In this document: positions 1-64,000 of the stretch, piece after piece | Layout of the letters: the number at the start of each line of letters is the position of its first letter | Position numbering within the stretch: the stretch's first letter is position 1 | From: Candidatus Omnitrophota bacterium | GTDB taxonomy: Bacteria; Omnitrophota; Gorgyraeia; Gorgyraeales; Gorgyraeaceae | Direction: 5' to 3' | Assembly: GCA_043821705.1 (NCBI GenBank) | Contig: JBDRCN010000001.1 | Location: 74,133-138,132, forward strand | DNA: 64,000 nt | Made by a program: the position numbers and the translations under genes | Notes under the pieces: model-generated | The model's database searches: none | Told to the model about the DNA's origin: nothing | Seen by the model: the letters and a program-made list of their open reading frames with translations, nothing else

Positions 1-1
1 G

Positions 2-2410
2 CATAAAGAACTCTTAAAACCATCTAAAGATATAAAGCGATACGAGCTTGATGCTTATCTTGGTTTCGAGTCTTTTGCTACAAGTGTCAATGGGATCATT
101 ACTGAAGCAGGAGAAGGCGCTTATTATGTATTTGACTGCCTTTCAGAACTTCTTTCAGCATGGGCAAGCGATCTTATGATAGGTAATTTTTTCATGGTCA
201 CATGCCCATATCTATATGAACTAAAGACCCTGACATATTTTTCTATTTTAAGGAATAATCATTCGTTCAAATCTATAGCAAAGATACGTGAGACAACCCA
301 GCTTCTCCTGGATGTATACCATTGTGGAGGAAGTAAATATATACATCCTTTAAAAGTATGGAACAGATATTCTCCTACCATGTTCTTGCCGCACCAGAGG
401 GATAAGGATAGATTAACACCTATTACAGATAGCGTGAATGCAGTGAAGATACTTTCTTATATCAGAGATAAGGGCGTAGAGAGCGCTAAGAGAAATCTTG
501 ATTATTGGGACAGGTTATTTATAGAAGCTGAGGATACAGTAAAAGAGGGCCCTAAGGGAATTATAAAAGCTACTATAAAAAGATTATCAAGCATAATGAT
601 AACTAATAATAAAAAGCTCTTGGACCTGGTTATAGGTAATTTTTCACTTGAGGAATTGATAGCTATAAAATCAAGACTTATAGGGACAGGTTTTATCGGC
701 GGCAAGACAGTGGGCATGCTTCTTTCAAGAAAGATACTAGCAAGGGACAGTTCTTTTGATTCAGAAAGACTTTTAGAGCCACACGATTCGTTTTATATAG
801 GTTCAGACATATTTTATTCATACATAGTCGAGAATAACTTGTGGAAACTCAGGATGCAGCAGAAGACCGATGATGGATATTTCAGGGTGGCAGAGATATT
901 GAAAGAAAAGATATCTTACGGCGCGTTCTCTGATGAGATCATGGAGCATTTCCAGCAGATCATAGAATATTTTGGCTCATCGCCTATAATAGTGCGTTCT
1001 AGTTCTTTGCTTGAAGACAGCTTTGGCAATGCCTTTGCTGGTAAATATGACAGTATCTTTTTATCAAATCAGGGTACGCCTGAGAAAAGGTATATTGAGT
1101 TTGCAGAAGCTGTAAAAAAGATATATTCGAGCACGATGAACGAAGATGCCCTTGTCTATAGAAAACAGAGGCATCTAGATAAACTTGATGAGCAGATGGG
1201 GTTACTTGTACAGCGTGTATCAGGCGCGCACCACAAGGATTATTTTTTTCCTGACCTTGCAGGGGTAGGGGTATCACATAATACCTATGTGTGGAACAAG
1301 GAAATGGACCCAAAAGCAGGCATGCTTAGGATGGTATTTGGACTAGGCACAAGAGCAGTGAATAGGGTCGAAGGAGATTATCCAAGAATGGTGGCCCTAG
1401 ATGATCCTTTACGCAGGCCCTATGCAGAAAAAAATGACCTTAGGAAATTTTCCCAGCACGATGTCGATGTCATAAATACAAAGAAGAATAGTTTCGAGAC
1501 CATTGTCTTTAATGACCTCATAAAAGAAGAGGCCTATCCATCTGTAGGCCGTGTTGCAGTAAAGGATTATGAGGCCATGGAGATGATGAAAAAAAGCGCT
1601 ATGAAAGATAAAAAGTATTGGATCCTGACGCTGGACTGGGTCTTTAAAGATGACACGCTGTCAGGTTCATTTAAAAAGATGCTGGAGATACTCGAGGAGA
1701 ACTATGACTATCCTGTTGAGATAGAATTTACAGTAAATTTTCTAGATGATTCTACATTTAAGATAAATCTTCTACAGTGCAGGCCTCTACAGATATGGGG
1801 CATAGGCCGTAAGGTCGAGATCCCGGATGACCTAAAGAAGAAAGACATGTTCTTTAAGTCAGATGGGTATTTCTTGGGAGGGAACATATCGCAATATATA
1901 AAACAGATCATTTATATTGATCCAGAGCAATATACCCTTCTGACATTACAGGAAAAACACGAGGTCGCGCGTATAGTAGGAAGGCTAAATAGAAAAATAG
2001 AAGATAGGGCTAAAATACCGACAATGCTTATCGGGCCAGGAAGATGGGGGTCTACGACACCATCTTTAGGCGTGCCAGTGAAATTTGCCGAGATCAATAA
2101 TATAACAGTTTTGACAGAGGTAGCATTTTCCGCAGGGAACCTGATGCCAGAGTTGTCTTTTGGCACGCATTTTTTCCAGGACCTGGTAGAGACCAATATA
2201 TTCTATATCGCGCTTTTCCCTGAGAAAAAAGAGACCTTCTTTAATATCGAATGGCTAAGGGGATTAAAGGATTCTTTTACAGAATTGGTGCCGGACAGCG
2301 CGCGTTATAAAGATGTTGTTAGTGTCTATGATTTACAGTATAATAGCTTGAAAATTATGTCAGAAATCGTAGAGCAGAAAGTAGTATGTATAAAGAAAGT
2401 CTCTAAATGA
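2..2410 (+). CDS. PEP/pyruvate-binding (pyruvate phosphate dikinase N-terminal-like) domain protein, 5'-truncated by window edge
   Basis: The frame is open from nt 2 and in phase with the ATG at 176 (no stop between 2 and 176), so the gene begins upstream of the window. The >744 aa product has a GGKTVG-type nucleotide-binding motif resembling PEP-utilising/dikinase N-domains. The stop overlaps the carA start (ATGA at 2407-2410). The family assignment is tentative. Confidence 0.4.
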
Positions 2411-3480
2411 AAGCAAAACTCGTACTTGAAGATGGCAGAGTGTTCACTGGGTCCTCCTTTGGCGCTAGCGGCGAAAGAACAGGCGAAGTAGTGTTCAATA
2501 CCAGTATGAGCGGCTATCAAGAGATCCTTACAGACCCTTCGTATAAAGGTCAGATAGTCACAATGACCTATCCTCTCATAGGAAATTACGGTATAAATGA
2601 AGAAGATAATGAATCAAGAGGTATCTTTTTGGAGGGCTTTGTAGTAAAAGAAGCTAGCAGGATAGTAAGTAACTTTAGAGCTACTAAATCTCTGCAAGAT
2701 TACCTGAAAGAGAATAATATTATAGGCATAGAAGGCATTGATACAAGAGCTTTAACTCGTCATATAAGACTTCAAGGTGCGATGAAAGCAGTTTTATCGA
2801 CTATAGACCTGGATGATAAGAGTCTCGTCAAAAAAGCAAAAGCTTCTCCAGGCTTGATAGGTATTGACCTAGCAAAAGAAGTCATGTATGAGAAAACTTT
2901 CCAGTGGAATAAGACTGGCAAGAGGACAGTCGTTGCAATAGATGCAGGTATAAAATTCAATATCCTGAGAAACCTAGAGAAAAGGGACTGTAAAGTCATA
3001 GTAGTACCTGGCAATTCTTCCCCAGAAGAAATACTTTCTTATAAACCAGATGGGATAATGGTATCTAATGGGCCAGGTGACCCAGAAGCAGTTACATGTG
3101 TAATAGAAACCCTTAAAAAACTCATAGGAAAGCTGCCTATATTCGGGATATGCCTGGGCCACCAGATGCTAGGCCTTGCTCTGGGAGGAAAGACATATAA
3201 ATTAAAGTTCGGTCATCATGGAGGCAATCACCCAGTAAAGGATCTGAGTACAGGGAGGATCTCTATTACAGCTCAGAACCATGGGTTTTGTGTTGATATA
3301 GATTCGCTTAATAAGGATGACATCGAGATAACTCATATAAATCTGAATGATAATACACTTGAGGGCATGAGACATAAGAAATATCCAGTATTCAGTGTAC
3401 AGTTCCATCCTGAACATGGCCCAGGCCCTCACGACGCAGAGTATTTATTTGATAAGTTCATTGAAACCATGAGTAAGTAG
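2407..3480 (+). CDS. carA: carbamoyl-phosphate synthase small (glutaminase) subunit
   Basis: Conserved CarA N-terminus (LVLEDG...[29 protein letters not shown]). The class-I GATase triad region is present (GICLGHQ ... HPE). Length is 357 aa. Confidence 0.95.
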
Positions 3481-3484
3481 TATT

Positions 3485-3741
3485 AGCTCTATGAGCAGCT
3501 CACTATCTCATATGAAAATTTTCCTAATTCATCTGACAGCCTGGCAGGCCTTCGAAAAATCGTTCAGCCCAGTGTTAGTAATGCGTGGGTGTGGGGCTTC
3601 ACTCCACTTTATTTTGACAGGCAAACTAAATTGTAGTTTGTAGATCACAAAGTGCGCAAAATAAAAAGGTTTTTCTCCTGCCTACCAGGCTGTCAGTAAG
3701 ACAGAAATTTTCAAATTCGCTAGTAAGCTGCTCATAGAGCT
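3485..3741. repeat. Long imperfect inverted repeat (element C) in the carA-carB spacer
   Basis: Three nested arm pairs were found. AGCTCTATGAGCAGCT at 3485-3500 pairs with AGCTGCTCATAGAGCT at 3726-3741. CTGACAGCCTGGCAGG at 3533-3548 pairs with CCTGCCTACCAGGCTGTCAG at 3677-3696. GAAAATTTTC also occurs on both arms. The loop is ~130 nt and contains TGGGTGTGGGG, which is also found in element D. Confidence 0.7.
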
Positions 3742-3776
3742 GATTTAGCTACAAAGTTTAGCTATGCTGATGAAAA

Positions 3777-3962
3777 AGCTAGACTAGGGCTCTTTAGCGC
3801 ATTAGGAACATAGCGGCATTCAGTGGTATTTAAGCATGAAGTGTTCAAGGCTTTAGAGCGAGATCGAGCCTAACTAAAGGCGAAAGCTGTATTCGGAGAG
3901 CGAGCTCTAAACCGTAGAACACGGCGCGGTGTTCCAGCGCTAAAGAGTTCTAGTCTAGCTTT
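3777..3962 (+). repeat. Dispersed palindromic repeat family A, copy 1 (~185 bp)
   Basis: About 85% identical to 29577-29762 (same orientation) and to 47748-47924 (reverse complement). The terminal stem CTTTAGCGC/GCGCTAAAG and the internal hairpin GAACACGGCGCGGTGTTC are conserved. Confidence 0.85.
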
Positions 3963-3994
3963 AGCAACTGTTATAGTAACGATAGAAAGTTGAT

Positions 3995-6900
3995 ATGCCG
4001 AAACGAACGGACATTAAAAAAATATTAATAATAGGATCAGGGCCTATAATAATAGGTCAAGCTTGTGAATTTGACTATTCAGGGACGCAGGCCTGTAAAG
4101 CTCTAAGAGAAGAAGGATACGAGGTCGTATTAATAAATTCTAATCCAGCGACTATCATGACTGACCCTGAGACAGCTCCATATACCTATATAGAACCTAT
4201 TACTCCAAGTGTATTAGAAAAAGTGATCGCTAAAGAAAGGCCAGATGCGCTTCTGCCGACCTTAGGAGGCCAGACTGGGCTTAACACTGCGATGAAAGTT
4301 GTAGAGAACGGCGTGCTGGAAAAATATAATGTAGAAATGATAGGGGCGAATTATGATGTTATTAAAAAAGCTGAAGATAGGAATGATTTTAAGCAAGCTA
4401 TGTTAAAGATAGGCCTGGATCTTCCAAAAAGCGGGCTTGCATATAATATGGATGAAGCTAGAAAAGTCATGGAAGAGATAGGCCTGCCTCTGATCATAAG
4501 GCCTAGTTTTACATTGGGTGGCACTGGAGGAGGTTTTGCCAGTACAAAAGAAGAATTTGAAAAAATAGCTAATCTGGGATTAAAGAGTTCGATGATAAAC
4601 GAGATATTAATAGAAGAAAGTATATTTGGCTGGAAAGAATATGAGTTAGAGGTAATGAGAGATAAAAAAGATAATGTAGTGATAGTCTGCTCTATTGAAA
4701 ACCTAGATCCAATGGGCATACATACAGGGGATTCTATTACAGTAGCGCCTCAGCAGACATTGACTGATAGAGAGTATCAAAATATGAGAGATGCTTCTAT
4801 CGCGATAATAAGAGAGATAGGGGTTGAGACAGGCGGGTCGAACATACAATTTGCAGTAGATCCTAAAAATGGCAGGATGGTCGTAATAGAGATGAACCCG
4901 AGAGTATCTCGTTCTTCAGCTCTAGCAAGTAAAGCAACTGGTTTCCCTATAGCGAAGTTTGCTGCAAAGTTGGCTGTAGGATATACGCTTGATGAGATAC
5001 AAAACGACATTACAAAAGAGACGCCAGCTAGTTTTGAACCTACTATAGATTATTGTGTGGTAAAAGTGCCTAGATTCACATTTGAAAAATTTCCCGAAGC
5101 AAAAGACATATTAGGTATACAGATGAAATCAGTTGGCGAGACAATGGCCATAGGAAGGACCTTTAAGGAATCACTACAAAAAGCTCTTAGGGGCCTAGAG
5201 ATAGGGCATGTGGGATTAGATAATAAGCTTAATTATTTAGATATATCTGATAAAAAGATAAGACATAGATTAGCTGAGGCGAATGCATCAAGGATCTTGT
5301 ATATAAAATATGCGCTCCAAAAAGGTTATTCACTCGAAGATATCTGTAAACTTACAGGAATTGACCCATGGTTCATAGCAAATATAGAAGAACTAGTAGA
5401 GATAGAAAAACATCTAGAGACTGAGCTTAAAAAATCAGGAAGCTTCACAAAAGACACCTTAAAACTTGCAAAAGAGAATGGGTTTAGTGATATACAGCTA
5501 GCTAAACTAGCAGACATTACAGAAGAAGAGGTCAGAATATTAAGAAAAAAAGAAAACATCATCCCTACGTTTAAACTTGTTGATACATGCGCTGCAGAAT
5601 TTGAAGCATACACGCCTTATTATTACTCAACATATGAATCAGAGTGTGAAGCAAGGCCTTCGGATAAAAAGAAGATAATGATATTAGGTGGCGGCCCAAA
5701 CAGGATAGGACAGGGTATAGAATTTGATTATTGCTGTTGCCACGCATCCTTTGCCTTAAAAGAATTAGGATATGAGACTATCATGGTGAACTCCAATCCT
5801 GAGACAGTATCAACTGACTATGATACATCTGACAAATTATATTTTGAGCCATTGACATTTGAAGATGTGATGAATATCATTGATAAAGAAAGACCAGACG
5901 GTGTGATAGTCCAATTTGGCGGGCAGACGCCACTCAACCTAGCGCATAGACTTGAAAACGCAGGCGCGCCTATCATAGGTACAAGTGTAAAATCAATAGA
6001 TGATGCTGAGAATAGAGATAAGTTTTCGAGTATTCTTAATAAATTAAAGATCGATCAGCCTCCAAATGGCTCTACTAGTGACAGAGAGGAAGCTATAAAG
6101 ATCGCTTCTAGGATCGGATATCCTGTTTTAGTGAGACCTAGTTATGTGTTAGGCGGAAGGGCGATGAAGATAGTCTATGATGAGGAGACTTTAAAGGAAT
6201 TTATTGTTGAAGCTCAAGGCGTATCTGAAGGAGGGCCTATTCTAATAGATAAATTCCTAGAAGATGCGATCGAAGTAGATGTGGACGCGATATCAGATGG
6301 GAAAGAGACTATAATAGGCGGGATAATGGAGCACATAGAAGAAGCAGGAGTGCATTCAGGGGATTCAGCGTGTGTTCTTCCACCGTATACGCTGGGGAAA
6401 GACCTGATAGAGAGGATAAAAAAACACACAATAGAGCTCTCAAAAGAATTAAAGGTCATTGGTTTGATGAATATACAGTTTGCAATAAAGGGGGATACTA
6501 TCTATGTGTTAGAAGTAAATCCCAGGGCATCCCGTACAGTTCCTTTTGTAAGTAAGGCTATAGGAGTGCCTCTTGCAAAAATAGCTTCAAAGGTGATGAC
6601 AGGTTTAAGTCTCAAAGAATTAGGCATTACAAAACAAAAAGAAGTAGAGCATATTTCTGTAAAAGAATCAGTCCTTCCTTTCACTAGATTTTCAGGTGTA
6701 GACATCCTTCTAGGCCCTGAGATGAAATCCACTGGAGAAGTGATGGGGATAGACAGTACATTTGGAAAAGCGTTTTATAAATCACAGCTTGCAGCAGGAG
6801 TAGCGCTTCCATTAAAAGGAAAGGTCTTTATAAGCGTTAAAAACGAGGATAAGCGTAATATCATATTTATTGCCAAGAAACTTTTTGATATGGGATTTGA

Positions 6901-7234
6901 GATAATAGCGACATCTGGGACAGCCAAGTCATTGAGGTCTAATAATATAAAGGTAAAAGAAGTCGGTAAGATCTCGGAAGGTAACAGAGATATATTAGAC
7001 TTGATAGAGAAGAATGAACTGAAACTGATCATCAACACCCCTACTGGGAAAAGAAGTCAATCTGACATGAAGCCCATAAGGAATCTTGCGGTCATGCATG
7101 GAGTTCCGTGTATAACTACAATGCAAGGCGTACAAGCAGCTGTCAATGGAATAGAGAGCGTGATAAAGGATGATTTTGGAGTAAAGAGTATCCAAGAATA
7201 TTTAAGTGAGGCCACGACTTACGGAATGAAATGA
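3995..7234 (+). CDS. carB: carbamoyl-phosphate synthase large subunit
   Basis: 1079 aa with duplicated ATP-grasp halves and a C-terminal MGS-like domain. The N-terminus [28 protein letters not shown] is canonical. Confidence 0.97.
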
Positions 7235-7258
7235 ACGTAAGTCGTTTGACCGAACTTA

Positions 7259-7368
7259 CCCCACACCCAGCATTTATTATGTAGGTGTTCTAAGGGGTAT
7301 TTATAATAACTAAAACACCATGTTCAAGTATTAACAGCTCTTAAAGCTGATAAATGCTGGGTGTGGGG
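7259..7368. repeat. 110-bp element with perfect 18-bp terminal inverted repeats (element D)
   Basis: CCCCACACCCAGCATTTA at 7259-7276 is the exact reverse complement of TAAATGCTGGGTGTGGGG at 7351-7368. A 10-bp stem-loop (ACGACTTACG...CGTAAGTCGT, 7214-7245) that spans the carB stop codon lies immediately upstream. Confidence 0.8.
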
Positions 7369-7451
7369 TTTAATTCGCGCCTGCAAAGGTGCTAACTATA
7401 GGAGATTGATTTATGTCGCATTTTATGCTCCATAAACCAAGCGCTTATTAA

Positions 7452-8834
7452 ATGTGTGGAATATTCGGTATAATAAATCATAAAGATGCAGCTAGGCTTA
7501 CGTATCTAGGGCTCTACGCGCTTCAGCATAGAGGAGAAGAGAGCGCAGGCATTGTTGTGCAGCGAGGGAAAAAAGTATACCACCATAAAGGCATGGGCCT
7601 GGTAGGAGATGTGTTTACTGAAAGAGATATAAAGGCCTTAAAGGGTGATGTGGCAGTAGGCCATGTGAGATATTCTACTACTGGCTCATCAAGCACTAAG
7701 AACATCCAACCGTTTTTTGTAAGCCATAAAAAAGGATATATCGCGATCGCGCATAATGGGAACCTGGTCAATACATACCAGCTTAGAAATGAACTAGAAC
7801 ACAAAGGTTCTATTTTTTCAACCTCTATGGACTCAGAGATAATCGCGCATCTTTTAGCTCGTACAAAGACAAGTAGATTGGAGGAAAGTATCTCAGAAAG
7901 CTTATGTGAATTAGAAGGTGCTTATGCACTGATCATGATGATGGATAATCTATTGATAGGCGCAAGAGATCCATATGGCTGGAGGCCTCTTTGTATAGGG
8001 AAACTAAATAGTTCTTATGTATTAGCAAGTGAGACATGCGCTCTTGACCTCATACAAGCAAAATACATTAGAGATGTTGAACCAGGAGAAGTTGTAATAA
8101 TAGATAAAGATAAGCTAAGGTCTATAAATATCTCCACCAGAGCATTTTTCCCGACAGCAGAACGCGCGAGTTGTATCTTTGAATATATATATTTTGCCAG
8201 GCCTGATAGCAATATCTTTGGGCATAACGTGTACCAGGCTCGTAAGAATCTAGGCAGAGAACTTGCTCGAGAATATCCAGTAGACGCTGATTTTGTCATG
8301 CCAATACCTGACTCAGGGAATTATGCTGCCCTAGGTTATGCAGAGGAAAGCAAGATCCCTTATGAAGCTGGTATGATACGTAATCATTATATAGGAAGGA
8401 CTTTTATTCAGCCCTCACAGTTTATAAGGGATTTTAGAGTGAAGGTAAAATTAAATCCTATAAGGGATATATTAAAAGATAAAAAAATAGTTGTCATAGA
8501 AGATTCTATTGTGCGTGGCACTACTAGCAGGATACGCATGAAGACTATAAGAGAGGCAGGGGCTAAAGAAGTGCATATGAGGGTCAGCTGCCCACCACTT
8601 AGATTCCCATGTTTTTATGGGATAGATTTTCCGACGAAGAAAGAGCTTATTGCTTCAAAACATTCTATTAAAGAAATACAAAAGTTCATTGGAGCTGATT
8701 CTTTAGAGTATCTGTCGCTGGAAGGGATGCTCAGTGCAATGCCTCTTCCTAAAAAAAGTTTCTGTACAGCTTGTTTTAACGGTAAATATCCAACAAAACT
8801 CCCTAGGAAACTAGGAAAGAACATACTTGAATGA
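7452..8834 (+). CDS. purF: amidophosphoribosyltransferase (glutamine PRPP amidotransferase), 4Fe-4S type
   Basis: N-terminal MCGIFGI nucleophile, LQHRGEESAGI and HNGNL motifs. The PRTase motif VVIEDSIVRGTTS and the C-terminal cysteines (CPPLRFPC ... CTACFNG) are present. Confidence 0.95.
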   Translation: MCGIFGIINHKDAARLTYLGLYALQHRGEESAGIVVQRGKKVYHHKGMGLVGDVFTERDIKALKGDVAVGHVRYSTTGSSSTKNIQPFFVSHKKGYIAIAHNGNLVNTYQLRNELEHKGSIFSTSMDSEIIAHLLARTKTSRLEESISESLCELEGAYALIMMMDNLLIGARDPYGWRPLCIGKLNSSYVLASETCALDLIQAKYIRDVEPGEVVIIDKDKLRSINISTRAFFPTAERASCIFEYIYFARPDSNIFGHNVYQARKNLGRELAREYPVDADFVMPIPDSGNYAALGYAEESKIPYEAGMIRNHYIGRTFIQPSQFIRDFRVKVKLNPIRDILKDKKIVVIEDSIVRGTTSRIRMKTIREAGAKEVHMRVSCPPLRFPCFYGIDFPTKKELIASKHSIKEIQKFIGADSLEYLSLEGMLSAMPLPKKSFCTACFNGKYPTKLPRKLGKNILE

Positions 8835-8840
8835 GGTCTT

Positions 8841-9365
8841 ATGGAAAACAGTGAGATGTTAAAAGTGCTCAATAAAGCACTTGAGATGGAAGAAAAAGGA
8901 TATAATTTTTACAATGAGATGAGCATGTCCGCGAAAAACATTATTACAAAAGAGGCTTTTAGTTTTTTAGCTGACCAGGAGACGCTCCACATAGAAAGCA
9001 TAAGGAATTTCTACGATTCTTTAGCAAAAGACAAACCTAGATTAATAAAATTCGAAGATGTAGCTAAGACCAGAGACGATGAGATTACTATATTTTCAAA
9101 AAAGATAACTGATCTAAAAGAAAAGATAACACCTGATGACAGCGACACAAAAGCCTGTGAATTTGCAATGGAATTTGAGAATAATGGCTATAAATATTAT
9201 GAAAATGTCCTAAAATATGCAAAAGATGAGAGTCTCATAGCGCTTTTAAAATTTTTGCTCAGAGAAGAAGCAAAACACTATGATGCTATTTCAAAACTCC
9301 ATACCTATATAACTGATTCCAGCAATTGGCACATGTATGAAGAAGGATCCTTCCCACAAGGCTAG
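8841..9365 (+). CDS. ferritin-like / rubrerythrin-family domain protein
   Basis: Two helical-pair halves each carry E...H ligands of the ExxH type (EMEEKGYNFY...QETLHIES and EFENNGYKYY...EEAKHYDA). Confidence 0.5.
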   Translation: MENSEMLKVLNKALEMEEKGYNFYNEMSMSAKNIITKEAFSFLADQETLHIESIRNFYDSLAKDKPRLIKFEDVAKTRDDEITIFSKKITDLKEKITPDDSDTKACEFAMEFENNGYKYYENVLKYAKDESLIALLKFLLREEAKHYDAISKLHTYITDSSNWHMYEEGSFPQG

Positions 9366-9433
9366 TGACTAAGATATATTTTGCTTGGGGAAATTTGTTT
9401 TAAGAGGTATAATCCATTTAATAGGAGGGTTGT

Positions 9434-9817
9434 ATGTCTAGAAGGATATTATCTTACTTTTTATTGTTTTTATTTATGGTCAATCTTTGTGGTTGTGCTG
9501 TAGTAGTAGCAGGAGGAGCTGCTGGCGGGACAGCAGCATGGCTTAAAGGCAAGATGACCCATCAAGTCAACAAAACCCCAGAAAATGTATTAAAAGCAAC
9601 AAAGAAGGCTTTGGAATCCTTTAAGTTTGATATCTCTAAAGAGACAGTGCAGGATGATGTGATACAGGTCAAGAGCAATTATTCTGATGGTAAGACCATA
9701 TGGATAGATATCCGCCCTATATCTACTAAGACCTCTCAGATAGATGTAAGAGTAGGCGCTGTAAGTGACAAAGAAGCTGCCAGAGAGATATTGGACAGGA
9801 TCGTGAAATATCTATAG
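9434..9817 (+). CDS. putative lipoprotein
   Basis: Signal peptide with lipobox LCGC. No recognisable domain. Confidence 0.5.
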   Translation: MSRRILSYFLLFLFMVNLCGCAVVVAGGAAGGTAAWLKGKMTHQVNKTPENVLKATKKALESFKFDISKETVQDDVIQVKSNYSDGKTIWIDIRPISTKTSQIDVRVGAVSDKEAAREILDRIVKYL

Positions 9818-9830
9818 GAGTAGAGGGATC

Positions 9831-10217
9831 TTGGATAAAAGGCTATTATTGATTTTTTTATGTATATCGCTGAGCGGGTGTTCTGTTGCTAAGCACGCGG
9901 ACCAGCTTCTTACTTTAAAAGCTTTTGCTACAGCCCAAGATGAAATAAATAAAGATGTTTCTCTTTCAAGGGAGCATTTTGATAAGATGCTGGAAGATTA
10001 TAGGGAAGGTTCTATAAAAGAAGGATTAAGAAAGAGCTTTATTATTTCTACGTATGGCCCACCTGTACTAACTAAGGTTGGGGATGCTGAAGGAGTAGAC
10101 GAAATATTTATATATAGGGACCCTTTAAAATACCTTTCATCAGATAAACTATACATTTCTTTTAATGAAAAGAACAAGATCGTAGATATGGAATATATAC
10201 AGTTTACAAGAGAATAG
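9831..10217 (+). CDS. putative lipoprotein
   Basis: Signal peptide with lipobox LSGC. No recognisable domain. Confidence 0.5.
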   Translation: MDKRLLLIFLCISLSGCSVAKHADQLLTLKAFATAQDEINKDVSLSREHFDKMLEDYREGSIKEGLRKSFIISTYGPPVLTKVGDAEGVDEIFIYRDPLKYLSSDKLYISFNEKNKIVDMEYIQFTRE

Positions 10218-10234
10218 AAAAGAACAACGAGGTT

Positions 10235-10268
10235 CTTCTTCCTTGAATTGTTGGGGGAAGAATTTTTT
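10235..10268 (+). terminator. Rho-independent terminator after lipoprotein gene
   Basis: CTTCTTCC ... GGAAGAA stem followed by a T6 run. Confidence 0.55.
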
Positions 10269-10295
10269 ATTATCTAATGTTTATGGAGTAGAAAA

Positions 10296-11135
10296 ATGTA
10301 TAAAATAATAAGAAAAGAACAACTAAATACTGAGATAACTCTTTTTAAGATCACTGCCAAAGACCTATCAATGGCTGCGAACCCAGGCCAGTTCGTAATA
10401 CTTCGTATCGATGAAACTGGAGAAAGGTTTCCGCTGACTATTTATGATTTTAATCGCGAGAAAGGGACTATAACCATAGTCTGTCAGGCTATAGGCGTTA
10501 GCACTAAAAAACTTGCTGCCTTGAACCAAGGGGATTCTATCCTGGATATAGCTGGACCTTTAGGGCATGCTACTAAGATAAAAGATGTGGGAAAGGTTAT
10601 ATGTATAGGCGGTGGTGTCGGGATAGCAGAGGCCTATCCCATAGCAAAAGCCATGAAGAAAGAAGGCAATGATGTCACAGTCATAATAGGTTCAAGGAAT
10701 AAAGATCTCCTGATATGTGAAAAAGAGATAAGAGAATTTTGTGATAAGCTTCATATAACCACAGATGATGGTTCTCATGGTAGAAAAGGGTTTGTTTCAG
10801 ATGTCCTAAAGGAGTTATTGGCAAAAGAGAGCTACGATCTAGTATTTGCTATTGGGCCTCTTATTATGATGAAGATAATAGCTGATATTACAAAGCCGTT
10901 ATCTATAAAGACGCTAGTATCTTTAAATTCAATAATGATAGATGGAACTGGCATGTGTGGCGGGTGCAGGGTTCAGTATAATAACCAGACACAGTTTACA
11001 TGTGTTGACGGTCCTGAATTCGATGGACATCTGGTAGATTTTAATGATGTTATGCGTAGACAGGAAAGATATAAAGATAAAGAAAAAGAAGCATTAGACT
11101 ATTGTAAAAACAAATGTAAGATCGGATTAAAATAA
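10296..11135 (+). CDS. FAD/NAD(P)-binding, 2Fe-2S oxidoreductase subunit (PyrK/SudB/NfnA-like)
   Basis: Ferredoxin-NADP reductase-like fold (GQFVILR, GPLG, GGGVGIA) with a C-terminal CGGC...C 2Fe-2S motif. It is directly upstream of the gltD-family gene. Confidence 0.8.
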   Translation: MYKIIRKEQLNTEITLFKITAKDLSMAANPGQFVILRIDETGERFPLTIYDFNREKGTITIVCQAIGVSTKKLAALNQGDSILDIAGPLGHATKIKDVGKVICIGGGVGIAEAYPIAKAMKKEGNDVTVIIGSRNKDLLICEKEIREFCDKLHITTDDGSHGRKGFVSDVLKELLAKESYDLVFAIGPLIMMKIIADITKPLSIKTLVSLNSIMIDGTGMCGGCRVQYNNQTQFTCVDGPEFDGHLVDFNDVMRRQERYKDKEKEALDYCKNKCKIGLK

Positions 11136-11153
11136 AAATAGAGAGAGCTTATC

Positions 11154-12518
11154 ATGAGAGAGCAAGACCCAAAACAAAGAATAAAAAATTTTGATGAAGT
11201 TCCGTATGGATATAGTGAAGATGAAGCAATAAAAGAGGCTTCAAGATGCATACAATGTAAAAACCCACTCTGTGTCAAGGGATGTCCAGCTGAAATTGAT
11301 ATCCCTGCTTTTATAAAAGCTATAACTGACAAGAAGTTTTCAGATTCTATTTCAATTATAAAAAATACTAATAATTTACCAGCAGTTTGTGGAAGAGTAT
11401 GTCCACAAGAAGACCAGTGTGAAAAACTATGTATTCTTGGGAAAAAAGGAACACCTATTAATATTGGTAATCTAGAAAGGTTCGCTGCAGACTGGGAATT
11501 TAAAAATGCAACTGAAAAGAGATCTCCTGACAGCAAGAAAAATGATAAGAGTAAAAAGGTCGCTATTATAGGAGCTGGACCTGCGGGCCTCACATGTGCT
11601 GCAGATCTTGCAAAAATGGGATATGATGTAACTATTTTTGAGGCTCTTCATAAACCAGGTGGAGTGCTTACTTATGGGATACCTGAATTTCGTCTTCCAA
11701 AAGATATAGTGATGAAAGAAGTCGAAGAAATAAAAAAATTAGGCGTAGAAATAAAATATAATTATATTATCGGCAAGATAAAGACGGTAGATAAATTACG
11801 GGAAGAAGGATTTGAAGCATTTTTTATCTCTACTGGAGCAGGGCTGCCATACTTTATGGGAATTGAAGGGGAGCAGCTTAACGGTGTGTATTCTGCTAAT
11901 GAATTTCTAACACGCGTCAATCTAATGAAGGCTTATAGATTTCCAGAATATGATACACCTATAAATATAGGAGAGAATGTTGCTGTAGTCGGCGGTGGAA
12001 ATGTTGCTATGGATGCAGCTAGGTGTGCATTAAGGTTAGGGGCAAAGAAAGTGCATATTATTTACAGGCGCACAGAGAAAGAGATGCCTGCAAGGGTAGA
12101 TGAGGTACACCATGCCAAAGAAGAAGGAATTGAGTTCCATATTTTGACGAATCCTGTTAGAATAATAGGGGATGAGAAAGGCAGAGTAAATAAGATAGTC
12201 TGTATTAAGAACGAGCTTGGCGAACTAGATAAGAGTGGTAGAAGACGACCAGTGCCTATAGAGGGATCCGAGTTTGAGATGGATATGAACATAGCTATAA
12301 TTGCTATAGGCAATGGTTCTAACCCTCTTCTTTTAGACACTATACCTGGGCTTAATTTGACACGAAGAAAAAATATAGAGGCTGATGGTCAAGGCTCGAC
12401 CAATATAAAGGATATTTTTGCAGGCGGAGACATTGTTACAGGTGCTGCTACTGTTATTGCTGCTATGGGAGCAGGAAAGAACAGCGCTAAAGCTATTGAT
12501 AAATTTTTAAAAAGCTGA
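11154..12518 (+). CDS. glutamate synthase small-subunit family NADPH oxidoreductase (GltD/NfnB/SudA-like)
   Basis: Two N-terminal Fe-S cysteine clusters (CIQCKNPLCVKGCP ... CGRVCPQEDQCEKLC). Paired dinucleotide-binding motifs are present (IIGAGPAGLTCA, VVGGGNVAMD). Confidence 0.85.
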   Translation: MREQDPKQRIKNFDEVPYGYSEDEAIKEASRCIQCKNPLCVKGCPAEIDIPAFIKAITDKKFSDSISIIKNTNNLPAVCGRVCPQEDQCEKLCILGKKGTPINIGNLERFAADWEFKNATEKRSPDSKKNDKSKKVAIIGAGPAGLTCAADLAKMGYDVTIFEALHKPGGVLTYGIPEFRLPKDIVMKEVEEIKKLGVEIKYNYIIGKIKTVDKLREEGFEAFFISTGAGLPYFMGIEGEQLNGVYSANEFLTRVNLMKAYRFPEYDTPINIGENVAVVGGGNVAMDAARCALRLGAKKVHIIYRRTEKEMPARVDEVHHAKEEGIEFHILTNPVRIIGDEKGRVNKIVCIKNELGELDKSGRRRPVPIEGSEFEMDMNIAIIAIGNGSNPLLLDTIPGLNLTRRKNIEADGQGSTNIKDIFAGGDIVTGAATVIAAMGAGKNSAKAIDKFLKS

Positions 12519-12550
12519 TATATGGCTGATCAAAAATCGGAGAATTAATC

Positions 12551-13747
12551 ATGTCAAAAGAATTGATAAATAAAGCAAATGAAAAATTTAGTATTATTCT
12601 AGAAGAACAGTTTAAGCGTGTCGAAGAGATGAAAAAAGATACTTCAAGCACTGACTTTTCAAAGATATCCCCTATTATTATAGGTGTATGTTTTGGAGAT
12701 GGGATAGGAGAAGTGATCTCAAAGCATGCTGAGACAGTTTTAAGACATGTTCTAAAGGATGAAGTGGAAAGCGGAAAAGTTACATTTAAAGATATAAAAG
12801 GCCTTACCATAGAGAATAGAGCAGAGCATAAAAAAGCTATACCAGATGACGTGCTAGAAGAAATAAAATCATGCCATGTTATTCTAAAAGGACCGACTAC
12901 AACGCCTCAGGCAGGGGACAAATGGCCTAATATAGAGAGCGCTAATGTAGCAATGCGTAGATATCTGGATCTATTTGCAAATGTCAGGCCAGTAAGGATA
13001 CCAAGTGAAGGGATTGATTGGTGTTTCTTTAGAGAGAATACTGAAGGAGCTTATATTTTAGGTTCAAGAGGTATTGACGTATCAGAAGACATAAGTATTG
13101 ATTTTAAGGTTATCACAGAACAGGGAGCAGAGCGTATAATAAGGATGGCTTTTGAGTATGCTAAGACTAATAATATAGATCGCGTTACAGTAGTAACTAA
13201 ATCTAATATTGTAAAGACTACTGACGGGAGATTTTCAAAAGTAGCTTTTAGGATAGCAAAGGAATATCCTGGGGTAAAGCTTGATGAATGGTATATTGAT
13301 ATAATGACTGCAAAATTGCTTGATCCTGCTAGAAAAAAGGATTTTAAGGTAATGGTGCTTCCTAATCTGTATGGAGATATCTTGACTGATGAAGCAGCTC
13401 AACTTCAAGGAGGAGTGGGTACAGCTGGAAGTGCTAATATAGGCAAGAGATGGTCTATGTTCGAAGCTATACACGGTAGTGCCCCTAGGATGGTAAAAGA
13501 AGGAAGAGCAAAATTCGCTGATCCGTGCTCTATGATCCGTGCGAGTGCCATGCTTCTAAAGCATATAGGTTATCAAGAGCGTGCTGAAAAAGTAGAGATG
13601 GCTCTAGATATATGCGGCCAGTATGAAAAAAAGATGGCTATTACTGGAAGAGATACAGGTGTTACAGGAGCAGAATATACTAACTATGTTATATCATGGA
13701 TAGATAGTAAGGATCTTAGATCTCGATGGGAAAAAGGCCTTAATTAA
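12551..13747 (+). CDS. icd: isocitrate dehydrogenase (isocitrate/isopropylmalate dehydrogenase family; NADP-Icd most likely)
   Basis: Family signature NLYGDILTDEAAQLQGGVGTAGSANIG. 398 aa. It sits between NfnAB-like and gdhA. Confidence 0.6.
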   Translation: MSKELINKANEKFSIILEEQFKRVEEMKKDTSSTDFSKISPIIIGVCFGDGIGEVISKHAETVLRHVLKDEVESGKVTFKDIKGLTIENRAEHKKAIPDDVLEEIKSCHVILKGPTTTPQAGDKWPNIESANVAMRRYLDLFANVRPVRIPSEGIDWCFFRENTEGAYILGSRGIDVSEDISIDFKVITEQGAERIIRMAFEYAKTNNIDRVTVVTKSNIVKTTDGRFSKVAFRIAKEYPGVKLDEWYIDIMTAKLLDPARKKDFKVMVLPNLYGDILTDEAAQLQGGVGTAGSANIGKRWSMFEAIHGSAPRMVKEGRAKFADPCSMIRASAMLLKHIGYQERAEKVEMALDICGQYEKKMAITGRDTGVTGAEYTNYVISWIDSKDLRSRWEKGLN

Positions 13748-13773
13748 TAAAGAATAATTTTTCTTGACTCGTT

Positions 13774-13802
13774 TCCCATAAGCGTGGATAATATAAATAT
13801 AT
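13774..13802 (+). promoter_or_regulatory. sigma-70-like promoter (TTGACT-N17-GATAAT)
   Basis: Consensus-like -35 and -10 boxes with a 17-nt spacer. It lies upstream of a hairpin+T-run (13851-13886) and of gdhA. Confidence 0.5.
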
Positions 13803-13850
13803 AAATCTGATACAAAGGCGTATCAATATGAGGCGATGTATTAGGACAGA

Positions 13851-13886
13851 GGCGTTCTTAGTAAGCTAAGGACGCTTTTTTATTTT
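13851..13886 (+). terminator. hairpin + T-run (attenuator or terminator) in the gdhA leader
   Basis: GGCGTTCTTAG ... CTAAGGACGC stem followed by TTTTTTATTTT. Confidence 0.5.
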
Positions 13887-13919
13887 AACCTAAGGTGCAC
13901 ATACTTTGTGCAATAATAG

Positions 13920-15281
<1,362 letters not shown>

Positions 15282-15316
15282 AGAAAAAGTACATTATGTA
15301 TTGTGTTTATAAGATA

Positions 15317-15357
15317 AAAGAGGGAGGCGTTTTTAAGGTGCGTCTCCCTCTTTTATT
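15317..15357 (+). terminator. Rho-independent terminator after gdhA
   Basis: AAGAGGGAGGCG ... CGTCTCCCTCTT stem followed by TTTATT. Confidence 0.6.
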
Positions 15358-15425
15358 ATGCATTTACTAAGCATATTATTTATGCTATAATTGCATGGAT
15401 TTTGTGAAAAAAGAGGAGGGGATTT

Positions 15426-18272
15426 GTGCCAAAGATAAAGGATATCAATAAAGTTTTGATAATAGGCTCTGGCCCGATCGTTATAGGCCAGGCATGTGAA
15501 TTTGATTATTCAGGTACTCAGGCTTGTAAAGCACTAAGGGCAGCTGGCTATGAAATAGTACTTGTCAATTCAAACCCAGCGACTATTATGACTGATCCAG
15601 GGATGGCAGATGTGACATACATCGAACCTCTTAATATAGAAAGACTTACCTCTATTATTGAAAAAGAAAGACCCGATGCGCTTTTACCTAATCTAGGCGG
15701 GCAGACAGGGCTTAATTTATCCAGTGAACTTGCTAAAAAAGGCGTACTTGAAAAATATAATGTAAGAATAATAGGCGTACAAGCTGATGCTATTGAAAGA
15801 GGAGAAGATCGCTTAGCATTTAAAGAAACAATGAAGTCTTTGGATATTCCTATGCCGACGAGTGAATTGGCATACTCTGTAGAAGAAGCTAAAGAGATAG
15901 CAAAGAAAATAGGATATCCTATTATTATCAGGCCTGCATATACTATGGGAGGAACAGGCGGAGGAGCAGTATATAATGAGGAAGAATTAGAAGTAATTGC
16001 CGCGAGAGGCATTTCAGTAAGTCTTATTGGACAGATATTGGTCGAACAATCTGTTCTAGGATGGGAAGAATTAGAGCTTGAGGTAGTTAGAGACAGGGAT
16101 TCTAATAAGATCACGGTCTGTTTTATTGAAAATATCGATCCTATGGGCGTACACACAGGAGATAGTTTTTGTTCAGCGCCTATGCTTACAGTAGACCCTA
16201 AAATACAGAAAAAACTCCAGGATTATTCTTACAAGATAGTGGATGCAATAGGTGTTATTGGCGGGACGAATGTCCAATTTGCGCATAATCCTGACAATCA
16301 TGATATTGTTGTCATCGAGATCAACCCTAGGACATCCCGTTCTTCAGCTCTTGCATCAAAAGCCACAGGATTTCCTATTGCTTATGTCTCTTCTAGGCTT
16401 GCAGGAGGAGATCTATTAAGAGATATACCTTACTGGAGGGATGGGACCTTAGATAAATATACTCCTTCAGGAGAATATGTTGTTATTAAATTTTCAAGAT
16501 GGGCATTTGAAAAATTCCGCAATATAGAGGATAAGCTTGGTACTCAGATGAGAGCAGTGGGTGAAGTTATGAGCATAGGCAAGACCTATAAAGAAGCGTT
16601 TCAAAAGGCAATAAGGAGCCTTGAGATAACTCGCTATGGGCTGGGTTTTGCCAAGAATTTCAATCAACTATCATTAGAAGAACTTAAAAAACTTTTAGCG
16701 CATCCTTCTTCAGAGAGACAGTTTATTATGTACGAAGCACTTCGTAAAGGCATGAGCGTGGATGAGCTGTATGATAAGACCAGGATACATAGATATTTCA
16801 TTACCCAGATGAAGGAACTAGTAGAGCTCGAAGAGAAGATCTTGAAACATAAATGGAAGGATCTTCCAGATGAACTCTTTATAAGGGCAAAGGAAGATGG
16901 GTTTTCAGATAAATATATTGCACAACTATTAAAGGCGCCTGAAGAAGAAGTCAGATCAAAACGCCTTAAGCTCGGGAAAGAAGAAGCATGGGAAGCTGTT
17001 CCAGTGAGTGGAGCAGATGCAGCGTATTACTACTCTACTTATAATGCGCCTGATAGTGTAAAGGTGAGCTCTAATCCACAAAAGATCATGATATTAGGCG
17101 GTGGGCCAAATAGGATAGGACAGGGTATAGAGTTTGATTACTGTTGCTGTCATGCAGCATACGCATTGAGAGACATGCAGTATGAAAGCATAATGATAAA
17201 TTGCAATCCTGAGACAGTATCTACTGATTACGATACATCAAATAAACTTTATTTTGAACCTTTGACAGTAGAGGATGTCTTGAGTATCTATAATAAAGAA
17301 AAACCGTTAGGAGCGATCGTCCAATTCGGGGGCCAGACTCCTTTAAATCTAGCAAAAGAATTAGAAAAAGCAGGCGTAAAGATACTTGGTACTTCCACTG
17401 AAAGCATAGATCTGGCTGAAGATAGAGAGAGATTTAGCAAAGAGATGAAAAAGCTTGGGATACTCCAGCCAGAAAGTGATATGGCAAGTACTGTAGAACA
17501 AGCGCTGAAGATAGCAAGCAAGATAGGCTACCCTCTTATCGTAAGGCCTAGTTATGTATTAGGTGGCAGGGCAATGGAGATAGTCTATGATGAAAATATG
17601 CTCCTTGATTATGTAAAAAAGGCAGTGGATGTTTCTCCGGATCGCCCGATCTTGATAGATAAGTTCTTAGAGGATGCATTAGAGGCTGAAGCTGATGCTA
17701 TTTCAGACGGAGAAGAGGTTTTTATACCTTCGGTGATGCAACATATAGAAGAAGCAGGAGTCCACTCAGGGGATTCAGCATGTGTGATCCCACCTACTTC
17801 CATACCTAAGAAGCATCTGGATACGATCAATGATTATACTGAAAAGATCGCAAAGGCATTAAAGGTAGTAGGCTTAATGAATATACAATATGCTATTGCA
17901 AATGATCTAGTATATGTGCTCGAAGCAAATCCCAGAGCATCCCGTACTGTCCCTATTGTTTCAAAGGTATGCGGTTTATCAATGGCAAGGATCGCAACAG
18001 AACTCATGCTCGGTAAAAAACTAAAAGATATGAAGTTAAAGAAGAAGAAATATTCCCATTACGGCGTGAAAGAATCAGTATTTCCTTTTTATATGTTCCA
18101 AGAAGTAGACCCTCTTTTAGGGCCTGAGATGCGTTCAACAGGTGAAGTCTTAGGCATAGCTGATTCTATGGGCCTAGCATATTTTAAAGCTCAAGAAGCT
18201 GCAGGAGCAAAGCTTCCTACGAGCGGTACAGTTTTGGTAACAGTTGCTGCAAGGATAAGAAAAAAACAATAG
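15426..18272 (+). CDS. second carbamoyl-phosphate synthase large-subunit paralog (no adjacent small subunit); reading frame breaks near the 3' end
   Basis: 948 aa with a full CarB architecture ([26 protein letters not shown] ... both ATP-grasp halves). It is ~55% identical to carB at 3995. The ORF ends in RKKQ* at an A7 run, and the CarB C-terminal MGS-like domain continues in another frame (see next feature). Confidence 0.85.
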   Translation: MPKIKDINKVLIIGSGPIVIGQACEFDYSGTQACKALRAAGYEIVLVNSNPATIMTDPGMADVTYIEPLNIERLTSIIEKERPDALLPNLGGQTGLNLSSELAKKGVLEKYNVRIIGVQADAIERGEDRLAFKETMKSLDIPMPTSELAYSVEEAKEIAKKIGYPIIIRPAYTMGGTGGGAVYNEEELEVIAARGISVSLIGQILVEQSVLGWEELELEVVRDRDSNKITVCFIENIDPMGVHTGDSFCSAPMLTVDPKIQKKLQDYSYKIVDAIGVIGGTNVQFAHNPDNHDIVVIEINPRTSRSSALASKATGFPIAYVSSRLAGGDLLRDIPYWRDGTLDKYTPSGEYVVIKFSRWAFEKFRNIEDKLGTQMRAVGEVMSIGKTYKEAFQKAIRSLEITRYGLGFAKNFNQLSLEELKKLLAHPSSERQFIMYEALRKGMSVDELYDKTRIHRYFITQMKELVELEEKILKHKWKDLPDELFIRAKEDGFSDKYIAQLLKAPEEEVRSKRLKLGKEEAWEAVPVSGADAAYYYSTYNAPDSVKVSSNPQKIMILGGGPNRIGQGIEFDYCCCHAAYALRDMQYESIMINCNPETVSTDYDTSNKLYFEPLTVEDVLSIYNKEKPLGAIVQFGGQTPLNLAKELEKAGVKILGTSTESIDLAEDRERFSKEMKKLGILQPESDMASTVEQALKIASKIGYPLIVRPSYVLGGRAMEIVYDENMLLDYVKKAVDVSPDRPILIDKFLEDALEAEADAISDGEEVFIPSVMQHIEEAGVHSGDSACVIPPTSIPKKHLDTINDYTEKIAKALKVVGLMNIQYAIANDLVYVLEANPRASRTVPIVSKVCGLSMARIATELMLGKKLKDMKLKKKKYSHYGVKESVFPFYMFQEVDPLLGPEMRSTGEVLGIADSMGLAYFKAQEAAGAKLPTSGTVLVTVAARIRKKQ

Positions 18273-18628
18273 TCGAAGCAGTTAAAAGACTAAAGGAACT
18301 TGGTTTTAAGATTGTAGCTACATCTGGCACAAAAGCTTTTTTAGATAAGAATAAGATCGTATGTGAAGAGATAAAAAAGATGCACGAAGGCAGGCCGAAT
18401 ATAGTAGATTCAATAAATAATAAAGAGATACAGCTTATAATAAATACGCCAGTTGGAAAAACTGCAGCACATGATGATTCTTATATTAGAAAAAGTGCGA
18501 TAAAGTATAAATTGCCTTATATCACCACTCCAGCAGCAGCATTAGCAGCAGCAGAAGGTATAGCTTCATATATTAAAAATAAAGGGGATGTTAAGTCTCT
18601 ACAGAAGTATCACAGCGAGATAACATAA
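18251..18628 (+). CDS. C-terminal MGS-like domain of the carB paralog, in -1 frame relative to 15426..18272
   Basis: The phase-2 translation KDKKKTIVEAVKRLKELGFKIVATSGT...GKTAAHDDSYIRKSAIKYKLPYITT aligns with carB1 residues [27 protein letters not shown]...PCITT. The six-frame track only reports the ORF from the internal Met at 18380. Confidence 0.75.
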   Translation, partial: KDKKKTIVEAVKRLKELGFKIVATSGTKAFLDKNKIVCEEIKKMHEGRPNIVDSINNKEIQLIINTPVGKTAAHDDSYIRKSAIKYKLPYITTPAAALAAAEGIASYIKNKGDVKSLQKYHSEIT

Positions 18629-20163
18629 TGTTTAAAAGAGTTGTCACACAGAAAAAAGCATTTGATAATGAAAAGTATCTGAAAGAACAGACCCAAGAGA
18701 TCCTATCTAGAGTCAAAAAATTCGACAATAAACTTTATCTAGAGTTTGGCGGAAAGATATGCTTTGATTATCATGCTGCAAGAGTCCTTCCAGGCTATGA
18801 TCCAAATGTTAAGATGAGGCTCTTGGAGAAATTAAAAAAACATGCTGAGATCGTAGTAAGTGTTTATGCTAAGGACATAGAACAAGGCAGGGTGAGAGGC
18901 GATTATGGTATAACATATGACCTTGCGACCCTTAAACTCATCGATGACCTGAAAGCATGGGGCCTTGACGTCACATCAGTGGTATTGACAAGATTCAACA
19001 ATGAACCGTCAGTAGTAAAATTTAAGAGGCGCCTTGAAAAATTAGGCCTAAAGGTATATAAACATGTGAAGATAGAAGGTTATCCTCACGACGTAGAAAA
19101 AATAGTTTCTTCGAGCGGGTATGGGAAGAATGATTATATTGAGACAAAGAAGCCTATAGTAGTAGTAACTGCTCCTGGCCCGGGAAGCGGAAAACTTTCA
19201 ACTTGTCTTTCACAACTCTATCATGACCATAAAAAAGGCATAAATTCAGGCTATGCTAAGTTTGAGACATTCCCTATCTGGAATCTTACACTTAACCATC
19301 CAGTGAATATTGCATATGAAGCTGCGACAGTAGATCTAGCTGATTTTAATCTTGTCGATCCATTTCACCTGGAAAAGTATAAAAAAGAATCTATAAATTA
19401 TAATCGTGATGTAGAGGCATTCCCTATTCTAAAAAACATAATCCATAAAATAACAGATTCAAAAGATAGTTATTATAATTCTCCGACTGACATGGGGGTC
19501 AATAGGGCTGGTTTTGGGATAGTAAAAGATAAATTGGCCAAGGAGGCTGCTAGACAAGAGATCATTCGCAGGTATTTTAGGCATAACCTGGAATTTGCCA
19601 TAGGAAGCGGCACAAAAGAAGAATTGGAAAGGGCCCAGTCCATTATGGATAAGACTGGAGTAAAAGCAGAAGATAGGTCGACAGTAGAGCCTGCGAGAAA
19701 AGCAGCTAAGGAGTGCGAGAAAAAAGGAAAAGGCAATAAGGGTTATTTCTGCGGAGCTAGTATAGAGCTAGATGATGGCACGATCATTACCGGGAAGAAC
19801 TCACCTTTAATGCATGCAGCATCCAGCGCTATAATAAATGCAATAAAACATCTTGCTGGCATAGATGATAAAGTGCATATCCTTAAACCAGAGATAATGA
19901 GCGACCTTTCAAAATTAAAAAAAGATATCTTGAGCATGACCAGCGAGAGCTTAAATCTCGACGAGATCTTGGTCGCTCTCTCTATAAGTGCGCATTCAGA
20001 TTCAAATGCAAAAAAGGCTTTGTCAAAACTTAAAGATCTAAGTGGTTGTGAACTTCATAGTACGCATTTACCCACCCCAGGTGATGAGGCAGGCTTAAGA
20101 AAATTAGGGATAAATTTTACTACTGATGCAATACCTTCATCCAGTTTGTTTTTTAACGCCTAG
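18628..20163 (+). CDS. DUF1846 / UPF0371-family protein (function unknown)
   Basis: 511 aa. The N-terminal region (LYLEFGGKI.FDYHAARVLPGYDP) resembles the UPF0371 family as I recall it. Its start codon overlaps the stop of the carB-paralog C-terminal fragment (ATAATG). Confidence 0.45.
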   Translation: MFKRVVTQKKAFDNEKYLKEQTQEILSRVKKFDNKLYLEFGGKICFDYHAARVLPGYDPNVKMRLLEKLKKHAEIVVSVYAKDIEQGRVRGDYGITYDLATLKLIDDLKAWGLDVTSVVLTRFNNEPSVVKFKRRLEKLGLKVYKHVKIEGYPHDVEKIVSSSGYGKNDYIETKKPIVVVTAPGPGSGKLSTCLSQLYHDHKKGINSGYAKFETFPIWNLTLNHPVNIAYEAATVDLADFNLVDPFHLEKYKKESINYNRDVEAFPILKNIIHKITDSKDSYYNSPTDMGVNRAGFGIVKDKLAKEAARQEIIRRYFRHNLEFAIGSGTKEELERAQSIMDKTGVKAEDRSTVEPARKAAKECEKKGKGNKGYFCGASIELDDGTIITGKNSPLMHAASSAIINAIKHLAGIDDKVHILKPEIMSDLSKLKKDILSMTSESLNLDEILVALSISAHSDSNAKKALSKLKDLSGCELHSTHLPTPGDEAGLRKLGINFTTDAIPSSSLFFNA

Positions 20164-20183
20164 ATTATAGAAAGGAAATTATT

Positions 20184-21632
20184 ATGAGTGGAGTATTTGG
20201 GGCAGTATCTAAAAAATCTTGTTCAGAGGACCTTTTTTACGGCATTGATTATCAGACACATCTTGGTACACAGTATGGAGGCGTAGCGGTACTCCATGAT
20301 AAAAGGATATATAGGCAGATCCATGATATATCGCAATCCCAGTTTAAATCAAAGTTCTATGATGATTATAAAAAATTAAATGGAAAATTTGGCATAGGCG
20401 TGATAAGTGATTCAGATGCGCAACCCATGTTTTTAAACACAAAGTTTGGTTCTTTTGCAGTGTGTATGACAGGGCTTATCGAGAACACAAAAGAATTGAC
20501 AAAAGAACTGCATAGGGGAGGCCACTCTTTTAGTGAAACAGAAGATGGTTCTATGAATTCTGTAGAGGTCATCGCTAAGCTTATAAGTACGGGGAGTGAT
20601 ATTGTAAGTGGGATAGAAGAGGTTTTCAGCAAGATCGTAGGCTCATGTTCTTTATTGGTCCTTTGTAAGGACGGCATATATGCTGCAAGAGATAGATTTG
20701 GTTATACTCCTTTGGTGATAGGTAAAAAAGGAGATGATTATGCTGTAGCTTCAGAGACATGCGCTTTTCCTAACACTGGCTTCAAGATACATAAATATAT
20801 ATTGCCAGGGGAGATCGTCTTAATAAATGAAAAAGGCATTAAACAGGTAAGAGGAGCGAAAGGCACAAACCAGATCTGTTCTTTTCTTTGGATATACACA
20901 GGATTCCCAGCTTCTACTTATGAGGATATAAATGTAGAGGTCGTAAGAGAGAGATGCGGAGCATCATTGGCAAAGAGGGATAAAGATATAGAAGTGGACG
21001 TAGTATCAGGAGTCCCTGATTCAGGGGTTGCTCATGCGATAGGTTATGCAATGGAGTCTAAAAAACCTTACAGGAGGCCTTTAGTAAAATATACACCAGG
21101 TTATGGAAGAAGTTATACTCCCCCAGTACAGGAGATAAGAGATCATATAGCTAAGATGAAGCTCATTCCTATAAAAGATGTTATAAACGGAAATAGAATA
21201 GTAGTCTGTGAGGATTCTATTGTAAGAGGTACGCAGCTAAAAAACTTTACTGTACAAAAACTTTATGAGAATGGCGCGAAAGAGATACATGTGAGACCAG
21301 CTTGTCCACCACTTATGTATCCATGTAAGTTCTGTCTATCTACAAGAAGCATAGATGAGCTCGCAGCTCGTAAAGCAATAAAAGATATTGAAGGAAAAGA
21401 TATAGAAGATGTCTCTAAATATGTGGATCCAACAACTGAAGAGTATAAAAAGATGGTTGAGTGGATAAGAAAGGACATCGGGGTCACAACGCTACGCTAT
21501 CAGATACTAGATGATATGATCACTGCTATAGGCCTGCCGCGCGAAAAACTTTGCACTTACTGTTGGAACGGCGAATGCCTGGCAAAAGGAAACCTAAAGG
21601 AAGAGAAGATAGCAGAGACTTCTACTCTTTAA
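20184..21632 (+). CDS. PurF-like amidophosphoribosyltransferase paralog with degenerate glutaminase site
   Basis: Collinear with purF. The PRTase motifs (VVCEDSIVRGTQ, VPDSG) and the Fe-S cysteines (CPPLMYPC, CTYCWNGEC) are conserved. The N-terminal nucleophile is Ser (MSGVFG). The purF HRG Arg is replaced by HLG, and the HNGNL Asn by MTGLI. Confidence 0.8.
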   Translation: MSGVFGAVSKKSCSEDLFYGIDYQTHLGTQYGGVAVLHDKRIYRQIHDISQSQFKSKFYDDYKKLNGKFGIGVISDSDAQPMFLNTKFGSFAVCMTGLIENTKELTKELHRGGHSFSETEDGSMNSVEVIAKLISTGSDIVSGIEEVFSKIVGSCSLLVLCKDGIYAARDRFGYTPLVIGKKGDDYAVASETCAFPNTGFKIHKYILPGEIVLINEKGIKQVRGAKGTNQICSFLWIYTGFPASTYEDINVEVVRERCGASLAKRDKDIEVDVVSGVPDSGVAHAIGYAMESKKPYRRPLVKYTPGYGRSYTPPVQEIRDHIAKMKLIPIKDVINGNRIVVCEDSIVRGTQLKNFTVQKLYENGAKEIHVRPACPPLMYPCKFCLSTRSIDELAARKAIKDIEGKDIEDVSKYVDPTTEEYKKMVEWIRKDIGVTTLRYQILDDMITAIGLPREKLCTYCWNGECLAKGNLKEEKIAETSTL

Positions 21633-21643
21633 AACGATCAGCG

Positions 21644-21691
21644 AATAGGGACGGTTTTTAGTTTTACCTAAAGAACCGTCCCTATTTTTTT
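21644..21691 (+). terminator. Rho-independent terminator after the purF-like gene
   Basis: 13-bp stem AATAGGGACGGTT ... AACCGTCCCTATT followed by T7. Confidence 0.7.
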
Positions 21692-21713
21692 GGAAATCTG
21701 ATATAATATACAT

Positions 21714-22949
21714 ATGAATAAGATTATTATAGTAGGCGGTGGGCCAGCAGGGATGATGGCTTCTATCAGGGCGAGTGAGCTTGGTGCGAACGTCATTCTG
21801 ATAGAAAAAAACCCAGACCTTGGGAGAAAACTTCTCTTAACAGGTAAGGAGAGGTGTAACCTTACAAATGCTGGTGATCTGGATGAGTTCCTTAAAAGAT
21901 ATTCAAAGAATGGGGAATTTCTAAGAGACAGCTTCAAGAGATTTTTTAATAAGGAGTTGATGACATTTTTTGAAAGTAGAGGCCTAAAGCTAAAGATAGA
22001 ACGTCAGATGAGGGTATTTCCAGAGACTGACAGTTCAGAACATGTATTAGAGGTACTCAAAAAAGAACTAAAAAATGAAAAAGTAAGGATATACTTTGGT
22101 TCCATAGTAAAGGACATCTTAATAGAGAAAGGTACAGTTAAAGGCGTCAAATTAGAGGATAAGCAGGATATCTCTTCAGATAAAGTGATATTAACAACAG
22201 GAGGGGTATCTTATGGATTTACTGGTTCTACTGGAAAAGGTATAGAATTAGCTAAAAGATCAGGCCATAGGATAACAGACCTTAGCCCAGGCCTCATAGC
22301 ATTGGAGACAAAAGAAGATTTTCAGGAGAGGTTAGAGGGCCTCGCATTAAAAAATATTATATTAACATTTACTGACGGTAAAAAAGATATAAGATCAGAT
22401 GTTGGGGAGATGCTTTTTACAGATTTTGGAGTATCAGGTCCTTTGGTATTGTCTCTAAGCGGAAAGATAGCGGACTGGTTAAAAGAGAAAAAGGTGTCTT
22501 TATATGTAGACTTAAAACCAGCACTTTCTAAAGAAGCTCTTGAGAAACGCATATTAAAAGAGTTTAAGGAAAATCCTGGCAAGATCTTTAAGAATGCATT
22601 AAAGACCCTGATGCCTGCCAGATTAATAGACGTGGTGATAGATATTTTAGAGGTATCGCCAGATAAAAAAATAAATCAGATCACGCAGAAGGAAAGAAAA
22701 GGCCTTGTGGAAATCTTAAAGGCATTCCCTCTTACTATAAAATGTCCTAGGCCTATAAAAGATGCAATGGTTACTAGAGGAGGAGTATCCTTAAAGGATA
22801 TAGATCCTAGGACTATGCAATCTCGCCTTATAAAAGGCCTATATTTTGCAGGAGAGATGATAGATATCGATGGTGATACGGGGGGCTTTAATCTCCAGGC
22901 AGCGTTCTCAACAGGCTACCTCGCAGGTGAATCCGCAGCATCTAGCTAA
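21714..22949 (+). CDS. HI0933/BaiN-family NAD(P)/FAD-dependent flavoprotein
   Basis: N-terminal IIVGGGPAGMMASI dinucleotide fold. The family-typical TGKERCNLTN and C-terminal GGFNLQAAFSTG motifs are present. Confidence 0.8.
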   Translation: MNKIIIVGGGPAGMMASIRASELGANVILIEKNPDLGRKLLLTGKERCNLTNAGDLDEFLKRYSKNGEFLRDSFKRFFNKELMTFFESRGLKLKIERQMRVFPETDSSEHVLEVLKKELKNEKVRIYFGSIVKDILIEKGTVKGVKLEDKQDISSDKVILTTGGVSYGFTGSTGKGIELAKRSGHRITDLSPGLIALETKEDFQERLEGLALKNIILTFTDGKKDIRSDVGEMLFTDFGVSGPLVLSLSGKIADWLKEKKVSLYVDLKPALSKEALEKRILKEFKENPGKIFKNALKTLMPARLIDVVIDILEVSPDKKINQITQKERKGLVEILKAFPLTIKCPRPIKDAMVTRGGVSLKDIDPRTMQSRLIKGLYFAGEMIDIDGDTGGFNLQAAFSTGYLAGESAASS

Positions 22950-22989
22950 TCACAGTTTTTCTTTTTTTGAATAAAACTAAAAAGTACAC

Positions 22990-23093
22990 TTAATTAGCAT
23001 CGGGTCCTGTCCGCCGATTCACCCCACAAGTGCTTGGCATTTGCCTGCGCGCTTGCGGGGGCCCCAATCGCCGGCCACCCGTTGCTAATTAGT
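22990..23093 (+). repeat. Palindromic repeat family B, copy 1 (~100 bp, GC-rich)
   Basis: Matches 29424-29515. The outer stem is AGCA(A/T)CGGGT/ACCCGTTGCT. The inner stem is CCG..GATT/AATC..CGG, with compensatory differences between the two copies. Confidence 0.8.
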
Positions 23094-23233
23094 AATTTTT
23101 TTAGATTTTCCCAGGGAGACAGAAAAACAGCGATGAAAGCTAACAGGTTACTTTTAATCTGGTTAGAAATGCCAGGACGCTGATATTATCTTGAATTGAC
23201 TCTATATAATATATCTGCTATTATGATATTCCT

Positions 23234-25123
23234 ATGAAAAAGAGAATGGTCTATGACGTTATAGTAGTTGGTGGAGGCCATGCTGGGATAGAGGCATCTT
23301 TAGCTTCAGCTCGCATGGGATCTAAGACCCTTCTTGTGACAATGGACCCTGAAAAAATAGGTTATATGTCATGCAATCCTGCTATCGGGGGCATTGGGAA
23401 GGGGCAGCTTGTAAAAGAGATCGATGCCTTAGGCGGGGAAATGGCCAAGGCTACTGATTACTCAGGCATACAATTCCGTATTCTAAATAAGACAAAGGGC
23501 CCAGCTGTATGGTCGTCTCGCGCTCAGGTGGATAGAGAGCTTTATTTAGAATATATGAAAAAGATATTCAGGAAAGAAAAGAATATAACTATTTTAAAAG
23601 GCTCTGTAGTCGATCTGGTGATCAAGGATGAAAAGATCTATGGCGTAAAGCTGGATGATTCTAGTAGGGTTCGTTCGAAGACAGTTGTCCTGACACCAGG
23701 CACGTTTTTGAATGGCGTGATCCATATAGGACTTGAATCATTTCCTGGAGGCAGGATAGGTGATAAGCCGTCAATAGGATTGTCGCAGGCTTTAAAAAGA
23801 GCTGGTTTTAGAATATCCAGGCTTAAAACAGGCACTACTCCTAGGCTAGATAAGTCCACTATAGATTTTAAAAAGATGAAGAAACAATCCGGAGATAGTC
23901 CTCCTCAGTCATTTTCTTTTTCTACTAAACTATTAATAAAAAAACAAGCCCCCTGTTATCTAACTTATACTAATAAAAAGACACACGATATAATAAGAGA
24001 GAACCTTGACCGCTCTCCGCTTTATTCAGGGAAGATAATATCCACTGGAGTGAGATATTGCCCATCCATAGAAGATAAGGTAGTAAGATTTTCTGACAGG
24101 GACCGCCATCAGATATTTTTAGAACCAGAAGGCCTTAATACGGATCAATATTATCCTAACGGGATCTCGACCAGTCTTCCTTATGATGTACAGCTTAAGA
24201 TGATCAGGTCAATAAAGGGGTTAGAAAAGGCTGAGATCTTAGTACCTGGATATGGGATAGAGTATGATTTTATAGACCCGACAGAACTTTATCCTACTTT
24301 AGAGACTAAAAAAATAAAAGATCTTTTTAATGCAGGCCAGATAAATGGTACTACTGGTTACGAAGAAGCAGGAGCTCAAGGATTCATCGCAGGCGTAAAC
24401 GCTAGTTTAAAGGTAAAGGGAAAAGAGCCTTTTATCCTCGACAGGTCAGAGAGCTACATAGGGGTCCTCATAGATGACCTTGTCACAAAAGGAACTAATG
24501 AGCCCTACAGGATGTTCACATCCCGCGTAGAATATAGGCTTATCTTAAGGGAAGACAATGCTGATATCAGGCTCTGCGAATTAGGCTATAAGTTAGGAAT
24601 AGTAAAAAGAGATACTTATAAAAAATTACAGGATAAGAGAAAAAATATATCCGATGAGGTTGAAAGGATAAAACATATCAAGATATATCCTAACAAGGCT
24701 ACTAATCTAAAACTTAAAAAGATGAAAACCCCTCCTATAAATAATGTGACTAGCTTATTCGATCTACTCAGGAGGCCTGGGTTAAGTTTTAATAATATAG
24801 TGAGCCTTAATGGAAAGAAAATAAGATTTACAGAAGAGGAAATAAAAGAGATAGAGATAGAGGCAAAATATAAAGGTTTTATCGAAAGGCAGTCAAAAGA
24901 AATAGAAAATTTTAAAAGAATAGAAAAGATAAAGATACCAGAAAGTTTTAGTTTTAATAATATACCAAACCTATCTAACGAGATAGTAGAGAAACTGAAC
25001 ATTGCAAAGCCACTTAATCTGGGGCAGGCCTCAAGGATATCAGGCGTGACACCTGTCGCAATATCAGTATTGATGATCTATTTAAAAAAATGGAAAAAAG
25101 AACATTTAGCAAAAAAGAACTAA
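23234..25123 (+). CDS. mnmG: tRNA uridine 5-carboxymethylaminomethyl modification enzyme
   Basis: MnmG/GidA N-terminus [14 protein letters not shown]...[23 protein letters not shown]. 629 aa. Confidence 0.95.
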
Positions 25124-25776
25124 AAGACCTTTCTGTTTCACTTGGCGCTGCTTTATTTGGGATAGCAGATGTAAAGACAGTGAAAGAGGAATTTCATTTT
25201 TCTAGTGAAATTTTAGAGGATTTAGATTATGCTATATCCATAGGCCTTAGATTGAGTGATGTGATATTAGATGACATAGTAGACCATCCCACAAAGATAT
25301 ATTTCCATCACTATAGGCAGGCGAATGCACAGCTTGACAGGATCGCATTAGGGGTGACTAATTTCATACAAGGATCCGGGCATAAGGCATTACCTATACC
25401 AGCGTCACAGATCTTGGATTGGGAAAGACAGGAGGGGCACCTTTCTCATAAAAAGATAGGGGAACTAGCAGGACTTGGATTTATAGGAAGGAACAATCTA
25501 TTAGTAAATCCAGAGCTTGGTTCGCGGTTTAGACTAGTCACTATATTGACAGACGCGCCTTTAGAAACAGATAAAGCGCTGGGCATAGATTGTGAGACAT
25601 GCAAAGATTGTATAAAGACGTGCCCAGCAAACGCGATAAAAGAAAACAAGAAAGATTTTGACCACATTGCTTGTTACGAAAAACTAAAAGAATTTAGAGA
25701 TAAGGGCTATGTCGGGCAATTTATATGTGGTATATGTGTAAAAGCTTGCAGGGGGAATAAATGGAAAAGAAGATAG
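25090..25776 (+). CDS. QueG-like iron-sulfur protein (DUF1730 + 4Fe-4S dicluster; short form)
   Basis: QueG-type motif [24 protein letters not shown] plus [12 protein letters not shown] and CGICVKAC. It is only 228 aa and lacks the C-terminal extension of canonical QueG. It overlaps the mnmG 3' end by 34 nt. Confidence 0.55.
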
Positions 25777-27302
25777 TAGTAGTCTTGGATTTCGGCTCAC
25801 AGTATAATCAGCTTATAGCGCGTCGCGTCAGAGAATGTAATGTTTTTTGCGTACTCGTTCCCTATAATACTTCTATATCAAAGATCAAGGCCATGGACCC
25901 GAAAGCCATAATCCTCTCAGGCGGCCCTAGCAGTGTAAGTAAAAAGAATTCCCCAAAATGTAGCCCAGAGATATTCAGATTGGGCGTGCCTATCTTAGGA
26001 ATATGCTATGGTATGCAGCTTTTAGGATATATGCTCGGAGGCAAGGTCAAAAAGACTAAAAAACGCGAATACGGCCACGCAGAACTATTCATCAATAAAA
26101 AAGAAAAACTTTTCTCAGGATGTTCTGACAGAGAAAAGGTATGGATGAGCCATGGAGACGAGGTAGTAAAGCTGCCAAAAGGTTTTATCAGGCTTGCACA
26201 TACAAAGAACAGTAAACTTGCCAGTATTGCTTGCCCAGAAAAAAGGATATATGGCCTGCAATTCCATCCTGAAGTAGTACATACCCCGAAAGGCATGAAG
26301 ATATTCAAGAATTTCCTCTATGATATCTCAGGTTTAAAACCCAATTGGACCATGAAGTCTTTTATCAAAGAAGAGATAAGGGATATAAGGCGAAGGGTTG
26401 GCAAAGAAAAAGTGGTGTTAGGGCTTAGCGGAGGAGTTGATTCATCTGTCACAGCAGTTTTGTTACATAGGGCAATAGGGAAGAACTTACACTGCGTGTT
26501 CGTGGATAATGGGCTTTTAAGAAAAGGTGAAAAAGAAAACGTTGAAAAGATGTTCAGGCAGCAAATTCACTTGAACCTGCATGTTATAGATGCTGAAGAT
26601 AGGTTTGTAAAAAAATTAAAAGGAGTAGTGGACCCTGAAAGAAAACGTAAGATCATTGGAAGAGAGTTTATCAGGGTGTTTGAGGAAGAAGCAAAAAGAC
26701 TAGGGAAAATAAAATTTTTAGCTCAAGGCACGCTATATCCTGATGTAATAGAAAGCGTATCTGCCAAGGGAGGGCCATCAGCCACTATAAAGACACATCA
26801 CAATGTAGGAGGCCTTCCAAAAAAGATGGGATTTAAATTGATCGAGCCATTAAAAGACCTTTTTAAAGACGAGGTAAGGCGTCTTGGAAAAGAGATGGGC
26901 CTTGAGGATAAATTTGTCTATAGACAGCCTTTTCCAGGCCCAGGCCTAGGAGTGAGGATAGTAGGTGAGATAACAAAAGAGCGTCTTTATACACTTAAGG
27001 AAGCAGATTTTATAATGCAGGAAGAGATGGAAAAATATTCTGGTTATAGAAGTATTTGGCAGTCGTTCGCAGTCTTCTTGCCAGTAAAAAGCGTAGGTGT
27101 GATGGGCGATGAAAGGACTTATGAGAATGTGTGCGTTCTAAGAATAGTCGATAGCCTTGATGCAATGACAGCTGATTGGACAAAGCTTCCTTATGATATC
27201 CTCGGAAAGATCTCAAACCGCATAATAAACGAAGTAAAAGGAATAAACCGTGTAGTATACGATATCTCCTCCAAACCCCCGGCAACTATCGAGTGGGAAT
27301 AA
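25761..27302 (+). CDS. guaA: GMP synthase (glutamine-hydrolysing)
   Basis: GATase N-domain (VVLDFGSQYNQLIARRVRE ... GICYGMQ) and ATP-PPase domain (GLSGGVDSSV). Confidence 0.95.
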   Translation: MEKKIVVVLDFGSQYNQLIARRVRECNVFCVLVPYNTSISKIKAMDPKAIILSGGPSSVSKKNSPKCSPEIFRLGVPILGICYGMQLLGYMLGGKVKKTKKREYGHAELFINKKEKLFSGCSDREKVWMSHGDEVVKLPKGFIRLAHTKNSKLASIACPEKRIYGLQFHPEVVHTPKGMKIFKNFLYDISGLKPNWTMKSFIKEEIRDIRRRVGKEKVVLGLSGGVDSSVTAVLLHRAIGKNLHCVFVDNGLLRKGEKENVEKMFRQQIHLNLHVIDAEDRFVKKLKGVVDPERKRKIIGREFIRVFEEEAKRLGKIKFLAQGTLYPDVIESVSAKGGPSATIKTHHNVGGLPKKMGFKLIEPLKDLFKDEVRRLGKEMGLEDKFVYRQPFPGPGLGVRIVGEITKERLYTLKEADFIMQEEMEKYSGYRSIWQSFAVFLPVKSVGVMGDERTYENVCVLRIVDSLDAMTADWTKLPYDILGKISNRIINEVKGINRVVYDISSKPPATIEWE

Positions 27303-28436
27303 TTATAGGTATTTTTGTATCAGGTGGGCAGCGCGGTCGATAGCGCCTTTTTCGCCTAACTTTCCTTTGACAAGATGAAGTTCTTTTTTTATCTGGTCTT
27401 GCAATTTGTGGTCAGTCAATATAGAAAGCGCTTCTTTTGATATATTTCCTGGGTTTGCATCGGATTGGACTAATTCTGGGACTATTCTTTTTCCAGCTAC
27501 TATGTTTACTAGAGCGATATTTGGGATATTTATCATGTTCTTTGCTAAAAGATAAGTGACTATAGAAGTCTTATATATCACGATCATAGGTTTTTCCATT
27601 ATTGCTGTCTCAAGCGTAGCGCTGCCAGATGACACTATTACCAGATCGGTTATATCCATGATCTCATAGGGTTTATTGTCGAGAGAATGAGGTTTTATAG
27701 AAGAAGCGTTAGTTATATTATTATATACAGAATGATCTATCTCTTTTCTTTTGGAGAGGATAAATTCTACATTGCCTAATTTTTCTTTTATCTTTTCGCA
27801 TGCCTTAAGCATGACTGGTAGGTGCCGTTCTATCTCTTTCTGTCTTGAGCCAGGTAGAAGTGCTATTTTTATGGAAGAGTGTTTTGCATGGACGTGTTTT
27901 ATAGTTTCTTCTTTTTTCCAAAGAGGCCTTACAATATCTAGAAATGGATGGCCTACAAAACTGACCTTTACACCAGCTTCTTTATAAAGTTCTTCCTCAA
28001 ATCCGAATAGGACTATCATCTTATCGACCAATCTTTTTATCTCAAAGACCCTCTTTTTACCCCATGCCCATACTTGTGGACTGATATAATAGATCACAGG
28101 GATATTTTTTTCTTTCACGTATTTTGCAAACCTGAGATTGAACCCAGGATAGTCGACCAGTATTACCAGGTCAGGTTTTCTTTTATCTAGAAGGATGAGA
28201 AGGTCTGCTAATAGTTTTTTGAATACATTGAGATGTCTTAACACTTCTATGAAACCTACTACCGCAAGCTTTACGATGTCCTGCACTATTTCACATCCTG
28301 CGCCTTCCATGAGTTTTCCGCCGACGCCAAAGAATTCTATGTGAGGATTTATTTTTTTAAGGGCATTGATCAGATTTGAGGCCTGGAGATCGCCAGAGGC
28401 TTCTCCAGCTACGATCAGGATTCTTTTTTTCTTCAT
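27303..28436 (-). CDS. lpxB: lipid-A-disaccharide synthase
   Basis: LpxB N-terminus ILIVAGEASGDLQASNLINAL. 377 aa. Confidence 0.9.
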   Translation of the reverse strand: MKKKRILIVAGEASGDLQASNLINALKKINPHIEFFGVGGKLMEGAGCEIVQDIVKLAVVGFIEVLRHLNVFKKLLADLLILLDKRKPDLVILVDYPGFNLRFAKYVKEKNIPVIYYISPQVWAWGKKRVFEIKRLVDKMIVLFGFEEELYKEAGVKVSFVGHPFLDIVRPLWKKEETIKHVHAKHSSIKIALLPGSRQKEIERHLPVMLKACEKIKEKLGNVEFILSKRKEIDHSVYNNITNASSIKPHSLDNKPYEIMDITDLVIVSSGSATLETAIMEKPMIVIYKTSIVTYLLAKNMINIPNIALVNIVAGKRIVPELVQSDANPGNISKEALSILTDHKLQDQIKKELHLVKGKLGEKGAIDRAAHLIQKYL

Positions 28437-29356
28437 ATTGTAAGCTTTTTTATTATGCGATGGGCTACATCTAGTGCATCGTACGCTTCGACACCAGAGA
28501 CAGTAGGCCGTTTTTTGTGGATCACACAGTCTATAAAAGACATTAGTTCTTTATCTAATGGTTTTTCTTTTTTAATATCTATCATCTTTGTCACGATATT
28601 ATTTTTTATCTTTTTTGCTATCTTTGCTTCCTGAGATACATAGTCCAGAGATATATAGCAGTCTTCCTGGAATATCCTTATTTTTCTTAAAGAATCATTT
28701 GTGACCCTGCTTGCAGTCAGATCACACACAGTACCATTTTTGAACCTTATACGAGCATTTGCTATGTCCTCATATTTTGTAAGGATCTTCATGCCTATTG
28801 CTTGTATGTCCTTTATCTTTGATCTTGTAAAGCCAAGGACTATGTCTATGTCATGGATCATAAGATCCAGGACTACTCCTATATCCTGGACCCTAGGAGT
28901 AAAAGGCCCAAGCCTATGGACTTCTATGAACCTAGGTTTAGGGGAAAGTTTATTGATAGCCTGTATTGCAGAATTAAATCTCTCTACATGTCCAACTTGT
29001 ATTATCAGTTTTTTCTTTTTTGCAAGGTCTATTAGTTTTTTAGCTTCTCTCAGGGTCTTTGTAATAGGTTTTTCTATTAAGACATGGATATTATTATCCA
29101 GAAAAAATTTGGCTATTTTATAATGGAGGTATGTAGGTGTTACGATGCTTACAGCAGCTAGCTTATAACTAAGAAGTTTCTTATAATCAGTTTCATAGTT
29201 AGTATTTAATACTTCTTTAGTAGACTTGATCACAGCTTCATCAATATCGCATACTGCTACAAGCTCTACATTTTTTAAAGAAGAGTAGATCTTAGCATGA
29301 AAAGACCCTAACCTGCCTAACCCTATTACACCAACACGTACTTTTTTCATATCCAT
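28433..29356 (-). CDS. Gfo/Idh/MocA-family NAD-dependent oxidoreductase (possibly lipid-A sugar 3-dehydrogenase, GnnA-like)
   Basis: Rossmann motif VGVIGLGRLGSFHA and EKP...A motif of the family. Its start/stop overlaps lpxB, which gives the operon context. Confidence 0.6.
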   Translation of the reverse strand: MDMKKVRVGVIGLGRLGSFHAKIYSSLKNVELVAVCDIDEAVIKSTKEVLNTNYETDYKKLLSYKLAAVSIVTPTYLHYKIAKFFLDNNIHVLIEKPITKTLREAKKLIDLAKKKKLIIQVGHVERFNSAIQAINKLSPKPRFIEVHRLGPFTPRVQDIGVVLDLMIHDIDIVLGFTRSKIKDIQAIGMKILTKYEDIANARIRFKNGTVCDLTASRVTNDSLRKIRIFQEDCYISLDYVSQEAKIAKKIKNNIVTKMIDIKKEKPLDKELMSFIDCVIHKKRPTVSGVEAYDALDVAHRIIKKLTI

Positions 29357-29423
29357 AATGATAACAGATAAGCTCTATTCAGTAAAGCTAAATTGGAGGC
29401 CTGCTTCCTCGCCATGTTTTCAA

Positions 29424-29515
29424 GTAGCAACGGGTCCTGTCCGAGATTCACCCCACAAGTGCTCGCAAAACGCTGCGCGCTTGCGGGGACCCCAATCTCG
29501 GCCACCCGTTGCTAT
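29424..29515 (+). repeat. Palindromic repeat family B, copy 2
   Basis: Same architecture as 22990-23093. The perfect 10-bp outer stem AGCAACGGGT/ACCCGTTGCT is present. Confidence 0.8.
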
Positions 29516-29576
29516 TCAGCAAAACAAGCCAAGCCATCCGCTAATAGCTTTAATAATTGTAAACTATTCTAACCAA

Positions 29577-29762
29577 AGCTAGGCTAGGGTTCTTTAGTGC
29601 ATCAGAAACATAGCGGCATCCCGTAGTATTTTAGCACGAGGTGTTCAAGGTTTTAGAGCGAGATCGAATCTATCTAAAGGCGAAAGCGCGATTTGGAGAA
29701 CGAGCTCTAAACCGTAGAACACGGCGCGGTGTTTCAGCACTAAAGACACTAGACTAGCTTTA
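29577..29762 (+). repeat. Repeat family A, copy 2
   Basis: Aligns end to end with 3777-3962. The terminal stem carries the compensatory pair TAGTGC/GCACTA versus TAGCGC/GCGCTA in copy 1. Confidence 0.85.
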
Positions 29763-29831
29763 GGTTAGTGTAACTGCAATCATTCATAATCAGTAGACAA
29801 AGAGGATGTGGCATGATATTATATTAGGCCT

Positions 29832-31652
29832 ATGAAAGACTATATACGTTTTCTAAAATTCGTAAAACCGCACCTCTGGATAATGGCTATTGCAATGATC
29901 TGCATGTTCATTTCTTCCAGTATGGGTGGATTTTCGCTTGGAGCTATAATACCTCTGGTAGATAGCATCCTTTCAGGCAAGGATATCTCTATCCCAGGAG
30001 CAAAAAATCCTCCAGAACTCATAGTAAACATTATAGATAAGATGAATACCATACCAAAGGTAAGCCTTCTGAATTGGCTTATTATAATAATAGGCCTTAT
30101 ATTTCTCATAAAAGAGATATTTTTATTTTTCCAGACCTATTTTATGAATAAGCTAGGCCAGACTGTCCTGAAGGATGTCAGGGTTACTATATATAAGAAG
30201 CTCTTAGAGCTCTCAAATGATTTTTATTCAAATAAACAGACAGGGGAACTGGTCTCTAGAGTGACATTTGATGTAGGGGTGATAGTGAATTCTATTACAG
30301 AAGGCCTTACAGACCTGCTCTTACAGCCGATCCAGCTTGCGATATATTTAGGGATCCTTATATGGATAAAGGTGTATTTCTCGATTTCGACGATCTTAAC
30401 ATTAGTTACTATACTTATATTTCCACTTGTCGCATATCCTGTCATAAAAATAGGTAAAAAACTTAGAAAGATCTCAAGATCTACACAAGAGAGCATGGCT
30501 GATATAAATTCTTTATTATTCGAGACCATATATGGTATAGGCATAGTAAAATCCTTTTCTGCTGAAAAATACCAGATCGATAAATTCGATCTTTATAATA
30601 CTAAATATTTTAAGATGCTTTTAAAGTCAGTTAAGCGTATGGCTATTATCAGTCCTTTAGGAGAATTCGTAGGCATATTCTGTGTAGCAGTAGTATTATG
30701 GCTTGGGGGAAAGGAAGTCATAGAGGGGCGTCTTTCAGGAGGAGCATTTATCGCATTCCTTGCAGCGCTTCTTTCTTTGATAAAACCATTTAAGAGGCTT
30801 AGTCGGCTCTATGCTATTAATCTTCAAGCTCAGGCAGCAATAACCAGGGTCTTTAGTGTGCTAGATAGGGAATCAAGCGTGAAGGAAAAAGAATCCTCCT
30901 CTGAACTTGTAGAGTTTAAAGATAAGATAAAGTTCAAGAACATAGATTTTTCATATCAGGAGAAAGACATAGTGTTAAAAGATATAGACATAGAACTTCG
31001 CAAGGGAAAGATCTTGGCAATAGTTGGTTTGAGTGGAGCTGGGAAGACGACTTTAGTAAGTCTTTTACCTAGATTTTATGATCCCAGCAAAGGTTCTATT
31101 TTGATAGATGGCAAGGACTTAAAGGAATTTAGTATCTTATCTCTCAGGGAGCATATTGGGTTAGTCAGCCAAGAGACCATCCTTTTTAATGATACAGTAC
31201 GCAGTAATATTGCATTTGGCAAACCTGATTCTAAGGAAGAAGACATTATGAATGCAGCTAAAGCAGCTAATGCGCATGATTTTATCATGAAGATGCCAGA
31301 GGGGTATGATACTTATATTGGAGATAGGGGCATAAGGCTGTCCGGAGGAGAAAAGCAGCGGCTTGCTATTGCAAGGGCACTCTTTAAAGATCCTCCGATC
31401 CTGATACTAGATGAAGCCACTAGCCAGCTTGACACTGAATCAGAGAGGCTTGTCCAGGAAGCCATAAACAGGCTAATGAAGGATAGGACTGTATTTGTCA
31501 TCGCACACAGGCTTTCTACAGTAGAACACGCTGATAATATAATAGTACTTGAGAATGGAAAGATCGTGGAGTCCGGGAATCATAAGGAACTACTTGATAA
31601 GAAGGGACTTTATAGCAGATTATACGACTTGCAGTTTAGAAATAAGCCTTAA
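29832..31652 (+). CDS. ABC transporter, fused permease/ATPase (lipid A exporter MsbA-like)
   Basis: Six-TM N-domain followed by Walker A (GLSGAGKTT), signature LSGGEKQRLAIARAL and Walker B ILILDEAT. It is divergent from the lpxB operon. Confidence 0.85.
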   Translation: MKDYIRFLKFVKPHLWIMAIAMICMFISSSMGGFSLGAIIPLVDSILSGKDISIPGAKNPPELIVNIIDKMNTIPKVSLLNWLIIIIGLIFLIKEIFLFFQTYFMNKLGQTVLKDVRVTIYKKLLELSNDFYSNKQTGELVSRVTFDVGVIVNSITEGLTDLLLQPIQLAIYLGILIWIKVYFSISTILTLVTILIFPLVAYPVIKIGKKLRKISRSTQESMADINSLLFETIYGIGIVKSFSAEKYQIDKFDLYNTKYFKMLLKSVKRMAIISPLGEFVGIFCVAVVLWLGGKEVIEGRLSGGAFIAFLAALLSLIKPFKRLSRLYAINLQAQAAITRVFSVLDRESSVKEKESSSELVEFKDKIKFKNIDFSYQEKDIVLKDIDIELRKGKILAIVGLSGAGKTTLVSLLPRFYDPSKGSILIDGKDLKEFSILSLREHIGLVSQETILFNDTVRSNIAFGKPDSKEEDIMNAAKAANAHDFIMKMPEGYDTYIGDRGIRLSGGEKQRLAIARALFKDPPILILDEATSQLDTESERLVQEAINRLMKDRTVFVIAHRLSTVEHADNIIVLENGKIVESGNHKELLDKKGLYSRLYDLQFRNKP

Positions 31653-31670
31653 CTGCCCATAAAAAAGCTC

Positions 31671-31698
31671 TTGCAAAAAAAAGCCTTTATGCTATAAT
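31671..31698 (+). promoter_or_regulatory. sigma-70-like promoter for rpsB-tsf-pyrH-frr (TTGCAA-N16-TATAAT)
   Basis: Consensus-like boxes ~90 nt upstream of rpsB. A strong RBS AAAGGAGGA precedes the ATG. Confidence 0.5.
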
Positions 31699-31789
31699 AA
31701 CAGGCCAATCAATATAGCATATAATAATTAAATCTATGCAGTAAGTGTCAAATAAAGATGCTTTAACTTGAGATTTTAAAGGAGGAAAT

Positions 31790-32674
31790 GTGGATACAGA
31801 ACTTATCAAGAAACTCTTAGAAGCAGGATGCCATTTTGGCCATAATAGGAGCAGATGGAACCCTAAGATGGAGAAATTTATCTTCGGAGAACGAAGCAAG
31901 ATCTATATTATAGACCTTGAAAAGACAGCAGAATGCTTGAAAAATGCAAAGGAATACTTAAAAGAGCTAGCATCTAGAGGTGAAAGCGTGCTTTTTGTAG
32001 GCACTAAGAAGCAAGCCCAAGATGTTATCCAAACTACAGCCCAGGAAACAAATATGTTTTTTGTAAAAGAGAGGTGGCTGGGAGGGACTTTGACTAATTT
32101 TAAGACCATTCGCAATAGTATCAAGCGCCTTAAAGATATAGAAACTATGCAAGAAGATGGTACATTCCAAGCTATTAAAAAGAAAGAACGTGCGATACTT
32201 ACCAAGGAGATGGATAAGCTTAAGAAGAATCTTTCAGGTATCGTGGGGATGAAAAAAATGCCTGGGGCTGTGTTTGTAGTAGATGCTAAGAAAGAAGAGA
32301 TAGCTGTAAAAGAGGCAAAAAAGCTCTCTATCCCAATAGTAGCTATCATAGATACAAATTCAAACCCAGACTTGATCGATTATCCTATCCCTGCAAATGA
32401 TGATGCTATGAGGTCGATAAAGTTTATCACAGATTTCTTAAAAGAAGGTATCCTAGAAGGAAAATCTGAATCTGAAAAAGCAGGTATTATCGAGAAGGCA
32501 AAAGAGACAAAAGAAGAAGAGGGTTTCAAGACTGAGCTTGACGAGAGGTCAGAAAAGCTTGTCGAGAACCTGGATGTAGAGAAGAAATTTGAAGAAAAAG
32601 AAGAAAAAAAACCTGCTCCTAAGAAGAGGATTTACAAGACTATGAGCAAAGGCCCAGGCAAAGATAGTAAATAA
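31790..32674 (+). CDS. rpsB: 30S ribosomal protein S2 (with acidic/lysine-rich C-terminal extension)
   Basis: LLEAGCHFGHNRSRWNPKM signature. Confidence 0.95.
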   Translation: MDTELIKKLLEAGCHFGHNRSRWNPKMEKFIFGERSKIYIIDLEKTAECLKNAKEYLKELASRGESVLFVGTKKQAQDVIQTTAQETNMFFVKERWLGGTLTNFKTIRNSIKRLKDIETMQEDGTFQAIKKKERAILTKEMDKLKKNLSGIVGMKKMPGAVFVVDAKKEEIAVKEAKKLSIPIVAIIDTNSNPDLIDYPIPANDDAMRSIKFITDFLKEGILEGKSESEKAGIIEKAKETKEEEGFKTELDERSEKLVENLDVEKKFEEKEEKKPAPKKRIYKTMSKGPGKDSK

Positions 32675-32699
32675 TTTTTAGAAAGGTAAGGTAATAGAT

Positions 32700-34012
<1,313 letters not shown>

Positions 34013-34026
34013 AAAAAGGGGGTAAC

Positions 34027-34590
34027 ATGCTTCCTCTACAAAAAAAGATCCATGACATAGAAGAAAAGATGAAAAAAGCTGTCGATGCTACAGTGAGAGA
34101 ATTTTCTGAGATCAGGACAGGGAGGGCTAATCCAAGCCTTGTAGAAGGTATAATGGTAGAATATTACGGCACTAACACCCCTCTGAAACAACTTGCTTCT
34201 ATTTCAATACCTGAGCCGCGCCTTATTGCTATACACCCATGGGATCCAACAAGCATCCCTCTAGTGGAGAAGGCTATTTTAAAATCACAGCTAGGTATAA
34301 CTCCTAATAATGACGGTAAGATCATTAGGATAGCTGTCCCATCTCTTACAAGGGAGAGATGTGAAGAGCTGCAGAAGGTATTACATAGGATCGCTGAACA
34401 AGGAAGAGTTTCTGTGAGGACAGTTCGTCGAGATGGTATAGATTCTATAAAGAAAATGGAAGATAGTAAAGAAATACCAGAAGATGCCCGTTTTAAGGGT
34501 CAGGATGAGATCCAGAAATTAACGGATAAGCATTCGAAGAAGATAGACGAACTCTTAAAAGACAAAGAAAAAGAATTAACCCAGACTTAA
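34027..34590 (+). CDS. frr: ribosome recycling factor
   Basis: EIRTGRANPSLVEGI motif. 187 aa. Confidence 0.95.
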   Translation: MLPLQKKIHDIEEKMKKAVDATVREFSEIRTGRANPSLVEGIMVEYYGTNTPLKQLASISIPEPRLIAIHPWDPTSIPLVEKAILKSQLGITPNNDGKIIRIAVPSLTRERCEELQKVLHRIAEQGRVSVRTVRRDGIDSIKKMEDSKEIPEDARFKGQDEIQKLTDKHSKKIDELLKDKEKELTQT

Positions 34591-34599
34591 ATCAAGTGT

Positions 34600-34676
34600 G
34601 GGCCGCTAGCTCATGTTGGTAGAGCACCGCCCTTTTAAGGCGGGTGTGCCGCGTTCGACCCGCGGGCGGCTCACCA
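34600..34676 (+). tRNA. tRNA-Lys (anticodon TTT)
   Basis: Cloverleaf folded by hand. Acceptor GGGCCGC/GCGGCTC, anticodon stem CCGCC/GGCGG with loop CTTTTAA, T-loop TTCGACC, discriminator A, encoded CCA. Confidence 0.85.
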
Positions 34677-34753
34677 TTTTCTTTTAACAGGATTTGGCCC
34701 CGAGCATCTATGGTTTTTTATTAGGTTGCAAGGGGCCTTTATATTAACTAATT

Positions 34754-35185
34754 ATGAAACCCTACGAAATCATAGAACATACTGCTGATATAGGTCTAAA
34801 AGCTTTTGGAAAGACCCTGGAAGAGCTTTTTCATAATGCTGCTATTGGTATGTTTGATATTATAGGTGGTGAAGAAAAAGACCCTCCAAGAGACCTCGAT
34901 TTTAAAAAAGACATCAAGATAGAAAAAGATATAGATACCTATGAAGAGCTATTAGTCGTATTCTTAAGTGAACTCTTATATATAGCTAATAAACAAAAGG
35001 TGATATTTAGAAGTTTTGACATATTAGAGTTGGATGATAATGGCATCATCAGTAATGCTAAAGGGAAAAAACTAGCTTCCCTGGAAGATGCTTTTAAAGT
35101 AGAGATCAAGGCAGTGACTTTCCATGATCTAAAGATAGAAAAAGAAAAAGATATATATTATTCTACTATAATCTTCGATGTTTAG
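34754..35185 (+). CDS. archease (RtcB activator)
   Basis: N-terminal YEIIEHTADIGLKAFG signature and C-terminal HDLKIE motif. It is directly upstream of rtcB. Confidence 0.85.
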   Translation: MKPYEIIEHTADIGLKAFGKTLEELFHNAAIGMFDIIGGEEKDPPRDLDFKKDIKIEKDIDTYEELLVVFLSELLYIANKQKVIFRSFDILELDDNGIISNAKGKKLASLEDAFKVEIKAVTFHDLKIEKEKDIYYSTIIFDV

Positions 35186-36629
35186 CGGACTTGAAAAACA
35201 AGATAGCCTTAGATGGAGGATACCTCGTTCTTATAAAAGCGGGATGAGGGTACCAGGGCTTATCTTTGCAAGTGAAGCACTCCTACCTGAAATATTAAAA
35301 GATAATGCATTGGAACAAGTAGCAAATGTCGCGTTTTTACCAGGCATTGTACGATATTCTCTGGCAATGCCTGACATACACTGGGGATATGGATTTTCCA
35401 TAGGAGGTGTTGCTGCTACTGACCCTGAAATGAATGGAGTGATCTCCCCTGGAGGAGTGGGCTATGACATAAATTGCGGAGTAAGGCTTTTGAGAAGTGA
35501 CCTGACTGCTAAAGATATAACACCAAGGCTCGAGTCTTTAGTGAATGCTTTATTTTCTAACGTACCATCCGGAGTGGGATCGAGCGGTAAGATCATCGCT
35601 AGTGACAAGGATGAAGAAGAGATATTTGTTAAAGGTGCAGGTTGGGCAGTTAAAAAAGGATACGGAGTAAAAGAAGACCTGGAATACACAGAAGATAAAG
35701 GTGCTATTAGTGGCGGAGACCCTGACAGTGTATCCGGAAGAGCATATGAGAGAGGTAGGAGCCAATCAGGTACATTGGGCTCAGGAAATCATTTTATAGA
35801 GATCCAAGCAATAGATGAGATCTATGATGACAAGATAGCCAATATATATGGATTATTTAAAGGCCAGGTCACTATAATGATCCATTCTGGTTCGCGTGGG
35901 CTGGGTTATCAGATCTGCGATGATCATGTAAAGGGTATGATACACACACTTAAAAAATATAATATATCTGTTCCTGACAGGCAACTTGCGTGCGCACCAA
36001 TAAATTCTCCTGAAGGAATAAAATATCTAGCCAGCATGAGATGTGCAGCGAATTATGCATGGAACAATAGGCAGTGTCTAATGCACCTAGTAAGAAAGAC
36101 CTTTGAAAGAGTCATGGAAAAAAGTTTTTCTTCATTAGGGTTAAGCCTAGTATATGATGTTGCGCATAATATTGCGAAGATGGAAGAACATATTGTCGAA
36201 GGGAAAAAGAAACTCTTGTGCGTGCATCGTAAAGGTGCTACACGTGCTTTTCCTCCTGGACACTCAAGTCTGCCAGAAAGATATAAAGAAACAGGCCAGC
36301 CAGTTATTATACCAGGGGACATGGGTAGTTTCTCTTATGTGCTTTCAGGCCTGGAAGGAAGCATGGAGGAGACATTTGGGAGTACATGTCACGGTGCTGG
36401 AAGATGTCTTTCTAGGAAAGGTGCGATAGATAGATGCAGGGGCAGACAAATTGATAGGGAACTTTTTGAAAAAAGTGGTATAATAATAAGAGCAAAGACA
36501 AGAGCTACTTTAGCTGAAGAAGCACCAGAGGCTTATAAGGATATAGTAAGCGTAGTAGATGTAGTGCATAAGGCAGGTATTTCAAAAAAGGTCGCTAGAA
36601 TGCGGCCGCTCGGAGTTATAAAAGGATAA
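35178..36629 (+). CDS. rtcB: RNA 3'-phosphate/5'-OH ligase
   Basis: RtcB metal and GMP-histidine motifs [40 protein letters not shown]. Confidence 0.95.
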
Positions 36630-36642
36630 AAAGGGGACTATT

Positions 36643-37896
36643 ATGTTGGATCTAAAATTTATAAGGGATAATGTAGATTTAGTAAAAAAATCATTAAAGG
36701 ATAGAAATTATAAGTTTGATCTTGATGATCTGCTAACGTTAGATTCTGAAAGAAGAAAGCAATTAGCAGAAGTAGAGGTCTTAAAAGCAGAAAAGAACAA
36801 GAAAAGCAAGGGTGGCAAGCCAAACCAGGCAATTATTGATGAAATTAAGGATATGTCCCAAAAAATAGCTAAAATTGATGAAAAAGTGGAGGGGATTGAT
36901 GGAAAACTACGTATTTTAGCACTTACTATCCCAAATATACCTCATAAATCTACACCTATAGGGTCTCCAGAGGTCAATAAAGAGGTTAGAAAGTGGGGCA
37001 ATATACGTAAATTTGATTTTAACCCTAAGAATCATATAGAGTTAGGTGAAACACTAGATATACTTGATTTTCCACGTTCTTCTAAGATAAGTGGTAGTGG
37101 TTTTTGCTTATTTAAGGGTTTAGGAGCCAGGCTAGAGAGAGCTCTTATTAATTTTATGCTGGATCTACATACAAAAGAGCACGGCTATAGGGAGATATTT
37201 CCTCCATTTCTTGTCAATAGGCCTAGCATGATTGCTACAGGGCAGCTTCCAAAGCTTGAAGAGGATATGTATAAACTTAAAGATGATGATCTTTTCCTTA
37301 TACCAACAGCTGAAGTCCCAGTAACTAATATGCACAGAGATGAGATATTAAGCGAAGAAGATCTTCCAATATATTATACTGCTTATACAGCTTGCTTTAG
37401 AAGAGAGGCTGGGTCTTATGGGAAGGATACGAAGGGCCTTATGAGAGTACATCAGTTTGATAAAGTAGAACTTGTTAAGTTTGTTAAGCCAGAGAGTTCT
37501 TTTGATGAACTTGAGAAATTATTAAATAATGCAGAAACTGTTTTACAAAAACTAGGGCTCCCATACAGGGTGTTGATGCTTTCTACAGGTGATATCAGTT
37601 TTGCTGCTAGTAAGTGTTATGATATTGAAGCATGGGCTCCAGGTATTGGTAAGAACCTAGAAGTATCTAGCTGCAGCAATTTTACTGATTTTCAGGCACG
37701 TAGAGCTAATATAAAATATAAGTCCAAGGGAAATAAGAAATCTGAATATATCCATACTCTCAATGGTTCTGGAGTAGCTTTAGCAAGGACTATCATAGCG
37801 ATAATAGAGAATTATCAAGAAAAAGACGGAAGCATCACGATCCCAGAAGTCTTAAGGCCATATATGGATGGGCGAGACAGGATAACTAAAGAATGA
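36643..37896 (+). CDS. serS: seryl-tRNA synthetase
   Basis: N-terminal coiled coil ([10 protein letters not shown]). Class II motifs are present ([33 protein letters not shown]). Confidence 0.95.
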
Positions 37897-38558
37897 GTGC
37901 CTTCTTAAAAGTAATACGTTTTCTGTTAAGCCTGGTCATTATCCCAGTATGCGTTATCACGACAATAAATTTTTATGACTGGGTATCTAGGATAAAAGGA
38001 GTGAGGGATACAGGTTTTATATTTATACTTGGTGCTTTTTGTTATTGTGCGGTCCATCTTATATTGTTTAAATTAGATTTTCTATATATTCTCGGACATG
38101 AATCAATGCACGCGATAGCTACTCTTTTCTCAGGTGGCAAAGTGCTTGGTATGAAAGTCTCTAGTAAAGAAGGAAGCGTAAAGACCACGACCCCGAATAC
38201 GATAGTAACACTTGCCCCATATATATTACCAGGCTATACCATCTTGATAGGTGTCATATATTTTATCTTGTCGTTTTTTATGGATACATCTAACTATATA
38301 AATATCTTCATTTTCTTAATAGGTTTTACACTGATGTTCCATCTGGCATATACAGCGCAGTCTATTAGAGAAAAACAGTCAGACTTGCTTAAGACAGGGT
38401 ATCTGTTTTCCATATCTTTTATATATTTAGTTAACATAATATCTGTATTTTTTATAATAAGCCTCTTCTTTAATGAGCTTATTTTTTCTGATTTTATCAG
38501 AGCCAGTTATGAAGGTTCAAGAGATTTTTATTATGGTCTCTTTGAACAGGTGTTTTAG
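37893..38558 (+). CDS. polytopic membrane protein with HExxH motif (putative membrane zinc peptidase, DUF3267-like)
   Basis: Five to six predicted TM helices. The motif HESMH lies at the TM boundary. No other recognisable domain. Confidence 0.4.
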
Positions 38559-38565
38559 GAAATTT

Positions 38566-38655
<90 letters not shown>

Positions 38656-38740
38656 ATCCTTCGCCTTTCACGAAGGGTAAAATCGAACGTCTGGCTACGG
38701 ATGGCAGGCCAGTATTGGATCCAGCATATAAGGAGCAGAA

Positions 38741-39850
38741 ATGTTTAATCTTAAACGACACAGAAAGAGTTCCAGTGTATCTATGAAAATAGCAGTTATC
38801 GCACCATCATGGATACCAATACCTCCTCCACGTTATGGTGGCATCGAGATCGTTGTTTATAATCTCGTAGAAGGCTTGACAGCATTAGGACATGAGGTCA
38901 TTCTTTTTGCTCCTAGAGATTCAAATGTCTCATGCAGGTTTTTCCCTTATTTAGAACAACGCGAGTTTTCTTTAGGACTCGACTCTTCCCTCAGAGAAAA
39001 GGTCTTTGTCGGAGAATTGGCAAGTAAATACGCGTACTCAATGGCAGCGTATGAAAAAGTAGACATAATACATAACCACGTATTGACCACACCCCCAGTG
39101 GATATTGACATACCTGTTGTTCATACGCTCCATGGCCCAGCAAACGAAGCTACAATAAAAAAATGCGTTGAATTCTCAAAATCCTCCTATCATCATTTTG
39201 TCGCAATATCAGATAAGCAAAGAAAAAATTACATGACATTGAACAGTCACATTAATTTTATAGATACAGTCCATAATTCAATCGATGTGGGAGCTATTGA
39301 TTGGAACTCTGACAAAGAGGATTTTTTCCTTTTTGTAGGCAGGGTAAATTGGGAAAAAGGGCTTGAGATGGCCATACGCGTAGCGAGTAGAGCTAATATA
39401 AACTTAGTAATGGCTGTTAAAATGAGCGAGGATTTTGAAAAGGACTTTTTTAGACAGGAGATAAAACCGTTAATAGATAAATATCCTAAAGGCCTTCTCC
39501 TTAAACTTCATGAAGATCTGCCCAGGGATATGATACTGGACCTTTATAGGAGAGCCAAGTGCACACTTTTTACGAGTCAGTGGGAAGAGCCTTTTGGGCT
39601 CGTCATGATAGAGTCTATGGCATGTGGGACACCTGTCATTGCCTTGAGGCGTGGAGCAGTGCCAGAGGTGATAGCTGATGGGAAAACAGGTTTTGTGGTG
39701 GATACTGAAGATGAGATGGTCGAAGCGACAAAGAATATAGATAAGATAAGGCCCCAGGATTGCCGTAAGCACATAGAAGAAAATTATTCTAGAGCAAAGA
39801 TGGCTGAAAGATATATTGCTGTGTATAGAAAGATGCTTTCGGAGAGATAG
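38741..39850 (+). CDS. GT4-family (group 1) glycosyltransferase
   Basis: The GT-B fold N-domain with GG (YGGIEIVVYNL) is present. The C-domain carries the EX7E region EEPFGLVMIESMACGTPVIA. RBS AAGGAG lies 5 nt before the 38741 ATG. Confidence 0.85.
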   Translation: MFNLKRHRKSSSVSMKIAVIAPSWIPIPPPRYGGIEIVVYNLVEGLTALGHEVILFAPRDSNVSCRFFPYLEQREFSLGLDSSLREKVFVGELASKYAYSMAAYEKVDIIHNHVLTTPPVDIDIPVVHTLHGPANEATIKKCVEFSKSSYHHFVAISDKQRKNYMTLNSHINFIDTVHNSIDVGAIDWNSDKEDFFLFVGRVNWEKGLEMAIRVASRANINLVMAVKMSEDFEKDFFRQEIKPLIDKYPKGLLLKLHEDLPRDMILDLYRRAKCTLFTSQWEEPFGLVMIESMACGTPVIALRRGAVPEVIADGKTGFVVDTEDEMVEATKNIDKIRPQDCRKHIEENYSRAKMAERYIAVYRKMLSER

Positions 39851-39881
39851 GAAAGTGCCCAATGATTAATCAGGAGAGCAT

Positions 39882-41543
39882 ATGCTTAAAAAATTAAACC
39901 CATTAAAGACCAGATCTTGGGGATCATTAAAGAAGCATTTTGAGAAGATAAATTTTTTAAATATGAAAGACCTTTTCTGTGAAGACCCTGGGAGATTCAA
40001 TAAATTTTCTATCAAGTTTGATGAGATATTATTAGATTACTCAAAAAATATTATTACAGAAGATACTTTAAAACTGCTGATAGGATTGGCAGAAGAAGTG
40101 GACCTGAAAGATGCCATAGAAAAGATGTTTTCTGGTGACAGGATCAATGAAACTGAAAATAGGAGTGTACTTCACATTGCTTTAAGGAACAGATCGAACA
40201 CTCCTATATATGTACAGTGTCAAGACGTGATGCCTGAGGTCAATAGTGTTTTATCGCAGATGAAGGAATTTTCAGAAAATATCATAAGTGGAGCATGGAA
40301 AGGTTATGCAGGAGAAAAGATAAAAAATATTGTAAATATCGGTATAGGCGGCAGTGACCTTGGGCCAGTGATGGTCACAGAAGCACTAAAACCGTATAAA
40401 AAACAAGGACTAGACTCATATTTTGTATCAAATGTAGATGCTACTCACATTACTGAGACATTGAATGGATTAAATCCTGAAGACACTCTTTTTATAATAG
40501 CATCAAAGACATTTACTACCCAAGAGACCATGGCCAATGCTAATACTGCAAGGGAGTGGTTCTTAAGATCCGCAAAAGATAAAGGACATATTAAGAAACA
40601 TTTCGTTGCTGTATCTACAAATCAGGAAAAGGTAGAAGAATTCGGCATTGATCCAAAGAATATGTTCAGATTCTGGGATTGGGTAGGAGGCAGGTTTTCC
40701 TTGTGGTCTGCCATAGGGCTTTCCATAGCATGTAGCATTGGTTTTGATAATTTTTCAGAGCTTTTGGAAGGCGCCCATAAGATGGACAAACATTTTAGAG
40801 AGATCCCTTTCGAAAACAATATGCCAGTCATATTAGCACTTCTCGGTATTTGGTATAATAATTTTTTTGGAGCAGAGGCCAATGCAGTGCTCCCATATGA
40901 CCAATATATGCATCGATTTCCTGCATACTTGCAGCAAGGGGACATGGAAAGTAATGGTAAATACATAGATAGGACTGGCAAGGAAGTAGGGTATCAAACT
41001 GGGCCAATAATCTGGGGAGAACCAGGTACGAATGGACAGCATGCATTTTTTCAGCTTATACATCAAGGTACAAAATTTATACCCTGTGATTTTTTAGCAC
41101 CAATTGAAAGCCATAATAGAATAGGGGAACATCATAAGATCCTTCTTTCGAACATGTTCGCTCAAACCGAAGCTTTAATGAAAGGCAAGAGTAGGGATGT
41201 GGTCATCGGAGAATTGCGATCACAAGGAATGAGTGAAGACCTTGTTGAAACTATAGCATCTTTCAAGGTTTTTAAGGGCAATAGACCAAGTAATACTATC
41301 TTATTTAAAAGATTGACCCCTAGGACATTAGGGATGTTGATAGCAATGTATGAACACAAGATATTCGTCCAAGGAGTGATATGGAATATATTTAGCTTTG
41401 ATCAATGGGGAGTTGAATTAGGTAAACAACTTGCCAAGAATATCTTGAAAGAAATAGACAAGAAGGAATTTATCGATAACCATGACCCATCGACTAATGG
41501 ACTGATCAATTATTTTATCGAGGAGAATAAAAAGAATCTATAA
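39882..41543 (+). CDS. pgi: glucose-6-phosphate isomerase
   Basis: PGI signatures [10 protein letters not shown] and the catalytic region [18 protein letters not shown]. Confidence 0.95.
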
Positions 41544-42236
41544 ATGAAACTATCTATAATAATACCTGTCTACAATGAAGCTAACACTTTAGATGATGTG
41601 ATAGCTAAAATAAAAAATGTTAAACTGGAAGATAATATAATAAAAGAGATTATAATTGTCAATGACGGCTCAACAGATGAGACCTACGATGTTCTAAGTG
41701 GATACGATAAAGACCCTCTGATAAGGACATACCATAAGAAGAAAAACTCAGGAAAAAGCGAAGCAGTAAGGATAGGGATAGAACATTCAGAAGGAGATAT
41801 CTTGTTGATCCAGGATGCTGATCTCGAGTATGATCCTATAAATTACTCTAAACTTATAGAACCTATCATAAAAAATAAGACAAAGGTTGTTTATGGCTCT
41901 CGCTTTAAAGGCTCTATCGAGAACATGAGGCTTGTAAATAGGATCTCAAATATTATATCAAATGTGACGCTAAGGCTACTATACAGAACCCATATAACTG
42001 ATGTTAACACATGTTATAAAGCCTTTAGAAGAGAAGTATTTAAAGATATCTCTATTGATTCAAAAAGATTTATGATGGAGACAGAGATCACGGGTAAACT
42101 TCTTAAAGCAGGTTATGATATACAAGAAGTCCCTATTAGCTATAGAGCGCGCTCAAAAAAAGAGGGTAAAAAGATCACATGGTTCGGGGCTCTACAGATG
42201 TACGGGGGTATAATAAAGTATAGATTTTTTGGTTGA
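41544..42236 (+). CDS. GT2-family polyprenyl-phosphate glycosyltransferase (Dpm1/GtrB-like), soluble form
   Basis: IIIPVYNE ... NDGSTDET ... QDADLEYDP motifs. 230 aa with no TM segment. Start codon abuts the pgi stop. Confidence 0.8.
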   Translation: MKLSIIIPVYNEANTLDDVIAKIKNVKLEDNIIKEIIIVNDGSTDETYDVLSGYDKDPLIRTYHKKKNSGKSEAVRIGIEHSEGDILLIQDADLEYDPINYSKLIEPIIKNKTKVVYGSRFKGSIENMRLVNRISNIISNVTLRLLYRTHITDVNTCYKAFRREVFKDISIDSKRFMMETEITGKLLKAGYDIQEVPISYRARSKKEGKKITWFGALQMYGGIIKYRFFG

Positions 42237-44370
42237 TAGAGACTACACTGTCTCAAAAAAACTTTCTATGTCAGAAAAAAAGATATCAGTAATAATACCA
42301 TTCTATAATTCCCAAGCCACATTGAAAGATTGCCTGGATAGCTTTTTCAAGAACTCATATAAAAATTTTGAAGTCATACTGGTAAATGATTGCTCTGATG
42401 ATGGATCTTTAAGTATTGCTAGGTCATACGAATGTAAAGTCATTGATCTTTTAGAAAGAAGAGGTCCAGCTTATGCTAGAGATAGAGGCTTATCTTTGGC
42501 AGAAGGAGAAGTAGTAGCTTTTTTAGATTCTGATTGTATCCCCCCAAAAGATTGGCTTATCAAGATAAGCTCAAAACTTACTAAAGATATTGTAGGGTTA
42601 GGTGGGCGATACGAATTCCCGCGGAATACTAATAAAATAGGGGACCTTTTTATGACTTATTGGGACCCAAAGAATATTTTTTATAAAGATCCACGAAAAT
42701 TAGTATCTCTCTCAGGGGGAAACTGTGCTTTTTGGAAGTCGCATCTATTAAAAGAAAGACCTAAAAGAGAGCTTGTGCATTGTAATAAAAGAGTGGGTGG
42801 CGATGACACCATAATGTGTTATGAACTTAGGGATCTTGGAAAGATAGTCTACGACCCAGATATTTTCGTTATACACAATAAAAAGCCTTCGCTTATAAAT
42901 ATATTCAAAGAAACTATTAAATTAGGTTATAGCGGAGCCACTGTTACAGCTATATGTGGAGTTTCTTTAATAAAAGAGCCTCATAGATTTTATAAAACTC
43001 TTACATATTTGACCTCTCTTGCTATAGTATCTTCATTAGTGGGCTCATTTTTTAATAGGAGATCGGGATCATTTCTGTTCTTTTTATTTTTTTATATAAT
43101 AATACAGAGTCCTTTTATATTTTTATTGTTTAAGAAATTTTCAAGGTCATGGATTGTCTTATTATACCCTCTTGTAACATTATTTTCTGATTTACTTAAT
43201 TTAATTGGTAATATAAAAAGAACCTTAGACGAAACCAAAAAAGTTATGGATTCTTTTTTATGGAATATTAAATTAGTGATAAATGCAATAAACTCATCGT
43301 CTTTGACAAAGATTTTTTTATTTGTAACAAAAAAATGCAATGCAAATTGTTATTTCTGCTTTAATAAGATCGAGGGAGTTTCACAGGCAGAAAAGGAGCT
43401 GTCCTTAAAAAATATTATAGACATTACATCTAAGATACATTTTTTACCACTTTTAACTATAACAGGAGGAGAACCATTTTTAAGAAATGACATATATGAG
43501 ATAAGTAAAGCTTTTTATACTAATTGTAATACAAGAAATATAACTATAGTTACTAATGGCGCTTTAGTCAATAGAATAGAAGAGGTAGTAGAAAAGCTTT
43601 TAATCGATTGCAGAGGTCTATATTTAACCATTATAGTTGCGCTAGATAACATATCTGAAAAACATGATTCTATAAAAGGTTTAAAGGGGTCTTATGAAAA
43701 AGCAATAACTACTCTTGAAAGATTAAGTTCTTTAAATTTTAGATTTCCAAAATTAACTCCTGGAATAAACACAACTATAATTAAAGAAAATTCCAGTGAT
43801 ATAGAAGAGATCTTAGATTATTTTAGTAGCAATATTAAGTATGGAAGACAATATCTGAATATCTTAAGACAGGAACCGTGCAGCATCGCAGAGCCTGAAC
43901 ATATCTCTATCGAGAGATATGTCAGTCTCATAAAAGATAGAACAATCCAGAAAAATACTAATTCTACCATAACATGTCGGATAAAAAAGGCATTTAATAA
44001 ATCAATAGTAGAAACTTTTTCTAACAGAGCGCTCAAAGAGTTTAAAGAAAAAAGAGGGATTAGCAATTGCCTAGCTGCTAGAAAATTTTTTGTTATAGAT
44101 AATGATACAAATGTTTATCCTTGTGAGCTATTACGCAATAAGATAGGTAATCTTGAAGAAGAAGGGTATGATCTTAACAAGATAATAGCTAGTATTAAAG
44201 CAAAAGAGGTTAGATCAAAAATTTATTCTTCACATTGTTATTGTAGATGGCCTTGTGCTGTTGCATTTAATGGATACTTTGACATTTCTGTATATCCGAG
44301 TATTATCTCTAGAGCACTTTCCATATTAAAAGACGGTAGATATGATAAAAAAACTAATAGACAAATATAA
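42229..44370 (+). CDS. fusion protein: N-terminal GT2 glycosyltransferase + transmembrane segment + radical SAM (CX3CX2C) + SPASM/twitch cysteine-rich C-domain
   Basis: GT2 motifs VIIPFYNS, NDCSDDGS and LDSDC (residues ~1-250). A hydrophobic block spans ~250-320. The radical-SAM cluster motif KKCNANCYFC and the SAM-binding TGGEPFL are present. The C-terminal cysteines CLAARKFFVIDNDTNVYPC ... HCYCRWPCAV are typical of SPASM/twitch domains. Confidence 0.75.
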   Translation: MVDRDYTVSKKLSMSEKKISVIIPFYNSQATLKDCLDSFFKNSYKNFEVILVNDCSDDGSLSIARSYECKVIDLLERRGPAYARDRGLSLAEGEVVAFLDSDCIPPKDWLIKISSKLTKDIVGLGGRYEFPRNTNKIGDLFMTYWDPKNIFYKDPRKLVSLSGGNCAFWKSHLLKERPKRELVHCNKRVGGDDTIMCYELRDLGKIVYDPDIFVIHNKKPSLINIFKETIKLGYSGATVTAICGVSLIKEPHRFYKTLTYLTSLAIVSSLVGSFFNRRSGSFLFFLFFYIIIQSPFIFLLFKKFSRSWIVLLYPLVTLFSDLLNLIGNIKRTLDETKKVMDSFLWNIKLVINAINSSSLTKIFLFVTKKCNANCYFCFNKIEGVSQAEKELSLKNIIDITSKIHFLPLLTITGGEPFLRNDIYEISKAFYTNCNTRNITIVTNGALVNRIEEVVEKLLIDCRGLYLTIIVALDNISEKHDSIKGLKGSYEKAITTLERLSSLNFRFPKLTPGINTTIIKENSSDIEEILDYFSSNIKYGRQYLNILRQEPCSIAEPEHISIERYVSLIKDRTIQKNTNSTITCRIKKAFNKSIVETFSNRALKEFKEKRGISNCLAARKFFVIDNDTNVYPCELLRNKIGNLEEEGYDLNKIIASIKAKEVRSKIYSSHCYCRWPCAVAFNGYFDISVYPSIISRALSILKDGRYDKKTNRQI

Positions 44371-46096
44371 GCTACACATTCTTTTTTTGATTGTATTGAT
44401 ATTTGCTTCCATGAATATTAGGGATGGAGCGGATTTTGGTCGTTATGTAGAATGGAGCGATGTTGCTATTACGTCTAATATTTTTCATCTTGAAAACGAT
44501 GTTCAGTCTCCAATAGGAGTGCCTGTATCTAGTTGGTTCCCAGGCACAGGATTTATACTTGCGATAGGAAAATTACTGTTTAGGACAAAAACACCATTTT
44601 TATATAACATACACCCAATTGGAATGGTTGGTATGGCATATCTTTGGTTATTGTTTTCTTCTATTCTAGGTTTATTTATAAAACCAGAAGAAGGTTCGAA
44701 GTTTCTTTTCTTTTCTGCCATAGCTTTTTTTGCTACTCATATGGGCTATTATTCCTTAGCCCATAGTACAGAGTTTTTTTCTTATATATGTTTAGTAACC
44801 ATTATATATTGGGTCTTAAGGCCTAGGTCTTGGAAGACAATAGATGTCCTTCTTGTAGGAGCAGCTAGTGGGATTTTAATTTTAATTAGGCTCCCATTTT
44901 TTATTTTTACACTTATTCCTTTAAGCATAATGTGTTATTTTATAGCACAAGAGAAAGAAAAAACGAGTTTTGCCTACAAAAGTATTCGTATAATTTTACC
45001 TTTGTTAATGATAGCTTTAGCTATAGTTTATTCACTAATAGTATGGCATTGGATGACAGGTTCTTGGTTTGTTTCTCCTTGGATGTTTAAAGATGGTTTA
45101 TTCAAAAGTTTTGATTGGTCTCAACCCAAATTTTGGGTCCTTCTTATGCATCCTTGGCATGGCCTACTTACATATCATCCTTTTTATTTATTAGGTTTTA
45201 TAGCAGTTATAACCCAATTTTTTAAAGCTAAAAATAGAAAAATTAAATTTTTATATGGCGCGTTAATAATAGTTTTATTTCTATATATCTATTCTACAGC
45301 TTCCTATTTCTGTTTTTGGGCTGGTACAGGGACTTTTGGTTCTAGATATTTAGCAATTATAGCAATATTTTTAGTACTTATTACATTGATAAATATTGAG
45401 GACCAAAAAGAAAAGGATAGATTAAATGCTTGTTGGATCTTTCTGAGTACATGTTGTGCGCTTTGGTCTTATCTTTTGATGTTGAGATTCAATACACAGT
45501 TCTATACTTACTTTGAACTTTTAAATGCCCAACTGGAATATATCTTTGATCCAAAGATCATTATGCCTATGATTTTTATAGGACTTTCAACATTATTGTT
45601 AAGGAGGAAATTACTTAAAAATAACGAAGATAAAAAATTTGCTGTCGCAGGTATTTTTTTATTCTCGCTATGCATGTTTTATCTTATCATGAACGCTGTT
45701 TTTAGATATTTAAGATTCTTTCAGAAAGATTCAATAATTATAGAATCTATAGTTTTATTCATCTTACCGATATTCATCCCATTTTTAGTTAGTTCTTTAT
45801 GTAAAAAAAGATTTATAATCAAATTACCTTCCAGAACAGTAGAATCACTATTAATAGGTGTATTTCTTTTTGGTTACTTTTTTATTTCATTTTTATTTAT
45901 TAAGTTAGTGATCAATACAGAAAAACATATTGCAAAAGATACATTTAGTAGTCGTAGTTTCAAATATAGATCTAGTTTTAATCTGACAGAATTAGAAGGA
46001 ACTTATATTGAATTTTTAAAGGTTCCCGGGTTTGAAGAAGAAAAAAAATCGCTTTATCAGTTTTTAGAGAGACAAAAAGATATATCTAAGTTATGA
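44342..46096 (+). CDS. polytopic (~14 TM) membrane protein, putative GT-C-fold lipid-linked-sugar glycosyltransferase (tentative)
   Basis: 584 aa, very hydrophobic. The first extracytoplasmic loop carries the acidic motif RDGADFGRYVEW, reminiscent of the DE.RY/DE.HF motifs of ArnT/PMT-type GT-C enzymes. It overlaps the upstream gene by 29 nt, which suggests translational coupling. Confidence 0.35.
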   Translation: MIKKLIDKYKLHILFLIVLIFASMNIRDGADFGRYVEWSDVAITSNIFHLENDVQSPIGVPVSSWFPGTGFILAIGKLLFRTKTPFLYNIHPIGMVGMAYLWLLFSSILGLFIKPEEGSKFLFFSAIAFFATHMGYYSLAHSTEFFSYICLVTIIYWVLRPRSWKTIDVLLVGAASGILILIRLPFFIFTLIPLSIMCYFIAQEKEKTSFAYKSIRIILPLLMIALAIVYSLIVWHWMTGSWFVSPWMFKDGLFKSFDWSQPKFWVLLMHPWHGLLTYHPFYLLGFIAVITQFFKAKNRKIKFLYGALIIVLFLYIYSTASYFCFWAGTGTFGSRYLAIIAIFLVLITLINIEDQKEKDRLNACWIFLSTCCALWSYLLMLRFNTQFYTYFELLNAQLEYIFDPKIIMPMIFIGLSTLLLRRKLLKNNEDKKFAVAGIFLFSLCMFYLIMNAVFRYLRFFQKDSIIIESIVLFILPIFIPFLVSSLCKKRFIIKLPSRTVESLLIGVFLFGYFFISFLFIKLVINTEKHIAKDTFSSRSFKYRSSFNLTELEGTYIEFLKVPGFEEEKKSLYQFLERQKDISKL

Positions 46097-46118
46097 TTTT
46101 GTTCTTTATCAGTAATAC

Positions 46119-46147
46119 TTGAAAAGTACAATAATTAAGTATATAAT
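46119..46147 (+). promoter_or_regulatory. sigma-70-like promoter for tRNA-Ser (TTGAAA-N17-TATAAT)
   Basis: Consensus-like boxes. The predicted start is ~15 nt upstream of the tRNA 5' end. Confidence 0.55.
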
Positions 46148-46169
46148 AACTAGACTTATAGCGATTATC

Positions 46170-46259
46170 GGAGGAGTGGCAGAGCGGTTGAATGCGGCGG
46201 TCTTGAAAACCGTTATGGGCTTACGCTCATCGTGGGTTCGAATCCTACCTCCTCCGCCA
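46170..46259 (+). tRNA. tRNA-Ser (anticodon TGA), type II
   Basis: Acceptor GGAGGAG/CTCCTCC, anticodon stem GCGGT/ACCGT with loop CTTGAAA, T-loop TTCGAAT, discriminator G, encoded CCA. Confidence 0.85.
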
Positions 46260-46394
46260 TCCTACGTCTTTCACGAATGGTAAATAGAACGTCTGACTAC
46301 TGATGGCAGGCCATAATAGGATTCGAAGCGAACCTATCCTTTCGAACATACTTCTAATTGTCTAATCCGAGATAGTTTGGTATAATTTAATGAT

Positions 46395-46784
46395 ATGAAG
46401 ATATTGTTTGTTTGCGTAGAAAATTCATGTAGGTCTCAAATGGCAGAAGCTTTTTGTGATCATTTTTCTAAAGGCAGTATAGAAGCTTATAGTGCTGGAA
46501 GTAAACCTTCAGGGAAAGTGAATGAAACGGCTATAGAATTAATGAAAGACGCAGGGCTGGATATCTCTAGAGCTGAGTCAAAAGGTTTTTATGAATTACC
46601 CATTAAAGAGTTTGATTACGTTGTGAGTATGGGGTGTAAGGATACCTGTCCATTCGTCCCAGCAGAAAAACATATAGAATGGGATATTGAAGACCCAAAA
46701 GATAAGTCAATGGAAGTATTTATGAATGTCAGAGATGACATAAAAGAAAGTGTAAGAGCTTTAATAGAGGATATGATCATATGA
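46395..46784 (+). CDS. arsC: arsenate reductase, LMW-PTPase/thioredoxin-coupled type
   Basis: P-loop CVENSCRS (CX5R) plus the downstream cysteines GCKDTCP. 129 aa. An extended -10 TGGTATAAT lies at 46374-46382. Confidence 0.8.
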   Translation: MKILFVCVENSCRSQMAEAFCDHFSKGSIEAYSAGSKPSGKVNETAIELMKDAGLDISRAESKGFYELPIKEFDYVVSMGCKDTCPFVPAEKHIEWDIEDPKDKSMEVFMNVRDDIKESVRALIEDMII

Positions 46785-47737
46785 TACAGAAATTTGCTGA
46801 TTTTTTAGTGTATTCAGTCCTTAAGCTTAACCCTGAAACAAGAATAGGAGAGTCTATAAACTTTTTCATCTATGATTCCATAAAGATACTTTTACTATTA
46901 TTTTTCATGATAGCTATTATAGGATTTTTCAGGACTTATATGCCTCAGGAAAAAGTAAAGAAGTGGGTATCTGGAAAAGGGATCCTGGGAAATCTTATAG
47001 CAGCTATTTTTGGCTCTGTGACACCGTTCTGTTCATGTTCTTCGATCCCGATATTCTTCGGTTTTCTCGAGGCTGGCATACCCCTAGGTATAACTTTTTC
47101 ATTCCTAATAACTTCTCCTTTGATCAATGAATATCTAGTGGTTTTAATGCTAGGGTTTTTTGGATGGAAGATAACAGTTCTTTATGTATTGAGCGGCATA
47201 TTGATAGGTGTGGTTTCTGGAGCAATACTCGGGAAAATGAAACTAGAACGCTATATTGTAAAAGATCTAGTTTCTAAAGGACCAGCATCTTGCGGTTGTA
47301 AGACATATAATACAATTAAACAACGAGTGATCTTTGGTATTAATGAGGCAGTATCTATTGTTAAAAAAGTCTGGATATGGGTACTTGTAGGAGTAGGCAT
47401 AGGATCAGTTATCCATAATTACATACCTCAAGAAACAATACATTCTATTATCAGCAAGACTGGTATTTTCTCAGTTCCAATAGCAGCTATCCTAGGTGTG
47501 CCAATGTATGGAAATTGTGCTGCAATAGTACCTATAGCAGTAGTGCTTTTTCGTAAAGGCATTCCTCTGGGGACAGCACTTACCTTCATGATGGCAACAG
47601 TAGCTTTAAGTTTTCCCGAGGCAGTAATACTTAAGAGGACAATGAAATTAAAGCTCGTTATAATCTTCTTCACAGTAACTACACTCGCAATTATCATCAC
47701 AGGCTACATCTTCAACTTCCTGCAATATATAATGTAA
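46781..47737 (+). CDS. DUF318/YraQ-family permease, ArsP-like organoarsenical efflux permease
   Basis: Eight TM helices with the TPFCSCSSIP vicinal-cysteine motif in a TM helix. It overlaps the arsC stop. Confidence 0.65.
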   Translation: MIQKFADFLVYSVLKLNPETRIGESINFFIYDSIKILLLLFFMIAIIGFFRTYMPQEKVKKWVSGKGILGNLIAAIFGSVTPFCSCSSIPIFFGFLEAGIPLGITFSFLITSPLINEYLVVLMLGFFGWKITVLYVLSGILIGVVSGAILGKMKLERYIVKDLVSKGPASCGCKTYNTIKQRVIFGINEAVSIVKKVWIWVLVGVGIGSVIHNYIPQETIHSIISKTGIFSVPIAAILGVPMYGNCAAIVPIAVVLFRKGIPLGTALTFMMATVALSFPEAVILKRTMKLKLVIIFFTVTTLAIIITGYIFNFLQYIM

Positions 47738-47747
47738 CCTAACCCTA

Positions 47748-47924
47748 GCCTGTGACCTTTGGCGCTGGAACACCGCGCCGTGTTCTACGGTTTAGAGCTC
47801 GCTCTACGAATAGAGCTTTCGCCTTTAGTTAGGCTCGATCTCGCTCTAAAACCTTGAACACTTCATGCTTAAATGCTACAGGATGCCGCTATGTTCCTAA
47901 TGCGCCAAAGGCTCCCAGCCCAGG
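47748..47924 (-). repeat. Repeat family A, copy 3 (reverse orientation)
   Basis: The reverse complement aligns with 3795-3945. The terminal stem reads CTTTGGCGC/GCGCCAAAG, a third compensatory variant. Confidence 0.85.
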
Positions 47925-48017
47925 TTTGGTTATAGCGTAATTCTAACCTGGTTAGAAATGGCAGATTAGCAGCGGATGGCTTGGCTTACCCCTAGAAGCA
48001 TCTTGAAAGTTCGAGCG

Positions 48018-48130
48018 GCCTGCCCTCCGAAGCTTTAGCGTAGGAGGGGCATGGTCCCCGCCTATTTTAGCATAATGCGGGGGAGCGAAAAAAAGCATGA
48101 AGCGAAGGATTCCCTCGCTGGGGGAATCCA
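48018..48130. repeat. GC-rich triple stem-loop region
   Basis: Three consecutive hairpins: GCCCTCC...GGAGGGGC, CCCCGC...GCGGGG and GGATTCCC...GGGAATCC. The region is GC-rich relative to its surroundings. None of the hairpins has a trailing T-run. Confidence 0.6.
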
Positions 48131-48203
48131 AGCGGTGCTGCGAGAATAAGACAAGACATATCGCTAATAGCTTATGGGAAATTTTCTATATCAGCCGAAC
48201 GCC

Positions 48204-48232
48204 TTGACAATAAAAGGGTTCTGTAGTACTAT
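48204..48232 (+). promoter_or_regulatory. sigma-70-like promoter (TTGACA-N17-TACTAT)
   Basis: Located upstream of the 48257 gene. Confidence 0.5.
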
Positions 48233-48256
48233 GCCTTTAACATAACCAAGGATAAT

Positions 48257-48820
48257 ATGTTTATAAAGTCATTCCTTTTAATAATCTTACCTCTATCTAT
48301 GGTTTTCTCCAGTGTGCCAGCTTTTGCATTCCAGAGAGCTCTCATTAGCTGGGAGGAGGGCGTTCTAACCCCTGCTCCATACAGTGAATTCTATAATATA
48401 TTAAATAGCAAGAATATAGCATCTATAGAGGGCTATGCAGAGTGGTTAAAAGATAATTTTCAGTATAAAAAAGATGTCTCAGGGGATTATTGGGCGAAAC
48501 CAGAAGAAACTCTTTTAGAAAAAACCGGAGATTGCGAAGATTTTGCTTTTTTAAATCAAGCAGCACTACGCCTATTTGGTTATAAAAGCGAGGTCTTTAT
48601 CGTAAAGCCTCTTAAAACAATTACACTACATGCAATATGCGTATTTAAAAAAGACGGGAAGTATGTATATTTTGATAACACTTCTTTTAAAAAAACAGAC
48701 TTAGTTTCTTTAGAAGAATTTAAGGAATTTTTAGATAAAAGATATGGGATGAGATTTTCTTATATACTTAATCTCGGTACAAAACCAGCAGGAGGAGACA
48801 AGTGGGTATCAAAAAGATAG
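48257..48820 (+). CDS. secreted transglutaminase-like (papain-fold) domain protein
   Basis: Signal peptide. The Cys-His-Asp core has typical spacing (TGDCEDFAF ... LHAICVF ... YFDN). Confidence 0.5.
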   Translation: MFIKSFLLIILPLSMVFSSVPAFAFQRALISWEEGVLTPAPYSEFYNILNSKNIASIEGYAEWLKDNFQYKKDVSGDYWAKPEETLLEKTGDCEDFAFLNQAALRLFGYKSEVFIVKPLKTITLHAICVFKKDGKYVYFDNTSFKKTDLVSLEEFKEFLDKRYGMRFSYILNLGTKPAGGDKWVSKR

Positions 48821-49767
48821 TCAGCATTATCTTAATAGTATTGGTGGCATTTTTTGTTATAGGGATAGTTAAAGACCAGGTAATAAAAGGAGCTATTACT
48901 ACAATAGGCTCAAATATACTCGGAGCTAAGATAAAGATAGATGGATTTTCACTTGGGATATTTACTCAATCTGTAAGGATAAAAGGTTTTAAGATCTATA
49001 ATCCTGAAGGATTCCCAAAGGAAGTACTTGTTGATATTCCGACTATATATGTTGATTATGACTTAGGTGCGATACTAAAGAAAAAGATACATTTAAGAAA
49101 AATAGTTTTTGATCTAAAAGAAGTAACAATTATTAAGAATAAAGACGGGGTGCTAAATGTAGATTCTCTTAAGGTAGCTAAGAAAGAAGAAACATCTAAA
49201 AAAGAAGCAAAAAAAGATTCTCAAGATATGCCTTTAGAGATAGATGTGGCAATTCTTAGTATAGGCAAAGCAGTATTTAAGGATTTTAGTGGAGGGGATA
49301 AGCCAAAAGTTGAAGTCTTTGATGTAGGAATAAAGGAAAAAAAGTATAAAAATATAAAGAGCGCTCAGCAGTTAGCTACGCTGATATTTGTAGAAGCTAT
49401 GAAAGCAACTACTATAAAAAGTGCCTTAATATACGGGGCTGCTACTATAGCAGGAGCAGCAATTCTTCCAGTAGGGGTAGCAGCAGTATTGACAGGTAAG
49501 GACAGTGTAGAAGAGACTTTTAGTTTGGGTTATGAAAAAGTGTATGCTACTACTCTTGCAGTATTAGGTGAGATGGGAAGCATTACATCAGAAGATAAGG
49601 CTATAGGCGAAGTAAAGGGTAAAGTATCTGGAAGCAGCGTTACAATAAAATTTATAGAGGAAGATAAAAACTCAACTAAAGTTACTATATCAGCAAGACA
49701 GCTTATGCTTCCGAAGCCAAAGATCGCAGGAGGAGTTCTTTTTGAGATCACTAATAGATTGAAATAA
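48802..49767 (+). CDS. membrane-anchored hypothetical protein (AsmA/DUF748-like N-terminus)
   Basis: N-terminal TM anchor followed by a beta-rich region. Similarity is weak. Confidence 0.3.
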   Translation: MGIKKIVSIILIVLVAFFVIGIVKDQVIKGAITTIGSNILGAKIKIDGFSLGIFTQSVRIKGFKIYNPEGFPKEVLVDIPTIYVDYDLGAILKKKIHLRKIVFDLKEVTIIKNKDGVLNVDSLKVAKKEETSKKEAKKDSQDMPLEIDVAILSIGKAVFKDFSGGDKPKVEVFDVGIKEKKYKNIKSAQQLATLIFVEAMKATTIKSALIYGAATIAGAAILPVGVAAVLTGKDSVEETFSLGYEKVYATTLAVLGEMGSITSEDKAIGEVKGKVSGSSVTIKFIEEDKNSTKVTISARQLMLPKPKIAGGVLFEITNRLK

Positions 49768-49785
49768 TACACAAGGAGAGATGAC

Positions 49786-51105
49786 ATGATCCCAAAACTT
49801 ATTAATTTTTTAAAAACAGATATCTGGAGGATAAAATTAAAAAATCTTCCTTTTAGAAAGTCTTTTTTAATAAAACAACTTAGAGTAGTGCTAGTGGCTA
49901 TACGCGGGTTCGATGAAGATAAATGTCAGCTAAGGGCATCAGCGTTGACATTTTACAGCCTTCTCTCTATTGTACCAGTTGCTGCTATGGCTTTTGGCAT
50001 AGCAAAAGGATTTGGTTTTGAAAAGATGCTGGAGAAGCAACTTCTCTCAAAATTTACAGGACAAGAAGAAATACTTACGCAGGTTGTAAGTTTTTCCAAT
50101 AGGCTTCTAGAGAACACTAGAGGTGGTATGGTAGCTGGTATCGGTGTAGCCATACTCTTTTGGACAGTTATAAAAGTCTTAGGGAATATTGAGAAATCAT
50201 TTAATGATATATGGGGTATTAAGGATCAGCGTTCTATGGGAAGAAGATTTAGTGATTACCTTTCAATAATGCTACTCTGTCCCATACTTTTTATCATGGC
50301 TTCAAGTGTCACTGTATTTATAACCGCACAGATTACACTTATCACCCAAAAGATATCCTTGTTAGGCGCTATAAGCCCATTGATATTTCTTGTGTTAAAA
50401 TTTCTCCCATATTGCGTGATATGGTTCATGTTTACATTTATTTACATATTTATGCCTAATACAAAAGTGAGTTTTAAATCAGGGCTTTTAGGAGGGATTA
50501 TCGCTGGTACTATCTATCAGATCGCACAGTGGGGATATATAGGTTTTCAGATAGGAATGGCAAAGTATAATGCTATATATGGAAGCTTTGCAGCTTTACC
50601 TTTATTTCTGATGTGGCTTCAGATAAGCTGGCTTATAGTTTTGCTTGGCGCAGAGATATCATTTGCATCTCAGAACATAGAGACGTATGAATTTGAGCCA
50701 GATTGTTTAGGGGTCAGCTACTCTTTTAAGAAACTTCTCTCGCTGCGTATAACACATCTTTTGACCCAGAACTTTACCAAAGGAGAAAAACCTATTACTG
50801 CTACAGAGATCTCGCATATATTAGAGATCCCTATTAAGCTGGTGCGCCAGATACTATATGAACTAGTTAATGCTGGGATATTATCTGAAAGTCATACATC
50901 TAATTATAAGCAAGTAGCTTTTCAGCCTGGCAGGGATGTGAGTGAATTGACCTTACAGCGTGTCATAGATATTATAGAAGACCATGGGACGAGTGATCTA
51001 GAAGTAGGCAAGTCAAAAGAACTAGATAAGATATCCTCGTCGTTAAAAGGTTTTAGTGAAGTGATAGCAAAGTCACAATTGGATATCCCCTTAAAGAGTA
51101 TATAA
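49786..51105 (+). CDS. YihY/BrkB-family inner membrane protein with C-terminal winged-helix-like extension
   Basis: Family N-terminus LRASALTFYSLLSIVP. Six TM helices. The ~130 aa soluble C-terminal tail is unusual for the family. Confidence 0.7.
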   Translation: MIPKLINFLKTDIWRIKLKNLPFRKSFLIKQLRVVLVAIRGFDEDKCQLRASALTFYSLLSIVPVAAMAFGIAKGFGFEKMLEKQLLSKFTGQEEILTQVVSFSNRLLENTRGGMVAGIGVAILFWTVIKVLGNIEKSFNDIWGIKDQRSMGRRFSDYLSIMLLCPILFIMASSVTVFITAQITLITQKISLLGAISPLIFLVLKFLPYCVIWFMFTFIYIFMPNTKVSFKSGLLGGIIAGTIYQIAQWGYIGFQIGMAKYNAIYGSFAALPLFLMWLQISWLIVLLGAEISFASQNIETYEFEPDCLGVSYSFKKLLSLRITHLLTQNFTKGEKPITATEISHILEIPIKLVRQILYELVNAGILSESHTSNYKQVAFQPGRDVSELTLQRVIDIIEDHGTSDLEVGKSKELDKISSSLKGFSEVIAKSQLDIPLKSI

Positions 51106-51123
51106 GTATTATTTGAAAGGAAA

Positions 51124-51597
51124 TTGAATATGGAGCAAGATAAAATAAATATACTGATTATTGGTGGTGGAAAAGGAGGAACTTCTCTTATTGATCTCTT
51201 TAGAGAAGATGAAGCTGTGAATATTCTAGGCATTTGTGATGTTGATCTAGATGCACCAGGAATAAAGCTTGCAGAAAAATACAATATTCCTACTGCAAAG
51301 GACTGGAAGAAATTTATAAAGGATAGCTCTTTGAGCGAGATATTCGATGTTACAGGGAATGCTAAAGTTTTTAAAGCATTAGAACTAGAAAAACCTAAGA
51401 ATGTAGGCTTAGTTGGTGGGCCAAGCAGCAGGATGATATGGCAGCTTATAGAACAACGCAGAAGCTCACAAGAAGAGCTAATGAAAAAGATAAATTCCTT
51501 AGAATTATTCCAGAAAGTTTCAGTGGGAAGAGAGTTAAAAATGGTCGAGTTAAAAGAAAAAATTAAAGAATTAGAAAAAAGGCTTCAGGAAAGATAA
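51124..51597 (+). CDS. small protein: truncated Rossmann-like N-domain (IIGGGKGG) + C-terminal coiled-coil tail shared with the downstream PAS protein
   Basis: 157 aa. The C-terminal 32 aa (SVGRELKMVELKEKIKELEKRLQER) is near-identical to the C-terminus of the 51601 product. Confidence 0.5.
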   Translation: MNMEQDKINILIIGGGKGGTSLIDLFREDEAVNILGICDVDLDAPGIKLAEKYNIPTAKDWKKFIKDSSLSEIFDVTGNAKVFKALELEKPKNVGLVGGPSSRMIWQLIEQRRSSQEELMKKINSLELFQKVSVGRELKMVELKEKIKELEKRLQER

Positions 51598-51600
51598 CAT

Positions 51601-52446
51601 ATGAGTGCATTAGATAATAATTACAATATACTAGAAAAATGTATAGATCTCATGGATCTTATAGGGGTCTCTATAAACAGAGAGAAAAAAGTAACCTTTA
51701 TCAATGAAGAAGGATGTAAGATCTTAGGATATAAAAAAGAAGAGCTTATAGGTAGAAGTGTGTTTGAATTTATCCATCCTGACGATACAAAAAGGCTTTT
51801 ACCGCTTTTAGCAAGATATATAGCTAAAAAGACAAAAGATTTTTTGATGAGACAAAATAATCCTATCTATGAAATCTTTGAATATAGGCTTAAAGATAAA
51901 AATGGGAACTGGCATGATTTTGAGTGTACTGCGAACCCGAGCGGGGATAAGATAGTATTTATATCAAAAGATATAACGCTTCGTAAAGAAAGCCAAAAAG
52001 GCATATTAGAAATTTCAAAGTTCCCTGAAGAAAATCCAAACCCAGTATTGAGGATTAGTTCTGATGGCACTGTTCTCTACAAAAATGAAGCTACTGATAA
52101 GATCTTAAAAGAGAGCAAGGTCTTAGAAAATGATATTTATAGTATTTTACCTAAAGATATACATTTAATTATCGCAAAATCTCTAGAAGAAGAAAGAGTT
52201 ATCTCTGATCTGGAGATGATCTTAGAAGAGAGGACTTTTTCTTATTCAGTAGTGCCAGTAAAAGATAGCGGTTATGTAAACCTATATGCTAATGATATCA
52301 CTGAACGTAAGGATATAGACAGGCAGCTTAGAATGAAAATAGCTGATCTAGAAAAATTCCATAGCCTTTCTGTGGGAAGAGAATTGAAGATGATAGAGCT
52401 CAAGAAAAAGATAAGGCTTCTAGAAGAAAGGATAAAAGAAAGATGA
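51601..52446 (+). CDS. tandem PAS-domain protein with C-terminal coiled-coil tail (no output domain)
   Basis: PAS 1 spans residues ~10-120 (INEEGCKILGYKKEELIGRSVFEFIHPDD). PAS 2 spans ~150-260 (NPNPVLRISSDGTVLYKNEA). The tail is SVGRELKMIELKKKIRLLEERIKER. The stop overlaps the kinase start (ATGA). Confidence 0.8.
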   Translation: MSALDNNYNILEKCIDLMDLIGVSINREKKVTFINEEGCKILGYKKEELIGRSVFEFIHPDDTKRLLPLLARYIAKKTKDFLMRQNNPIYEIFEYRLKDKNGNWHDFECTANPSGDKIVFISKDITLRKESQKGILEISKFPEENPNPVLRISSDGTVLYKNEATDKILKESKVLENDIYSILPKDIHLIIAKSLEEERVISDLEMILEERTFSYSVVPVKDSGYVNLYANDITERKDIDRQLRMKIADLEKFHSLSVGRELKMIELKKKIRLLEERIKER

Positions 52447-54551
52447 AGATCGTCACTAAACTGACTTTATCTTTTTTGATAGTAGCTTCTTTAGTGCTGA
52501 TAGTAGGATATGTCAATGTAAATATAAGCCAAAAAGAATTAAAAGAGTCTATAGGTGAAAATTCCAGCATGCTTGCAAAAGAGACAATGGAAAGAATAGA
52601 CCAGTCTATTTATAGAATAGTACAGATAGTGAAGCTTTATAGCCACAGCATTTCACATATTGAAGAGCTTGAAATATCAAACCGCGAGTTTGATGAATTA
52701 GAAGATGTAGGTTTCTTTATAGATGTGATAGAGAAGGAGTGGGGATTACCTAAAAAAGACAACCAGACTACTTTTATGAAAGACCTTATCAATAATGACC
52801 TCTCAGCCCATCTTAGAGAAGATATGTGGCTTGATGCTAAGGGTAAAAAAGAGTATGGATTTACATCCGTGGTCGAGACATTTATTACAAATAAATACGG
52901 GGTTAATGCAGCGCAGACTGGAGCGACATCTGATTATTATCAAGCTGATGAAGAATGGTGGCAGGTCGCAAAAGAAAAAGGCCTTTACATAGGAGATGTA
53001 AAGTTTGATGCAAGCGCTGAAAGGTATGCTATTGATATATCTTCCAGCATAATAGACAGACATGGAAAATTCATGGGAATAATAAAGATGGTCCTTGGTA
53101 TAGAGGAAATAGTAAACATAGTGATTAGCCTGGAAGAGCAGGATAAGATTAAAGAAAAAAGCAGGTTTTATGCAATAAAATTAATTAATAAAGACGGGAA
53201 AGTTATTTATTCTACTGAAAAAGCAAGTTTTAAGATATTTGAAGAACTGGATAAGGATCTTTTGAAAACTATAAAAGAGAATGAGAAAAAAGGCTATTTA
53301 GTAAGAAAAGGAGATAAGTCGGGAGAAAGTGAAAGAATGTATTCTTTTTCATCGCAACATGGCTATAGAGATTTCAAAGGGTTTAACTGGATGTTAATAA
53401 TTGAAAGAGAAACAAAGGGTATTTTTGCGCAAGCTAAGAAAACAAGAAAAATTCTATTAGTATTTTCTTTTTTTGTGACAATAATAGCCATTATCCTAGG
53501 ATTTTTTATCTCTCGCACTGTTTCTATAGGCCTAATAAAACTTAGAAATGCAGCTACTGAGATCAGTAAGGGAGCATTTGATACCACGATAGATATCAAG
53601 TCAAAAGATGAGGTAGGAGAACTTGCTCTATCTTTCCGAAAGATGTCTGAGAGTTTAAAAGATAAGAAAAGATTACAGGAAACATGGACAGAGGAATTGG
53701 AAGAGAAGATAAAGGAAAGCACGCGCGAGATATCCGAATCCCAAGTAGCCACCCTAAATATGATGGAAGATCTACAGGGTGCATACAGTGAACTTAAAAA
53801 AGCCCAGTTTTCTTTGATACAGGCTGAGAAGATGGAAGGCATCGGAAGGATGGCAAGTGGTGTAGCTCATGAAGTAAAAAATCCATTAGGGATAGTTTTA
53901 CAGGGAGTGAACTTTTTAGAAAAAAATATTCCAAAATCACAAAAAGAAAACTATAAAGTCTTGGATCTTATAAAAAATAACATAAAAAGGGCTGATAATA
54001 TTGTTACAAACCTTGTTGATTTTTCAAAGGCTACGAAGCTAGAAACCGTGCCCGTAGATATAAATATTATAATAGAAGAGAGTCTATCCTTTGCCTTGCA
54101 CAATCTTAACGTTAAAGACATAGAAATCGTTAAAGAGTTTTCAGAAAACTTGCCAAAGGTGAAGGTAGATAGGATCAAGATAAGCCAGGTCTATGTAAAT
54201 TTAATCAGAAATGCTATACAGTCAATGATAGGAAAAGGAAAATTATTTCTTAGAACCTACGAGATTGTTTTAGAAAAACCTGAGGATGGTGTTGGAAGGC
54301 GCTTTAGAGATAATTTTGCAATAGGTGAAAAAGCAGTCGTGATTGAGATAGAAGATACGGGATGTGGTATTTCAGAAGATAATTTAGAAAAAATATTTGA
54401 GCCATTTTTTACTACTAAAGATCCTCAATCTGGTACAGGTTTAGGGCTAGCAATTACAAAAAATATAATTGATTTACATAGAGCGCATATAAATGTGGAG
54501 AGTGAACTTAAAAAAGGAACAAAGTTTTTTATATATCTAAAAGTAGCATAA
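52443..54551 (+). CDS. sensor histidine kinase: TM - periplasmic Cache-like domain - TM - HAMP - HisKA - HATPase_c
   Basis: H-box GVAHEVKNPL. N-box/G-boxes NLIRNAIQS, DTGCGI, GTGLGLAI. HAMP region LIKLRNAATEISKGAFDT. Confidence 0.9.
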   Translation: MKIVTKLTLSFLIVASLVLIVGYVNVNISQKELKESIGENSSMLAKETMERIDQSIYRIVQIVKLYSHSISHIEELEISNREFDELEDVGFFIDVIEKEWGLPKKDNQTTFMKDLINNDLSAHLREDMWLDAKGKKEYGFTSVVETFITNKYGVNAAQTGATSDYYQADEEWWQVAKEKGLYIGDVKFDASAERYAIDISSSIIDRHGKFMGIIKMVLGIEEIVNIVISLEEQDKIKEKSRFYAIKLINKDGKVIYSTEKASFKIFEELDKDLLKTIKENEKKGYLVRKGDKSGESERMYSFSSQHGYRDFKGFNWMLIIERETKGIFAQAKKTRKILLVFSFFVTIIAIILGFFISRTVSIGLIKLRNAATEISKGAFDTTIDIKSKDEVGELALSFRKMSESLKDKKRLQETWTEELEEKIKESTREISESQVATLNMMEDLQGAYSELKKAQFSLIQAEKMEGIGRMASGVAHEVKNPLGIVLQGVNFLEKNIPKSQKENYKVLDLIKNNIKRADNIVTNLVDFSKATKLETVPVDINIIIEESLSFALHNLNVKDIEIVKEFSENLPKVKVDRIKISQVYVNLIRNAIQSMIGKGKLFLRTYEIVLEKPEDGVGRRFRDNFAIGEKAVVIEIEDTGCGISEDNLEKIFEPFFTTKDPQSGTGLGLAITKNIIDLHRAHINVESELKKGTKFFIYLKVA

Positions 54552-54569
54552 AGATGAAGGAGATATATC

Positions 54570-54944
54570 ATGAAGAAAAAAATACTAGTTATTGACGATG
54601 AAAAAGATTTTTTAACAATAGTCAGCATGAACCTGGAGGAAACAGGTAAATATGAGGTCAAGACATCGGAGAATGCGAACAATATAATACAGTATTTACG
54701 CGATTTTAAGCCAGATCTAATACTTTTAGATCTTATGATGCCAGGAGTTGGAGGGTTATCAGCATGTGAGACGCTTAATAATGACGATGTAGGTAAAAAG
54801 ACGCCTATAATAATATTATCTGCACTTGATAAAGATAGAGATAAACTTGAGGCTTATAAAAAAGGCGTTGTGGATTATCTGGTAAAACCTATAGATAAAG
54901 ATGAGCTTATAAAAAAGATAGAAAAGGCATTAGAATATAAATAA
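54570..54944 (+). CDS. single-domain response regulator (CheY-like receiver)
   Basis: ILVIDDE ... DLILLDLMMPG (phospho-Asp) ... K motif. 124 aa with no output domain. Confidence 0.85.
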   Translation: MKKKILVIDDEKDFLTIVSMNLEETGKYEVKTSENANNIIQYLRDFKPDLILLDLMMPGVGGLSACETLNNDDVGKKTPIIILSALDKDRDKLEAYKKGVVDYLVKPIDKDELIKKIEKALEYK

Positions 54945-54956
54945 GGAGAATAAAAG

Positions 54957-55391
54957 ATGCCAATATTGATAAAAAGGAAAGGATTCACGCTCGTTGAGAT
55001 AATGATAGTAGTAGCTATTGTGTCTCTCTTAGCAGCCCTTGCGATACCAGGCTTATTACGGGCGAGGCTATCAGCTAGTGAGACAGCAGCAATAGCAAAT
55101 ACAAAGATCATAAGAGATGCGTGTATAAATTATCATTCTTCAAGGACTCCTCCTGATTATCCTCCGGATCTAGTTACCCTTGGTGCTGCAGTCCCGCAAT
55201 ATATTGACAGTGCACTTGCTGCAGCAATTGTCGGAGGACTAGCGAAACAAGGCTATAATTATGATTATAAAAGGACAAGCAATTTTAAATTTGAATGCAC
55301 AGCTATATCAGCTATTGCTGGAGGACGGCAATTTTTTGTCGATGAAGAGGGTGTTATAAAAATCAATGATGCTGCTGGCCCTGCGATCTAA
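54957..55391 (+). CDS. type IV pilin / pseudopilin-like protein (prepilin N-terminal methylation motif)
   Basis: KGFTLVEIMIVVAIVSLLAALAIPG class III signal peptide. Confidence 0.8.
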   Translation: MPILIKRKGFTLVEIMIVVAIVSLLAALAIPGLLRARLSASETAAIANTKIIRDACINYHSSRTPPDYPPDLVTLGAAVPQYIDSALAAAIVGGLAKQGYNYDYKRTSNFKFECTAISAIAGGRQFFVDEEGVIKINDAAGPAI

Positions 55392-55848
55392 TAATATTAT
55401 GCATAGATTTATTTTTCTATTTTTATTATCTTTTACTATTTCTTTTTTTACACAAAAAGAAGTTTTGTCTGATGAGATCGCTATAACCCAGGATGGCAGG
55501 CAGGTCCTCTTAAAGGACAATAAGACATGGGAATATCTGGTAGAAGAAGGTAATAGAAATGAAGTCATAAAGGTAGACCTGGATGTAAAAAGAGCGCTGA
55601 AACCTCTTATTATGCGCAGGGACAGGGCTTTTCAAGAATCCTTTGATCTGGAGATAGACTGGAATAGTAATAATCCTTTTGAGCTTGTATATAGGAGTAT
55701 AATGGAAGGCCTGTATTATGCAGCTACAAGACAGTCAAAAATAGATTTTACTAAAAAAGCAGAAAAGGCGTTTGGAAGCAAAACTAGCAAGAATCTTGTA
55801 TACTTGATAGAGAACTGGACATTATGGAGAGATGTTGTAAGCCAGTGA
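55366..55848 (+). CDS. secreted hypothetical protein
   Basis: Predicted signal peptide (internal Met at 55399 is the more likely start). No recognisable domain. Confidence 0.4.
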   Translation: MMLLALRSNNIMHRFIFLFLLSFTISFFTQKEVLSDEIAITQDGRQVLLKDNKTWEYLVEEGNRNEVIKVDLDVKRALKPLIMRRDRAFQESFDLEIDWNSNNPFELVYRSIMEGLYYAATRQSKIDFTKKAEKAFGSKTSKNLVYLIENWTLWRDVVSQ

Positions 55849-56858
55849 GAAAAAAGACAAAAGTCCTTTTATTATTTGATAGCCCTTATTTTACTCCTAG
55901 AGATTATAGTTTTAAAGAAGAGTTTAAAGATGAAGATTGGAAGACAGAGAAACATGTCTATAGGGCTTTACTAAGTAATGGTTATAAGGTACGCATCCTG
56001 GGCCTTTACAATGACATATTTATCCTGTTAGAAGAACTTGATGACCATAGGCCAGATATAGTCTTTAATCTTACAGAGGTCTTTAATAATAAGAGTCAAC
56101 TTGATAAGAATGTTGCATGGTTTTTGGAGATGCTTGACATACCTTATACAGGAGCGAACCCTTCTAATTTTTTAGTATGCAATAATAAAGCCTTAAGTAA
56201 AAAGATATTAAAGTTCCATGATATAAGGGTCCCTTATTTCCATTCATTTTATAGGGGACATAAGCTAAAACTCCCAAAAAAACTTTCTTTTCCATTGATA
56301 GTAAAACCATTGCATGAGGAAGCTTCCAGGGGCATAACACAGAGTTCAGTAGTAAATAATAGAAACTCTTTAGTCAAGAGAATAGGATATCTACATAAAA
56401 AGATGAACTCTGATGTGATAGTCGAGGAATATATAGATGGAAGAGAGTTTTATGTAAGTATATTAGGCACGAAAAATATAAAGGTCTTCCCGCCTATCGA
56501 GCTAAGATTTTCTAATGCCAAAAAAGCAAAAGAAAGGATAGCAAGCTATAGGGTAAAATGGGATAAGGAATACAGGAAAAGACTTGGTATAAAAGGCCAA
56601 TATGCTGGAAGGATAAGAAAAGATATTCTTAAAAAAATAGAGGATATTTCTAAAAAGGCTTATCGCGCATTAAATATAGATAGTTACGCGCGGTTTGACC
56701 TAAGGCTTGCGCCATCTTCTAAGGTGTATATATTAGAGGCGAATGCTAATCCATGTATTGCCAAGGATGAGGATTTTTCTGAGTCAGCTGAAAAAGCCAA
56801 GATACCTTACAATAAACTCATAAAAAAGATAATTTCACTTGGTTTTAATAGGATGTAG
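55824..56858 (+). CDS. D-Ala-D-Ala ligase-family ATP-grasp enzyme
   Basis: Ddl-like layout DIVFNL ... LDIPYTGANP ... PLIVKPLHEEASRGI ... with an ATP-grasp C-domain. Specificity is unknown. Confidence 0.65.
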   Translation: MERCCKPVRKKTKVLLLFDSPYFTPRDYSFKEEFKDEDWKTEKHVYRALLSNGYKVRILGLYNDIFILLEELDDHRPDIVFNLTEVFNNKSQLDKNVAWFLEMLDIPYTGANPSNFLVCNNKALSKKILKFHDIRVPYFHSFYRGHKLKLPKKLSFPLIVKPLHEEASRGITQSSVVNNRNSLVKRIGYLHKKMNSDVIVEEYIDGREFYVSILGTKNIKVFPPIELRFSNAKKAKERIASYRVKWDKEYRKRLGIKGQYAGRIRKDILKKIEDISKKAYRALNIDSYARFDLRLAPSSKVYILEANANPCIAKDEDFSESAEKAKIPYNKLIKKIISLGFNRM

Positions 56859-56882
56859 CTATCTGTAAAGCAAGGAGGTTTT

Positions 56883-57608
56883 ATGAATCTAGTACTATTT
56901 CTTACTGTGTTAATAGTTTCATTTATCGTAGTGCGCATAGGGGCTGTTGCCTTCGAATTGACAGGACTTGAGTGGTCTTTAGCCAAGTTTCAGGCTTTAT
57001 CCTGTTTTACAGGTACAGGATTTACTACTAAAGAATCAGAACTTATTACTGGCAATCCTCAGAGGAGACGCATAGCCTCTGCCTTGATCGTCTTTGGGCA
57101 TGCAGGACTTGTGACCCTGATAGCAACGTTTGCAAACTCTTTAAGGCCAGATGCGCTTCTCCCTAAAGTGAGAATAGCTGCATTAGACTCTATATTTCCA
57201 GTTTCAGTATTGCCATTGGCTAATATGCTTATATTTGTCCTGGCGCTTTTTCTTATCTATCGTATTTTTTCAAACAGCAGACTTGCAACATTCTTTACGA
57301 ATATCTTGAGAAGACGGATCGCGAAACAAGGCAATATTAAACGCGTTACGTTTGAAGAGTTAGTAGTAGCAACAGGAGGCTATGGTGTAAGTAAGATAGA
57401 GATATGCGAAGATAGCCCGATACTTAATAAAAACCTGATAGACTCAGGGCTAAGAAAACACGATGTATCAGTCCTCGCAGTAGATAGGGAGGGGACGACA
57501 CTGCCTAATCCTCCTGCTAATATGAAAATACTTCTAGGGGATAAATTGATCTGCTTTGGAAGGCTTGGGGATATGAGAGATAAGTTATGCGGGAACGCAG
57601 CACAATAA
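56883..57608 (+). CDS. membrane protein with C-terminal TrkA-C (RCK_C) domain, ion-channel-like
   Basis: Two to three TM helices plus a TrkA-C-like region VSKIEICEDSPILNKNL...LLGDKLICFG. Confidence 0.5.
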   Translation: MNLVLFLTVLIVSFIVVRIGAVAFELTGLEWSLAKFQALSCFTGTGFTTKESELITGNPQRRRIASALIVFGHAGLVTLIATFANSLRPDALLPKVRIAALDSIFPVSVLPLANMLIFVLALFLIYRIFSNSRLATFFTNILRRRIAKQGNIKRVTFEELVVATGGYGVSKIEICEDSPILNKNLIDSGLRKHDVSVLAVDREGTTLPNPPANMKILLGDKLICFGRLGDMRDKLCGNAAQ

Positions 57609-57796
57609 AAAAAGAGATCTGTCCTAATTGTAAAAGAGAGATAATCGATGATGAAGCCCTCAGGTGTCTATATTGCGGGGAAAGTCTTGATAGGCCATTT
57701 GGTTTTATGGGAAAGATCAGGTATCAGAAGCCAAAAATAATGCTAGTAATACTTATAGGAGTAGTGTTATTATGCTTTTTTATGTTTATGAGGTAA
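57587..57796 (+). CDS. small zinc-ribbon protein with C-terminal TM helix
   Basis: CPNC...CLYC followed by a hydrophobic helix. 69 aa. Confidence 0.35.
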   Translation: MRERSTIKKEICPNCKREIIDDEALRCLYCGESLDRPFGFMGKIRYQKPKIMLVILIGVVLLCFFMFMR

Positions 57797-57809
57797 AAAG
57801 GGGATAGAT

Positions 57810-58532
57810 ATGAATAAAGACAAGATGTTCCTGTATGGTAAAAATTCTATATTAGAGCGCCTAAAAGTAAACCCAGGGAGCGTAAAAAAGGTATACCTCC
57901 AGGATAACTTTGATATAGGTGAGATATTGAAGTTGGTAAAGAAAAACAACATCCCATCAGAACGCGTAAGTGAAAGAGGATTAGAAAAGATAAAAAGAGC
58001 TGCAAGATTGCAGGGAATAATAGCAGAGGTAGAAAGATTCATTTATACTGATTTTGATAAATTATTAGATGGGAAATTGTCGATCATTTTTTTAGATAAC
58101 CTGAATGATCCACATAATCTTGGTTCTATTGTGAGAATTGCAGCTTGTTTTGGAGGATTCGGCCTAGTGATACCTAAACATAGGTCCTGTGAAGTGACAG
58201 ATGCTGTGATGCATGTCTCTTCAGGCGGGGAAAATTTTGTACCTATCTCTCTTGTGACGAATATAACAAGCGCCCTGATGAAGGCAAAACAATCTGGTTA
58301 CTGGGTCGTGGGAGCTACAGTGGACAATGGTGAAGATATCACAAAGGCGGATCTTCCATATCCGCTCTGTCTTGTGCTCGGATCAGAGGGTAGAGGCATC
58401 AGGCACGGCATAGAAAAGCATCTCGACAAGAGAGTGACCATCCCTATGAAAGGGAAAGATCTTTCTTTTAACGTGGCTATGGCAGGAGCTATATTTTGCC
58501 ATGAGATCAGTAATAGAAGAAAAGAGCAATGA
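57810..58532 (+). CDS. rlmB: SpoU/TrmH-family 23S rRNA (guanosine-2'-O)-methyltransferase
   Basis: N-terminal substrate-binding domain (FLYGKNSILERL) plus SPOUT motifs (DNLNDPHNLGSIVR, LVLGSEGRGI). Confidence 0.85.
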   Translation: MNKDKMFLYGKNSILERLKVNPGSVKKVYLQDNFDIGEILKLVKKNNIPSERVSERGLEKIKRAARLQGIIAEVERFIYTDFDKLLDGKLSIIFLDNLNDPHNLGSIVRIAACFGGFGLVIPKHRSCEVTDAVMHVSSGGENFVPISLVTNITSALMKAKQSGYWVVGATVDNGEDITKADLPYPLCLVLGSEGRGIRHGIEKHLDKRVTIPMKGKDLSFNVAMAGAIFCHEISNRRKEQ

Positions 58533-59113
58533 ATAAGAAAAAAGATAATGACCTATTAAATTTTATATCTGAAGCTGGCATGCTTAAATCTATAAGGCGT
58601 TCTGGTTGGGGAGTCTTAGGTATAAAAGATCCAGAGACTGTAGCAGAGCATAGTTTTAGATGTAGCGCTCTAGGATACATACTAGCTTCTATGGAAGGGG
58701 TTTTCCCTTATAAAGTGATGCTTATGACGCTTTTTAATGATATACATGAAGCGCGCATTGGCGATCTACATAAGATGTCACAGCATTACATAGATTCAGA
58801 AAAGATAGAAGACAAAGTCTTTTATTCACAGATAAAGAGCCTCCCTAAAAATATGAAAGAAGAATTAAAAAAATTACATATTGAATACAGGCGCCAGAAG
58901 TCAATTGAGTCAATTATAGCAAGGGATGCTGATATATTAGAGTGTCTTATCCAGGCAAGAGAATATTATATACATGGATTTAAAGAAGCTAAAAAATTTA
59001 TGAAAAAAGCACCTAACTTTTTGAAGACAAAAAGTGCTAAGAGACTTTGGGCTTTAGCTAAAAAGACTGATTTAAATAAGTGGTGGATGGAATTGAGCAG
59101 TTTTAAGAGATAG
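58529..59113 (+). CDS. HD-domain phosphohydrolase (YfbR-like 5'-deoxynucleotidase family)
   Basis: H...HD...D motifs (VAEHSFR, DIHEARIGDLH, ARDADILE). Confidence 0.7.
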   Translation: MNKKKDNDLLNFISEAGMLKSIRRSGWGVLGIKDPETVAEHSFRCSALGYILASMEGVFPYKVMLMTLFNDIHEARIGDLHKMSQHYIDSEKIEDKVFYSQIKSLPKNMKEELKKLHIEYRRQKSIESIIARDADILECLIQAREYYIHGFKEAKKFMKKAPNFLKTKSAKRLWALAKKTDLNKWWMELSSFKR

Positions 59114-59236
59114 TTATAATGACAAATTTCAAATGTCAAATCAATTACTCAAATTCCAATATCAAATTGGAAATTTTTAATTTGGGATTTATTTGGATTT
59201 TGTCATTAGTCATTTGGTATTAAATAAGGGGGGGAT
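59114..59236. promoter_or_regulatory. AT-rich control region with nested palindromes and reiterated TCAAAT/CAAAT motifs
   Basis: AATGACAAATTTCAAAT pairs imperfectly with ATTTGGATTTTGTCATT (13 of 17). TTCCAAT atcaa ATTGGAA is a short palindrome. CAAAT recurs at least 5 times. A -10-like TATTAA element precedes the aldolase ATG. Confidence 0.4.
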
Positions 59237-60181
59237 ATGTATAGAGAGAAGATAAAGGTTTTGGATTGTACTATTCGTGATGGAGGGCTAATAAATAACC
59301 ATGACTTTGACCTTAAGTTCGTCAGGGCAGTTTATAAAGCCCTGACAGACGCAAATGTCGATTACATAGAGTTAGGATATAAGAACTCAAAAAAATTCTT
59401 TTCATCCAAGGAATACGGTTTATGGAAATTTTGTGAAGATGATGTGATAAAACAGGTAAAAGAGGGGATAGAATCTGAGACAAAGGTCTCTGTCATGGTA
59501 GATATAGGCAGGGTAGATATAGACGATGTAAAACCTGCGAGTGAAAGTCCAGTGGATATGATAAGAGTAGCTAGTTATGTAAAAGATATTGATAAAGCTA
59601 TAGCTATGGTGAATCATTTTAATGAGAAAGGCTATGAGACGACAATAAACATAATGGCTATTTCGCGGGACCAAGGCATAGAACTGGAAGAAGCGCTTCA
59701 CCAGATAGAAGAAGAGTGTAGAGCTGATGTGATATATATAGTGGACAGCTTTGGCTCATTATATCAGGAGACAACAGAACATCTTGTAAAGCTCTTCAAG
59801 GATATCTTAAAGACCAAGGAAGTTGGTTTTCATGGGCATAATCATCAGCAGCTGGCATTTGGCAATACAATAGAAGCGATAATACATGATGCAAATTATC
59901 TGGATGCCACAGTGTATGGCATAGGAAGAGCTGCTGGGAATTGCCCGCTTGAACTTTTAGTAGGATTTTTGAAGAATCCTAAATTTGATATACGTCCTAT
60001 ACTAGATCTTATATCTAAAGAATTCATACCGCTACGAAATAAAATAGAATGGGGTTATATAATCCCTTATGCTATATCAGGCATGATGAATGAGCATCCA
60101 AAAGCAGCTATGGCGCTTCGTAACAGCGAGAAAAAAGAAAACTACAGGGAATTTTACGAAAGCCTTAAAAGTATTGACTGA
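59237..60181 (+). CDS. HMGL-like (DRE-TIM metallolyase) family aldolase/lyase
   Basis: N-terminal VLDCTIRDGG motif of the pyruvate-carboxyltransferase/HMGL-like fold. Specificity is unknown. Confidence 0.55.
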   Translation: MYREKIKVLDCTIRDGGLINNHDFDLKFVRAVYKALTDANVDYIELGYKNSKKFFSSKEYGLWKFCEDDVIKQVKEGIESETKVSVMVDIGRVDIDDVKPASESPVDMIRVASYVKDIDKAIAMVNHFNEKGYETTINIMAISRDQGIELEEALHQIEEECRADVIYIVDSFGSLYQETTEHLVKLFKDILKTKEVGFHGHNHQQLAFGNTIEAIIHDANYLDATVYGIGRAAGNCPLELLVGFLKNPKFDIRPILDLISKEFIPLRNKIEWGYIIPYAISGMMNEHPKAAMALRNSEKKENYREFYESLKSID

Positions 60182-60190
60182 TCTATTTAT

Positions 60191-60823
60191 ATGAATGTAC
60201 CTGATTTTAAAAAACTTCCTATAATGGGCATTTTAAGAGGTATTGATAAAACTATATTAAGGCTCCTCACAGAGACTATGATCTCTTCAGGCCTTAAGAC
60301 AGTAGAGCTAGCGATGAATACAAAAGATGCTCATTTATTAATAAAAGACATGGTTCGTCTTGCAAATAAAAAACTCACCATAGGAGCTGGTACAGTCCTG
60401 ACCAAAGATGACCTGAAAAAGGCTCTAGATAGCGGGGCAAGTTTTATTGTCATGCCCATAGCAAAAGAAGATGTAGTAAGAGAATGTGTTAAGAAGAATA
60501 TACCTGTTTTTCCTGGCGCATTCACACCGACAGAGATATACAATGCTTGGTCCATGGGTGCTACTATGGTAAAGGTGTTTCCAGCTAAATTTTTTGGGCC
60601 GTCATATCTTAAAGAGATAAAAGCGCCTTTTAATGATATTTTGTTTTTAGCATGCGGCGGAGTGACCCCGGAGAACATAAAGGAATTCTTCCAAAACGGG
60701 GCTTCAGGAGCAGCTTTTGGTGGGAACATATTTAAAAAACAGTGGATGAATAAAGATAACATCTGTTTCATAGAAGAGAACATAAAAAACTTGATAGCTA
60801 ATTTTAAAGAATCGAATAGATGA
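60191..60823 (+). CDS. eda: KDPG / 4-hydroxy-2-oxoglutarate aldolase
   Basis: Eda family pattern (ILRG ... GAGTVLT ... VKVFPA ... ACGGV). 210 aa. Confidence 0.75.
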   Translation: MNVPDFKKLPIMGILRGIDKTILRLLTETMISSGLKTVELAMNTKDAHLLIKDMVRLANKKLTIGAGTVLTKDDLKKALDSGASFIVMPIAKEDVVRECVKKNIPVFPGAFTPTEIYNAWSMGATMVKVFPAKFFGPSYLKEIKAPFNDILFLACGGVTPENIKEFFQNGASGAAFGGNIFKKQWMNKDNICFIEENIKNLIANFKESNR

Positions 60824-61608
60824 ATAAAAGAATAATCATACCAGCAATATCCATTCTCGTTCTAATAGTTTTAATATTTGCCATTAGAAACTTCAAAGAA
60901 GGGAAAACCCCTATAGTCAAAGGACCAGGTGCTTTGATCGCCATTGTAATAGATGACTGGGGATATAATACTAAAAATCTAGAGACGATCTTAGAGATAG
61001 ATGTGCCGCTGACTATTTCTATCCTGCCACGCCTATATTTTTCAAAAGATGTACTAGAGCAGGTAAAGAAAAGAGGAGATTTTCATGATATCCTTCTTCA
61101 TCTTCCTCTGGAATCTAAAAGCGGCAATGCTGCAGAAAAAAATACCATAAAGACGGATATGGAAAAAGAGGATATAGTTAAGATCTTAACCCAGGATATT
61201 GACTCTCTTCCAGGGCTATCAGGAATTTCCAATCATCAAGGTTCAAAGGCTACTGAGGATGTCAGGTTAATGGCCATAATCTTCGATGAACTTAAGAAAA
61301 GAGACCTGTTTTTTCTAGACAGCATTACTTCGCCTAGATCAGTATGTACTGATCTAGCACGTAAAGTTGGGATAAAGAGCATTGAAAGAGACGTGTTTTT
61401 AGACATCACAGACCAGACAGATAAAGAGAACTTCGAGGTTTATGTTAAAGGGCAGATGAGAGAATTGATCAGTATTGCTTTAAAAAAAGGAAGGGCTGTA
61501 GGCATAGGGCATAATATAGATGTGACTTTTAAAGTAATAGAAGATGCTATACCTGAATTAGAGAAAAAAGGAATAAGAGTAGTGCCTTTAAGTGAACTAG
61601 TGAGGTGA
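60820..61608 (+). CDS. divergent polysaccharide deacetylase (YibQ-like)
   Basis: Signal/TM anchor followed by AIVIDDWGYN ... LLHLPLE ... NHQGS. Confidence 0.7.
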   Translation: MNKRIIIPAISILVLIVLIFAIRNFKEGKTPIVKGPGALIAIVIDDWGYNTKNLETILEIDVPLTISILPRLYFSKDVLEQVKKRGDFHDILLHLPLESKSGNAAEKNTIKTDMEKEDIVKILTQDIDSLPGLSGISNHQGSKATEDVRLMAIIFDELKKRDLFFLDSITSPRSVCTDLARKVGIKSIERDVFLDITDQTDKENFEVYVKGQMRELISIALKKGRAVGIGHNIDVTFKVIEDAIPELEKKGIRVVPLSELVR

Positions 61609-61609
61609 T

Positions 61610-62386
61610 ATGAAAAACAATATTCTTTTACTCAGCTTGATATTATTGCTAGGACTTACAGGATGCGCTAGGGCTCCCAGAAGTACTGATATATTGCAGA
61701 CAATAGAACCTTATCCTATCGGAGGGGAGCATATCATAACAGCTCCTGATGTGGCTAGGACAAATGTTTACCATGAAGTAGGTCCAGGAGAGACAGTGTG
61801 GCGCATAAGCAAGATGTATGATGTCAAGATAGAAAGCATAGCGAATGTCAACAACATCGCTGATATTACAAAATTAGAAAAAGGCCAGAAGTTGCTCATA
61901 CCGGATGCTGCGCCTCTTAGGGCAGTTGTCCCCCTTTGGCCTTCTAAAAAATGGAAATATATAATAATACACCATTCAGCGACAGATGTTGGGAATGCCC
62001 TGAGTTTTGATTATGTGCATTCTAATAAAAGAAAATGGAAAGGCCTAGGGTATCACTTTGTAATAGATAATGGTACATCAGGAAAAGAGGATGGCCAGGT
62101 AGAAGTATCTCCCAGGTGGATACACCAGGAGGATGGTGCGCATTGTAAGGCAGGGGACATGAACTGCAGGTCCATAGGCATATGCCTTGTAGGAAATTTC
62201 AGTGAGGACAAGGTATCTAAAAAACAGATGGATTCTCTTGCCTGGCTTGTAAATAAATTAAGAAAAGAATATAGCATCCCTGAATCCCGCATATTAGGCC
62301 ATAGTGATGTAAAAGGCGCTTCTACAGAATGTCCTGGTACCAGGTTCCCATGGAATGATTTTAGGTACAAATTACGCAGGTATTGA
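61610..62386 (+). CDS. lipoprotein with LysM domain + N-acetylmuramoyl-L-alanine amidase (Amidase_2/PGRP) domain
   Basis: Lipobox LTGC. LysM region YHEVGPGETVWRISKMY...KGQKLLIP. Amidase_2 zinc ligands IIIHHSA ... HSD ... ECPG. Confidence 0.8.
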   Translation: MKNNILLLSLILLLGLTGCARAPRSTDILQTIEPYPIGGEHIITAPDVARTNVYHEVGPGETVWRISKMYDVKIESIANVNNIADITKLEKGQKLLIPDAAPLRAVVPLWPSKKWKYIIIHHSATDVGNALSFDYVHSNKRKWKGLGYHFVIDNGTSGKEDGQVEVSPRWIHQEDGAHCKAGDMNCRSIGICLVGNFSEDKVSKKQMDSLAWLVNKLRKEYSIPESRILGHSDVKGASTECPGTRFPWNDFRYKLRRY

Positions 62387-62421
62387 ATAATTAAAATAAG
62401 TGTGCTACACTCTTACTAAAT

Positions 62422-62751
62422 ATGGATATAGATTTTTATAGTTTAAAGGCTGCATTTTTTACTAACCTTGAAAGACTCAAGGACTTCGAGTTCTCTGTAT
62501 CTAACCCACTATTCTGGATATTTCTTCTTATAGCATTTTTAATCCTTCTCATATTTTGGACTGCAAAAAAATCTTTTTCCTTTTGTTCGGTCGTGGGCAT
62601 TGTATTACTAGCTGCCACACAAGCAGAGAGTTATGTCGGAAAGATCTTTGTCAGCCCCGAAGATACGTTCGACCCTTTATTTATCAGGATCATAACTACT
62701 ATTATCATCGCACTGGTCGCTTTATATTATTTTTTTATGATGGAAGATTAA
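62422..62751 (+). CDS. small membrane protein, hypothetical
   Basis: Three hydrophobic helices. No homology recognised. Confidence 0.3.
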   Translation: MDIDFYSLKAAFFTNLERLKDFEFSVSNPLFWIFLLIAFLILLIFWTAKKSFSFCSVVGIVLLAATQAESYVGKIFVSPEDTFDPLFIRIITTIIIALVALYYFFMMED

Positions 62752-62833
62752 TTATAATATTGTGATTTTCACGATAGATTTATCCAAACCTGGCACAATC
62801 CCCACTAAAAAACTAAAATAGGAAGGAGTATAG

Positions 62834-63646
62834 ATGGATAGACTGTTTTTAACTCCTATAGAGATATCAAGGACAATAAGCGAGATAGGCAAGAGAAAAG
62901 CTACTGAGACAGTCTTTGAACTTTTTATATTCGGGATCTTAGCAGGTATGTATATTGCCTTCGGGGCTAGTGCAGCTACAGCTATCTTAAGTGGAAGCCA
63001 TTTAGACCCAGGGCTTTCAAGGTTTATTGCTGCGAGCGTATTTACCGTAGGGCTTATGTTAGTGCTTATCCCAGGTTCAGAGCTTTTTACAGGTAATATA
63101 CTGATGACAATAGGATTTATCTATAAAGAGTATTCTCTTATGAAAGTGCTGCGCAATTGGTTCGTAGTATATATAGGGAACCTTATAGGTGCGATCTTAA
63201 TAGCATGGCTTGTATTGAAGTCTGGACTCTTGACCCATTCCGGGGATATTACTCCAGTAGGCGAGACAGCAGTTAATATAGCTCAGACAAAACTAGGACT
63301 TAGTTTCGTAGAGGCATTTTCACGCGGTATCCTATGCAATATGCTGGTATGTTTAGCAGTAATAATGTCTATCGCTGCCAGGACGATCACAGGAAAGATA
63401 TTTGCTATATATTTTCCTATTATGACATTCGTAGTCTCCGGCTACGAACATAGTGTAGCGAACATGTATTTTTTGCCAGCTGGCCTTATGGTAAAAGGAG
63501 AATTTATATCTGACTTTTTAGTCATGTTCAATAATCTCGTTCCTGTCACCATAGGGAATATCATAGGAGGGCTTTTAATAGTATTTTTACATCCTAAGGT
63601 TGAAGAAAGAATTGCCCGTATCCTTATGAGGAAAAAACACTTATAA
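62834..63646 (+). CDS. formate/nitrite transporter family (FNT) channel
   Basis: FNT motifs GAELFTGN-like (GSELFTGN) and GNLIGA, with six TM helices. Confidence 0.8.
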   Translation: MDRLFLTPIEISRTISEIGKRKATETVFELFIFGILAGMYIAFGASAATAILSGSHLDPGLSRFIAASVFTVGLMLVLIPGSELFTGNILMTIGFIYKEYSLMKVLRNWFVVYIGNLIGAILIAWLVLKSGLLTHSGDITPVGETAVNIAQTKLGLSFVEAFSRGILCNMLVCLAVIMSIAARTITGKIFAIYFPIMTFVVSGYEHSVANMYFLPAGLMVKGEFISDFLVMFNNLVPVTIGNIIGGLLIVFLHPKVEERIARILMRKKHL

Positions 63647-63717
63647 TATATTAAATATTTAAGCTTCCAATAATCTATATATATGGTATAATTTAGAAAA
63701 AGAAAATGGGGCAATGT

Positions 63718-64000
63718 ATGTCTTCCGGTTTTTGTAAAAAATACATTATATTAGCAGCTATTCTTATATTAATAAGTTTTATTCCCAGTACCTCTTATTC
63801 TGAGACACAAAAATCCTTTATTCGAAAAAATAAATACGATAGGGCCATAGAACGTCTATATAACTCCATAAAGAACAATCCAAATAACGCCAGTCTTTAT
63901 TACCAGCTAGGCGTGACTTATTCACTGATGGATAATCAAGACCTTGCTATAGATGCTTACACTAAGGCAGTCCATCTTAACCCAAGTATAGCTGATGCAT
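63718..64000 (+). CDS. TPR-repeat protein with signal peptide, 3'-truncated by window edge
   Basis: Not in the ORF table because no stop is reached. ATG at 63718 follows a TATAAT box at 63686-63691. Product MSSGFCKKYIILAAILIL...; the TPR consensus appears in ...ASLYYQLGVTYSLMDNQDLAIDAYTKAVHLNP. Confidence 0.6.
   Translation, partial: MSSGFCKKYIILAAILILISFIPSTSYSETQKSFIRKNKYDRAIERLYNSIKNNPNNASLYYQLGVTYSLMDNQDLAIDAYTKAVHLNPSIADA

Follow-up and report, generated by a model that had tools for sequence, protein, structure and literature searches.

Among the small repeats described so far, those that appear closest in behaviour to the family reported here are the SMR-A elements of Haloquadratum walsbyi (HqIRS42, HqIRS43 and HqIRS55), which have inverted terminal repeats, insert into palindromes without target duplication, and are moved by an enzyme that is unknown (PMC3119063). 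Bacterial MITEs such as Correia/NEMIS, ERIC, RUP, Chunjie and Nezha are shorter than 200 bp, carry terminal inverted repeats, do not code for protein, lie between genes in both orientations, and can sit inside operons and be co-transcribed; they form very stable stem-loops, and long stem-loops are a classic MITE feature (PMC3184786). The bcr1 elements of the Bacillus cereus group are mobile repeats of ~155–190 bp, in which compensatory changes keep the duplex paired and whose genomic distribution is not conserved between relatives; they are flanked by 5-bp direct repeats, are transcribed, and form a cruciform of two independent stem-loops (PMC3184786). REPINs are non-autonomous, hairpin-forming doublets of ~70–110 nt, present in hundreds of copies and linked to RAYT, with conserved ends, a variable spacer, compensatory changes in their hairpin, and two alternative folds, a long hairpin and a 'clover' (PMC3116915).

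The stretch of DNA analysed here (64 kb, called the window below) gave its best protein matches to uncultured Candidatus Omnitrophota; its carA was identical to NCBI MFH1782067.1, and the nearest relatives showed 79–80% protein identity. It was found to contain a repeat, family A, in three copies of 187–188 nt each. Like SMR-A, family A is short and non-coding and has prominent inverted terminal repeats; its flanks suggest that it also resembles SMR-A in making no target duplication and, for two of the three copies, in having entered the palindromes of other small repeats. Neither has ends related to those of a known transposon, and for neither is a mobilising enzyme known; the likeness drawn here is one of description. 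SMR-A elements, which are archaeal and ~110 bp long, enter palindromes of IS605-type elements and PATEs, whereas family A is 188 bp long and bacterial (Omnitrophota), and its apparent target is TAACC/AGGTTA in an unclassified short repeat (a slash within a sequence marks the junction). Homology of family A to HqIRS42/43/55 across domains is not to be expected.

With the bacterial MITEs named above (PMC3184786), family A shares a size below 200 bp, terminal inverted repeats, the lack of coding capacity, intergenic positions in both orientations, a very stable stem-loop, and a place inside an operon where it could be co-transcribed. Classical MITEs, however, have direct target duplications and ends that match a known IS, and family A is likened to them on its other features; moreover its core is better conserved than its ends, unlike theirs. 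It resembles bcr1 in size, in compensatory changes that keep the duplex, and in a distribution that differs between relatives; unlike bcr1 it forms one rod and shows no evident duplication, and it is known from its sequence alone. It shares with REPINs the compensatory changes, the possibility of long-hairpin and clover folds and a putatively non-autonomous nature, but none of the high copy number, conserved ends, variable spacer or RAYT link of REPINs was found for it.

The copy boundaries that we regard as best are those given by a covariance model (R1) built from the copies:

Family A copy 1: 3775..3962, + strand, 188 nt, covariance model R1 score 218 bits
Family A copy 2: 29575..29761, + strand, 187 nt, covariance model R1 score 212 bits
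Family A copy 3: 47741..47927, - strand, 187 nt, covariance model R1 score 224 bits
Family A end sequences: AAAGCTAGRCTAGGG...CCCTAGYCTAGCTTT

The pairwise identities of the three copies were 86.2, 86.7 and 81.3%, and their G+C content was 46–51%, compared with 37.4% for the window. An earlier reading made from the sequence only had listed three copies, all intergenic, ~85% identical and GC-richer, and each of these statements was borne out (identities of 81–87% here); its coordinates differ from those above by 2 nt for copies 1 and 2 and, for copy 3, by 7 nt at one end and 3 nt at the other. The 16- and 20-mers of the core occurred exactly three times in the window, against 0.00–0.01 expected from shuffles, and no further full or partial copy was detected there with covariance model R1. 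The unit runs from AAAGC to GCTTT (5' to 3'); a conserved core is enclosed in it by terminal inverted repeats, which are imperfect and ~26 bp long. The flanks of copy 1 differ from those of copies 2 and 3, and similarity ends at the AAAGC...GCTTT boundary. Because this point coincides with the boundary found by comparing a filled with an empty site (see below), the unit is regarded as discrete. Stop codons were present in all six frames, with a longest open stretch of ≤40 codons, and an embedded small ORF was rejected on this ground.

Copy 1 occupies the carA–carB spacer and is oriented like the two genes; the carB ATG follows 33 nt downstream. Copy 2 lies between two divergently oriented genes, one for a GFO/IDH oxidoreductase (-) and one for an msbA-like ABC transporter (+), 71 nt upstream of the start codon. 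Copy 3 has an ArsP-type permease gene (+) on one side and a transglutaminase-like gene (+) on the other, and is antisense to the two; it begins 3 nt past the TAA stop of the permease gene, the C-terminus of the permease being intact and full-length. The neighbours are unrelated housekeeping genes with no common function, and the copies occur in both orientations. It was found that copy 2 lies between two divergent promoter-like sites, upstream of a conserved promoter-like -35/-10 of msbA. Since this position is between divergent promoter regions, as judged from consensus matches, copy 2 is probably in neither of the neighbouring transcripts. No promoter-like or terminator-like site shared by the flanks of the copies was found. 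The 3' arm was also considered as an outward promoter for carB or msbA, and no convincing hexamers were seen; a hammerhead-like CUGAUGA beside copy 1 was set aside, being confined to the copy 1 flank and without Rfam support. Scanning of ~50 ORFs in the window revealed no transposase, integrase or reverse transcriptase, and neither a RAYT, TnpA or IS630-like transposase gene nor a partner element with the same ends as family A was found in the window.

Two of the three spacers could be compared with those of relatives that have the same gene order, and in these relatives they were short and free of the element. The carA and carB genes overlap in four relatives and are 110 bp apart in another, compared with 515 bp here. 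The order lpxB–GFO/IDH–msbA–rpsB, with the GFO/IDH and msbA genes divergent, is conserved in two relatives (L031 and L032), in which the GFO-IDH/msbA spacer is 35–60 bp versus 475 bp here. Copy 2 was located inside an extra block of ~415 bp (29376-29791) between conserved flanks; this block is missing from the spacers of L031 and L032, and the msbA promoter-like -35/-10 is retained downstream of it. For copy 3 no orthologous empty site was obtained, because synteny near the permease gene is lost in the relatives.

Family A was not found by covariance model, nhmmer or blastn in 113 kb from at least eight related Omnitrophota contigs. Two fold-backs in L031 that reached 14–18 bits on both strands with R1 and the filters off were judged to be generic long hairpins, nhmmer and blastn showing no similarity. 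Searches further afield gave a similar picture, within the sensitivity of the scans used. A scan of genome contigs with the 20-mer GTAGAACACGGCGCGGTGTT gave two matches, in Proteobacteria and Flavobacteriales MAGs, which lay in unrelated coding-like sequence and were attributed to chance, so that this collection does not include the genome of the window; metagenome scans with a 24-mer and a 21-mer from different conserved blocks gave no match; viral-contig scans (a 17-mer with one degenerate base, and a 16-mer) gave 22 loci, none of which fitted the covariance model; and among plasmids and phages no match to family A was obtained with blastn in 'distant' mode.

Other fold-backs were observed in the spacers that hold family A. 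The spacer that holds copy 1 also contains a nested fold-back of 263 nt at 3482-3744 (z = -10.4). Its inner unit (3533-3696), which in the window is placed at the centre of an outer palindrome, was ~80% identical to two loci of GCA_043814965.1 that lie in different spacers. Since this unit recurs at different loci in a relative, we conclude that fold-back repeats are mobile in this lineage, with a tendency to lie nested within palindromes. A GC-rich fold-back of ~95 nt was present at 22990-23092 and again at 29423-29516.

The flanks of copies 2 and 3 contain the halves of a short palindrome:

Left half of palindrome split by copy 2: 29567..29574, + strand, TTCTAACC
Right half of palindrome split by copy 2: 29762-29768, + strand, AGGTTAG
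Uninterrupted 17-nt palindrome: 47941..47957, - strand, TTCTAACCAGGTTAGAA, 13 nt from copy 3
TAACC half-site left of copy 3: 47928..47932, - strand
AGGTTA matching half, copy 3: 47735-47740, contains the permease stop codon

Copy 2 is preceded by ATTCTAACC, runs from AAAGC to GCTTT and is followed by AGGTTAGTG. When it was excised in silico, its flanks joined as the palindrome TTCTAACCAGGTTAG, a 15-mer that is found intact at 47943-47957. The sequence at 47941..47957 may be read either as a paralogous 'empty site' for copy 2 or as an excision or internal-deletion remnant. A diverged copy of the TTCTAACCAGGTTAGAA palindrome and its flank is present at 23148-23175; the palindrome belongs to a short repeat at three loci, and the copy 2 site minus the element aligned seamlessly with the two other copies of that repeat. 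Copy 3 is flanked in a similar way (TATAACC before AAACC...GGGTT, and AGGTTACAT after it), so that two of the three copies (2 and 3) split TAACC/AGGTTA exactly at its centre. Copy 1 is not flanked by TAACC/AGGTTA (GATGAA/AAAGC...GCTTT/AGCAAC), and only two unoccupied TAACCWGGTTA-like sites were found in the 64 kb. By one filled-versus-empty comparison, that of copy 2 with the paralogous uninterrupted sites, the target duplication is 0–1 nt. These flanks suggest that insertion occurred at the centre of a short palindrome, probably without target duplication.

The same junctions can be read in another way. The copies might be classical DDE-type MITEs of the IS630/Tc1-mariner kind, with ends ACCAAAGC...GCTTTAGGT and a duplicated TA (TA/ACC...GGT/TA); on this view a former TTCTAGAA site left the short palindrome TTC-TA-ACC-A-GGT-TA-GAA, either as the footprint of an excision or as a copy with an internal deletion. 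This reading fits copies 2 and 3, which have TA on both sides and ACC/GGT just inside, and removal of the element and one TA from the copy 2 site leaves ATTCTAGTG, which contains CTAG. CTAG is a favoured target of IS630. MITEs of the ERIC type carry TA at both termini (PMC3184786), and excision of Stowaway/mariner elements leaves the duplication and a few end bases (PMC4561436). However, copy 1, in which the arms are best preserved, lacks ACC/GGT as well as TA. Since TA equals its reverse complement, a direct repeat of it cannot be told from an inverted one. The short palindrome lies inside a repeat with homologous flanks at three loci, which is unlike a footprint in unique DNA, and the lack of an IS630-like transposase in the window likewise gives this reading no help. 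We regard it as unlikely.

Each family A copy was predicted to fold as a long rod (z ~ -8.5), built from the following parts:

Terminal inverted repeat 5' arm, copy 1: 3775..3800, + strand, AAAGCTAGACTAGGGCTCTTTAGCGC, pairs with 3937-3962
Terminal inverted repeat 3' arm, copy 1: 3937..3962, + strand, GCGCTAAAGAGTTCTAGTCTAGCTTT
Conserved core, copy 1: 3805..3935, + strand, P2/P3, P4/P5 and variable apex
Helix P2/P3 (second helix): GGAACAT.GCG / CGC.GTGTTCC
Helices P4/P5: GTGTTC / GAACAC and GG.TTTAGAGC / GCTCTAAA.CC

From its base to its tip the rod consists of the terminal helix, the second helix, an asymmetric bulge of 25 nt, two further helices and the variable apex. The terminal helix (helix 1) has arms of 26 nt and 24 pairs, six of which are changed on both sides, with 95.8% of cells paired. 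Pairing is complete (100%) in helices 2, 4 and 5, and of the 27 pairs in these helices 26 are the same in every copy, helices 4 and 5 being invariant. A 32-nt stretch, GAGCTCTAAACCGTAGAACACGGCGCGGTGTT, is identical in all three copies. Three small apical pairs are broken in one copy, and non-wobble mismatches (G-A and A-G) occur in the arms and firm helices. Conservation is uneven along the rod. Compared with copy 1, copy 3 showed 65% identity in the arms, 93% in the core and 100% in helices P2/P3, whereas copy 2 was about 85% identical to copy 1 throughout; the pattern between copies 1 and 3 is thus a mosaic, and it includes five compensated pairs.

For copy 1 (3775-3964) the RNA MFE was -87.5 kcal/mol, with z of -8.5 for the forward and -7.4 for the reverse strand; within the exact copy boundaries (3775-3962) the values were -86.8 forward and -72.7 reverse. 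As single-stranded DNA, copy 1 had an MFE of -50.7 kcal/mol and z of -8.8, which means that, relative to shuffles, the DNA fold is as good as the RNA fold. In all three copies the forward strand was more stable than the reverse strand (by 14.1, 7.9 and 12.7 kcal/mol), the alifold energies were -75.1 versus -62.6, and the firm helices contained four G-U positions and no A-C. This asymmetry is the only hint of strand specificity, and it is a weak one because the copies share ancestry.

Pairs that had changed on both sides while pairing was kept numbered seven, as counted in three sequences scored on the consensus structure; column shuffles gave 2.7 ± 1.2, with none of 500 reaching seven, and controls in which partners were slid by 1–3 columns gave 0–2. 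All seven belong to the terminal inverted repeats, which form the two outermost helices. Six are in the terminal helix and include a G-C to C-G transversion pair, and the seventh is in the second helix, where G32-C160 is replaced by A-U in copy 2. The sequence-only reading had listed the variants of the closing stem as CTTTAGCGC/GCGCTAAAG, CTTTAGTGC/GCACTAAAG and CTTTGGCGC/GCGCCAAAG for copies 1 to 3, and described them as paired changes that preserve complementarity. All of these variants are present, and more pairs are involved than were listed. It had also called the internal hairpin GAACACGGCGCGGTGTTC invariant, which does not hold, since copy 2 reads GAACACGGCGCGGTGTTT. The C-to-T change in this hairpin is matched by a G-to-A change at column 32, indicating that the base pairs at long range (32-160) and not only locally. 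Neutral decay had been dismissed in that reading, and we agree: complementarity of the arms was kept far above chance. Its further step, from covariation to selection on secondary structure as expected for a structured RNA family, can be followed only in part. The ends of the element are kept complementary; selection on RNA structure does not follow, because all double changes lie in the terminal inverted repeats, and the interior carries no information from covariation, as the inner helices never vary. Matched changes at the ends are also expected if one transposase or other protein recognises both ends, if a hairpin forms in a single-stranded DNA intermediate, or if a quasi-palindrome is repaired with one arm as template for the other. 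Compensatory changes of this kind are known from bcr1 repeats (PMC3184786) and from the hairpins of REPINs (PMC3116915). If family A is a mobile element, it shows that paired substitutions in terminal inverted repeats should not be counted as evidence for an RNA gene.

Family A might nevertheless represent structured non-coding RNA genes or cis-acting RNA elements, with a conserved core closed by a long stem that is free to vary as long as it stays paired. The covariation in the closing helices, the better conservation of the core than of the closing stem, the fold z-score, the 8–14 kcal/mol advantage of the forward strand in three of three copies, the preference for G-U over A-C in firm helices, and the location of copies 1 and 2 on the coding strand, 33 and 71 nt ahead of a start codon, would all suit such a role. 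On the other hand, the inner helices show no covariation, the apical pairs are partly broken, the arms contain non-wobble mismatches, and the DNA strand folds as significantly as the RNA. Rfam (Rfam 15), the database that had been proposed earlier as a check, gave no match to family A at the gathering score, the window yielding only three tRNAs; at E ≤ 10 only sub-threshold chance matches of snoRNA type appeared around copy 1, so no credible match was obtained at either setting. A mobile element is favoured over an RNA gene because of this lack of an Rfam match, the absence of a shared promoter-like or terminator-like site, the mixed orientation (copy 3 being antisense to both neighbours, and copy 2 upstream of the msbA promoter-like site between divergent genes), the unrelated functions of the neighbours, the lack of a homologue in the 113 kb of relatives, and the element-free orthologous spacers at two of three sites. 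An RNA role seems quite unlikely to us, and it is the conserved core together with the strand asymmetry that keep a slim chance for it alive. The sequence-only reading had left the choice between a structured RNA family and a MITE whose hairpin is functional; the second comes close to our conclusion, and no feature specific to an RNA gene was found for the first.

Four mutually complementary segments (columns 31-37, 67-72, 143-148 and 155-161) allow family A to adopt two alternative folds. This property is one of the grounds for considering a REPIN-like or IS200/IS605-related element moved as single-stranded DNA by an HUH (Y1) transposase, with a long hairpin exchanging with a 'clover' of two hairpins (left, GGAACAT...GTGTTC; right, GTAG-GAACAC-GGCGCG-GTGTTC). 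The GTAG that precedes the right-hand hairpin resembles the head of a REP. The absence of an evident target duplication would fit as well, and compensatory changes together with this pair of alternative folds are known from REPINs (PMC3116915). However, the left arm has no mirrored GTAG, no solitary hairpin of this kind was found in the window, even with up to three mismatches allowed, and there are three copies rather than hundreds. The ends of REPINs are conserved and their spacer is variable, which is the reverse of family A, and no RAYT or TnpA gene is present in the window. Taken together, we consider such an origin very unlikely. An IS200/IS605-derived PATE was ruled out, as PATEs by definition have no terminal inverted repeats (PMC3119063) and family A has ones of 26 nt. 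An integron attC site was rejected too: the copies are dispersed and form no array. The R''/R' consensus is a criterion for attC, and by eye the flanks fit it poorly.

With moderate confidence, we interpret family A as a small, non-coding, non-autonomous mobile fold-back element, MITE-like in the broad sense and closest to SMR-A in its behaviour. Its size, terminal inverted repeats, lack of coding capacity and dispersed, non-conserved positions are all those of a MITE; its mobility itself and the type of enzyme are what we infer from these features. The gene for a transposase or recombinase that copies the element into intergenic DNA would lie in another part of the genome, and the enzyme would place the element at the centre of the short palindrome TAACC/AGGTTA (in two of three cases) without duplication of the target. 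Matched ends would be needed for movement, either because a single-stranded or cruciform intermediate has them joined in a hairpin or because they act as two copies of one protein-binding site. This need would keep the ends complementary and would yield paired substitutions. If copy 1 is transcribed together with carA and carB, in the sense direction, the mRNA would contain a rod of ~60 bp, as a side effect rather than as the reason for the element's existence. The interpretation is based on three copies, and on empty-site comparisons with paralogous sites and with relatives at 79–80% protein identity.

Several observations speak against the mobile-element interpretation. The ORFs scanned in the window include no transposase, integrase or reverse transcriptase, and copy 1 is without the TAACC/AGGTTA flanks. 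Between copies 1 and 3 the core is better conserved than the ends (93–100% vs 65%); MITEs usually show the opposite, and a functional core would be in keeping with this difference. The greater stability of the forward strand in all copies could reflect a constraint at the RNA level. Family A might be a bacterial member of an uncharacterised class of fold-back elements that insert at palindrome centres without target duplication, in which the ~100-nt core, and not the ends, is selected. Comparable to the guide or bridge RNAs known from IS110- and IS605-type elements, this core might be a structured RNA or single-stranded DNA module for the element's own mobilisation, the closing stem having only to stay paired. 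The mosaic pattern, the strand-asymmetric folding energy and the palindromic target make the data compatible with this proposal, to which we assign only a slight chance. Between the core and the target palindrome, the only complementarity found was a 5-nt match, CTAAC, which is not present in copy 2.

If the mobile-element interpretation is true, family A would be one more lineage-specific family of small mobile repeats. Its copies would mark recent insertions in Omnitrophota, a poorly sampled phylum, and would explain unusually long spacers in otherwise tight operons such as carA–carB. Less ordinary is the apparent insertion at the centre of a palindrome without target duplication, as in the haloarchaeal SMR-A elements; a bacterial counterpart of SMR-A with a complete genome could help to identify the mobilising enzyme.

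Copy 1 of family A, a fold-back repeat of 187-188 nt, was found to lie in the carA-carB spacer immediately downstream of a nested fold-back, the parts and relatives of which are as follows:
3482-3744: nested fold-back, 263 nt, z = -10.4
3533-3696: inner unit of the nested fold-back
L031:2858-3009, L031:7718-7841 and L003:11081-11164: loci similar to the inner unit on contigs of related Omnitrophota

The inner unit occupies the middle of an outer palindrome (3482-3521 / 3705-3744), and contains a terminator-like hairpin and a T-run, then TTGACAGGCAAACTAAATTGTAG. It was ∼80% identical to two distinct spacers of one related genome, whose carA-carB spacer also gave a partial match and whose carA was 79% identical to that of the window. 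The inner unit is a repeat family common to different genomes. It is possibly a terminator/promoter cassette or a small RNA.

The related genome has a fold-back repeat of its own, ∼190 nt long, in two inverted copies (L031:7444-7641 and ∼L031:3020-3215). Each copy adjoins one copy of the shared inner unit. The covariance model built from the three family A copies scored 14-18 bits on this fold-back on both strands, and no sequence similarity to family A was found in it.

Several other features were observed in the window:
38631-38720 and 46234-46322: a pair of tRNA-Ser genes (GGA and TGA anticodons)
15426-18272 and 18380-18628: second carB-like gene in two parts, 948 aa and 82 aa
∼42000-46100: low-G+C stretch, 30-31% vs 37%

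Just 3' of both tRNA-Ser genes, ∼65 nt of common sequence (85% identity) was observed, which folded no better than its shuffles. This sequence may represent an ancient attachment site, or a region for processing or termination that both genes have in common. The second carB-like gene, the MGS domain of which is in the 82-aa part, appears to be split by a frameshift at an A7 run (18262-18268); either the gene is a pseudogene or the assembly is in error at this homopolymer. Its orthologue on L006, a contig from a relative, was intact (1079 aa). The low-G+C stretch encodes a 713-aa glycosyltransferase-2 / radical-SAM-SPASM fusion and a 584-aa ORF without a Pfam match, and may have been acquired horizontally.

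Around family A itself, two further elements were found:
22990-23092 and 29423-29516: second fold-back family, rich in G+C and ∼95 nt long, with z between -6 and -7 for both strands
47941-47965 (-), 23148-23175 (-) and 29560-29574 + 29762-29775 (+): short repeat TGSCATTTCTAACCAGRTTARAA

Upstream of family A copy 2, at a distance of ∼58 nt, is one copy of the second fold-back family; both are within one inserted block. The palindrome split by family A belongs to the short repeat. An identical 17-mer, AAGCCAAGCCATCCGCT, stands ahead of two copies of that repeat (29526-29542 (+) and 47971-47987 (-); chance expectation 0.12 at ≤3 mismatches).

Within family A, the hexamer CTTTAG/CTAAAG occurs ∼6 times per element in all three copies (3775-3962 for copy 1), and CTAG, with an expectation of 0.6, was counted 4 times in copies 1 and 2. 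The sequence of the inner helix, TTTAGAGC/GCTCTAAA, is similar to that of the outer one, TTTAGCGC/GCGCTAAA. Family A may have originated from a smaller palindrome nested within a related one.

What the first reader, a model, noticed from the sequence alone, without database searches (positions are those of the whole stretch)
15426..21632. Paralogous carB - DUF1846 - PurF-like trio next to gdhA, with both amidotransferases lacking glutaminase capacity
A canonical carA-carB and a canonical purF are present in the same window. A second set follows: a full-length CarB paralog without any small subunit, a DUF1846/UPF0371 protein, and a PurF homologue. In this PurF homologue all three glutaminase catalytic residues are substituted (Cys1 to Ser, the Arg of HRG to Leu, the Asn of HNGN to Thr), while the PRTase motifs and the 4Fe-4S cysteines are conserved. 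The three genes are tightly spaced (gaps 0-20 nt). They sit directly downstream of NADP-glutamate dehydrogenase and upstream of a HI0933 flavoprotein, and a strong terminator follows them. This looks like an ammonia-dependent (glutamine-independent) ATP-grasp/PRPP-transferase module of unknown product. Ser can act as the nucleophile in Ntn-hydrolases, so the N-domain might instead hydrolyse a different amide.
Basis: partly seen in the sequence, partly recalled or inferred. Interest (0 to 1): 0.7.

Follow-up and report, generated by a model that had tools for sequence, protein, structure and literature searches.

The report
Ammonia-fed nucleotide synthesis operon, glutaminase-less
In this Omnitrophota genome one operon encodes three nucleotide-synthesis enzymes that have no working glutamine-splitting part, so the cell can probably build DNA/RNA precursors straight from ammonia; one of the three is already proven elsewhere, the other two are untested paralogs.

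Summary
The trio is real. It is a single transcription unit in a Candidatus Omnitrophota MAG: promoter-like site, carB2, DUF1846, purF2, strong terminator.

- carB2 is not an intact ORF here. A 1-nt deletion near 18250 splits it into 948 aa plus 126 codons in another frame. About 70 orthologs are intact.
- DUF1846 is no longer of unknown function. Its S. pneumoniae ortholog, PyrJ, was shown in 2024 to be an ammonia-only CTP synthase.

PurF2 belongs to an old, widespread Cys-less PurF clade (at least 595 matches among GTDB species genomes). Its glutamine site is degenerate, while its PRPP site, Fe-S cysteines and PurF fold are kept. Its neighbours elsewhere are pyrJ, carB, purM, purF and GATase-less guaA-like genes.

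CarB2 is a distinct, highly conserved CPS large-subunit clade. It almost never has its own carA.

Best reading (about 0.5): these are parallel ammonia-using isozymes for carbamoyl phosphate, CTP and phosphoribosylamine, not a pathway to one unknown product.

The Ser-nucleophile idea is disfavoured, because orthologs carry Gly or Thr at that position. CarB2's independence from CarA remains uncertain. Ammonia-dependent Cys-less PurF was already hypothesised in 2011 but never tested. The conserved clustering with PyrJ and CarB2 appears to be new.

The parts
13935..15281 (+). gdhA (glutamate dehydrogenase). It is a neighbour, not part of the operon.
   Evidence: Pfam ELFV_dehydrog_N plus ELFV_dehydrog. 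Its own terminator follows. Upstream lie NfnAB-like genes and isocitrate dehydrogenase.
15313..15362 (+). Intrinsic terminator of gdhA.
   Evidence: Hairpin of -28.0 kcal/mol, z = -7.3, followed by UUUUAUU.
15363..15391 (+). Sigma-70-like promoter candidate for the operon (TTTACT, 17 nt spacer, TATAAT, with TG extension).
   Evidence: Consensus scan, 10 of 12 matches. This is a consensus match only; no more such sites were found than in shuffled sequence.
15413..15419 (+). Ribosome-binding site GAGGAGG upstream of the carB2 GTG start.
   Evidence: Read directly from the sequence.
15426..18272 (+). carB2, first reading frame: 948 aa, covering the carboxyphosphate, oligomerisation and carbamoyl-phosphate domains and the start of the allosteric domain.
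   Evidence: Pfam CPSase_L_D1, D2 (each twice) and D3. NCBIfam NF003671 1406 bits against a cutoff of 599. 87% identical to the intact 1067-aa ortholog in L001.
18249..18254 (+). Site of a 1-nt deletion (frameshift) in carB2.
   Evidence: DNA alignment with L001 places the gap at GCTG-CAAGG. tblastn shows residues 1-948 in one frame and 916-1066 in another. About 70 orthologs at 80-88% identity are all 1066-1067 aa.
18251..18628 (+). carB2 remainder in the shifted frame: 125 codons plus the stop, encoding the rest of the MGS-like allosteric domain. The stop overlaps the pyrJ start (TAATG).
   Evidence: Frame-2 translation KDKKKTIVEAVKRLKELGFKIVATSGT... has no stop codons. Pfam MGS hit on the 82-aa ORF at 18380-18628.
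18260..18272 (+). A_AAA_AAA heptamer in phase with frame 0, followed by CAA TAG. It is a possible -1 slippage site that would restore the reading frame.
   Evidence: Read directly from the sequence. Any function is inference only; the A-run encodes the ancestral KKK.
18628..20163 (+). pyrJ (DUF1846/UPF0371), predicted ammonia-dependent CTP synthase.
   Evidence: PF08903 and PF20921, both full length. NF010184 725.5 bits against a cutoff of 631. 49% identity over 483 aligned residues to S. pneumoniae PyrJ, PDB 7F00, E = 4e-148. The enzyme activity was shown for the pneumococcal protein.
20170..20178 (+). Ribosome-binding site GAAAGGAAA of purF2.
   Evidence: Read directly from the sequence.
20184..21632 (+). 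purF2, a Cys-less PurF paralog: degenerate Ntn glutaminase domain, intact type I PRTase domain and Fe-S cysteines.
   Evidence: phmmer against 1AO0, E = 3e-57. TIGR01134 230.7 bits, below the cutoff of 350. AlphaFold pTM 0.78. Foldseek best hit PurF 1AO0, TM 0.76/0.80. Family conservation.
21639..21695 (+). Intrinsic terminator of the operon.
   Evidence: Hairpin of -25.2 kcal/mol, z = -5.3, followed by U7.
2407..8834 (+). Canonical glutamine-dependent set in the same window: carA, carB1 and purF1.
   Evidence: Pfam and NCBIfam hits. PurF1 has MCG, HRG, the RYSTTG loop and HNGN.

Best explanation
carB2-pyrJ-purF2 is one operon. It encodes three separate nucleotide-biosynthesis enzymes. Each corresponds to a step normally done by a glutamine amidotransferase, and each lacks a working glutaminase of its own.

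- PyrJ makes CTP from UTP, ATP and NH3. This activity is shown for its pneumococcal ortholog.
- PurF2 is proposed to make phosphoribosylamine from PRPP and free NH3 at its intact PRTase site. Its N-terminal domain would be kept as a structural or channel scaffold, not as a hydrolase.
- CarB2 is a pyrimidine-pathway carbamoyl-phosphate synthetase large subunit. It is proposed to work on free NH3, as the isolated E. coli large subunit can.

The products (CTP, PRA, carbamoyl phosphate) feed the ordinary purine and pyrimidine pathways, in parallel with the canonical carAB and purF in the same window.

The likely benefit applies to an energy-limited anaerobe in ammonium-rich habitats: amide nitrogen is obtained without spending the glutamine-synthetase ATP.

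What is shown: gene identities, operon structure, the family-wide residue pattern, and conserved neighbourhoods. What is inferred: NH3 use by PurF2 and CarB2, and the physiological rationale.
For: Operon structure:
- A terminator follows gdhA, then a promoter-like site and RBS, then overlapping or 20-nt gene junctions, then a terminator after purF2.

PyrJ:
- Both domains are full length and the protein scores above the NCBIfam cutoff. It is 49% identical to the characterised pneumococcal PyrJ.
- The preprint shows NH3-only UTP-to-CTP conversion and synthetic lethality with pyrG.

PurF2, residues and fold:
- Among 119 homologs at 67-100% identity, Ser2 is invariant, Arg26 is Leu or Met, and the oxyanion Asn position varies. 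The glutamine loop is deleted.
- EDSIVRGTQ, GRSY.P..Q..RD...MK and four Cys are invariant.
- The PurF two-domain fold is retained.
- E. coli C1S/C1A PurF keeps NH3-dependent activity (PMC3261824).

PurF2, neighbourhoods in 84 loci from many phyla:
- pyrJ is immediately adjacent in 12 loci (binomial p about 3e-21 against chance), in at least five different orders and orientations.
- carB lies within two genes in 10 loci.
- purM is adjacent in 8 loci (TIGR00878 401 bits), and canonical purF is nearby in 7.
- A GATase-less guaA-C-like gene lies within 3 genes in 4 loci, plus 1 more at about 8 kb. No class-I GATase ORF occurs within 10 kb of any of these.
- Sources.
- L165 shows carA-carB1-carB2-pyrJ-purF2 contiguous.

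CarB2:
- It forms a separate clade: 65-87% identity within the clade against 52-54% to CarB1.
- carA is directly adjacent in 1 of 32 loci, against 31 of 59 for the CarB1 type (Fisher p = 6e-7).
- Catalytic and tunnel-gate residues E217, C232, A251, N283, N301 and A314 are kept (the gate is defined in PMC8674909).
- Clade-specific replacements of residues that are invariant in CarA-linked CarBs concentrate in the NH3-receiving half and the oligomerisation domain: 19/192 and 10/30, against 5/186 in the homologous second half (p = 0.005 and 1e-6).
- The isolated large subunit makes carbamoyl phosphate from NH3 (PMC6245113).
Against: - No biochemistry exists for PurF2 or for CarB2-type proteins.
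- In L166 the CarB2-type gene overlaps the stop of carA, inside a pyr operon that also holds a CarB1-type gene. CarB2 may therefore pair with CarA and use glutamine.
- In the window a carA lies 12 kb upstream and could serve both large subunits.
- In this genome carB2 is frameshifted. A close relative, L007, carries an in-frame internal deletion of about 150 aa. The gene may be dispensable or decaying in this lineage.
- The strong conservation of the PurF2 N-domain, including Ser2 in 72 of 78 orthologs, is not explained by a pure scaffold role.
- Most PurF2 loci (over half) show no nucleotide-pathway neighbour at all.
- The GATase-less guaA-like genes score below the NCBIfam guaA_Cterm cutoff. 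Split GMP synthases with a distant GATase subunit are also known.
- The PyrJ activity rests on a single preprint. An earlier paper called the same protein a hemin binder.
Confidence: 0.5

Rival explanations
1. CarB2 is simply a second, pyrimidine-dedicated CPS large subunit that shares the single CarA with CarB1. This resembles the arginine- and pyrimidine-specific CPSases of Bacillus and Lactobacillus, but with one small subunit. On this view it is glutamine-dependent, and only PyrJ (and perhaps PurF2) run on ammonia.
For: - L166 has pyrB-pyrC-carA-carB(CarB2 signature)-carB(CarB1 signature)-pyrK-pyrD-pyrF, with the CarB2-type start overlapping the carA stop.
- L165 has carA-carB1-carB2 in a row.
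- The inner ammonia-tunnel gate C232/A251/A314 is conserved in CarB2.
- Two differently regulated CPSases are known in Bacillus and Lactobacillus (reference list of PMC6245113).
Against: - carA is directly adjacent in only 1 of 32 CarB2-type loci, against 31 of 59 for the CarB1 type.
- Residues invariant in CarA-linked CarBs are replaced in blocks (248-273, 335-347, 527-541) within the half that receives NH3 from CarA.
- No organism with one carA serving two carB genes was found in the literature searches.
Confidence: 0.3
2. PurF2 is not a PRA-forming enzyme. It could be a regulatory or non-catalytic partner of canonical PurF, or a PRPP-dependent transferase that uses a nucleophile other than ammonia.
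For: - It often coexists with canonical purF, sometimes as purF-purM-purF2.
- It scores below the purF equivalog cutoff, 231 against 350 bits.
- The N-domain is highly conserved despite its dead glutaminase site.
- There is a 25-residue insertion near the C-terminus.
Against: - The PRPP-binding loop, flexible-loop residues and Fe-S ligands are invariant, which would be unexpected for a pseudoenzyme.
- Many loci have PurF2 with no purF nearby.
- Cross-phylum identity of 52-60% points to selection on a catalytic function.
- Cys-to-Ser PurF retains NH3 activity.
Confidence: 0.2
3. One reading: the N-terminal Ser of PurF2 is an Ntn nucleophile that hydrolyses some amide other than glutamine, to feed ammonia to the PRTase site (and perhaps to CarB2).
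For: - Ser2 is invariant in 119 of 119 close homologs and in 72 of 78 species-level orthologs.
- Ser at position 2 favours removal of Met1.
- H26, G28, T29 and D76 are conserved around the site.
Against: - Orthologs in Syntrophaceae/Smithella (54-57% identity, same FYGTDYHSHLGT signature) have Gly2. One Thermoplasmatota ortholog has Thr2.
- More distant Cys-less clades have Gly, Thr or Ala.
- The oxyanion-hole position is unconstrained: T 48, A 38, S 17, N 8, V 5.
- C1S mutants of PurF and AsnB lose amidotransferase activity (PMC3261824).
Confidence: 0.07
4. The three proteins act together as one pathway or complex (ATP-grasp, DUF1846 and PRPP transferase) that makes a single unknown metabolite.
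For: - The three genes are tightly coupled in one operon here and in close relatives.
Against: - PyrJ already has a complete, self-contained reaction.
- The three genes associate pairwise and in varying combinations, and each also sits in a classical pur or pyr operon or stands alone.
- CarB2 scores far above the carB equivalog cutoffs.
Confidence: 0.04
5. In this particular genome carB2 is a pseudogene: the frameshift is real and the gene is being lost, leaving a functional pyrJ-purF2 pair.
For: - A 1-nt deletion interrupts the ORF.
- The close relative L007 has a different lesion in the same gene.
- A canonical carAB is present.
Against: - There is no second lesion. The 126 downstream codons stay open and conserved.
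- About 70 orthologs are intact.
- MAG assemblies do contain single-base errors.
- An in-phase A_AAA_AAA heptamer followed by a stop lies directly downstream and could allow some -1 read-through.
Confidence: 0.3

Closest known systems
PyrJ (Spd_0310, DUF1846/UPF0371) of Streptococcus pneumoniae, an ammonia-dependent CTP synthase (bioRxiv 10.1101/2024.09.24.614635; structure 7F00)
   Same: The two-domain architecture is the same. The proteins are 49% identical over their full length, and the window protein scores above the NCBIfam equivalog cutoff.
   Different: Activity has not been tested for this ortholog. Here the gene is embedded in an operon with carB2 and purF2, a context not described for the pneumococcal gene. 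An earlier paper assigned the pneumococcal protein a hemin-binding role.
PurF' (Cys-less PurF paralogs of Crenarchaeota) and Mlab_0150 (Ser in place of Cys), described by Brown et al. 2011, Biol Direct (PMC3261824)
   Same: These are PurF homologs without the N-terminal Cys. They coexist with a canonical purF and cluster with purine genes. The authors also hypothesised an ammonia-dependent PRPP aminotransferase.
   Different: Whether PurF2 belongs to the same clade was not tested. PurF2 is mainly bacterial (Omnitrophota, Phycisphaerae, Elusimicrobia, Syntrophaceae), with some Thermoplasmatota. It is 52-87% conserved and is linked to pyrJ and carB as well as to pur genes.
Canonical PurF (glutamine PRPP amidotransferase; B. 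subtilis 1AO0, E. coli 1ECF)
   Same: The two-domain fold matches (TM 0.76-0.80). The PRPP loop, the flexible loop and the B. subtilis-type 4Fe-4S cysteines are kept.
   Different: Cys1 is Ser, Arg26 is Leu, and the oxyanion Asn is Thr. The glutamine-binding RYxTxG loop is shortened by 8 residues, and there is a 25-residue C-terminal insertion. Identity to PurF1 of the same genome is 32%. The protein scores below the TIGR01134 cutoff.
E. coli CarB alone, and CPS I of animals (ammonia-dependent CPSases)
   Same: The four-domain large-subunit architecture matches. The isolated E. coli large subunit makes carbamoyl phosphate from NH3 (PMC6245113). CPS I keeps a dead glutaminase-like domain and uses free NH3 (PMC4655335, listed; the CPS I point is from my own knowledge).
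   Different: CarB2 is a natural, separately encoded bacterial paralog that sits alongside a complete carAB. Its ammonia dependence is inferred, not shown. In one lineage it sits directly after carA.
Dual CPSases of Bacillus subtilis and Lactobacillus plantarum (arginine- and pyrimidine-specific)
   Same: There are two carB paralogs in one genome, one of them associated with pyrimidine genes.
   Different: Those systems have two complete small-plus-large subunit pairs. Here and in relatives there is one carA for two carB genes.

Membership tests
PurF, glutamine PRPP amidotransferase (EC 2.4.2.14, TIGR01134) | N-terminal Cys nucleophile after Met or propeptide removal | tested here: not met
   Ser2 aligns with Cys1 of 1AO0. 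No upstream in-frame Cys or alternative start exists. Ser is invariant in 119 of 119 close homologs.
PurF, glutamine PRPP amidotransferase (EC 2.4.2.14, TIGR01134) | Glutamine-site residues: Arg26, the Arg73/Tyr74 loop, and the Asn-Gly oxyanion hole | tested here: not met
   Arg26 is Leu or Met. The RYSTTG loop is shortened by 8 residues. The Asn position is T/A/S/N/V across the family.
PurF, glutamine PRPP amidotransferase (EC 2.4.2.14, TIGR01134) | Two-domain fold: Ntn domain plus type I PRTase domain | tested here: met
   AlphaFold model with pLDDT 77.8 and pTM 0.78. The top 17 Foldseek PDB hits are all PurF, TM 0.75-0.80; GlmS comes next at 0.42.
PurF, glutamine PRPP amidotransferase (EC 2.4.2.14, TIGR01134) | PRPP-binding motif and flexible-loop residues of the PRTase site | tested here: met
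   C342-E-D-S-I-V-R-G-T-Q351, R309, Q316, R319 and K326 are invariant in 33 family members and align with the B. subtilis motifs.
PurF, glutamine PRPP amidotransferase (EC 2.4.2.14, TIGR01134) | Score above the curated equivalog cutoff | tested here: not met
   230.7 bits against a cutoff of 350. PurF1 of the same window scores 552.9.
PurF, glutamine PRPP amidotransferase (EC 2.4.2.14, TIGR01134) | Forms phosphoribosylamine from PRPP | not testable with these tools
   Needs an enzyme assay or complementation.
PurF' (Cys-less PurF paralogs, Brown et al. 2011) | PurF homolog without the Cys nucleophile, coexisting with a canonical purF and near pur genes | tested here: met
   The window holds both purF1 and purF2. 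purF-purM-purF2 occurs in 6 loci; purM is adjacent in 8 and canonical purF within two genes in 7.
PurF' (Cys-less PurF paralogs, Brown et al. 2011) | Same phylogenetic clade as the crenarchaeal PurF' | not tested
The wider Cys-less superfamily has several clades.
PyrJ / DUF1846 / UPF0371 (ammonia-dependent CTP synthase) | Full-length DUF1846 N- and C-domains, and a score above the NF010184 cutoff | tested here: met
   PF08903 covers 2-332 of 333 and PF20921 covers 1-146 of 153. NF010184 725.5 bits against 631.
PyrJ / DUF1846 / UPF0371 (ammonia-dependent CTP synthase) | Orthology with the biochemically characterised member | tested here: met
   49% identity over 483 aligned residues to 7F00 (S. 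pneumoniae), E = 4e-148, end to end.
PyrJ / DUF1846 / UPF0371 (ammonia-dependent CTP synthase) | UTP-to-CTP amination with NH3 but not glutamine | not testable with these tools
   Shown only for Spd_0310.
CarB, carbamoyl-phosphate synthetase large subunit | Two ATP-grasp halves, an oligomerisation domain and an MGS-like allosteric domain, with a score above the equivalog cutoffs | tested here: met
   Pfam domains. NF003671 1406 bits against 599 and TIGR01369 1307 against 1027, for the 948-aa part alone. The MGS remainder lies in the shifted frame.
CarB, carbamoyl-phosphate synthetase large subunit | Uninterrupted reading frame | tested here: not met
   A 1-nt deletion near 18250. Orthologs are intact at 1066-1067 aa.
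CarB, carbamoyl-phosphate synthetase large subunit | Catalytic and ammonia-tunnel gate residues (E217, N283, N301; C232/A251/A314) | tested here: met
   All are invariant in 22 CarB2-type sequences. The gate residues are as given in PMC8674909.
CarB, carbamoyl-phosphate synthetase large subunit | Works with a CarA glutaminase subunit | tested here: inconclusive
   There is no adjacent carA here or in 31 of 32 CarB2-type loci. However, L166 has carA directly upstream, and a carA lies 12 kb upstream in the window.

The most novel reading that the evidence does not exclude
CarB2, PyrJ, PurF2 and a GATase-less GuaA-like protein together form a conserved 'glutamine-free' toolkit. It would let energy-limited anaerobes (Omnitrophota, Elusimicrobia, Phycisphaerae, syntrophs, some Thermoplasmatota) put ammonia directly into purines and pyrimidines. 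On this reading PurF2 would be the first natural ammonia-specific PRPP aminotransferase, and CarB2 the first natural stand-alone ammonia-dependent bacterial CPS large subunit.
Probability: 0.3. Interest if true: 0.75.

Novelty: new variant of a known kind. Interest (0 to 1): 0.58.

Why it matters
- Five steps of nucleotide synthesis are textbook glutamine-amidotransferase reactions. PyrJ (2024) showed that one of them has an unrelated ammonia-only alternative.
- This locus and its relatives link PyrJ physically to glutaminase-less paralogs of two or three further steps: PurF, CarB and a GuaA-like protein.
- That link gives a concrete, testable answer to the question left open in 2011 of what Cys-less PurF paralogs do.
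- It also suggests that many uncultivated anaerobes bypass glutamine, and the ATP cost of making it, when ammonium is abundant.
- There is a practical annotation consequence. At least 595 matches among GTDB species genomes, carrying the family's signature peptides, are currently labelled plain 'amidophosphoribosyltransferase'. Metabolic reconstructions therefore assume glutamine dependence.

Tried and rejected
- Riboswitch or leader upstream of carB2: the Rfam scan of the whole window found only three tRNAs.
- Looking up the window's own contig through PurF2 failed; no gene with that exact product is on record.
- Literature searches for ammonia-dependent PurF paralogs, orphan or duplicate carB, and Omnitrophota nitrogen metabolism returned nothing relevant beyond Brown et al. 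2011 and the PyrJ preprint. The primary ammonia-tunnel paper, PMC2748306, is not held.
- gdhA and the HI0933 flavoprotein as operon members: rejected. Strong terminators separate both, and neither is conserved next to the trio outside close relatives.
- Conserved programmed frameshift in carB2: rejected. Orthologs are in frame at this point. The slippery heptamer is noted only as a possible rescue.
- 'CarB2 cannot bind CarA': this was suggested first by the adjacency statistics and the asymmetric substitutions. It was then weakened by L166, where a CarB2-type gene overlaps carA, and is now kept only as a possibility.
- Ser2 as nucleophile: rejected as a family-wide mechanism.
- Neighbour analysis of CarB2-type genes in the metagenome loci found no recurrent partner.
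- Three metagenome loci (L093, L096, L098) gave no callable CarB ORF with my simple ORF caller and were left out of the tallies.

Full report
**Source and layout**

The window comes from a Candidatus Omnitrophota MAG: the PurF-like protein is 100% identical to an NCBI entry of that name. The region reads, all on the + strand:
- carA 2407-3480, carB1 3995-7234, purF1 7452-8834
- rubrerythrin and small ORFs
- an NfnAB-like pair 10296-12518
- isocitrate dehydrogenase 12551-13747
- gdhA 13935-15281
- CarB paralog from 15426, DUF1846 18628-20163, PurF paralog 20184-21632
- HI0933-type flavoprotein 21714-22949, mnmG, a QueG-like Fe-S protein, and guaA 25761-27302

**Checking the observation**

The residue claims for PurF2 hold.
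- Against B. subtilis PurF (1AO0, whose chain starts at the mature Cys1), Gly3 of PurF2 aligns with Gly2. So Ser2 takes the place of Cys1, HRG becomes HLG, and HNGN becomes MTGL.
- The window's own PurF1 shows the canonical residues in the same columns.
- The start codon is not in doubt. An in-frame TAA lies nine codons upstream, there is no alternative start codon between it and the ATG, and an RBS precedes the ATG.
A 25-residue insertion sits near the C-terminus.
- The PRPP motif, the flexible-loop residues and four cysteines matching the B. subtilis Fe-S ligands are invariant across 33 family members.
- An AlphaFold model (pLDDT 77.8, pTM 0.78) matches only PurF structures at TM 0.75-0.80. 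GlmS comes next at 0.42.

The CarB claim needs correcting.
- The ORF that starts at the GTG at 15426 stops at 18272 after 948 residues. The rest of the MGS-like allosteric domain continues in another frame up to 18628, where its TAA overlaps the ATG of DUF1846.
- Alignment with the intact 1067-aa ortholog of a relative (L001, 87% identical) places a single missing base at GCTG-CAAGG, about 18249-18254.
- About 70 ortholog clusters at 80-88% identity are all 1066-1067 aa. The downstream 126 codons here carry no further lesion. So this is a private event: an assembly error or a very recent mutation.
- An A_AAA_AAA heptamer in phase with the old frame, followed by CAA TAG, lies immediately downstream. 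It could allow some -1 read-through. This is noted only as a possibility, since the A-run simply encodes the ancestral KKK.

The three genes form their own transcription unit.
- gdhA ends with a -28 kcal/mol hairpin (z = -7.3) and a U-run.
- A TTTACT-17-TATAAT site with a TG extension and a GAGGAGG RBS precede carB2.
- A -25.2 kcal/mol hairpin (z = -5.3) with U7 follows purF2.
- Sources.
- gdhA and the flavoprotein are neighbours, not members. No riboswitch or leader was found.

**What DUF1846 is**

The protein has both DUF1846 domains at full length and scores above the NCBIfam cutoff. It is 49% identical, end to end, to the S. pneumoniae protein in PDB 7F00.

A 2022 paper called that protein a hemin binder. 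A 2024 preprint (10.1101/2024.09.24.614635) reached a different conclusion:
- The gene is synthetically lethal with pyrG.
- The defect is rescued by cytidine.
- The purified protein converts UTP to CTP with ammonia but not with glutamine.
- The authors renamed it PyrJ.

In C. difficile the DUF1846 gene is essential. So the middle gene of the trio has a defined, self-contained reaction.

**What PurF2 is**

It is not a local oddity.
- 119 close homologs (67-100% identity) all begin MSG.
- A scan of one genome per GTDB species found at least 595 matches. The best 80 (52-81% identity) come from Omnitrophota, Phycisphaerae/Planctomycetota-labelled MAGs, Elusimicrobia, Syntrophaceae/Smithella, Thermoplasmatota and others.
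- It is 32% identical to PurF1 of the same genome and scores below the purF equivalog cutoff, 231 against 350 bits. It is therefore an old paralog.

Position 2 is Ser in 72 of 78 of these orthologs. It is Gly in five Syntrophaceae/Smithella orthologs that keep the rest of the N-terminal signature, and Thr in one archaeal ortholog. More distant Cys-less relatives found by an exhaustive HMMER search start MGG, MTG or MAG. The oxyanion position is unconstrained. A Ser-based hydrolase is therefore unlikely to be the family's mechanism.

Neighbourhoods, assessed in 84 loci:
- pyrJ is the immediate neighbour in 12 loci, in several different orders and orientations: carB2-pyrJ-purF2; pyrJ-purF2-carB2; purF2-pyrJ; carB2-purF2-pyrJ; convergent; divergent.
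- carB lies within two genes in 10 loci, including two cases of carA-carB-purF2.
- A gene confirmed as purM (TIGR00878, 401 bits) is adjacent in 8 loci, mostly as purF-purM-purF2.
- A 310-332-aa GuaA C-terminal-like protein lies within three genes in 4 loci, with one more at about 8 kb. No class-I GATase ORF occurs within 10 kb of any of the five.
- Sources.
- For a single-copy gene, 12 adjacencies in 84 loci is far beyond chance, although the loci are not phylogenetically independent.

Brown et al. (2011) had already described Cys-less PurF' paralogs in Crenarchaeota and a Ser variant in Methanocorpusculum. They noted that E. coli C1S/C1A PurF loses glutamine use but keeps ammonia use, and they proposed an ammonia-dependent PRPP aminotransferase. 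The link to PyrJ now adds independent support for that idea.

**What CarB2 is**

It scores well above the carB equivalog cutoffs. It belongs to a clade that is 65-87% identical within itself and only 52-54% identical to CarB1-type proteins. Close members occur in Omnitrophota, Syntrophorhabdaceae, Syntrophus and Sedimentisphaerales.

Adjacency to carA differs sharply between the two types.
- Across 32 CarB2-type loci, carA is directly adjacent once.
- Across 59 CarB1-type loci it is adjacent 31 times (Fisher p = 6e-7).
- Sources.

I compared 22 CarB2-type sequences with 32 CarA-linked CarB1-type sequences.
- Catalytic residues and the C232/A251/A314 tunnel gate are identical in both groups (gate residues per PMC8674909).
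- Residues invariant in the CarA-linked group but replaced in CarB2 are concentrated in the carboxyphosphate half (19 of 192) and the oligomerisation domain (10 of 30). The homologous second half has only 5 of 186 (p = 0.005 and 1e-6).
- The replacements fall in blocks at 248-273, 335-347 and 527-541.
- From memory, Tyr261 and Arg265 line the outer ammonia tunnel in E. coli. I could not verify this in the held literature.
- The isolated E. coli large subunit makes carbamoyl phosphate from ammonia (PMC6245113).

Two loci complicate this picture.
- In an Omnitrophota relative the order is carA-carB1-carB2-pyrJ-purF2 (L165).
- In a Syntrophorhabdaceae-like contig the CarB2-type gene overlaps the stop of carA. 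It sits inside pyrB-pyrC-carA-carB-carB-pyrK-pyrD-pyrF, followed by a CarB1-type gene (L166).

These loci show that CarB2 is a pyrimidine-pathway CPS large subunit and that 'one carA, two carB' is a recurring design. They leave open whether CarB2 runs on free ammonia or shares CarA.

**Synthesis**

The trio is best read as a set of parallel, glutaminase-less isozymes for three amidotransferase steps: carbamoyl phosphate, CTP and phosphoribosylamine. It is not a pathway to one new compound. The set sits next to genes that supply NADPH, 2-oxoglutarate and glutamate from ammonia (NfnAB-like, ICDH, GdhA).

My confidence by part:
- PyrJ identity: high.
- NH3 use by PurF2: moderate.
- NH3 use by CarB2: lower.

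The physiological rationale, saving glutamine-synthetase ATP in ammonium-rich anoxic habitats, is inference.

**Novelty**

- PyrJ is known from a 2024 preprint.
- Cys-less PurF, and the ammonia hypothesis for it, date from 2011 but remain untested.
- I found no description of the CarB2 clade, or of the conserved clustering of these glutaminase-less paralogs, in the searchable literature.
- I rate this a new variant of a known kind, of moderate to good interest.

Noticed in passing
window 18249-18272: The carB2 frameshift is followed within 10 nt by an A_AAA_AAA heptamer in phase with the old frame, then CAA TAG. A -1 slip there would restore a full-length protein that differs in only about 4 residues.
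   Followed up: partly
L007 1642-4398: A close relative (84% identity) carries a different lesion in carB2: an in-frame internal deletion of residues about 628-811 in the second ATP-grasp half. It could be an assembly collapse, or a sign that carB2 is dispensable in this lineage.
   Followed up: partly
L166 3423-17247: A Syntrophorhabdaceae-like pyrimidine operon contains one carA followed by two full-length carB paralogs: a CarB2-type gene, then a 1114-aa CarB1-type gene. They lie between pyrB-pyrC and pyrK-pyrD-pyrF.
   Followed up: partly
L002 14667-15635; L018 8983-9948; L021 13386-14354; L049 4418-5416; L033 18344-19276: GuaA C-terminal-like proteins (310-332 aa; ATP-pyrophosphatase plus GMP_synt_C) lack a GATase domain and have no GATase ORF within 10 kb. 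They lie next to or near purF2 or carB2. They score just below the guaA_Cterm cutoff (294-303 against 338.75 bits).
   Followed up: partly
L008, L011, L015, L031, L036, L041 (Phycisphaerae/Sedimentisphaerales-type MAGs): These loci share a conserved purF-purM-purF2 arrangement, in which canonical and Cys-less PurF flank AIR synthase.
   Followed up: yes
window 10296-15281: An NfnAB-like pair (DHODB Fe-S/NAD-binding protein plus GltD-like protein), isocitrate dehydrogenase and GdhA lie in a row. Together they look like an NADPH, 2-oxoglutarate and glutamate supply block. A similar NfnAB-like pair and gdhA lie upstream of purF2 in L002.
   Followed up: no
window 42000-46100: A low-GC island (0.30-0.31, against about 0.38 elsewhere) holds a 713-aa glycosyltransferase-2/radical-SAM fusion (42229-44370) and a 584-aa ORF with no Pfam hit (44342-46096). 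A tRNA-Ser at 46170 follows.
   Followed up: no
window 25090-25776: A 228-aa Fe-S protein with weak similarity to QueG and reductive dehalogenases overlaps the end of mnmG and precedes guaA. The mnmG, Fe-S protein, guaA order is conserved in L001 and L165.
   Followed up: no
L093, L096, L098: tblastn found CarB2-type matches at 68% identity on these metagenome contigs, but a simple table-11 ORF caller produced no long CarB ORF. The cause could be frameshifts, a different genetic code, or poor assembly.
   Followed up: no
(literature): The same pneumococcal DUF1846 protein was published as a hemin-binding iron-homeostasis factor in 2022 and as an ammonia-dependent CTP synthase in a 2024 preprint. 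The two assignments have not been reconciled.
   Followed up: no
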